Positions 1-35,466 of a stretch of DNA of 35,466 bases are shown one piece after another. Made by a program: the position numbers and the translations under genes. Origin of the DNA: Candidatus Hydrothermarchaeota archaeon (lineage in GTDB: Archaea > CAYFZR01); assembly GCA_046760505.1 (NCBI GenBank), contig JBHIEG010000021.1, positions 1-35,466 of the forward strand, read 5' to 3'. A model generated the notes under the pieces. That model saw only the letters and a list, made by a program, of their open reading frames with translations, searched no databases and was not told the DNA's origin. The stretch's first letter is position 1. Each line of letters begins with the position of its first letter.

Positions 1-39
1 GGATTAGTTGAGATTCCTGTGGTAGAGGAAGCGAAGTAG
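1..39 (+). CDS. 3' end of an upstream CDS (truncated by window), ...GLVEIPVVEEAK*
   Basis: Open frame 1 from base 1 to TAG at 37-39, abutting the next gene; too short to identify. Confidence 0.5.
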   Translation, partial: GLVEIPVVEEAK

Positions 40-834
40 GTGAATCAATTGACGACACTAGACAGAATACCAGAAAAGGTAGTCTTTTTTGAAGGATGCG
101 TAACCTCTAGAAGAATGCACCATCTTCGTTTTGCGATTCGTTTTTTGCTTGAAAATTATGGTATCGATTACATCACATTAGACCCAAGGGAACAGTGTTG
201 TGGCTCACCCATATTCAGAGCTGGAGCAGCAGATATTGCAGAAAGACAATTACTTCACAATCTTAGAGAAGTTGAGAAGACCGGTAGGAATGTCGTAGTT
301 ACTGCATGCCCAGGATGTGGATCTACGCTAAAATCTGATGAAGCCGAGAAGAGGGGCATTGAGGTAGTCCATATAATGGAAATCTTCATGAAGTTAGCCG
401 AAGAAGGAAAGCTGTTTGATGGTAACTTTAGAACTCTAGAGACTACTGTAACAGCGCATTTCCCATGTCATTTGATTAGAGGCATGGACGTTGATTGTTT
501 TAAAGGATTCAAAGAAATTTTCGCCCAAATGCCGGGGGTGGAATATATTGAATTAGAAGAGGCAAATGCTTGTTGCGGTGCTGGAGGAGGAGTAAGAGCA
601 TCACAGATTGAGTTGGCGAAAAAAATCAGAGAAAGAAAAATCAACTTCATTAAAGAGACAGGGGCTAAACTATGTGTGACAATATGTCCTTTCTGTGAGA
701 TTCATATTGGAGAGGGTTTAAAGGAAGCAGAACTGCCCGTAAGGATAATGTCATTACCTTTCCTTCTTGCCTTACTAAATAATAACTTTAAGACAAAGAT
801 AGATGAAATAGTGGAAAGAGAAAGGAGTGCGTGA
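40..834 (+). CDS. Two-CCG-domain Fe-S oxidoreductase subunit (TfrB C-terminal/HdrD/GlpC-like)
   Basis: Motifs FFEGC...QCCGSP...TACPGC and HFPCH...ACCGAGGG...ICPFC are two CCG domains. True start may be TTG at 49, after AGGTGA. Confidence 0.85.
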   Translation: MNQLTTLDRIPEKVVFFEGCVTSRRMHHLRFAIRFLLENYGIDYITLDPREQCCGSPIFRAGAADIAERQLLHNLREVEKTGRNVVVTACPGCGSTLKSDEAEKRGIEVVHIMEIFMKLAEEGKLFDGNFRTLETTVTAHFPCHLIRGMDVDCFKGFKEIFAQMPGVEYIELEEANACCGAGGGVRASQIELAKKIRERKINFIKETGAKLCVTICPFCEIHIGEGLKEAELPVRIMSLPFLLALLNNNFKTKIDEIVERERSA

Positions 835-1198
835 TCAAATGGAGTCCTTGATTTACACCTTGTTTCTCCTGTTTTCATTGCCCTTTGCCTATTACTACTT
901 AAAGACGACTATCTTTCCAGATCACATTGGAAAAATTAAAAGATTCGAAGGGTATGGAAAAATGAAAGAGTGCGAAGTAACATGCGACACCTCAATTCAA
1001 GAAATATCAGACGGTAAAATGTCTATAAAGGTGTTGGTTGAGCTCTCGAATGGTGGGGAGATAAGGTGTGAAATGAGCCCTTGCAACATATGCTTGGAGA
1101 AGATGAAGGAAGGAGATCTTGTAGGTGTAACAAAACTGGGATCAAGATATATCGCCCAACCACTACTGTTAAAGAGGGTGTATGGAAGATGCCAGTAA
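827..1198 (+). CDS. Small membrane-anchored hypothetical protein with Cys motifs
   Basis: N-terminal hydrophobic helix, then a soluble domain with CEVTC and CEMSPCNIC; overlaps both neighbours. Confidence 0.75.
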   Translation: MRDQMESLIYTLFLLFSLPFAYYYLKTTIFPDHIGKIKRFEGYGKMKECEVTCDTSIQEISDGKMSIKVLVELSNGGEIRCEMSPCNICLEKMKEGDLVGVTKLGSRYIAQPLLLKRVYGRCQ

Positions 1199-1866
1199 CG
1201 ATAATAGGATACATAGCATTAGTACTGTTCTTTGGGATCATATTGGCTTCGCTCATGGGAATTATTCCTCAATCAAGACTACCCATTCAGTCTGCCCTCA
1301 TTGTGGCTACGCTTGTGATAGTGTTGTTAGCTTTCATCGGTAATTTCATGGGTTACTCGGTAGAATTGATTTTCCCAACCGATCTTCTTGGACAGATTAT
1401 AATCCACCCAATCACCGCTTTGATGGCAGGATTCTTTGTTGCTGGCGCTCTAGAGGCTTCTGGTGGATTTGAAGCAGCAGCTGACTTATTGGACAGGATG
1501 GCAAAGACAAGGCTCGGGTTACCAGGCACTGCCTGCATTCTTGCAAACATGCCTACGATAATTAGCATGCCGTGCGGCAGGATATTGGGCGCAGCCTTGA
1601 TGCCTGCTGCACTTTACTTTGGATGGATTTTGGCAGAGAAAACAGGAAAAAAGGAATTAATTGGAGTGCTTGTATTTGCATTTATCGTTAACGCTGCAGC
1701 ATCTTGTGGACCATCTCCGCTAGGAGGAATCGGCATGATTGGAGAAGGAATGATAGCAATTCCCCTAACTTCACTTCAAGATCCTCAGCAGACAGGGATA
1801 ATGCTGGCTACAGGAGTTTGCGCACTCGTGATGAGATTCGTTACGCCATTGCTACCTGCTGAATAG
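1189..1866 (+). CDS. Half-size ion-transporter (IT/CitMHS/DASS-like) membrane protein A
   Basis: Start reassigned to ATG 1189 (MPVTII, GAGGGTG upstream), 225 aa, highly hydrophobic; GAL..SGG, MPCGR and NAAASCGPSPLGG segments resemble one IT-superfamily repeat. Confidence 0.7.
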   Translation: MPVTIIGYIALVLFFGIILASLMGIIPQSRLPIQSALIVATLVIVLLAFIGNFMGYSVELIFPTDLLGQIIIHPITALMAGFFVAGALEASGGFEAAADLLDRMAKTRLGLPGTACILANMPTIISMPCGRILGAALMPAALYFGWILAEKTGKKELIGVLVFAFIVNAAASCGPSPLGGIGMIGEGMIAIPLTSLQDPQQTGIMLATGVCALVMRFVTPLLPAE

Positions 1867-1877
1867 GAGGCTTAAGA

Positions 1878-2606
1878 ATGGAGGAAAGATTAAAAATCGG
1901 ATACTTCTCATTCTTCTTCTTCATGATTGTCTTAGCTGCTGCTATCATACTCTACAGTAAGATGGGAGTGAAAGTGCCTCCAATCCAGACTATTCTTATA
2001 TTCATAGCAATAGTGATAATGCTGGTAAGCAAGGCAAGAATAGAAGATCTGTTAGCTGGAGTGATTTTACACCCAATAATGGCAATGTCTGCAGGCTTTC
2101 TCATAGCCGGAGCACTGGGGCTAGCGGGAGGATTTGATGCACTACTAGACCTATGCTGGAGGATTGCAGGATTCATAGACAGCATTTTCGCACCACTAAA
2201 GGGTCTTGAAATATCCTTTCTTGGCCTAGAGAAAGGAGTATCTCTTGGATTACCGTTTGTGTCTGTTATAATAGTCAACATACCAACAATCACCCCCATG
2301 CCATGTGGAAGGATAATAGGCGCCGCAGTGATTCCTGGTGTATATTACTTTGCAAAGGCGGTGGTAGGCGCCACAGGAAATACCTTGGCATTACCTGTTT
2401 TGGTAGCAGCCTTCATTGTAAACGCCGCTGCCTCATGTGGACCTTCTCCGTTAGGAGGAGTGGGGGGCATAGGCGAGGGCAACCTAGGAGTGGAGATAGG
2501 CTCATCTGGCCCATCTCAGGAGACCGGAATAATAATAGCAACCGGGGTTACGGCCCTCGTTATAGCGTTCGTTACTGGATATGCCCTAATTCCATATTTA
2601 AAGTAA
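1878..2606 (+). CDS. Half-size ion-transporter (IT/CitMHS/DASS-like) membrane protein B, paralogue of A
   Basis: GGAGG SD; shares HPI.A..AGF..AGAL...GGF, N.PTI..MPCGRI.GAA..P and AFIVNAAASCGPSPLGG.G.IGEG with the upstream protein. Confidence 0.7.
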   Translation: MEERLKIGYFSFFFFMIVLAAAIILYSKMGVKVPPIQTILIFIAIVIMLVSKARIEDLLAGVILHPIMAMSAGFLIAGALGLAGGFDALLDLCWRIAGFIDSIFAPLKGLEISFLGLEKGVSLGLPFVSVIIVNIPTITPMPCGRIIGAAVIPGVYYFAKAVVGATGNTLALPVLVAAFIVNAAASCGPSPLGGVGGIGEGNLGVEIGSSGPSQETGIIIATGVTALVIAFVTGYALIPYLK

Positions 2607-2619
2607 AGGAGGTAATGAA

Positions 2620-2763
2620 ATGAATTTCCCTCTCTTGTTTACAATGGTCGGTGCAGGAACTTTGACTGGAATAATGATAAATATAGCTTTAGGCTACAGC
2701 CCATTTAATATTGGCGGAATACTTGGTGGTGCAGTAACTGGATTGCTAATGTTCATACTTTAG
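2620..2763 (+). CDS. 47-aa Gly-rich membrane peptide (absent from ORF track)
   Basis: AGGAGGT SD at 2607-2613, ATG 2620, MNFPLLFTMVGAGTLTGIMINIALGYSPFNIGGILGGAVTGLLMFIL*, fills the intergenic gap. Confidence 0.75.
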   Translation: MNFPLLFTMVGAGTLTGIMINIALGYSPFNIGGILGGAVTGLLMFIL

Positions 2764-2772
2764 GTGTCTTCC

Positions 2773-3504
2773 ATGGAAATAGAGCCTATCAGAAGGGTGT
2801 CCCAGTTAGTAGTACTATTCGTAGTCCTCGTAAGCCTAGGTGCCGTGTGCTCCAGGGATCCGTTCTTCATGCTACAAACTATATTCGCAAGGGGGAGTGT
2901 CCTTCCTACCTTAATCCTAACTTCTCTCGGAGGACTCATCCTTTTTACACTAATATTTGGAAGGGCATTTTGCAGTTGGGTATGTCCCTATGGAACAATA
3001 CTCGATATATTGAATGGTATAACTTCTAAGAAGTACAAGATACCTGAATTTTTGGAGTACAGATCTTTAAAGTATTCTGTGCTTGGAGGTTTTTTGATAA
3101 CTGCTTTTGTATATGGATATACCACCTTCTGCACTGTTTGTCCTGCCGGAGTATTTTTCAGATCTGTTGAGGTTGCCACGGTAGCGCCCGTGTTTCCATT
3201 TATGCTTCTACTAGCCGCATTTGTTTTTGCCATATTCTATCACGGCAGGGCTTGGTGCAGATATCTATGTCCGCTAGGTGCTTTTATCTCCTTGGTTAGT
3301 AAATTTAGCCTTACGAGATTGAAAGTTGATAGCGAAAAATGTAGAGCATGCCTCTTATGCCAAAGGACTTGTCCCATGGATTTGTTGGTAGTAGAGGATA
3401 GCATATGGAAAAATAGAAACTCTGTACCTCCAGAAGAATGCATAAGATGTGGTGACTGCATTAACGTTTGTCCCGCTGGGGCAATAGAATTTGGAAGGTT
3501 ATAA
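2773..3504 (+). CDS. NapH/MauN-family membrane 4Fe-4S protein
   Basis: TM helices, GRAFCSWVCP, FCTVCP and RAWCRYLCP motifs, two C-terminal CxxCxxCxxxCP motifs; ATG 2773 follows AGGTG. Confidence 0.88.
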   Translation: MEIEPIRRVSQLVVLFVVLVSLGAVCSRDPFFMLQTIFARGSVLPTLILTSLGGLILFTLIFGRAFCSWVCPYGTILDILNGITSKKYKIPEFLEYRSLKYSVLGGFLITAFVYGYTTFCTVCPAGVFFRSVEVATVAPVFPFMLLLAAFVFAIFYHGRAWCRYLCPLGAFISLVSKFSLTRLKVDSEKCRACLLCQRTCPMDLLVVEDSIWKNRNSVPPEECIRCGDCINVCPAGAIEFGRL

Positions 3505-3667
3505 TCAGATCAAATTATTCTTCATACAGTAATAAACATTATTAAGTTATACGAGGTAGGTATCAGTACATACTTTTCAAACAAAACTTTTATCTTTTGT
3601 TACACAATACTATTGATAGTGTTGCTACTCGTTCAGGAAGAGGTAATGGATAGGATGGTGAGGGTAC

Positions 3668-4195
3668 ATGAATTCCGTGTTAAACGATTACTTCAGAGAA
3701 CTTGTCTTAGAGGTAGCGGGGGAAGAAGGGATCGACATCGTATCCGTTTTGGGAGGAAAAGAGGCTACCGATGAAGAACTTGCTCAGGAGACAGGATTAA
3801 GAGTCAATACGGTAAGGAAGACCCTTTACAAATTGTATGATAAACATCTTGCCTCCTTCGTGAGAAAGAGGGATAAAAGCACGGGCTGGTACATATACGT
3901 CTGGAAGTTGGACCTCGAGAGAATCAGCGAAGTCTTGCTCGCTGAAAGATACGAATTACTAGAAAAAATAGAAAAACGCTTGGATTATGAGAAAAATCAC
4001 ATGTTCTTTCATTGTTGCTCTGAAAATGGTGTTTGTACCAAGATCCCTTTTGAGACCGCTGCTGAAGCCAACTTTGTTTGTCCTAAGTGTGGGAACCATC
4101 TAGAGTTACTAGACAATTCGGAGATTATAAACAAACTTGAACGAGAAAGGGAACAAATATATCATGAAATAGAGATTTTAAAGCAATTTCAGTGA
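3668..4195 (+). CDS. tfe: Transcription factor E
   Basis: TDEELA...NTVRKTLYKLYD winged helix, RDKSTGWYIYVW, zinc ribbon ending FVCPKCG. Confidence 0.95.
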   Translation: MNSVLNDYFRELVLEVAGEEGIDIVSVLGGKEATDEELAQETGLRVNTVRKTLYKLYDKHLASFVRKRDKSTGWYIYVWKLDLERISEVLLAERYELLEKIEKRLDYEKNHMFFHCCSENGVCTKIPFETAAEANFVCPKCGNHLELLDNSEIINKLEREREQIYHEIEILKQFQ

Positions 4196-4235
4196 ATAAC
4201 TTGAAGCCCCATAAAAAATTTAGGTTACTCAAGGG

Positions 4236-4250
4236 TAAGTTTTATATTAT
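4236..4250 (+). promoter_or_regulatory. Candidate TATA box for cytochrome gene
   Basis: TTTTATAT about 35 bp upstream of ATG 4281, with GAGGGG SD just before the start. Confidence 0.4.
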
Positions 4251-4280
4251 GTTACGATTACATCCCTAACGAGGGGTTGT

Positions 4281-4979
4281 ATGAGGAAGATATCAATAGG
4301 TTTAGTTTTCATAACAATTCTTCTGTTCATAGCGATAATACCTGCGATCTCAGAGGAGAAGCCAGAGAACCCTGAAGAAGTAAACTATACGAAGTCTTTT
4401 TGTTACGGATGTCATGACGTCGCTCACAATGTTCATGCAACAAAGGCGGTAGATTGTTCTCAATGTCATGGAAATCTTCCAAAGGTATTCATTCCTGAAT
4501 GCGTAAGGTGTCATACCCCGCCAATCCACAAAATCCACGAGGCTCCTGCCAGAGAAGACTGCACGAAATGTCACGGCGAAATAGCAGGGATACACGCCAA
4601 GTTAGGGGAAGTTATATGCTCGAGATGTCATGGGACAGATGTGGCGAAAATACACGGAGGAGAGACTAGTTGTGAAAGGTGCCATGGATCTGTTCCAAAC
4701 ATAGTGAAACCGCAAGCAAAAGAGGGAGAGATAGTCTGTCAGGCTTGTCACCAAGATAACCTGCTCACAATTCATGAAGAAATTGCTACTGGTAAAGAAA
4801 AGTGTTACAAGTGTCACGGGACCGTTCACTTCATTCACGCAAAAACGAGACTAGAAAAAGAAGGGAAAAAAGGACCCAGTTGCGTAACGTGTCACAGGGA
4901 AGTTGAGATCACCATACCTGAATGCACTCAGTGTCATAAGCCCGATATCATACATGCTCTCAGCAGACTTGTAGGATAG
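4281..4979 (+). CDS. Exported/membrane-anchored decaheme cytochrome c
   Basis: N-terminal MRK plus hydrophobic signal; 10 CxxCH motifs and 10 additional His. Confidence 0.9.
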   Translation: MRKISIGLVFITILLFIAIIPAISEEKPENPEEVNYTKSFCYGCHDVAHNVHATKAVDCSQCHGNLPKVFIPECVRCHTPPIHKIHEAPAREDCTKCHGEIAGIHAKLGEVICSRCHGTDVAKIHGGETSCERCHGSVPNIVKPQAKEGEIVCQACHQDNLLTIHEEIATGKEKCYKCHGTVHFIHAKTRLEKEGKKGPSCVTCHREVEITIPECTQCHKPDIIHALSRLVG

Positions 4980-5000
4980 GGAAACCCTCTTATTTTTTTT
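4976..5000 (+). terminator. Possible oligo-T terminator
   Basis: Short GGG-AAA-CCC hairpin followed by T8 at 4993-5000. Confidence 0.4.
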
Positions 5001-5004
5001 AAAA

Positions 5005-5994
5005 ATGAAAAAAGAGAAAATAGGCTTCAACAACTTAGAAAAAGAGGTAATAAAAAAAGGCCTTTGTTCCTATTGCGGAACATGTATAGGCGTCTGTCCT
5101 GTTAGATGCATAGGAATCGTGGACGAGACCATCTCCTTGGTAGATGAATGTAAAGAATGTGGCGTATGTTTGTCGAAGTGTCCGAGATCGAATCTTAACG
5201 TGAATCCAGAAGATCTTGGACCCCATTACGATGAGTATCTAGGACCTTACTCAAAAATTACATGTGCTAAATCTAAGAGAGATGAGATCATTAGAGTTTC
5301 TCAAGATGGAGGCGTAATAACTTCTCTACTCACTTATTTATGTGATTTAGGCGATTTCATAGTAGCTGTAACCAGGGATAAGGAATGGAAGCCCATACCC
5401 GTTTTGACCAGTGATAAAAATGATATAATTAATGCCGCCGGCTCAAAATATTCTGTAGCAAGTCCAAATAGAGTTCTAAGTGGCGTTAAGGATTCGGTAT
5501 CTGTGGTAGGTACACCATGCCAAATGGAAGGTCTAAGGAATATAATCTTGAACCCCAAGGGTGCTAAAAAGTTAGCTTCTAAAATAAATTTCCTGATAGG
5601 CTTTTACTGCACAGAAAATTTTGTTTACTCGAAGTTAAAGAGTTTTTTAGTGGGGAGGAAGATTGACCTAAAAAGTGTTAGAAAATTTGATATAAAGAGG
5701 GGAAAATTCATTATACATGAAAGAGAAATCCATGAATTCCCTATCTCTGCTTTGGAAGAGTGTATTTCTAGCGGATGTCACTTTTGTAGAGACTTCACTG
5801 CTATGATGGCAGACATCTCGGTAGGGAGTTTGGGCGTCCCGCCCGATCATAATTCGGTTATTATCAGGACAGAGAAAGGACTTAACTTGTGGAGTGCCTG
5901 TGTAAAGGAAGGATACATAGAGGAAGGTGAGACTGAGGTAAATCTAAAGCCTATAAGGAAGTTATCACAGAGAAAAAGGGAGCGAAAAATATAA
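5005..5994 (+). CDS. Coenzyme F420 hydrogenase/dehydrogenase beta subunit family (FrhB/FpoF/FqoF-like) with N-terminal 2x[4Fe-4S]
   Basis: CSYCGTCIGVCP and CKECGVCLSKCP; QDGG, AAGSKY, GTPCQ, CTENF, GCHFCRDFTA..ADISVG. Confidence 0.92.
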   Translation: MKKEKIGFNNLEKEVIKKGLCSYCGTCIGVCPVRCIGIVDETISLVDECKECGVCLSKCPRSNLNVNPEDLGPHYDEYLGPYSKITCAKSKRDEIIRVSQDGGVITSLLTYLCDLGDFIVAVTRDKEWKPIPVLTSDKNDIINAAGSKYSVASPNRVLSGVKDSVSVVGTPCQMEGLRNIILNPKGAKKLASKINFLIGFYCTENFVYSKLKSFLVGRKIDLKSVRKFDIKRGKFIIHEREIHEFPISALEECISSGCHFCRDFTAMMADISVGSLGVPPDHNSVIIRTEKGLNLWSACVKEGYIEEGETEVNLKPIRKLSQRKRERKI

Positions 5995-6027
5995 AGTACT
6001 ATAGTTTTCAAGCACCTACTAGGAGGG

Positions 6028-6864
6028 ATGGAGATGGTAGTAAAAGTTGGCGTAGTTAAATGTGGAGCCATTGCTACTTCTGCGATGGTGGATCTTTTAT
6101 TAGACGAGAGAGCTGATAGAAAGGATATTTCTACTAGGGTAGTGGGTAGTGGCGCAAAGATGGGTCCAGAAGAAGCGGAAGAAGCGGTTAATAAAATTTT
6201 AGAATTTGACCCTGACATAGTTATATACGTAGGACCAAATCCAACAGTTGCTGGACCAAAAAAGGCTAGAGAACTGTTATCCAAGTCTGGAAAGCCTTCT
6301 CTAATCATTGGAGATGCTCCAGGCGTAAAAGCAAAGGAGGAAATGGAGAAAGAAGGTCTTGGATACCTTCTTATAAGAGCAGATTCTATGATTGGGGCCA
6401 GAAGAGAATTTCTTGATCCTTCAGAGATGGCAATATTCAACGGAGACCTAATTAAGGTTTTAGCGTGCACTGGAGCCTTTAATATAGTTGTAGAGGCCAT
6501 AGATGGTATGATTGAAGCCGTGAAGGAAGGTAGAGGGGTAGAACTCCCAAGGATTGTTGTTACGAGAGATAAGGCCGTAGAAGCGGCTAACTTCAGCAAT
6601 CCGTATGCAAAAACCAAGGCCATGGCTGCTTATGAGATTGCCACAAAGGTCGCTGATTTAGATGTTGAGGGATGTTTTGTGGTACAGGACCCGAACAAGT
6701 ATATCCCAATCGTCTCAGCAGGTCACGAGATGCTTAGAATTGCTAGCAAATTAGCGGAAGAAGCAAGAGAAATAGAAAAATATGGTGACACCTTATTCAG
6801 AAGACCTCACTTACCGGAAGGTAAATTGGTGCAAAAGACAGAACTTATGAAAAAACCTGAATAG
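6028..6864 (+). CDS. mtd: F420-dependent methylene-H4MPT dehydrogenase
   Basis: DLLLDERADRKDI, GSGAKMGPE, DSMIGARREFLDP, NPYAKTKAMAA, DVEGCF; GGAGG SD. Confidence 0.97.
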   Translation: MEMVVKVGVVKCGAIATSAMVDLLLDERADRKDISTRVVGSGAKMGPEEAEEAVNKILEFDPDIVIYVGPNPTVAGPKKARELLSKSGKPSLIIGDAPGVKAKEEMEKEGLGYLLIRADSMIGARREFLDPSEMAIFNGDLIKVLACTGAFNIVVEAIDGMIEAVKEGRGVELPRIVVTRDKAVEAANFSNPYAKTKAMAAYEIATKVADLDVEGCFVVQDPNKYIPIVSAGHEMLRIASKLAEEAREIEKYGDTLFRRPHLPEGKLVQKTELMKKPE

Positions 6865-6867
6865 GCT

Positions 6868-6896
6868 CACTTTACTCATCTTTTTTAACAACTTTT
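6868..6896 (+). terminator. T-rich terminator after mtd
   Basis: Pyrimidine tract including T6 at 6881-6886. Confidence 0.4.
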
Positions 6897-6935
6897 CAAC
6901 CATATGATTTAAGTCTAAGTTATTGTAAAGATCCT

Positions 6936-7385
6936 ATGGTAGATAACATGCTTGATTCATTCAATTTCCGTCCGATAAGGGTTTCATCACGGGAGTTATT
7001 AGGAGAACTAAAGAATAAACTTACGAATAAAGAATATACAGAAATTTCAGATATATCTAACTCTAGAGTTGGAGAGATCCTTGATTTGCTCAAAGAAAGC
7101 GATTTCCTAGGGGAATTTGAGGTCATTAAGGCGGTTGAGAGAGAAGAAAATGCAAAGTTCGATGCTGTAGCAAGCATTGTTTCGCCAATCAGTTGCAACG
7201 CCTGTTCTACGTCTAAAGATAATCAGAGCTGGCTGATATACGATTACAGAGACTATGAAACCCTGTTAAACTTCAGTTTGGTCGTTTGCGCGGACTGTGG
7301 AACCATTGAGGAACAGGCAAGTGACACTCCCCTCAGCGTTGCAATTGGACTCTGTAAGTTACTGAAACTAGATAAAAAAATTTAA
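6936..7385 (+). CDS. Hypothetical protein with putative Zn finger
   Basis: 149-aa ORF filling the gap; CNAC...CADC pair. Confidence 0.65.
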   Translation: MVDNMLDSFNFRPIRVSSRELLGELKNKLTNKEYTEISDISNSRVGEILDLLKESDFLGEFEVIKAVEREENAKFDAVASIVSPISCNACSTSKDNQSWLIYDYRDYETLLNFSLVVCADCGTIEEQASDTPLSVAIGLCKLLKLDKKI

Positions 7386-7394
7386 GGCAATTTT

Positions 7395-7406
7395 CGATAT
7401 AAATTT
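7395..7406 (+). promoter_or_regulatory. TATA box of tRNA gene
   Basis: TATAAA at 7398-7403, about 20 bp upstream of the tRNA 5' end. Confidence 0.45.
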
Positions 7407-7417
7407 GTAACAATTGT

Positions 7418-7491
7418 GGGCCTGTAGCTTAGTCTGGGAGAGCAACGGGCTCTTAACCCGTCGGTCGGGGGTTCAAATCCCTCCAGGCCCG
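7418..7491 (+). tRNA. tRNA-Lys(CTT)
   Basis: Acceptor GGGCCTG/CAGGCCC, D stem GCTT/GAGC, anticodon arm ACGGG-CT CTT AA-CCCGT, T arm GGGGG TTCAAAT CCCTC; no intron, CCA not encoded. Confidence 0.95.
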
Positions 7492-7510
7492 CATTTTAAT
7501 AGGTGGTTTC

Positions 7511-8071
7511 ATGCGAAAATCTGCCTTAGAAATATACGAGAGGCTCCAGACTATGGCAGATGACATAAAGCTAAGGTACAAGCACGGAGAGTTAGAAGAC
7601 TGGAGAGAGGTGGCTGCTTTCATTGATACCCTCAATAAATATGCTGACTCTCTTCCTCCAAGCATATTTGAGAGAATCAATGCAGGGCTTCCAGAAATCA
7701 TAGATAAGATGAGAGAAAGTACAAGAAAAGAATTAAAGGCTCTTAGAGAGAAAACTAGAGAATATCTCTCCCAGTATGAAAAAGGCGATATATCAGAGCA
7801 AGAATTTGAAGACATATTAACAGGAATTCTTGAAAAAAGAGACGAAATTACAGAGGGATTCATGGCTGGAGTAGCATCTGAATATCGGGAAATTGAAGAA
7901 GACGTAAACGTTTATAGGGAGAGAATAAAAAAGAAATTTTATGAAAGGAGAGAAGTTATAACCGATTTCTTGAGATTTGCCAACGATATTGAGGAGTATG
8001 TTAGCGGAGAAGAAAAATATCTCATAGCGGCTATTTTAACTCTGGTGAGTAAGTTAGAGGCACGTAAATGA
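7511..8071 (+). CDS. Hypothetical charged, probably helical protein
   Basis: AGGTGG SD; E/K/R-rich 186 aa; ATGA overlap with next gene. Confidence 0.75.
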   Translation: MRKSALEIYERLQTMADDIKLRYKHGELEDWREVAAFIDTLNKYADSLPPSIFERINAGLPEIIDKMRESTRKELKALREKTREYLSQYEKGDISEQEFEDILTGILEKRDEITEGFMAGVASEYREIEEDVNVYRERIKKKFYERREVITDFLRFANDIEEYVSGEEKYLIAAILTLVSKLEARK

Positions 8072-8880
8072 GGAATATCTTTAGAATGGCTATTTATGGA
8101 AAAGGGGGCATTGGCAAGTCGACTATTGCCTCCAATTTAGCGGTTTCATTCTCTCTTTTAAAGAAATCTACCCTTCTAATGGGATGCGACCCAAAAAGAG
8201 ATACAACCAGAAATCTCCTTTCTGGAAAATTGATTCCAACAGTGTTAGATAGTATACAAAAGAATAACAGTATTACTCTCGAAAAAGTAGTCCATAGAGG
8301 CTATAACGGCGTTTTTTGCGTTGAATCTGGAGGTCCAGAGCCAGGGATCGGTTGTGCTGGAAGGGGGATAATACTAGCAATCGAAACTCTTGAGAAGCTT
8401 GGCTTGTTCGACCAAGTTGACACGGTAATATTTGACGTGCTTGGAGATGTTGTTTGCGGAGGATTCGCGATGCCAATCAGGAAAGGCTATGCAAACTATG
8501 TTTACATCGTAATTTCTGGGGAATTCATGTCTTTATATGCTGCTAACAATATTTGTAAGGGTATCAAGCGTTTTTCGGATAGGAAAGGAGCATTACTAGG
8601 CGGATTGATATATAACTCTCGTGATGTTCCTAATGGTCTAGAAATATCAAAAAAATTTGCGAAAAAGATTGGAACAGATATTTTAGGAGAGATACCAAGA
8701 AGTAACTTAATATTAAAGGGAGATATCCAGAGAAAAACCGTATTTGAGGCTTTTCCAGATTCGGATATAGTGGAAAGGTTTAAGGAATTAACTCATAACA
8801 TCATGAAATCTTCTCCCACTACTCCAAAGCCGCTTTCCTATGAAGAACTGGAGGATCTTGCTATTCAAACTCTATTGTAG
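8068..8880 (+). CDS. Nitrogenase iron protein-like ATPase (NifH/NflH-CfbC family)
   Basis: [44 protein letters not shown]. Exact orthology unresolved. Confidence 0.9.
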
Positions 8881-9793
8881 CAGGTGGCTTATCGGTGATG
8901 TCATATAAAACTCTACTTACCTCAGGTATCTCGCTCGTGACTCTCTGTTGAATTTTTTTCAGAAGGCTCCAAGGAGCCTCCAATATGTTTGCAGTCATGC
9001 CATCTGATGAGAGAACTATTCTCACCGCTACCATGTAACCATATGCTCTTATGTCCCCTTTCACCCCAGTAGCCTTTCCAGAGAGTAGAACCGCAAATGC
9101 CTGCCACGGCCTTATATCTAGACTTTTAATCTCTTCCTTTACGATTGCATCTGCCTTTCTTACTATCTCAACCTTATCGGGAGTCACTTCTCCGACGATT
9201 CTAACTGCAAGACCTGGACCTGGAAATGGCATTCTTTCTGCAATCTCATCAGGCAAATTTAGGTATTTTGCTAGAATCCTCACTTCATCTTTATAAAGAT
9301 CTGCCAGAGGTTCAACCAGTTTTAGTCCAAATTTTTCGGGTAATCCGCCCACGTTGTGATGGGATTTTATTCCTCCTCTTGACTCTATCCAATCCGGTGC
9401 TATGGTTCCCTGAACCAAAAAACTTGCTCCAATCTTTTTTGCTTCTTCCTCAAAAATTCGAATGAATTCTTCTCCTATTATTTTTCTCTTTTCTTCAGGA
9501 TCTTCGATTCCTCTTAGTCTGTTGAAGAACCTCTCTTTTGCATCGATAAATGTTAGATTCATGTTAGAAAATGTTTCTTTTATCTTTTCCGGCTCTCCAA
9601 GCCTCATGAATCCAGTGTCGACAAATATTGGGGTTAAATTTTCTCCTATTGCCCGATACGTCAAAGCAGCACATGTTGAGCTATCAACACCACCAGAGAG
9701 GGCTATTACTGCTTTTTCATTTTTTATTATTTCTCTTATTTCCTTAACCTTCTCCTCTATAAATTTTTCAGGATCGAACATAGGCATCATCAA
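8861..9793 (-). CDS. guaAB: GMP synthase subunit B
   Basis: [50 protein letters not shown]. Confidence 0.96.
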
Positions 9794-10605
9794 AAATTAT
9801 TTGCTATGTACTCTATTAAAGACTCAAATATCTTAAAACCATCGCCCTCTTTTTCATAAGAGCGAGACCAATCATACATTTGATAGGGAAAAAACACCCT
9901 TTCTGGATGTGGCATTAGCCCAAAAACGTTTCCTTTTGGATTGCAGATCCCAGCTATATCGTAAAAGGATCCGTTAGGGTTCCATGGGTATTCCCCATCT
10001 GCCGGCGTACCACTGCTCTTTCCGTACCTGAAGACTATTTGCCTATTTTTTATCATACTTTGAAGTAATTCTTCTTCCCTCCCAATGGGTAATGTAAATC
10101 TACCTTCTGCATGTGCAATCGGCATTGTTAACATCTTTTTTTTAATTTTAGAGGTAAATACGCAACGGTTTTCCTCGTGAATTAAAATTACGGGTCTACA
10201 CTCAAAGTTTACGTTTTCATTTGGCGCCAAGGCCGCATGAACTCCTTCTTCATTTCCGGGCAAGAGTCCTAATTCAACCAACACCTGAAACCCGTTACAT
10301 ATGCCTCCAATTGCTCGTCCATCTTCTACGAATTCGTTTATTTTCCTTTCCAATTTTCTTTTTATTCTTGCGGCCATTATAGCACCAGCTCTTACGTAAT
10401 CACCAGCCGAGAATCCACCAGGTATCATGAGTATGTGATAATCAAGCAAATCTCTTTTTTTATGGCTTGGAACTTCTCCTGAAAGTTGTTTTAAGTGTAC
10501 TAACTCTACTTGAACGTTAAAATACTCAAAGGCTTTTTTTGTCTCATTTTCACAATTTGTACCTTCCATTACCAATATACACGTTTTAATATCTTTTTTA
10601 TCTAT
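9790..10605 (-). CDS. purQ: FGAM synthase glutaminase subunit (start uncertain)
   Basis: [40 protein letters not shown]. Best SD-supported start is ATA at 10605. Confidence 0.93.
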
Positions 10606-10607
10606 GT

Positions 10608-12947
10608 TTAACCCTCCATAAACCTGAAAATTGGGGCATTCCATGCATTCCAAATCTCTTCTAGTGGAAGACTTATCAGTTCCTTTTTTTCTTTTATTTC
10701 AAGTGTTTTTTCCTTCTTTGTTTTTCCAATAAATTTTATTGGAATCCTCATCCTCTTGCAAAAATCTTCTACTTTTTCCCTATTTTTACCCTCAATCTCT
10801 ATCAGGAACCTGCTATTTGATTCTGAGAACAATTTGATATCGGATCTTAAATTATTTAACCCTCTTAGATCAATCTCTGCTCCAATATCTCCGGCTATCA
10901 GGCTTTCTGAAAGCGCAACAGCAAGACCTCCGTTTGAGAGGTCATGGCAGCTCTCGATAAGTCCTTTAGAAATCAAATCTATTATTCCATAGATGTTTTT
11001 CTTTGATTCATCTATATTTACTCTTGGAACCTTTCCTCCGTTAACGTTCAATGCCTTATAATACTCTGATCCGCCCATTTCTTTCTTTGTTTCCCCTATC
11101 ACATACAAATAGTTTCCTGATCCTTTAATGTCTATTGTTACAGCCTTTCTCACATCTTCCATTATTCCTACACCAAGGAGGGTTGGAGTGGGAGCCACGC
11201 TGAGTAAGGGAGACTCATTATAGAAACTAACGTTTCCAGATACAAAAGGTATTTTGAAGGAGGATGCGACAAAATACATTCCTCTACAACATTCTCTAAA
11301 GTCTCCGAGTCTTTCAGGCTTTTCTGGATTACCAAAATTTAAGCAATCAGCCAGAGAGTGTGGATGAGCACCTACAGCTGCGAGATTTCTGAATACCTCT
11401 TCGACAGAAGAAGCAGCTCCCCAGTACGGATCGATTTTTGTATAGTTTATGTTGACATCACTTGCAATTGCAAGTCCCCTAAAACTATGGTCAAGAGGCT
11501 TTATTACTGCAGAGTCTCCATGAGACTGCCTATTTATGATGCCCTGAAGAGGCTTTATAACCGTGTTTCCTCTGACTTCGTGGTCGTATTGCCTTATCAC
11601 CCACTCTTTATTACATACATTGAGAGAAGAGAGCACTTTCAAAAATATTTCCTCGTAATCTGGCTCTTTTATTTTAGGATCTCCCTGATCTCTTTTAACA
11701 ACTTTGTAGGGCCTATTGTAGGTTAATGCCCCTGTTAAGAACTTTATATCCATATCAAGAATTTTTTTATCCGAGTATTCTACAATGATCCTATTTCCCT
11801 CAATTACTTCTCCAATTGGGGTTGCTTGGACGTCCCAGAAATCAAAGATTTCAAGAACCTCTTCAAGATTCTCTTTTTTTACGCATAACATCATTCTTTC
11901 CTGCGACTCAGAAACCCAGATCTCCCATGGGGCCATGCCCTCAACCTTCAACGGAACTTTTTCTAATCTTATATGTGCTCCATTTCCTCCCGCTAAGGCC
12001 ATTTCTCCTATGACACAAGATAAACCTCCTCCTCCAAGGTCTTTTAAGCCTTCTACCAGACCCTTCTCAACTGATTCTAAACAAGCATGTATAAGTGGCT
12101 CTTTTGTTATGGGATCGCCTAATTGAACTGCTGGTCTATCTTCTTCCTCAGATTTCTCTGTTAATTCCGCAGAAGCAAAGGTTACTCCGTGTATTCCATC
12201 TCTTCCTGTCTTTCCTCCAGCAAGCAAAAATATTTCCCCGGGTTTTTTCGCAATACTTCTGATTATTTTGTCTTTCCTAACTATTCCTATGCATCCAACG
12301 TTTACTAGACAATTTGTAACATAACTTTCATCAAAAACCACACACCCTGCTAGAGTGGGTATGCCGACCCTGTTACCATAATCTCCTATACCCTTAACTA
12401 CACCTCTGAACAGAAAACTTGGATGTTTTGTTCCAAGAGGAAGTTTTTCTTCAGGATAATCTAAAGGGCCGAAGAATAGGGAATCTACTAAGGCTATTGG
12501 TTGAGCGCCCATGCATACTACGTCTCTCAATATTCCGCCAACACCGGTTGCTGCGCCTCCATATGGATCTAAAGCGGAAGGATGATTGTGAGACTCCAAT
12601 GCAACGACGTAGGCATAGTTATCATCGAATTCTACCACGCCAGCATCCTCTTCTATTACAAATATGCACTGAGGAGCCTTGGTATCGAATATGGTTGTCT
12701 TAAGAATAGGCTTGCTTGTCTTGTAGCAGCAGTGTTCGCTCCAGGCCTGTGCTATGGATTCCAACTCTATATCATATGGGTTTCTTCCTTCTTTCCTGAA
12801 GTACTCTCTGATCTTTTTCATCTCGTAAAGGTTCAAGCCCAAAGATCTCTCTTTGCTTATTCTTTCTAGTTCTTCATCGCTTGCTTCAATTAGATTTATC
12901 TCATAGAGGTGAAAAGGAACATTTACCTTTCTATAAAGTTCTTTCAT
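10608..12947 (-). CDS. purL: FGAM synthase synthetase subunit
   Basis: [55 protein letters not shown]. Confidence 0.97.
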
Positions 12948-13120
12948 ACCACCACTTATGGTCTCAATTGTTTTAATGTACTAAAACATTTTTATCATTT
13001 TTAACCTTATATCAAATTTTAAAATCCTTGTACATATTTGTTGAAAAACCCGTAAAAATGTTAAGGGAAGTTAGATAAGTTAGTACATCTCTTATTAATA
13101 GTAGAAAGGAGGATATTTGC

Positions 13121-13315
13121 TTGAAAGATAATGAAGAGACCTTCAATCTCCTTGCAATTTTTTTTGCAGGAGTAGGTTTGATAGCTCTACTCCTTGGAAA
13201 CGTACTCACCGCGGGAATACTTGGCATCCTAGGAGCGATCTCATTCACCATAAGTTTGAAGTACAAAGAAATTTATGAAGATTACGAATCTTTATCTGCT
13301 GAAAGCAATGCCTAG
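13121..13315 (+). CDS. Small two-TM membrane protein
   Basis: AGGAGG SD, TTG start, hydrophobic hairpin; lies opposite-strand between purL and purS. Confidence 0.6.
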   Translation: MKDNEETFNLLAIFFAGVGLIALLLGNVLTAGILGILGAISFTISLKYKEIYEDYESLSAESNA

Positions 13316-13554
13316 TCTTTTACGGTTATTTCATAATCCTGTATAACCGGATTCGCAAGCAATTTATTGCATGCATCTTCTATTTCCTTTAACACCTCTT
13401 CCTTTCTCTCTTTATTCATGCCTATTTCATATACTTTAATGGTTCTAACGTAGTCTACATCAAATCCTAAAAGGCGCAAAGACTTCTTTACCGTCTCTCC
13501 CTCTGCATCTAATACACCTGGTTTCAATTTTACCCTAACCTCAACTTTATGCAA
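13312..13554 (-). CDS. purS: FGAM synthase PurS subunit
   Basis: LKPGVLDAEG...LLANPVIQDY, 80 aa. Confidence 0.95.
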   Translation of the reverse strand: MHKVEVRVKLKPGVLDAEGETVKKSLRLLGFDVDYVRTIKVYEIGMNKERKEEVLKEIEDACNKLLANPVIQDYEITVKD

Positions 13555-13665
13555 AGGTCCACTCTCCTGTTTTTACTTCTTGATCTGTTCTACTTCAAAT
13601 ATAATTTTTTTACTTTGACAGCCTTGCAGGAAAGCCTTGAGTTGTCTACCACCCTTTACTACAGT

Positions 13666-13974
13666 ATGGATATAAGGCATATATGTCTCGCTACCGCCCT
13701 CCTAGGTACAATACTCTTGAATGCACTTGCAAATCACATTGAACCCTTGCATACAGACATAAAATCTCTTGAGAAAATGTCAGAAGGGAGTTACGTTTCC
13801 GTAGAAGGCGTTGTAACAAAAAGTGGTAAAAATTCTTGGATAAAGGACGAGAGTGGCAGAAAATGTATGGTAAACGGAAGACTAAAAGAAGGAAGTAAAG
13901 TCAGGGTAACAGGTTATCTTAGTTATTACTACAATAAACCCGTAATTAGACCCAAGAAAATTGTTGGAATATGA
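13666..13974 (+). CDS. Membrane-anchored OB-fold protein
   Basis: Start reassigned to ATG 13666; N-terminal TM then VSVEGVV...IKDESG...LKEGSKVRVTG pattern. Confidence 0.65.
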   Translation: MDIRHICLATALLGTILLNALANHIEPLHTDIKSLEKMSEGSYVSVEGVVTKSGKNSWIKDESGRKCMVNGRLKEGSKVRVTGYLSYYYNKPVIRPKKIVGI

Positions 13975-15155
13975 ATACGACTAATATTTTTCTATGCACG
14001 ATTTTAGGCATGCTGTTGGGAATTTTGACAGGCTTAGTCCCGGGATTGCATCAGAATACAGTTGCTCTTGTGTTATTTGCTCTGTCTCCCCTTGACTCAC
14101 TAGAAACGTCATGCTTAATATTTTCAATGAGCATATCTCATAACTTATTCGATTTTATTCCGGCGCTTTTGTTTTGTGTACCAGATCCTGAACTATCGAT
14201 ACTTCAGAATCCCACAATCATTTTAATCAGGGAATATGGATTTAAAGGGGTGATCAGTTGCATAAATCTTGGTTACCTATTGGGTTTTTTATTTTCATGT
14301 ATCATCTGCATCTCACTGCTTCTTATGCCAGTCAGGGATCTCTATTTACTGATTCGACCTTATCTAGCATACATCCTAATTTTGGTATCTCTTTTCTTTA
14401 TTTTGCACGAGAAAAATAGAATGATGGCTCTGATAGTTTTTCTCATGGCTGGTTTTTATGGTTTGGCTTCCTTTGATATGATACCCCTAATAAAGAAACA
14501 TTCAATGGTAAAATATTCGGATTGTCTTTTTCCTATCTTTACTGGTCTTTTTGGGATGACTTCATTAATCATGAGCGAAAAAAGTTTAAAATCAAGGGAG
14601 AAAAAATTTCAAATCGACTGGAGAGGTTTAACTAAATTTAGTTTGATAGGATCCCTTGTAGCATTATTGATAAGTCTACTACCCAGTTTAAGTCCAGCTC
14701 AGGGTGTGGCAATGGCTCACTATTTATTGGGAAGAACAGGAATTGGATTTTTGGTTTCTTCTTCAGCAGTGAATTCTGGCGACACAATCTTCTCTGTAAT
14801 TTCATGCTACACAATAAAAAACCCAAGAAGTGGTGTTGGAGTCTTAATAGAAGATTTAATAAGGGTAAACCTTTTTGAAGTCCTATTGATGTTATCCATA
14901 GGATTAATATCTCTAGGACTTTCTTCTCTAGTCTTTAATTTCTTAATAAAGAACCTAGAAATGCTTAACATCGAAAGAATAAAAATTCCCGTAGTGCTCT
15001 GTTTGTTCATCCTTCTATTCGTTTTCTCTGGTCCATTTGGTATTCTAGTTAGTTTAGTTGGTGTTAGCATTGGGTTGTTACCTCATTTACATGGAATTTC
15101 AAGGATACACTGCATGGGTGTTTTGATTGTTCCTACCATAATCTTTTTGTTGTAA
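13971..15155 (+). CDS. TctA-family (tripartite tricarboxylate transporter/DUF112) permease
   Basis: GILTGLVPGLH, DFIPALL..VP, PIFTGLFG, NPRSG, RIHCMG. Confidence 0.85.
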   Translation: MNTTNIFLCTILGMLLGILTGLVPGLHQNTVALVLFALSPLDSLETSCLIFSMSISHNLFDFIPALLFCVPDPELSILQNPTIILIREYGFKGVISCINLGYLLGFLFSCIICISLLLMPVRDLYLLIRPYLAYILILVSLFFILHEKNRMMALIVFLMAGFYGLASFDMIPLIKKHSMVKYSDCLFPIFTGLFGMTSLIMSEKSLKSREKKFQIDWRGLTKFSLIGSLVALLISLLPSLSPAQGVAMAHYLLGRTGIGFLVSSSAVNSGDTIFSVISCYTIKNPRSGVGVLIEDLIRVNLFEVLLMLSIGLISLGLSSLVFNFLIKNLEMLNIERIKIPVVLCLFILLFVFSGPFGILVSLVGVSIGLLPHLHGISRIHCMGVLIVPTIIFLL

Positions 15156-15176
15156 AATAAAGCTAGAAGTTAAGGT

Positions 15177-15848
15177 ATGAAAATTATCGAATATCGATTG
15201 AGTCAGGCCAGAAAATTACTGGAGAGTTGTAGATTGAATGCATCCATAGAGGTTCCTGAAAACCCAAAGGGAAATGTTGAAACTCGTGCAATAAGAGATT
15301 TAATCCAAGATTTGATTGAAATAGAAGATTTGTTGAGGAATAGAGTACCAGCAGAAGAAATAGAAGGCGAAGACGCAAAATTTATCGTAAACACGCTTTT
15401 AGAGATGAGAGAAAAAATCAACAATATCTTGCCGGATTTTGGTGTCAAGGGAGTTAAGGCACCGGAAAAGGAGATAGACCTGAATAAAAAGATGGCGAAT
15501 AAGCTCATAATCCTGATGAGATCAAGCGATAGGAAAAAATTGAGCGAGCATATTGATGCAAGAAGAATCATAGCTACAGGAACTCCCTTGTTTATAGAAG
15601 ACATGAGAGATTTAAAACCAGATTTACCTGAGACTGCTATCAAAAGTATAGAAAAGAAAATTCAGGGAGTAAAAAGAGAAATAGAGAGCAAAATAAAAGA
15701 ACTCAATATAAAAGAGATAATCGTACTAATGGAAGACGAAGACAAATATTTAGAAAGGGCAAAAGAATTGTACGAAAATGTTAGGGTTGTGAGATGCTTT
15801 AAGATCTCGGATTTGAGTATAAAAGAGCTTTCGGAGATAATAGGATGA
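15177..15848 (+). CDS. Conserved archaeal protein, probably DUF2100
   Basis: RLSQARKLL, ILPDFG, IIATGTPL..EDM....P.LPE.A pattern recalled from methanogen DUF2100 proteins. Confidence 0.65.
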   Translation: MKIIEYRLSQARKLLESCRLNASIEVPENPKGNVETRAIRDLIQDLIEIEDLLRNRVPAEEIEGEDAKFIVNTLLEMREKINNILPDFGVKGVKAPEKEIDLNKKMANKLIILMRSSDRKKLSEHIDARRIIATGTPLFIEDMRDLKPDLPETAIKSIEKKIQGVKREIESKIKELNIKEIIVLMEDEDKYLERAKELYENVRVVRCFKISDLSIKELSEIIG

Positions 15849-17041
15849 GAAAAGAGAATCTTACGAAAGAAAAAAGTCTTCATGTCGCTTCTTTCGATGA
15901 GATTAAATCTGGAAATACCGCTGATATTTATTTCCAGAGGTGCAAAGAGGTCTTGGAGAAATATGAAAAGTGCGATAAGAGAGTTGTTGCTGATGTTACG
16001 GCAACTTCCTTCCCGTTTAACTGGAAATGGGCTATTTTTGCTGGATTAGAAGAAATCTTAATTCTTTTTGAGGGTGTTGATTGTGATATATACGCCATGG
16101 AAGAAGGAACAGTATTCTATCCGTATCAGCCCGTTATGGAGATAGAAGGAAAGTACTGTAACTTTGGTCTGCTAGAAACTGCTCTTTTGGGATTAATATG
16201 TCAATCTTCTGGAATCGCGACCAGAGCCGCAAGGTGCAAAGTGGCAGCCAAAGGCAAACCAATTTATAGTTTCGGCATAAGAAGAATCCATCCCTCTATT
16301 TCTCCTATGGTAGATAGATCTGCTTACATCGGGGGTTGTGATGGAGTCTCAGGAATATCTGGAGCAAGATTGATAGGCATCGACCCTGTAGGTACCATGT
16401 CTCATGCTTATGTTATCCTGATGGAGTCGCAAGAAGAAGCATGGATAGCCTTCGATAAGGTAATGCCAGAAAAAATCCCAAGAATAGCGCTAACTGATAC
16501 ATATTTCGATGAAAAAACTGAGTCCATAATGGCAGCAGAGAGTTTGAAAGATAGACTACTCGCTGTAAGATTAGACACTCCCGGAAGCAGGAGAGGTGAT
16601 TTTAAAAGAATAGTTGAGGAGGTCAGATGGGAACTGGATATAAGAGGATACGAATATGTTAAAATTCTCATATCTGGAGGGATCGATGAATTCAAAATTA
16701 AAGATCTAAGGGATATAGCTGACTACTTTGGAGTGGGGACTTTTATTAGCGGATCTCCTCCCATAGACTATGCAATGGACATAGTCGAGGTGGAAAATGT
16801 ACCCTGCGCAAAGAGAGGAAAATATGGAGGTAAAAAACAAGTTTTTAGATGTAGTAAATGCAACACTGATATTCTTGCCTACAGAAAAGATGAGAAAGAA
16901 AAAACTTGTAAATGTGGAGGAACCGCTTATCCATTGCTGAAAAAGGTCCTTGAAAAGGGAGAAATAATCGTAGATCTTCCAAGTCCCGATGAAATAAGGA
17001 GAAAGGTCTTGTCTCAAATATCAAAGCTGACGCTGGAGTAA
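15845..17041 (+). CDS. pncB: Nicotinate phosphoribosyltransferase
   Basis: DIYF, SFGIRR, GTMSHA, VRLDTPGSRRG, SGG, FGVGT, AKRGK. Confidence 0.92.
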   Translation: MRKENLTKEKSLHVASFDEIKSGNTADIYFQRCKEVLEKYEKCDKRVVADVTATSFPFNWKWAIFAGLEEILILFEGVDCDIYAMEEGTVFYPYQPVMEIEGKYCNFGLLETALLGLICQSSGIATRAARCKVAAKGKPIYSFGIRRIHPSISPMVDRSAYIGGCDGVSGISGARLIGIDPVGTMSHAYVILMESQEEAWIAFDKVMPEKIPRIALTDTYFDEKTESIMAAESLKDRLLAVRLDTPGSRRGDFKRIVEEVRWELDIRGYEYVKILISGGIDEFKIKDLRDIADYFGVGTFISGSPPIDYAMDIVEVENVPCAKRGKYGGKKQVFRCSKCNTDILAYRKDEKEKTCKCGGTAYPLLKKVLEKGEIIVDLPSPDEIRRKVLSQISKLTLE

Positions 17042-17046
17042 TACTC

Positions 17047-17751
17047 ATGATTTCAAGGGTGATGTTTGGAACCAGCCCGATGATTGGAGCGGGACAATTT
17101 GGCATGCGCTCTTTACTGTACTATCAGAAGTTCTACAGCAATCCAAAGAACATGACAAATTTATTTAAAAAATCCATAGAGAGCGGATTTCCAGACTTTC
17201 AACTCGTGGCGTTACCAAGGCTTGTGAACTCTTTGTTAAAGTTAAAAAAAGATTATGAATTCAGAGTGCTTGGAACAATTGATGTAGAGGACTTTGAAAC
17301 TGAAATCAATCTAATGAATGAAATAGAGGCTTATGGTTGCGCAATTCATGCAAGCAAAGCAGAGCGAATGGGAGCTGATTTAAACGATAAATTAGAAAGA
17401 ATAAAAGAAAACGATATGAAGAGGGGTCTTGCATTACATAATCCTCACAAGACAATGGAAAAATTAGATAGGTTAGATTTCGATTTCTATCTTCTTCCTC
17501 TAAACAAAAGAGGAGAGTTCATGGGGGATTTTAGAAAGACAATATCCTTGATAGAGAATACAGATAAAAAGGTAGTTTCGATAAAACCTCTCGCTGCGGG
17601 AAATATAAAGCCTGAAGAGGCTTTTGAGTTTATATTTGAATATGCTGAAGGAGTTACAGTTGGAATAGCAGACGAAAATGAACTTATTAGTCTCGAAATA
17701 GCAAAAACATTTGCAGAAAAAAAGTTCGGCTCGATTTTCATGGATTTCTAA
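17047..17751 (+). CDS. Aldo/keto-reductase-like TIM-barrel protein
   Basis: GTSPMIGAGQFG, PLN..G.FM, IKPLAAG motifs. Confidence 0.6.
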   Translation: MISRVMFGTSPMIGAGQFGMRSLLYYQKFYSNPKNMTNLFKKSIESGFPDFQLVALPRLVNSLLKLKKDYEFRVLGTIDVEDFETEINLMNEIEAYGCAIHASKAERMGADLNDKLERIKENDMKRGLALHNPHKTMEKLDRLDFDFYLLPLNKRGEFMGDFRKTISLIENTDKKVVSIKPLAAGNIKPEEAFEFIFEYAEGVTVGIADENELISLEIAKTFAEKKFGSIFMDF

Positions 17752-17812
17752 ACCTAGGTTTTTATTTCGAACGCAAGTATTAGGGAATACTCATCCCCCA
17801 AAGAACCTGTAA

Positions 17813-18367
17813 TCACTCTTTTCCTATCAAGACTTCAGTAGCCTTTATAATCGCTTCTACTTTGTCTCCAGGTTTTATTCCAAGTTCTTCTATAGCCTCT
17901 CTTGTTATGATTGCAGTTATTATTGCAGGGGTTTTTATTTCAATTTTTACAGACGCAGTCACATCCTCTTTTTTAACGTCTTTAACAGTACCTTTCAACC
18001 TATTTCTAGCACTTAATTTCAAACCGCAAGCCTCCCAGTAATGTTCATCTTCTAGAATTCTATCTAAATAAATCCTGTACTTCCTGTACTCTTTCAAAAG
18101 TGCCTTTCCAAAATCTGTTAGTACAGTCCCCCCTCCTCCGTGTGCACCCCCTCGATAAGTTTTTACTATAGGGACACCCAATTTTTTTTCTAATTTAGAT
18201 AAATATCCCCATGCATGACGATAAGAAATATTTAGGGATTTTGCACTTTTTGAGAGAGAGCCTGTTTTCTCTATAGCCTCAAGCAAGCTTGCTATGCCCT
18301 CACCCATTATCGACGTGTGATCGGAGGATAACCAGAGCTTTGTTCTCGGGCGCAGTTTATCAGACAT
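17813..18367 (-). CDS. modE: ModE-family molybdate/tungstate-responsive regulator (wHTH + TOBE)
   Basis: LLEAIEKTGSLSKSAKSLNISYRHAW, RGG..GGGT.LT, SARNRLKG, AIIKATEV. Confidence 0.9.
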   Translation of the reverse strand: MSDKLRPRTKLWLSSDHTSIMGEGIASLLEAIEKTGSLSKSAKSLNISYRHAWGYLSKLEKKLGVPIVKTYRGGAHGGGGTVLTDFGKALLKEYRKYRIYLDRILEDEHYWEACGLKLSARNRLKGTVKDVKKEDVTASVKIEIKTPAIITAIITREAIEELGIKPGDKVEAIIKATEVLIGKE

Positions 18368-18414
18368 GGAATTTTTCTCCCTTCCTATAGAAACTCATAA
18401 ATACAAGATTAAAA

Positions 18415-18441
18415 ATCGATATGCACATATAAACCTATCGT
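18415..18441. promoter_or_regulatory. Candidate ModE operator
   Basis: Dyad CGATA-N14-TATCG (18417-18440) between divergent modE and tupA; CG-to-CG span of 24 bp equals the ModE consensus span. Confidence 0.65.
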
Positions 18442-18454
18442 AAAAAGTGATTCG

Positions 18455-19426
18455 ATGAGTATTAATCACAAGTTCTCGGCCGGAATCCTCTTAATGTTTT
18501 TAATATTGGGATGCACCGCACCCTATGAGACAGCGAAAGTTAGAGAAAGACTAGTAGTATCCACAACCACAAGTTTGTTTGATACAGGGTTATTAGACGA
18601 TTTGGAGGAAAAATTCGAGAAGAAATATGACATTGACCTTTATTTCATATCGGTAGGGACAGGATTGGCCTTGCAGCACGCGAAAAGAGGAGATGCTGAT
18701 GTCGTTATTGTACATGCTCCGCCAGAAGAATTTGCCTTCATGAGGGAGGGAGGGGGCGTAAACAGAAAGATCATAGCATACAACTTCTTTGCGATTGTAG
18801 GACCTGAAAAAGACCCCGCTGGAATAAAAGGACTCAGCCCTATAGAAGCCATGAAAAAAATATATGAAACTGGGAACGTTGGTAAAGCACTCTGGATTTC
18901 CAGAGGAGATAAATCTGGTACGAACATCAAAGAAATAAAACTTTGGAGTCTTGCAGGTTTTGATCCTAACAAACTCAAAGAAAAACCATGGTATTTGGAA
19001 TCAGGAACCGGAATGGGGCGAACTCTTCTATTAGCAAACGAGAAGGATGCATACACCCTAGCTGATATGGGAACCTACCTCAAGTACTACAAGGATGGCA
19101 CTATCACGCTTGAACCTCTCGTTACACGAGGAAAAGAATTGTTAAACGTTTACAGCGTCATTGCTGTTAATCCGAGGATTCATCCGGATATCAACTTCTA
19201 TGGAGCCCTCGTGTTTGAAAAATTTCTGATATCAAACCAGACTCAAGAATTCATAGGTAAATTTGGAATGGAAAGTTATGGAAGGCCTCTCTTTTATCCT
19301 GCAGTGCAATTAATTAAAGAGGGCAAAGATGGCGAATTGGTAGAATGGATAAAAGATTATGCATTCTTCAATAACACCGAGTGTCCTGAGAAATATCGCT
19401 ACAATCAATCTGGACTGTATGGTTAG
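18455..19426 (+). CDS. tupA: Tungstate ABC transporter substrate-binding protein
   Basis: Signal with LGC lipobox-like site, STTTS motif, GTG.AL, VHAP, SRGDKSGT, GMG.TL. Confidence 0.93.
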   Translation: MSINHKFSAGILLMFLILGCTAPYETAKVRERLVVSTTTSLFDTGLLDDLEEKFEKKYDIDLYFISVGTGLALQHAKRGDADVVIVHAPPEEFAFMREGGGVNRKIIAYNFFAIVGPEKDPAGIKGLSPIEAMKKIYETGNVGKALWISRGDKSGTNIKEIKLWSLAGFDPNKLKEKPWYLESGTGMGRTLLLANEKDAYTLADMGTYLKYYKDGTITLEPLVTRGKELLNVYSVIAVNPRIHPDINFYGALVFEKFLISNQTQEFIGKFGMESYGRPLFYPAVQLIKEGKDGELVEWIKDYAFFNNTECPEKYRYNQSGLYG

Positions 19427-19454
19427 AGTAAATCGGTTTACCAATTAAAACACA

Positions 19455-20171
19455 GTGATAGAAATGGTGGTAGAGATCCTAGAAGGTTTAAAAAGCGCTT
19501 TGGAACTAATAGTTTCAGGAGATCCAGTTGTGGTGAAAATCGCCCTGAGATCAATTTATGTCTCTGGGATGGCTACACTTCTCTCCTCCACATGGAGCAT
19601 TCCTATAGGGATGCTAGTAGGTATGAAAGCGTTTAAAGGCAGACGCATTGTGAAAGGTTTTTTTAACGCCTTGCTTGGAATGCCTACTGTAGCCTTAGGT
19701 CTTATACTTTACATCTTTTTGTCTAAATCTGGTCCATTCGGTTTTCTTAACCTTCTCTATACTCCGGAAGGAATAATAATCGGTCAGGCAATCCTCATCA
19801 CACCCATAATGGTAAGCTTTTCAATAAGCGCCATCGAATCCATCGAACCCGAGATAATGGAACTTGCCAGAACCTTGGGAGCATCAGAAATATATGCATC
19901 CCTCACCGTCCTTAGAGAGGCGATTAGTGGCGTAATACTGTCTATAATAGCCAGTTTTAACAGAGCAATCGCGGAGTTGGGCATAGCTCTAATGGTAGGA
20001 GGAAATATCAGAGGAAAGACCAGGGTCTTAACCACAGCGATAGCCCTTGAAACTACTAGGGGAGAAATAGTACTTGGAATAGCACTAACAGTGATACTGA
20101 TCACTTTTGTTTTCGGATTGAGCCTTGCAATAAATCTTGTTCAGAGGGTTGACATTGGAAAATATCGTTGA
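19455..20171 (+). CDS. tupB: Tungstate ABC transporter permease
   Basis: LSKSGPFG, ARTLGAS, RAIAELG..LMVGGNI...TRVLTTAI. Confidence 0.92.
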   Translation: MIEMVVEILEGLKSALELIVSGDPVVVKIALRSIYVSGMATLLSSTWSIPIGMLVGMKAFKGRRIVKGFFNALLGMPTVALGLILYIFLSKSGPFGFLNLLYTPEGIIIGQAILITPIMVSFSISAIESIEPEIMELARTLGASEIYASLTVLREAISGVILSIIASFNRAIAELGIALMVGGNIRGKTRVLTTAIALETTRGEIVLGIALTVILITFVFGLSLAINLVQRVDIGKYR

Positions 20172-20877
20172 ACTAAAAAATGTCTCCAAAAAATATGGTG
20201 AGATTACTGCTCTGAGAGAGATAAGCCTAGAAATAAGAAGAGGTGAAATCTTCTCCATCATGGGTATAAACGGTGCTGGAAAAACCACTTTACTCAGAAT
20301 AATAGCCGGAATCGATAAACCAACCTCTGGGGAATTTTACTACAACAAAAGATTGGTTGAAAATGATTACAGAAAAGAGGTAAGGAGAAATTGCACTATG
20401 GTCTTTCAAAAGTGTGTGCTTTTTAAAACCTCTGTTTACAAGAACGTTGCGTACGGACTTAAATTTAGGGGCTATTCAGGAAAAGAAATCGAAATAAAAG
20501 TCAGAGAAGTACTAAAAAAATTGAGGCTATCCGGGTATGAAAACAGACAAGCGAGAAGTTTATCCGGGGGAGAACAGCAGAGAGTATCCCTTGCCAGAGC
20601 CTTGGTCTTAGAACCAGAGCTTCTACTCCTGGATGAGCCTACCCTAAATCTTGATCCTAGTAACACGGCCATTGTAGAAAATGTTATAAAAGACTTGAGG
20701 GGTGAAACAACTATTGTTTTAGCGACCAACGATCTTTATCTGGCAAGAAACATATCTGATACGATAGCCCACATCCTTGATGGAACAATAATTGAGACAG
20801 GTACTCCAGAGGAAATTTTTAAAAATCCAAAGGACGAAAGAACCAGAAGGTTTATCAAAAAAGAGATAGTCTTCTAA
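20155..20877 (+). CDS. tupC: Tungstate ABC transporter ATPase
   Basis: GINGAGKT, LSGGEQQR, LLLLDEPT; probable TTG start at 20155 after GAGGG. Confidence 0.9.
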   Translation: MENIVELKNVSKKYGEITALREISLEIRRGEIFSIMGINGAGKTTLLRIIAGIDKPTSGEFYYNKRLVENDYRKEVRRNCTMVFQKCVLFKTSVYKNVAYGLKFRGYSGKEIEIKVREVLKKLRLSGYENRQARSLSGGEQQRVSLARALVLEPELLLLDEPTLNLDPSNTAIVENVIKDLRGETTIVLATNDLYLARNISDTIAHILDGTIIETGTPEEIFKNPKDERTRRFIKKEIVF

Positions 20878-20894
20878 ACATCAATCCAATAATA

Positions 20895-22244
20895 TTAATC
20901 GTATACCTCGAGCCAATGATAGGTTTTTGAGAGATAATCCTCTAGGAATTCTAGATCAACCTTTGCGTGGAATATTTCGTCATTCAAAAATATCTTAGAT
21001 TCTCTTATAAATGGTGTAAGATGTTTTCCAAGATCTTTTTTTAACGCATCCTTTACTGATTCTATTGCATTCCTTCTTGATCTTTTCTTTTCTACCACCC
21101 ACCTTTCTCCCTCTATCCACGGACCGGAAAGCGTTGATTCTTTGTTTAAATGTTTTTTGATGAAATTTTCTTGGAATTCAAAATCATCATATACTCTAGG
21201 CCCTATATGTCTTTTAACCGAGCTTAACTCTATATTTTCAAGTTCTAAGGTTATTATGCCAACTTTCTTTTCATCTGTCCAAAAATCAGATCTGATCAAA
21301 ACGAAATCCTCTTCTCTAAGATGATCCGCTATTCTTTCTCTAGCCTTCTTTAACTGCGGATACAAAATGTCCATTGATATCCTTGGGATTTTGAACAATA
21401 AGAAGACGAAATCTGTACCCCTTTTAGAAATATCCTTATCAGCTCTCCTCTTACTCGGAATAAAAAATCTTTCACTTGGATATTTTTTGAATACCTTGCA
21501 AGCAGATATGAATTTTGAAAGACTTTCTAAAGAAACCGCGGATGCGACATTTCTCTTGGGATCTACTGGGTCTACGACCACCAATTTTTCGTCCTTTATT
21601 TTTCCATGTCCCTCAATGTCTATGAGTACAGGTAGCTTCCATTCACAAACATTTTTAATGGTTGATTCAAAGTCTCCGTAATAAATTATCAGAAGTTCGC
21701 ATAGATAGCCTGAAAAACCATTCACCTTAGCTTCGGCTCCGTATACGCCAATACTTCTAAGAAAAGCTTTTAGCAAAAGAACTTCATCCTTCTGTTTGTC
21801 AGAAAGCCTAGATTTGATGTACTCATTGTGAAAAGGAGTTCTGTCCACGGAAGATATCATGTCTTCTATTTTTTTGATGGAATAGCATGGTACGAGATCA
21901 ATGGCATAGCCTTTTTGATACATTGTGGAATATGGATGCTCGGCATAGTTAAGTTCGTATCTTTCTATTACTCTACTTTTCAACAAATTTTCAGAGATAT
22001 GCGTAACAATACCTTTCATTTGATCCTTAGAGTATTCTAAGGGTAGAATAATGAATATGTCTATGTCTTTCTTGTCCCTTAAGAATGTTCCTCTTGTAGT
22101 GGATCCAACGTGCTCTATTCTGATTTTTGGATCCATGCTTTTTGTTATTTCATAAATACTGGATGTGATGTTTTCAATTACTATTTTTATCTCTTTAATC
22201 TCTTCTTCAGTCGGTTTTATCATTTTTAGAATATCTTCATACAT
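20895..22244 (-). CDS. cca: Archaeal class I CCA-adding enzyme
   Basis: VGS..RGT.L....DIDIF, YAEHPY, DLVPCY, VDRTPFH, GVYGAE....GFSGYLCELL, DPVDPKRNVA. Confidence 0.96.
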   Translation of the reverse strand: MYEDILKMIKPTEEEIKEIKIVIENITSSIYEITKSMDPKIRIEHVGSTTRGTFLRDKKDIDIFIILPLEYSKDQMKGIVTHISENLLKSRVIERYELNYAEHPYSTMYQKGYAIDLVPCYSIKKIEDMISSVDRTPFHNEYIKSRLSDKQKDEVLLLKAFLRSIGVYGAEAKVNGFSGYLCELLIIYYGDFESTIKNVCEWKLPVLIDIEGHGKIKDEKLVVVDPVDPKRNVASAVSLESLSKFISACKVFKKYPSERFFIPSKRRADKDISKRGTDFVFLLFKIPRISMDILYPQLKKARERIADHLREEDFVLIRSDFWTDEKKVGIITLELENIELSSVKRHIGPRVYDDFEFQENFIKKHLNKESTLSGPWIEGERWVVEKKRSRRNAIESVKDALKKDLGKHLTPFIRESKIFLNDEIFHAKVDLEFLEDYLSKTYHWLEVYD

Positions 22245-22246
22245 GT

Positions 22247-22804
22247 TTATCCCAGTGGAATGTTCAGGAGGTCTTCGTAAACTGGTCCTTTCTTGGTTAG
22301 AGTACTTTTCTTAAAATTTATCTCTCTTACTTTAAATTCTCCAACTTCAATATCTTTTTTACTCTCGATAAGAGATGCTAATTCTTTTTTAGCTCTGTAA
22401 TTTTTTACTCTGGCTATGGTAAGATGAGGATGGAATTTTTTCTCTTTTTTGAATCCAATACTTTTTAATTCATCATCTATCCTTCTCTGAATGCCCAGAA
22501 TCTCCATCGCGCCCTCTTCCACACCTATCCATACTATCCTAATATATTTTAAACTTGGAAAACATCCAGCCCCTCTTAGTCTAACATTGAAGGATTTAAA
22601 TTCTTTTCCAATTTTTTCTAGCCTTCTTCCTATCTCAGTGACCTTTGATTCCTGGATCTCGCCGAGGAATTTTAGGGTGATGTGCATATTTTCAGGTTCG
22701 ACTAACTTGACATTAGATACATTTTTAATCTCTTCCTGAATTTCTCGTAGGCCCTCTGCTATAGATCTGGGTATATCTATTCCGATGAAAGACCTCATAT
22801 TCAC
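22247..22804 (-). CDS. thpR: RNA 2',3'-cyclic phosphodiesterase (2'-5' RNA ligase family)
   Basis: Two HxT motifs (HITLKFLG, HLTIARVK), GPVY. Confidence 0.93.
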   Translation of the reverse strand: MNMRSFIGIDIPRSIAEGLREIQEEIKNVSNVKLVEPENMHITLKFLGEIQESKVTEIGRRLEKIGKEFKSFNVRLRGAGCFPSLKYIRIVWIGVEEGAMEILGIQRRIDDELKSIGFKKEKKFHPHLTIARVKNYRAKKELASLIESKKDIEVGEFKVREINFKKSTLTKKGPVYEDLLNIPLG

Positions 22805-22868
22805 TACCCAAATTTTTTATTGACCTAAAGAATATATAATAGATACCTTACCTCTTAGGTTGGGGGTA

Positions 22869-24005
22869 ATGAGCAATATGCAAACCCGGTTAGATTTTTG
22901 GATAAAGTCAAAATCTCAAAAACCCATATCCAAACGAAGGAAACGCATATCCTCTTCCTCGGCCATATACATTAAACTCAAACCAGTAGGCTATCCCCTC
23001 CGCTGTGACTGCCATGAGAGACACAGGATATCTACCGACGACATAAAGTTATTTGAGATGTACGCCAAGGAGCAGTGGCTGGGATACAGTGTTAAAAAGG
23101 GTGAGTTTCTGTTTGATCAGAGAATGTACCCTGATTTTGCATTTGAGGTTGTAGAAACGATTCCAAAAAAACACTGCAGGATTACAGAGGAGACGGTAAT
23201 AGAATTAGAGGCTAATGAAGTTCCAGTATACAGGGAAATATTTGAAGAAACAAGGTTTAGAGACATTATTGGGCAAGAAAGAGCGAAGAAAAAGTGCGAA
23301 ATTCTGGAAAAATATCTGGAGGACCCTGATTTGTTTGGTGAGTGGGCTCCCAAAAACATACTTTTCTATGGGCCCCCTGGAACAGGAAAAACAATGACCG
23401 CTAAGGCACTGGCTTTCGAGACGAAGGTTCCCTTATTTTTGATAAAGGCGACCGATCTAATAGGTGAACACGTGGGGGATGGTGCAAGCAGGATCCACGA
23501 GATGTACAAAAATGTATCTAGGAGAGCACCGTCCATCATATTCATAGATGAATTAGATGCAATAGGACTGGACAGACGTTATCAATCTTTGAGAGGGGAT
23601 GTCCTAGAAATAGTAAATGCCTTATTAGCAGAGATGGATGGAATTCCAAGCAACAAAGGAGTGATTACAATAGCGGCCACGAACAACATAGCATCTTTGG
23701 ATCCTGCGATAAGAAGCAGGTTTGAGGAGGAAATAGAGTTCTCCTTACCAAATGAGTCTGAAAGGAGAGAACTACTGAATTACTATGCGAAGAGGATTCC
23801 CATTGGAATCTCTGTAAAGTTGGAACCTTATGTTTCAAAGACAAGGGGGATGTCGGGGAGGGATATAAAGGAAAAATTCCTCAAAACAGCTTTGCACAAG
23901 GCAATATTGGACGGAGATAAGCAAATAGAAAGCAAACACCTAGAATATGCCTTAAAAGTATTTAACACAACGAAATCAGAGCCCCCAAGAGATATGTTCG
24001 TTTAA
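22869..24005 (+). CDS. Archaeal AAA+ ATPase (AMA/COG1223-like)
   Basis: LKPVGYP, YAKEQW N-domain; WAPKNILFYGPPGTGKT, IFIDELD, SRFEEEIEF. Confidence 0.88.
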   Translation: MSNMQTRLDFWIKSKSQKPISKRRKRISSSSAIYIKLKPVGYPLRCDCHERHRISTDDIKLFEMYAKEQWLGYSVKKGEFLFDQRMYPDFAFEVVETIPKKHCRITEETVIELEANEVPVYREIFEETRFRDIIGQERAKKKCEILEKYLEDPDLFGEWAPKNILFYGPPGTGKTMTAKALAFETKVPLFLIKATDLIGEHVGDGASRIHEMYKNVSRRAPSIIFIDELDAIGLDRRYQSLRGDVLEIVNALLAEMDGIPSNKGVITIAATNNIASLDPAIRSRFEEEIEFSLPNESERRELLNYYAKRIPIGISVKLEPYVSKTRGMSGRDIKEKFLKTALHKAILDGDKQIESKHLEYALKVFNTTKSEPPRDMFV

Positions 24006-24772
24006 CTCTTTTTTTCCCAAAAAACATTAAAGAAGAGACATTCTTCCGGAGAGATAAACATGTCGTTCTTAGGATTATCAGTTAGCCTTACTTTCGCACC
24101 CTTAATAAGAACCGCTGGGATGCATTCATCGGATTCGCCCATCAAGAGTTGAGCCGCACTGGTTAAGTCATCGGCTATAGCCCTGAAGGTGATCTTTAAT
24201 TCCCTACCGTAAAGATCTTTTTTGCCTCTGTTATCTTCAACAGGCTCTAAACCTGAGACTGCTAATGCTCCACCAACAACTCCCTTTTTCAGTGGTTGTG
24301 TCCTGCTGTCCCCTATTATCACTCCAATCTTTTTTCCTGTCTTGTTTTCAATTTTTTCCCTTATTTTATTAGCCGTATACTGTATATTGTCAGGAAACAG
24401 TATCACATGACCCAAAGGTGCATTAGAATGATCTACACCCGCGTTAGCAATCAAAAAACCATTTTTCTTTGTGAGCAAACAGTATTTGACCCCCCCATAC
24501 ACTTCATCTGCCTCATTCAATATTACCTCAACCACCCTGGGATCCATTTCGTATTCTTTTGCCAATTTTTCTGCTTCTTTTGAAAATGAAACATCTTCTA
24601 ATCTAACTATTCTTGATTGAGTTAGCGATACTGCTGTTTCCGCTATAACAAGGACGTCTCCATCTTCTATTTCTATTTTTTCTCTGCTTAATGCCTCCAT
24701 TATCTTATCAACGAGGTCATCCTTGATTTTAATTAAACCAGTCCTTATGGGAAGAATTTTTATTTCATTCAT
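24002..24772 (-). CDS. cofE: CofE-family gamma-glutamyl ligase (F420-0 ligase or folate FolC2)
   Basis: DGDVLVIAET, ANAGVDHSN, IIGDS, DLYGREL, ADDL..AAQLLMGE..E..P. Confidence 0.85.
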   Translation of the reverse strand: MNEIKILPIRTGLIKIKDDLVDKIMEALSREKIEIEDGDVLVIAETAVSLTQSRIVRLEDVSFSKEAEKLAKEYEMDPRVVEVILNEADEVYGGVKYCLLTKKNGFLIANAGVDHSNAPLGHVILFPDNIQYTANKIREKIENKTGKKIGVIIGDSRTQPLKKGVVGGALAVSGLEPVEDNRGKKDLYGRELKITFRAIADDLTSAAQLLMGESDECIPAVLIKGAKVRLTDNPKNDMFISPEECLFFNVFWEKKS

Positions 24773-25974
24773 TCAATATCCTCTAATTCATCCAATAAAG
24801 ATGCGATGATAGGGAGATCAAAGGCTTGCTTTTTTAGTTTCTTCTTTAAACTACTGATTTGTGCTGATGTGCCAAATATAATTATACTTAAGTTATTGCC
24901 TCCTCTTAACGCAACTTCTGGTATGGCGGCCTCTCCCCCCCTTGCTAGGATTTCTTGCTTGAGGATCAAAGCCTCCTTATGAGTAACGTTCTCTATCAAT
25001 ATAGTCCTGAAAGATGCCTTCTCTTTCATAATTCTTATACCAGTCTCACCGACTCCTATCTTTTCCATTAAAGCAGCAATATCTTCTTTTTTTGAAATCC
25101 AATTCAGAAGTGTTGCCTTTTTCTCTTTATTCTCCACCAAAATTGGATCTTTCCTCAGAAGCTCGGCAATCTTAATCGAGTGCAAAGTTTCTCTCACATC
25201 ATGAGTCCTCACGATGTGGGCCCCCTCATAAACGGCTATGGCAGTTGCGCCCAAAGAACCATAGAGTCTTTTCTCAGGCGGACCCACATTTAATATTTCG
25301 TCTATAAAAGATTTTCTGGAAATTGCCACTAAAATTGGCTTCCTTAACAACTTAAGAGAACTTAAACCTTTAATGATCTCTAAGTTGTATTCATAAGTCT
25401 TTTCTTGAATCCATCTTCCAATTCCGGGATCTATTATGATGTCATTTGGATCAACGCCCTTGGACTCAATTAAATTTATGGTCTCTTCTAGGCAGTTCTT
25501 AATTTCTGATAGTGTTAGCAGATCTCCTGGTCTTTTTTTAGAAGCCATTATTATAAGGGGACATTTATAATTTAAAATTACATCTAGCATCTTTTCATCT
25601 TTTTTAAGACCACTCACATCGTTAATTATACTTGCTCCAATTTTTAAGGCTCTTTCGGCGATTATGCTGCTTTGTGTATCCACAGATATAGGAACATCTA
25701 TTTCTTTGACCATTTTTTTTAAAACAGGAATCAATCTCTCTTCTTCTTTTTCGATGGATATCTCCTTCCTGCCCGGTGCAGTAGAAGCAGCACCCAAATC
25801 TATCATTTCTGCTCCATTTTCTATCATGTTTATTGCTCTATTCAGAGCATCTTCTTCGTTCCTTACAATAGAACCCTCATAAAATGACTCTGGACTTAGA
25901 TTTATAACCCCCATTATTCTAACCGGATGGAAATCTCCTAACTTTATACCACAGATCTCTGCGTCTATGATCAC
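24769..25974 (-). CDS. folP: Dihydropteroate synthase with C-terminal extra domain
   Basis: MGVINLSPESF, ISVDT, INDVSG, IDPGIG, SRKSF, VRTHDV; extra ~130 aa containing LILKQEILARGGEAA. Confidence 0.92.
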   Translation of the reverse strand: MIIDAEICGIKLGDFHPVRIMGVINLSPESFYEGSIVRNEEDALNRAINMIENGAEMIDLGAASTAPGRKEISIEKEEERLIPVLKKMVKEIDVPISVDTQSSIIAERALKIGASIINDVSGLKKDEKMLDVILNYKCPLIIMASKKRPGDLLTLSEIKNCLEETINLIESKGVDPNDIIIDPGIGRWIQEKTYEYNLEIIKGLSSLKLLRKPILVAISRKSFIDEILNVGPPEKRLYGSLGATAIAVYEGAHIVRTHDVRETLHSIKIAELLRKDPILVENKEKKATLLNWISKKEDIAALMEKIGVGETGIRIMKEKASFRTILIENVTHKEALILKQEILARGGEAAIPEVALRGGNNLSIIIFGTSAQISSLKKKLKKQAFDLPIIASLLDELEDIE

Positions 25975-25975
25975 T

Positions 25976-26584
25976 TTACCACCTGATCTTTACTCTTCGT
26001 CCTTCGATTTCTAATTTGTCTTCTAAGAAGAGTTTAACTGCAAGAGGATATAGTTTGTTTTCTTCTTTGAGTATTCTATCAGCGAGGGTCTCTGGTGTAT
26101 CGTCTTCTTTTACTTCAACTGCTTTTTGTAGAATTATAGGTCCTGTATCAACTCCTTCATCTACAAAATGGACCGTACATCCACTCACCTTTACGCCGTA
26201 TTCAAGAGCCTGTTTCTGAGCGTTTAATCCAGGAAATGAGGGGAGCAAGGCAGGATGGATATTCATTATCCTCCACTTAAATTCTTTTACTACTTTGGGT
26301 GATAAAATGCGCATGTATCCGGCTAGCAATACTAGGTCGCATTCGTATTTTTTTAGAACTCTAAGTATTTCATCATCAAATTCTTCTTTTGTTTTGAACT
26401 TATAGGGATCTATGAATACAGCAGGAATTCCATGTTTTTTTGCTCTTTTTAATGCTAAAGCATCTTTATTATCGCTTATTACAACGGAAAGTTCAGCATT
26501 TTTTATTTCTTTCTTTTCTATAGAATCTATGATTGATTGTAAGTTTGTACCCCTCCCTGAGGCTAGAACTCCAATTTTTTTCAT
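25976..26584 (-). CDS. purN: Phosphoribosylglycinamide formyltransferase
   Basis: LASGRGTNLQ, LAGYMRIL, NIHPALLPSFPG, GCTVHFVD..VDTGPII. Confidence 0.97.
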   Translation of the reverse strand: MKKIGVLASGRGTNLQSIIDSIEKKEIKNAELSVVISDNKDALALKRAKKHGIPAVFIDPYKFKTKEEFDDEILRVLKKYECDLVLLAGYMRILSPKVVKEFKWRIMNIHPALLPSFPGLNAQKQALEYGVKVSGCTVHFVDEGVDTGPIILQKAVEVKEDDTPETLADRILKEENKLYPLAVKLFLEDKLEIEGRRVKIRW

Positions 26585-27438
26585 TTTTTCTCGTTTAAAA
26601 TTTTTTTTGCGGCTATTATGGTATTCTTTAGAACCATTGCAACGGTCATAGGGCCAACTCCACCTGGAACTGGTGTTATGAAAGAAGTCTTTTGATATAC
26701 ATCATCGAAGTCCACGTCTCCATAAACTTTTTTATCTACTCTATTTATTCCCACATCGAATATGACCACACCATCTTTTACCATGTCCTTCTTTATTAAT
26801 CCTTTCTTGCCTGCGCCAACGATCAGTATATCTGCTTCTCTTGTGTGTTTTTTTAGATCCTCCGTCATGATATGACATACGGTTACGGTGGCATTTCTGT
26901 TAAGAAGCATCATCGCCATAGGTTTCCCTACTAGGTTACTGTGCCCAACGACCACGACCTGTTTTCCTGCTACATCGATGTTTAGTTTATCTAGCAGGTA
27001 AATTATGCCTTTTGGAGCGCATGGAACTAGCTCTTCCTCACCCAAAAAAAGATTTCCAATGTTTAAAGGATTTAATCCGTCTACGTCTTTTTCCGGAGAA
27101 ATAGTTGCCATCACGGTATTCGGGTTTATTTGTTTCGGCAATGGGAGCTGTACTATGATCCCATGAATATTTTTTTTCTCATTAAGTTTTTTGATAAGTT
27201 TTGTTAACTCCTCCTCTGATGTACTCTCCGGGAGCCTGTATATTTCCTTGTGCATTCCCACTTCTTCGCAGGCTTTTTCTTTCATCTTTACGAAGATCTT
27301 TGATGGCGGATGCTCTCCTACCAAGATAACTGCCAGACCAGGACGAATACCGTATTTTTCTTCTATATATTTTACATCCAAGGATACCTCTTTCTGAATT
27401 TCATTAGCATATTTTACCCCGTCAATAATCTCTGGCAT
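26581..27438 (-). CDS. folD: Methylene-THF dehydrogenase/cyclohydrolase
   Basis: VQLPLP, KDVDG, S.LVGKP, DVGINR, TPVPGGVGPMT. Confidence 0.97.
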   Translation of the reverse strand: MPEIIDGVKYANEIQKEVSLDVKYIEEKYGIRPGLAVILVGEHPPSKIFVKMKEKACEEVGMHKEIYRLPESTSEEELTKLIKKLNEKKNIHGIIVQLPLPKQINPNTVMATISPEKDVDGLNPLNIGNLFLGEEELVPCAPKGIIYLLDKLNIDVAGKQVVVVGHSNLVGKPMAMMLLNRNATVTVCHIMTEDLKKHTREADILIVGAGKKGLIKKDMVKDGVVIFDVGINRVDKKVYGDVDFDDVYQKTSFITPVPGGVGPMTVAMVLKNTIIAAKKILNEKK

Positions 27439-27449
27439 GAAAGAACCTC

Positions 27450-28721
27450 TCAGAGCTCTTTATATCTTTGAAGCAATTTCTCGTATATAGGAAATCTACC
27501 ACATAGGTCTATAACTTTTTTCTTTACCTCTTCTTTCGTTCTTTCATCATCTTTGTTCTCAAGGACCCTATTGATCAACTCACTGATCTCGATCATTTCT
27601 CTTTCTTTCATTCCCCTTGTTGTTATAGCAGGAGTGCCTACCCTGATGCCACTAGTAATCCTTGGAGGTCTTTTGTCAAAAGGTATCGCATTTTTGTTAA
27701 CGATTATCCCCGCATCTCCTAAAGCATCCTCAGCTTCCTTTCCGGTCATGTTTTTTTCAGTTAGATCAATTAAAATGAGATGATTATCGGTTCCTCCCGA
27801 AATCAATGAGTAACCGCGCTCTATCAACGCATTTGCCATGGTTTTAGCATTTTTAACGATTTGTTTTTGGTATTCCTTGAATTCATTCGTCATGGCTTCT
27901 TTGAATGCGACCGCCTTGGCCGCTATAACATGCTCTAAAGGACCACCCTGTATGCCTGGAAACAATGTTCTGTCAATTTCTTGGGCGAATTCCTCTTTGC
28001 AGAGAATCATACCTCCTCTTGGTCCTCGAAGGGTTTTATGAGTAGTTGTGGTAACAAAATCAGCGTATGGAATGGGGCTCTGATGTAGTCCTGCTACGAT
28101 TAGGCCTGCGATGTGCGCGATATCAGCCATGTGATACGCGCCGACTTCATCTGCTATCTCTTTGAATAAGGAGAAGTCTATCTCCCTTGGATAAGCGCTT
28201 GCCCCTGAGACAATCATATCTGGTTTGTATTTTTTTGCGAGTTTTCTAACTTCATCATAGTCTATAGTCTGAGTTTCTCTCGATACTCCGTAGTGCACCA
28301 CCTTGAAGAACTTGCCTGAAAAATTTACTGGACTTCCATGAGTTAAGTGACCACCGTCAGATAACCTCATCCCCATTATGGTATCTCCCGTATTTAAAAC
28401 CGAAAAATAGACAACCATATTTGCTTGCGATCCAGAATGAGGCTGTACGTTTGCATGTTCTGCATTAAAAATCTTTTTTGCCCTTTCTATTGCAAGTTCT
28501 TCCGCTTCATCAACCCATTCACACCCTCCGTAGTATCTTTTTCTTGGATATCCTTCAGCATATTTGTTCGTCATCACACAACCCTGTGCCTCTAAAACCG
28601 CCTCGCTAGCATAGTTTTCAGATGCTATAAGGTTTAATTGATATATTTGTCTCTCTATATCTTTTTTAATTACTTTTGCTATGTCTGGATCTATATTTTG
28701 GAGAAAACTCAATTTTTTCAC
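27450..28721 (-). CDS. glyA: Serine hydroxymethyltransferase (bacterial/THF type)
   Basis: [50 protein letters not shown]. Confidence 0.97.
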
Positions 28722-28727
28722 CTTATT

Positions 28728-29378
28728 TTATCTCAAATCCATTAGAAGCTTATTAATGCTTTCAGATATTTCTTCTATGGGTCTGTTCCCGTCTACTTCT
28801 TTCAAAATGCCCTTTTTTTTGTAATAATCGATCAGAGGAAATGTTTGCTCCTCGTATACGCTTATTCTTTTCCTCACTGTTTCTTCGGTATCATCAGATC
28901 TCTGGTAGAGTTCCCCTCCGCATTCATCGCAGACTCCGCTCACCTTGGGAGGGTTAAATGTAAGATGATAGGGTTTTTCACAGGATCTGCATATTCTTCT
29001 CTGACTGATCCTTCTAACTAACTCTTCCTTATCTACCTTCAGGTCTATCACTAAATCCAGATCGATACCTATCTTATCCAATACACTGTCAAGAGCCTCT
29101 GCTTGGGCTATGGTTCGTGGAAATCCATCTAAAACAAATCCCTTCTTGCAGTCATCTTCCCTCAATCTTTCTTCTATAATACCTATCACAATTTCATCAG
29201 GCACGAGTTTTCCTTTCTCCATGTATTTTACCGCTTCTTTTCCTAACTGGGTTCCTTCTTTGACTGCTTCTCTTAAAATATCTCCAGTCGCTATATGCGG
29301 TATTCCAAACTTTTCTGCAACCATCTTGGCTTGAGTACCTTTACCTGCCCCCGGGGCTCCCAAGAGTATTAAGTGCAT
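28728..29378 (-). CDS. adk: Adenylate kinase (bacterial type, Zn lid)
   Basis: GAPGAGKGT, LDGFPRT, CRSC...CDEC lid, QRSDD; ATG 29378 with GAGGTG SD. Confidence 0.96.
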   Translation of the reverse strand: MHLILLGAPGAGKGTQAKMVAEKFGIPHIATGDILREAVKEGTQLGKEAVKYMEKGKLVPDEIVIGIIEERLREDDCKKGFVLDGFPRTIAQAEALDSVLDKIGIDLDLVIDLKVDKEELVRRISQRRICRSCEKPYHLTFNPPKVSGVCDECGGELYQRSDDTEETVRKRISVYEEQTFPLIDYYKKKGILKEVDGNRPIEEISESINKLLMDLR

Positions 29379-29460
29379 AAGAATACCCACCTCATTTTTT
29401 GGATGGTTTGTTATTCCCACTCCTATTGGCATAAATCAATATAAAACTATTTTCATTTCA

Positions 29461-30210
29461 CTACTCATTTTTAGGTACGGTGGAGCATCCGCATTTTTTA
29501 TGAACTGGTATGTTTGGAACAATTTTCTCCAAAATACTCTTAATTTCATCCTTCTTTTTCTCCATTATATCTAGTACTTCCTTTGCGGTTAATTTTTCCT
29601 TTGAAATCCCTGCAGCAAGATTTGTCACCGTGCATATAGAAATGTAGCACAAGCCTAATTCTCTTGCTAGGATCACTTCTGGGACGCCAGTCATTCCAAC
29701 TACATCACAACCAAGTAACTTAAATACCTTAATTTCCTGGACCGTTTCAAATCTAGGGCCTTCGGTACAGAGATATACACCACGTGGGTGTATTTTATCA
29801 ATTTTTTTTAGTACAATCTCTCTCATCTCAGGACAGTATGGCTCTGTCATGTCTACATGGACCGATTGAGTTTCGTAAAATGTGTACTTCCTTGAACGTG
29901 TAAAGTCAAAGAAATCGTCTATCAGTACAAAGTCTCCGGGTTTCATTTGCTCATTCAAAGATCCTACCGCATTGAATGCAATAATTCTATCTACTCCAAC
30001 TTCCTTCAATCCCCAGAGATTAGCCCTGTAGTTCACTCTGTGGGGCGGAATACTCTGTTTTTCACCGTGTCTAAAAATGAGGTAAGAATCTCTATGGGAT
30101 AATTTCCCCTCCAATATGGTCACTCTTCCGTATGGTGTGTTTTTTTCTATCCTTCTCGAATCTTTCAGTATGTTATCTACACCAGTACCTCCTATGATCC
30201 CAACAGCCAA
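29461..30210 (-). CDS. mtnP: Methylthioadenosine/methylthioinosine phosphorylase
   Basis: GIIGGTG, RHG, PPHRVNYRAN, EGPRFET, VGMT..PE..LARE, VTN.AAG. Confidence 0.92.
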   Translation of the reverse strand: MAVGIIGGTGVDNILKDSRRIEKNTPYGRVTILEGKLSHRDSYLIFRHGEKQSIPPHRVNYRANLWGLKEVGVDRIIAFNAVGSLNEQMKPGDFVLIDDFFDFTRSRKYTFYETQSVHVDMTEPYCPEMREIVLKKIDKIHPRGVYLCTEGPRFETVQEIKVFKLLGCDVVGMTGVPEVILARELGLCYISICTVTNLAAGISKEKLTAKEVLDIMEKKKDEIKSILEKIVPNIPVHKKCGCSTVPKNE

Positions 30211-31160
30211 AGAAATCCCTCCGATACAATAAAGAACAGGATGCTTGAGGTTGCAACTAAATTAACTGCCTTTTTAATATCCTCATGTGTCGGCATACGA
30301 TAATCCCCAATCCTGTATACATTAGGCTTAACAAAAGAAACGTTTAAAAGGCAGGATGCACTTGCCATTGGATATCCAGAATTTGGGCTCTTGGTAAGGC
30401 ATGCATATTTTTTAATTTCCTTTGTGTTTTTAAAATTCAATTTCAGAAACAACGATGCCCAGAGCATAAAAGGGACGCATAATCTAGCGGGAATGTAGTT
30501 CAATAGATCGTCCAATCTAGCCGCATAGTAACCAAATGCATCGTATTTTTCGTATCCTATCATGGCATCCAATGTATTTATAACCCTATAGAACACTGCT
30601 CCATACAATCCAAATAAAAGGAAATAAAAAATCGGCGCAACTATTGAATCGCAGAAATTTTCAGAAAGGCTCTCTATGCAGGCAGAAGATATTAAAGACT
30701 CATCGAAACCTTCTACATTCCTGCTCACAAGATTAGATACTTTAATTCTGGCTTCCTCGATCTTACTATCTTCTAAAATTTTTGATACATCGGATGCTTC
30801 CCCTAATAACATCCTGAATGAAAACATGCTTGAAAGCCATAAAGAAGAGATTATAATGTAGAGATAGAAGTTGAGGTACTTAAAAAATGACAATAATGAA
30901 GTTAAAATTAGAAAGGTAAATGTAGAGATAAATATTATTAAAATTCCTCCCTTAGATCCAAGATGAATTAATTTTCTTGATAATATCTCAATTTCTTTTC
31001 CCATCCAAACTACAGGATGAATATTATGAGGTAGTTCTTTGATCAGCAAGTCAACTATGATAGCTAAGAGCAATATGAATGATGGGGTTACGTCGCTTGA
31101 GATAACGTAATTTGAGGCGTGATTAGATATAAAATGAATATATAAGAGATGATTTTGCAT
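30192..31160 (-). CDS. cbiB: Adenosylcobinamide-phosphate synthase
   Basis: HPVVWMG, LVSR, ESLSEN..D...AP, YR.INTLDAMIGY, ARLDD.LN.IPARL, SPNSG. Confidence 0.92.
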   Translation of the reverse strand: MQNHLLYIHFISNHASNYVISSDVTPSFILLLAIIVDLLIKELPHNIHPVVWMGKEIEILSRKLIHLGSKGGILIIFISTFTFLILTSLLSFFKYLNFYLYIIISSLWLSSMFSFRMLLGEASDVSKILEDSKIEEARIKVSNLVSRNVEGFDESLISSACIESLSENFCDSIVAPIFYFLLFGLYGAVFYRVINTLDAMIGYEKYDAFGYYAARLDDLLNYIPARLCVPFMLWASLFLKLNFKNTKEIKKYACLTKSPNSGYPMASASCLLNVSFVKPNVYRIGDYRMPTHEDIKKAVNLVATSSILFFIVSEGFLWLLGS

Positions 31161-31223
31161 GTTTCCTCTCACCTTTTTTACTTTAAATTCTTATTTTGTT
31201 ATCATTACATTTCTTTATCACCT

Positions 31224-31760
31224 TTAGTACAGCAAGCCTATGACAATTAGAAGAGAGGCAATGCCAACAATATCTCCAATTGAGGCTACTATTGGGATGA
31301 AAACGTTATCAGGGTCGTATCCCTTTAAATAAGAGAGGAATATTATCAGAATGGTTAAAACTATCATGGAACTCACCGTTATGACACCCGCTAAAACCGT
31401 GATCTTGACGAAAATTTTTACTGTAACTCCAGACTCTTTTTGGGCGTAAACAATGTACCCCAAGAATCCCAGAGTGATAGATGAAATAATTCCTATAAAT
31501 AGAGCCACCATAGAGTCCTTTACTGCTAAATTCCTTAAATCTAAACCCAAATGCATGAATGATGATATTCTAGATCCCAAGACGCTTCCAATACTTCCAG
31601 CTAGATTTATCATTGGGGGAACAAGGATTATGATTCCTGGAATACTGATGAATAATTCTTTTTTACTCTCTAGCATCCCACCAGACGCAAGATCAAGAAA
31701 CATTGACATTATAAGGAAAGGTATGCTTTCCTTGAGAATTCTTTTTACCGTATATACCAT
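31224..31760 (-). CDS. MgtE/SLC41 membrane domain protein (second half)
   Basis: P......G..G...GSR.SS..HLG and DPDN...P......GD motifs. Confidence 0.85.
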   Translation of the reverse strand: MVYTVKRILKESIPFLIMSMFLDLASGGMLESKKELFISIPGIIILVPPMINLAGSIGSVLGSRISSFMHLGLDLRNLAVKDSMVALFIGIISSITLGFLGYIVYAQKESGVTVKIFVKITVLAGVITVSSMIVLTILIIFLSYLKGYDPDNVFIPIVASIGDIVGIASLLIVIGLLY

Positions 31761-32318
31761 TCAAAGCACCCTTACTAGCCAAATCGCAGGAAATAATGAG
31801 AATACCGTTATGATGTCTCCTATGGTCGCTAATAAAGGTGCAATGAAATTGTCTGGATTTAATCCATGTGAATACCCAAAGAAAGATATAAAAATCGCCA
31901 GAAAAGTGAGAAAGAAGCCTGAAACAATCCCTGCAATCAGAGATATTAATATTAGAGTCAGGATTCCAGCACTGGGAAGGTTTAGGAGTAAGCATGCATA
32001 GTGTGCGAAGATACCTACGAAGATGGACATGAAAAGGGTTTGCGAGAGTGACGCATAAATATTAACATTCAGTACTTTGCTTCTCCAAACGCTAGGATCG
32101 ATAAGACCTAAATGCAGAGATGTGGTGAGACGAGATCCTAATGAGCCGTATATGTTCCCCCTGATACACATTACTGGGGGTAATAAGACAAGCAGACCTG
32201 GAACCGAGACTATCTCTTTCTGCATGTGACTTAGACTGTTTCCGGCTACCAGTTCTAACGTAAGGCATAACAAGATGATTGGGAGCCCCTCTTTTAGATA
32301 TTTCTTCGCACTTATCAT
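31761..32318 (-). CDS. MgtE/SLC41 membrane domain protein (first half)
   Basis: RGNIYGSLGSRLTTSLHLG, NPDN...P.....GD. Confidence 0.85.
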   Translation of the reverse strand: MISAKKYLKEGLPIILLCLTLELVAGNSLSHMQKEIVSVPGLLVLLPPVMCIRGNIYGSLGSRLTTSLHLGLIDPSVWRSKVLNVNIYASLSQTLFMSIFVGIFAHYACLLLNLPSAGILTLILISLIAGIVSGFFLTFLAIFISFFGYSHGLNPDNFIAPLLATIGDIITVFSLFPAIWLVRVL

Positions 32319-32418
32319 TCATATCGCCTCACCGGTTCCAGAGGATCTTCGTTGAATACTGTATCCGAAACCCACAACTATTTAAATGTTAGTACCATAG
32401 AAAATTCTGGTAGAATCC

Positions 32419-33000
32419 GTGACCACATCAAAAACTGTCAAAGAACTCCTTGTAGAGATGAAAGATGTGTCTGAACTCATGATAGACTTAGCCTATTCTG
32501 CTTTACTCCTAAACAACAAAGAAATCGCTAGTGAAGTAGAAAGACTGGAAAAGAAAATGGACTCTTTAAAATATGAAATAAGGATAATGGCTATGTTAGC
32601 AGCGAGGACTCCAGAAGAAGCCGAGCAACTGAGCGGTATCCTTCATGTTGCTGCCTCTGCAGAGGCTATTTCTAATGCGGCAAAGGACATTGCTGATGTT
32701 GTTTTAAGAGGTTTAGCTAGTCATCCATTAATAGAAGAGGCTCTAAGTGAGACAGAAGAAATAATAAAGATTTTTGAGGTAAAAGAAAACTCAATCTTGG
32801 TAGGAAAAAGTTTAGGTGAATTAAGACTTGCAACAGAAACAGGAATGTATGTGATAGCCATAAGAAGAGGAAATGAGTGGATATATGGGCCAGACAAAGA
32901 CGTTGTGATTCAAGCCGGAGACAGTTTGATCGCAAGGGGGACGGAAACAGGTTCTGAGTTGTTAAGTGAAATCTCCAGTGGAGAGAGAAGATGGTTTTAG
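32419..33000 (+). CDS. PhoU + TrkA-C domain protein
   Basis: EMKD.SELM.DLAYSA (PhoU-like) and GKSLGELRL...TGMYVIAIRRG (TrkA-C). Confidence 0.88.
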   Translation: MTTSKTVKELLVEMKDVSELMIDLAYSALLLNNKEIASEVERLEKKMDSLKYEIRIMAMLAARTPEEAEQLSGILHVAASAEAISNAAKDIADVVLRGLASHPLIEEALSETEEIIKIFEVKENSILVGKSLGELRLATETGMYVIAIRRGNEWIYGPDKDVVIQAGDSLIARGTETGSELLSEISSGERRWF

Positions 33001-33056
33001 ACTTTCTGAATCTAATAGTAAAAAAGACAAAAAATAAAAGATAAGAATAATTTAAG

Positions 33057-33542
33057 ATGTTTAATTTAAAGAATAACTTAAGGATGACTACAGGGATTAA
33101 TGAAGGATCGATGAATATGAAATTTGGCCATCAGTTTTATGAGGAAATAGACTTGGAGGATGAAGAGGATATAGTAGATATACTAACACTCGAAGATGCT
33201 GAGGAGATAATAGAAAGATTGGTCAGGAAGAGGATCCTGATATATATGGGGAAAGAATACGTCTTAAGTAAATGCGCCTTGGACAAGATTCTAGATTTTG
33301 CGAACAGAAACGACTATGTAGAAGAAGATCTCTTCGAAAGAATACTTAGAGGAATCAAGTGCCTCTTGGATGAATCCTTTACGGGGGCTTCCAGCCTAGA
33401 CGAAAGCGAAATTATTCGATATGTTGTAATTATCTTTGATTTAGGAAAATTTACCGAGATGTTTCCTACAATAAGAGAGAGTTTTGAGTCTATTTGCCCC
33501 AACATCTCTCAAGATTCTTTTGAAGACTACTCGGATACTTGA
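33057..33542 (+). CDS. Acidic hypothetical protein (start uncertain)
   Basis: Open 161-aa frame filling the gap; IIERLVRKRILI...YVLS weakly resembles a winged helix. Confidence 0.55.
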   Translation: MFNLKNNLRMTTGINEGSMNMKFGHQFYEEIDLEDEEDIVDILTLEDAEEIIERLVRKRILIYMGKEYVLSKCALDKILDFANRNDYVEEDLFERILRGIKCLLDESFTGASSLDESEIIRYVVIIFDLGKFTEMFPTIRESFESICPNISQDSFEDYSDT

Positions 33543-33568
33543 TTATTTCTCAACTTGATCGTAGATTA

Positions 33569-34186
33569 TCAGCGTAAGATAATAATTATAATTCCTAAGA
33601 ATGCAAGTACTATGCCCATTATCAGTTTTTCATACCTTTCTAGGTACGGATGTTCGAATTTCTTTAAACCAATCGAAGCGGTCGCAACCATGATTGCCAT
33701 ACCTCCAACGGTTCCTATAGCTAAAATTATTGCTAGGGGTACAATTATCTTCCATCCAAAGGAACTGGCTGCAAAGAAGATTGGAATCACTGCCTCGCAC
33801 GGAGAAAAGGTTAGAATTGTAAAAAGGGACATTATTGCTGCCCTATTAGATAGGTCAACTCTCTCAGGTTGACTATCTTTTCTAAAAAATATGTGTATGT
33901 ATGCAATTCCCAGTAAAAAAAGCATAATGCCACCTAAAAGTTCCACCAGTCTCGCTGCTACTTTTGAAATTTCTATTCCTATTCCTGCGACGATTAATCC
34001 AAGAACAGTTGTCACAGAAACATGCCCTAAACCAGCAAACACGGTTATAGAAATCGTTTTTAAGTAAGACCATTTTTGGGCTCTGCCAACCAGAACAAAA
34101 GGGAGCCAGTGGGTAGGCATTATCGCGTGTATTGTGGTCACTATCAATGTTGCAACTATTAGACTGGCAAATGATATGATCATCAA
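33569..34186 (-). CDS. Putative nickel/cobalt transporter (NicO/UreH/RcnA-like)
   Basis: HAIMPTHW, GLGH and SPCE motifs; multiple TM helices. Confidence 0.75.
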   Translation of the reverse strand: MMIISFASLIVATLIVTTIHAIMPTHWLPFVLVGRAQKWSYLKTISITVFAGLGHVSVTTVLGLIVAGIGIEISKVAARLVELLGGIMLFLLGIAYIHIFFRKDSQPERVDLSNRAAIMSLFTILTFSPCEAVIPIFFAASSFGWKIIVPLAIILAIGTVGGMAIMVATASIGLKKFEHPYLERYEKLIMGIVLAFLGIIIIILR

Positions 34187-34196
34187 AATTTCTCCT

Positions 34197-35375
34197 TCAG
34201 ATTACTCCATCGCCTCTAAGGTTTTCAATACTCTCTTTATCCAATCCAATCCAGGATTTAAGAACTTCTTCGGTATGCTCTCCCAATTTTGGAGCTGGTT
34301 GTGATATATTTCTAGAGGAAAGAGATAGTTTTATGGGATTTCCAGCCATCTTAACTGGGCCTACTTCCGGATGATCGATCTCAATTATCATACCCCTCTC
34401 TCTCACCTGAGGATGATTCACAACTTTATCAACCGTATTGATTGGACCGCATGGCACTCCAGATTTTTCCATTTTCTCAATCCACTCTCTTACAGTTTTA
34501 GTCCTTGAAATTTCAGCGATTATAGGGCGTAATATGGAATGATTCTCCGACCTTAGGGCATTAGTTTTAAATCTTGGATCATCGATGAGGTCCTCTCTTC
34601 CAATTTCTCTGCAGAAATTTTCCCAGTGAGCAGATCCAACTGCAAATATAACATAACCATCCTTAGCAGGAAAAGCTTCAAATGGTGCTATAGAAGGATG
34701 TCTGGACCCTAAAGGTTTAGGAATCTCTCCAGTAGTCAGGTAACGGATAACTGCATTTTCTAGTATGCTTACCTGACAGTCAAGCATGCCTACATCCACC
34801 ATTTGTCCTTTTCCAGTCTTTTCTCTGTAATATAATGCTGCCAGAATGCCAATGGTTGTAAAAAAAGCAGCCGTGATGTCTCCTATGGATACGCCAACTC
34901 TCACCGGAGGCATTCCTTCCTCCCCGGTAATGCTGATAATCCCTCCCATTCCCTGAATGATCATGTCATAGGCTCCTCTATGAGCATAAGGACCAGTCTG
35001 ACCAAAACCTGAGCATGCTGCGTATATTAGACGCGGGTTAACTTCTTTTAACACATGGTAATCCAATCCCAAACGAGCCATGACGCCTGGTCTAAAGTTT
35101 TCTACAAGTATATCTGCCTTCTCACACATCTTGAGAAGAATTTCTCTACCTCTTTTTTTCTTTAAGTTCAGTGTAATGCTCTTTTTTCCTCTGTTAAGGC
35201 TTAAGAAGTAGGCACTTACTCCGTCTATGAATGGCCCTATGCCGCGAGCCTCATCTCCCTTTTTGGGCTCTTCTATTTTTATCACTTCTGCACCCAGATC
35301 GCATAGAATCATGGTGGTGTAGGGACCTGCAAGCACGCGTGTTAAATCCAAAACCCTCAACCCCTCTAGAGTCAA
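34197..35375 (-). CDS. Class III CoA-transferase (CaiB/BaiF/Frc family)
   Basis: LEGLRVLDLT..LAGP, LNRGKKS, ENFRPG, SGFGQTGP, GVSIGD; TTG start at 35375 after GGAGG. Confidence 0.93.
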   Translation of the reverse strand: MTLEGLRVLDLTRVLAGPYTTMILCDLGAEVIKIEEPKKGDEARGIGPFIDGVSAYFLSLNRGKKSITLNLKKKRGREILLKMCEKADILVENFRPGVMARLGLDYHVLKEVNPRLIYAACSGFGQTGPYAHRGAYDMIIQGMGGIISITGEEGMPPVRVGVSIGDITAAFFTTIGILAALYYREKTGKGQMVDVGMLDCQVSILENAVIRYLTTGEIPKPLGSRHPSIAPFEAFPAKDGYVIFAVGSAHWENFCREIGREDLIDDPRFKTNALRSENHSILRPIIAEISRTKTVREWIEKMEKSGVPCGPINTVDKVVNHPQVRERGMIIEIDHPEVGPVKMAGNPIKLSLSSRNISQPAPKLGEHTEEVLKSWIGLDKESIENLRGDGVI

Positions 35376-35466
35376 AAATATCCCTCCATAAAATCCTCCC
35401 ACGATAGGATTCAGTGAGGTATACCATATAGAGTATCTCATATAAAATAAATCTCGATATAAAATA

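Follow-up and report, generated by a model that had tools for sequence, protein, structure and literature searches.

The window, by which we mean the whole stretch of 35,466 nucleotides that was analysed, encodes a cytochrome c of 232 amino acids with ten heme-binding motifs, and there is good support for identifying this protein as a multiheme cytochrome that is predicted to be exported. It is best filed as a short-form variant of a family of anchored 11-heme cytochromes, lacking three of the four architectural features of that family. It probably acts as a secreted, all-bis-His, non-catalytic ten-heme electron relay or reservoir; heme loading, bis-His ligation, signal cleavage, solubility and the electron donors and acceptors are what we infer of it. 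The decaheme protein is real and tidy, and is a shortened relative of a little-studied family rather than a new kind of thing.

The ten CxxCH motifs start at residues 41, 59, 74, 94, 113, 131, 153, 175, 201 and 215 and contain all 20 cysteines of the protein. The histidines also number 20, and the ten outside the motifs (H49, H52, H83, H86, H105, H125, H165, H183, H186 and H225) mostly follow Ile or Val. The count of residues in the ORF thereby bears out the observation of the earlier note that ten CxxCH motifs are matched by exactly ten other histidines. Six-frame translation of the whole 35.5-kb window yields 12 CxxCH motifs, and since ten of them fall in this one ORF, chance clustering is excluded. 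The start codon provides the sole methionine. The earlier note had proposed that all hemes are bis-His coordinated and that the protein is non-catalytic. The first proposal is supported by the conservation of the distal histidines described below, with no Met available as an alternative ligand; the second is supported, as an inference, by the predicted absence of any spare, ligand-less heme. Exact equality between motifs and spare histidines is peculiar to the window protein: its ortholog and its paralog each carry one extra, non-conserved histidine.

In an alignment of 12 sequences (34-40% identity), each of the ten motifs and ten distal histidines is either invariant or conserved to at least 90%, and I141, K143 and P144 are invariant as well. 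The same pattern holds across 67 homologs (64 long and three short forms) at about 35% identity. Each of the ten distal columns is at least 97% His in the 67-sequence alignment, and the histidine following the second cysteine is kept at all ten motifs, the one exception being a single sequence at motif 10. P144 remains invariant and I141 and V142 are at least 90% conserved, and the stretch I-V-K-P at residues 141-144 is the best conserved besides the heme-related residues. Heme site 1 takes the form CxxxCH in 26 of the aligned sequences and site 3 the form CxxxxCH in five, with all eleven sites retained; both spacings are known variants of heme attachment. The total number of histidines equals 22, or twice eleven, in 44 of the 67 sequences. 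The single N-x-S/T sequon to which the earlier note had pointed, N35-Y-T, is present, but it stands at chance level, occurs in two of the three short forms and is unconserved in the long forms.

Two Pfam models of multiheme cytochromes match the protein well above their cut-offs: PF14537 (Cytochrom_c3_2) at 50.3 bits against 25, and PF14522 (Cytochrome_C7) at 47.2 bits against 24.8, with its best stretch at residues 169-220; the paired-CxxCH Pfam model stays below its cut-off. The earlier note had tied its reading to a cytochrome c maturation system, and the genes of such a system are present in the genome. CcmA exceeds the NCBIfam cut-off with 136.5 bits, the matches to CcmB, CcmC, CcmE and CcmF have E-values from 1e-15 to 1e-121 and lie below the NCBIfam equivalog cut-offs, and PF01578 matches four genes above its cut-off. 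One cluster comprises CcmA, CcmB, CcmC and a CcmE with C-x-x-x-Y, which we take to be the archaeal variant of the motif. A second contains a CcmF of 634 amino acids with weak NrfF/CcmH-like and weak DsbD/CcdA-like neighbours, and a third locus carries a second CcmF that is split. Split CcmF has been reported for ANME and Ferroglobus in the part of PMC9012536 drawn on here. The genome contains 15 ORFs with at least two CxxCH motifs, one of which holds 13 hemes in 302 amino acids, so the heme density of the decaheme protein is not unique. The largest multiheme ORF has 441 amino acids, and no giant S-layer-type cytochrome is encoded. The NapC/NirT N-terminal model PF03264 recognises two 12-heme proteins (34.3 and 32.9 bits against a cut-off of 24.1), which are the most obvious candidates for an entry point of electrons from the membrane.

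Judged by profile scores, the window protein belongs to a sharply bounded family. A word-based protein search limited to 215 candidates recovered only four sequences: the protein itself, an ortholog with 79% identity, a paralog with 69% identity and one weak match. Searching 1.84 billion representative sequences with phmmer returned 68 proteins at E<=1e-3, 13 of them at E<=1e-10 and four at E<=1e-30. In the profile search, the long forms fall into 58 clusters with scores of 307-405 bits, the three short forms reach 261-279 bits, and the next match is at 70 bits; the window protein reaches 279 bits in an alignment spanning residues 1-230. A scan of one genome per species confirmed 23 loci. The 79% ortholog accounts for one of them and comes from a MAG labelled 'uncultured archaeon'; the remaining 22 (33-39% identity) come from MAGs whose titles name Methanosarcinaceae, Methanosarcinales, ANME-2, Methanoperedens/Methanoperedenaceae or Methanobacteriota. 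The long forms have about 304-359 amino acids. Among the 22 loci, 19 ORFs have 11 CxxCH motifs, and 20 end in PG[FY] followed by a hydrophobic helix and a basic tail, the remaining two being cut by contig ends. Where source annotations exist, they read 'hypothetical protein' or 'cytochrome c3 family protein'. Our literature search found no structure or assigned role for the family in the passages it covered. In PMC9012536, small multiheme cytochromes of ANME that bear a PGF-CTERM or another C-terminal anchor are treated as candidate extracytoplasmic electron carriers with no assigned function, and small multiheme cytochromes are counted among the proteins with the highest transcription in methane-oxidising archaea.

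The window protein shares with the 11-heme family homology over its full length (31-41% identity), the order and spacing of motifs 1-10, the ten distal histidines, I-V-K-P, the duplicated triheme ends and the kind of N-terminal signal. It differs in having no 11th CxxCH, no histidine in the heme-5 motif, no Thr/Pro/Glu-rich linker and no C-terminal anchor, and also in carrying a lysine-rich insert of 11 residues behind H186 and a deletion ahead of H183. Its host belongs to a different lineage from the hosts of the 11-heme family, one in which no Mcr was found. The three short forms (the window protein, the 79% ortholog and the 69% paralog) end 7-8 residues past H225 (seven in the window protein). 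An 11th CxxCH follows the last conserved histidine in all 64 long forms and in none of the three short ones. The linker and C-terminal anchor are found in 62 of the 64 long forms (with PGF in 60 and the variants PGL or SGF in two) and in no short form. Two long forms stop after heme 11 and are anchorless, which indicates that loss of the anchor alone has also occurred in the family.

The absence of heme 11 is paired with the absence of one histidine. Residue 115, within the heme-5 motif, is His (CxHCH) in all 64 long forms and Arg in all three short forms. Leaving aside the histidine of the 11th motif itself, no other column of conserved His in the long forms is without an equivalent in the short ones. 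The unpaired column suggests that heme 11 probably has the histidine of CxHCH as its distal ligand; the C-terminal heme would then lie beside heme 5. The paired absence amounts to one evolutionary event and carries no statistic, and it provides a testable prediction on the wiring of the heme chain.

Whether heme 11 was lost in the short form or gained in the long form was approached with trees of 46 of the 64 long-form proteins of the 67-sequence alignment, 21 cytochromes translated from loci and ten distant outgroup proteins; one locus cut by a contig end (L027) was left out. In a quick free tree rooted on the outgroup, the short clade falls inside the long forms; its branch has a length of 2.4, and the support is unstarred at 91-93. 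A tree constrained to unite all 67 long forms has a log-likelihood higher by 13.95 than the free tree, with a p-AU of 0.757. The trees are therefore compatible with loss as well as with gain of heme 11.

The earlier note had also observed that the first and last three-heme blocks repeat each other and had proposed an origin by module duplication, a proposal that the comparison of the blocks upholds. The local pairwise score of the two blocks is 99, against 58 +/- 10.5 for shuffles in which every Cys and His was kept in place; none of 1000 shuffles reached the observed score. When the N- and C-terminal triheme blocks of the family profile are aligned with hhalign, they match over 42 columns with a probability of 99.1% and an E-value of 1.2e-18. 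The end blocks bear a weaker likeness to the middle segment (E-values of 2.4e-8 and 1.6e-7). Triheme duplication is therefore supported as a property of the whole family and not of the window protein alone.

The protein resembles several known systems in part. Like PpcA, a c7 cytochrome, it combines H-x-x-H with three CxxCH motifs within about 55 residues, and aligns to PpcA residues 17-70 with an E-value of about 0.07. It also resembles the c7/c3 cytochromes in its matches to Cytochrome_C7 and Cytochrom_c3_2 and in being built from a repeated triheme module. The Geobacter dodecaheme cytochrome is likewise built of c7-type repeats. PpcA and the c3 cytochromes differ from the window protein, whose single chain carries ten hemes and offers no Met as a ligand, and the likeness is weak and driven by the motifs. 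It shares the number of ten hemes with MtrA and MtrC/OmcA of Shewanella, and their extracytoplasmic conduit offers the likely working analogy. It is not a member of this group, reaching 20.4 bits against a cut-off of 30 with the MtrC/MtrF domain PF22113. With the MtrA chain of 6r2q the match is piecemeal (E 6.7e-4), and the window protein, at 232 amino acids, is smaller than that chain (333 amino acids) and than the MtrC chains (671-700 amino acids). Unlike the Shewanella MtrA and MtrC, it has no porin partner. In its small size, its several hemes and its hydrophobic N-terminal segment it is similar to NapC, NirT, NrfH and CymA, but unlike them it gives no match to PF03264 at E<=0.01. Its closest working resemblance would be to small periplasmic or surface heme wires such as c7/c3 cytochromes and MtrA.

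Profile searches of the PDB gave partial matches driven by the motifs, the best being Hmc (E 4.3e-10), with MtrC at about 5e-7, and no solved homolog spanned more than part of the protein. AlphaFold2 models reached a mean pLDDT of 44.5 with an alignment of 12 rows and 48.1 (pTM 0.26) with 67 rows, which is too poor for use. The ESM Atlas model has a pLDDT of 0.45, and all structure rows have a TM-score below 0.4; the nearest feature clusters in the Atlas (0.90-0.91) are generic bacterial c7/c3 cytochromes.

The favoured reading can be outlined as follows. The protein would be exported by the Sec pathway, its signal would probably be cleaved, and the Ccm system would then attach ten hemes to a chain of about 208 residues, giving a loaded protein of about 29 kDa with some 21 residues per heme. 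Each heme would have two histidine ligands, one from the CxxCH to which it is attached and one from the distal set of ten, and would thus be six-coordinate, leaving no place for a substrate to bind. The protein might then serve as a short heme wire or an electron reservoir outside the cytoplasmic membrane. Electrons might enter from membrane-bound cytochromes, the genome's two NapC/NirT-type 12-heme proteins being candidates, and might leave to surface cytochromes, minerals or partner cells. As heme 11, the linker and the PGF-type anchor are all absent, a free relay is likelier than a tethered one.

The evidence for export lies in the N-terminus, where MRK precedes a stretch of about 20 uncharged residues that gives way to AIS/EE. 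The export signal claimed by the earlier note is consistent with this Sec-like arrangement and with its alignment to the signals of the long forms: the N-terminus of the short forms aligns with long-form signals ending in the A-x-A type, and the aligned -1 residue is Ala or Ser in 55 of 64. The earlier note had further placed the protein on the outer face of the membrane. An extracytoplasmic location is still predicted, but attachment to the membrane is less likely than a soluble state, since the protein has no recognisable C-terminal anchor. A pattern scan of the host genome detected no PGF-CTERM ORFs, and no recurrent motif that would mark another enriched C-terminal sorting signal was seen among 19 anchor-like C-termini. 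The N-terminal segment could instead remain uncleaved as a signal anchor. The heme domain would then be tethered outside the membrane, where it would receive electrons directly from a membrane carrier or complex, as in CymA. The uncharged run (20-21 residues in the three short forms, 21 in the window protein) is of membrane-spanning length and above the long-form median of 17, and an N-terminal anchor could compensate for the missing C-terminal one; in the part of PMC9012536 drawn on here, small anchored ANME cytochromes are considered capable of acting like CymA. The run nevertheless lies within the range of 12-24 seen in the long forms, which should have cleavable signals, the small residues at -3/-1 (A-I-S or T-I-S) align with the A-x-A ends of the relatives, and the window protein escapes the NapC/NirT N-terminal Pfam model, to which two further cytochromes encoded in the genome do respond. 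We consider the signal anchor unlikely, though the main rival, and cleavage after A-I-S the more likely outcome.

The other alternatives concern what the motifs bind and what the hemes do. That the CxxC pairs hold zinc or iron-sulfur clusters has next to no probability. A weak match to the DnaJ CxxCxGxG zinc finger (E 0.0021, 18.7 bits against a cut-off of 32.7) is set against a histidine after the second cysteine in all ten motifs, kept throughout the family, as well as against the export signal, the two cytochrome models and the Ccm genes; the earlier note's choice of heme over zinc agrees with these. A catalytic multiheme reductase or oxidase acting at a specific heme on nitrogen or sulfur compounds or on metals is very improbable. 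Modules of the c3/c7 type do occur in multiheme enzymes as well, and enzyme-associated cytochromes are among the weak matches in Pfam and the PDB, but every heme has a matching conserved histidine, CxxCK or any other variant catalytic motif is absent, there is no non-heme domain, and some 21 residues per heme leave little space for a substrate pocket. Somewhat less improbable, though still quite unlikely, is assembly head-to-tail into a conductive filament, in which one distal histidine would be donated across the subunit interface, leaving the counts of hemes and spare histidines equal. Such filaments have precedents in OmcS, OmcE, OmcZ and the archaeal tetraheme filaments. The absence of an anchor, the extreme heme density, the compatibility of the heme and His counts with ligation across subunits and the lack of a giant S-layer-type cytochrome in the genome agree with a filament. 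On the other hand, the PDB profile search found no significant similarity to any filament cytochrome: the match to 7lq5, presumably OmcZ, covers about 32 profile positions (E 4e-5), and most members of the family are lipid- or helix-anchored at the C-terminus, which would ill suit a filament subunit. OmcS and OmcZ are both discussed in the covered part of PMC9012536. A broader and decidedly doubtful conjecture is that the family represents a minimal branched wire with heme 11 folded back onto the histidine of CxHCH. Irrespective of which form is the older, the one without branch and anchor in a deep-branching vent archaeon lacking Mcr, Dsr and any complex-I-type enzyme might then be a free shuttle or a self-assembling wire with a quinone-independent feed, for example from the nearby HdrBC-like/NapH-like membrane cluster. 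The secreted non-catalytic relay or reservoir remains the reading we prefer. The short form is a natural minimal version of the family, with ten predicted hemes on about 208 residues and neither anchor nor linker, and is attractive for expression, structure determination and electrochemistry.

The features of the gene and its immediate surroundings are collected in Table 1. The sequence TTTATATTA upstream of the gene presumably resembles the archaeal TATA consensus, and the T run beyond the stop codon may be a terminator of the archaeal oligo-T kind; the next gene begins with an ATG at 5005.

Table 1. Positions of the decaheme cytochrome gene, its protein segments and its putative expression signals in the window.
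Feature	Position	Strand	Residues	Remarks and basis
TATA-box-like TTTATATTA	4241..4249	+		32-40 nt 5' of ATG; read from sequence
Shine-Dalgarno-like GAGGGG	4271..4276	+		5-10 nt 5' of ATG; putative, read from sequence
Decaheme c-type cytochrome gene	4281..4979	+		232 aa plus stop; ORF, motif counts, Pfam
Predicted Sec signal peptide	4281..4352	+	1-24	MRK + hydrophobic run + AIS/EE, with the predicted cut between S and E; read from sequence
N-terminal triheme module	4392..4520	+	38-80	Hemes 1-3, H49/H52; hhalign against C-terminal module
Central tetraheme segment	4560..4751	+	94-157	Hemes 4-7, H105, H125, later H165
Arg115 codon in heme-5 motif CSRCH	4623..4625	+	115	His at this place (CxHCH) in long-form relatives
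I-V-K-P motif	4701..4712	+	141-144	Main conserved non-heme stretch
C-terminal triheme module	4794..4943	+	172-221	Hemes 8-10, H183/H186
Eight-T run, possible archaeal oligo-T terminator	4993..5000	+		14 nt past stop

The decaheme gene is flanked by genes for TFE-alpha and cytoplasmic F420-linked enzymes, and the window also encodes Mtd, an FrhB/FpoF-like protein, CofE, FolD, GlyA and PurN. A NapH-like membrane ferredoxin is encoded two genes upstream of the cytochrome. Homologs of NapH are mentioned in the covered part of PMC9012536 as possible quinol:cytochrome c links, and we found no evidence coupling the upstream NapH-like protein to the decaheme cytochrome. The conserved neighbours in the 22 related loci, named by eye, are housekeeping-like (among them an RNA polymerase subunit, a ribosomal protein and an rRNA methylase), and none of these loci has a cytochrome b or other partner near the cytochrome gene. 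We therefore rejected the VhtC-linked 'Mco' cytochromes, as described in the same part of PMC9012536, as the identity of the relatives.

The host genome measures 2.17 Mb in 142 contigs with 38% GC (mean 38.2%), with a completeness of 100% and a contamination of 5.7% by tool estimates. CdhD/E of CODH/ACS were found in it; McrA, McrB, DsrA, NuoH/FpoH and MqnA/D were not, and the last two of these negatives count against the favoured relay, as they leave it with no evident route of electrons to the outside. In the collection searched, the phylum of the host consists of two genomes of the same genus, and the 39 other relatives compared share only the domain with it. The presence of the cytochrome in this phylogenetically isolated vent archaeon indicates that the family is not confined to Methanosarcinales. 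The stretch was found in DNA from a single study: four of its runs, bearing the label hydrothermal vent metagenome, contain it, and three of these may be its source. There was no RNA run carrying it among the seven runs listed. Contamination was considered as an origin of the paralog on contig C29 and rejected: the paralog lies among single-copy genes, and the GC content there is 38.8% against 38.2% for the genome. Among the 16 ORFs of at least 150 amino acids on that contig, the only close second copies are a match of 135 amino acids (95%) and the cytochrome (69%); the remaining ORF matches are paralogs at 22-65% identity. The sister genome yielded no further strong copy of the cytochrome. 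The 79% ortholog lies in a fully syntenic region, in which the neighbours are 80-95% identical and the cytochrome is the most diverged. The decaheme gene is under purifying selection: its comparison with the ortholog gives a dN of 0.125, a dS of 1.06, which is near saturation, and a dN/dS of 0.12, and four neighbouring genes compared with their syntenic counterparts give dN/dS values of 0.04-0.12.

The exported decaheme cytochrome is accompanied by other multiheme cytochromes elsewhere in the source genome. Its paralog on contig C29, a ten-heme protein of 229 amino acids with 69% identity, lies close to a contig end in a neighbourhood unrelated to that of the window; no strong second copy of the ten-heme cytochrome was seen in the sister genome. 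A cytochrome cluster on contig C13 encodes two 12-heme paralogs of 292 and 293 amino acids with N-termini of the NapC/NirT type; adjacent to them is a 5-heme protein that carries a helix at its C-terminus. The 8-heme cytochrome on contig C6 ends in Cys-Gly-Pro followed by a hydrophobic helix and KRRK, a terminus that we take to resemble the CGP-CTERM sorting signal of Thermococcales. The genome encodes a single exosortase-family protein, which could not be placed in a known subtype. Among the maturation genes, a CcsA/CcmC-like gene was found within a cytochrome cluster on contig C2, and the second CcmF of the genome is divided between a pair of divergently oriented genes, one for an N-terminal half of 323 and the other for a C-terminal half of 334 amino acids.

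In the collection searched, the phylum of the source genome has just two members, this genome and another from the same genus, and the remaining 39 genomes offered as relatives share with it the domain alone. None of McrA, McrB, DsrA, NuoH/FpoH and MqnA/D was found in the source genome, for which completeness is given as 100%; subunits of CODH/ACS are encoded. The gene cluster at window positions 40-3504 (+) is cut by the contig start, and its upstream continuation is seen in another locus (L005:2274-2816). Two of its membrane proteins belong to no family and share 43-45% identity with each other. The cluster might encode a redox complex of the membrane; no enzyme of the complex I type was detected in the genome.

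Features of the window, of other contigs (C) of the source genome and of loci (L)
Feature	Location	Strand	Remarks
Ferredoxin-like protein	L005 only		Cys motifs; name assigned by eye
HdrB/TfrB-like protein	window 40-834	+	CCG domain
Small protein	window 827-1198	+	
Membrane protein, paralog 1	window 1081-1866	+	
Membrane protein, paralog 2	window 1878-2606	+	
NapH/MauN-type membrane ferredoxin	window 2764-3504	+	two C-x3-C-P motifs; last in cluster
NifH-family protein	window 8068-8880	+	
TOBE-domain regulator	window 17813-18367	opposite to transporter	ahead of transporter
TupA/TupB-like tungstate ABC transporter and its ATPase	window 18455-20877	+	matches below equivalog cut-offs
Ten-heme paralog	C29:17820-18509 (L044:5821-6510)	-	
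Cytochrome cluster	C13:20390-23426 (L039)		
8-heme cytochrome	C6:42598-43758 (L043:1599-2759)		
Split CcmF	C14:8451-10475 (L037)	divergent	

Five successive open reading frames of 105-193 amino acids at window positions 31224-33872 gave no NCBIfam match at E<=1e-5. The NifH-family protein scores equally as a nitrogenase iron protein (352.8 bits) and as CfbC (352.5 bits), both under their cut-offs; CfbC is a protein of coenzyme F430 synthesis, and neither McrA nor McrB was detected in the genome. The regions at 6028-6864 and 24769-28721 encode the methanopterin-linked Mtd together with the folate-linked FolD, GlyA, PurN and dihydropteroate synthase, and both C1 carrier systems seem to be in use by the organism.
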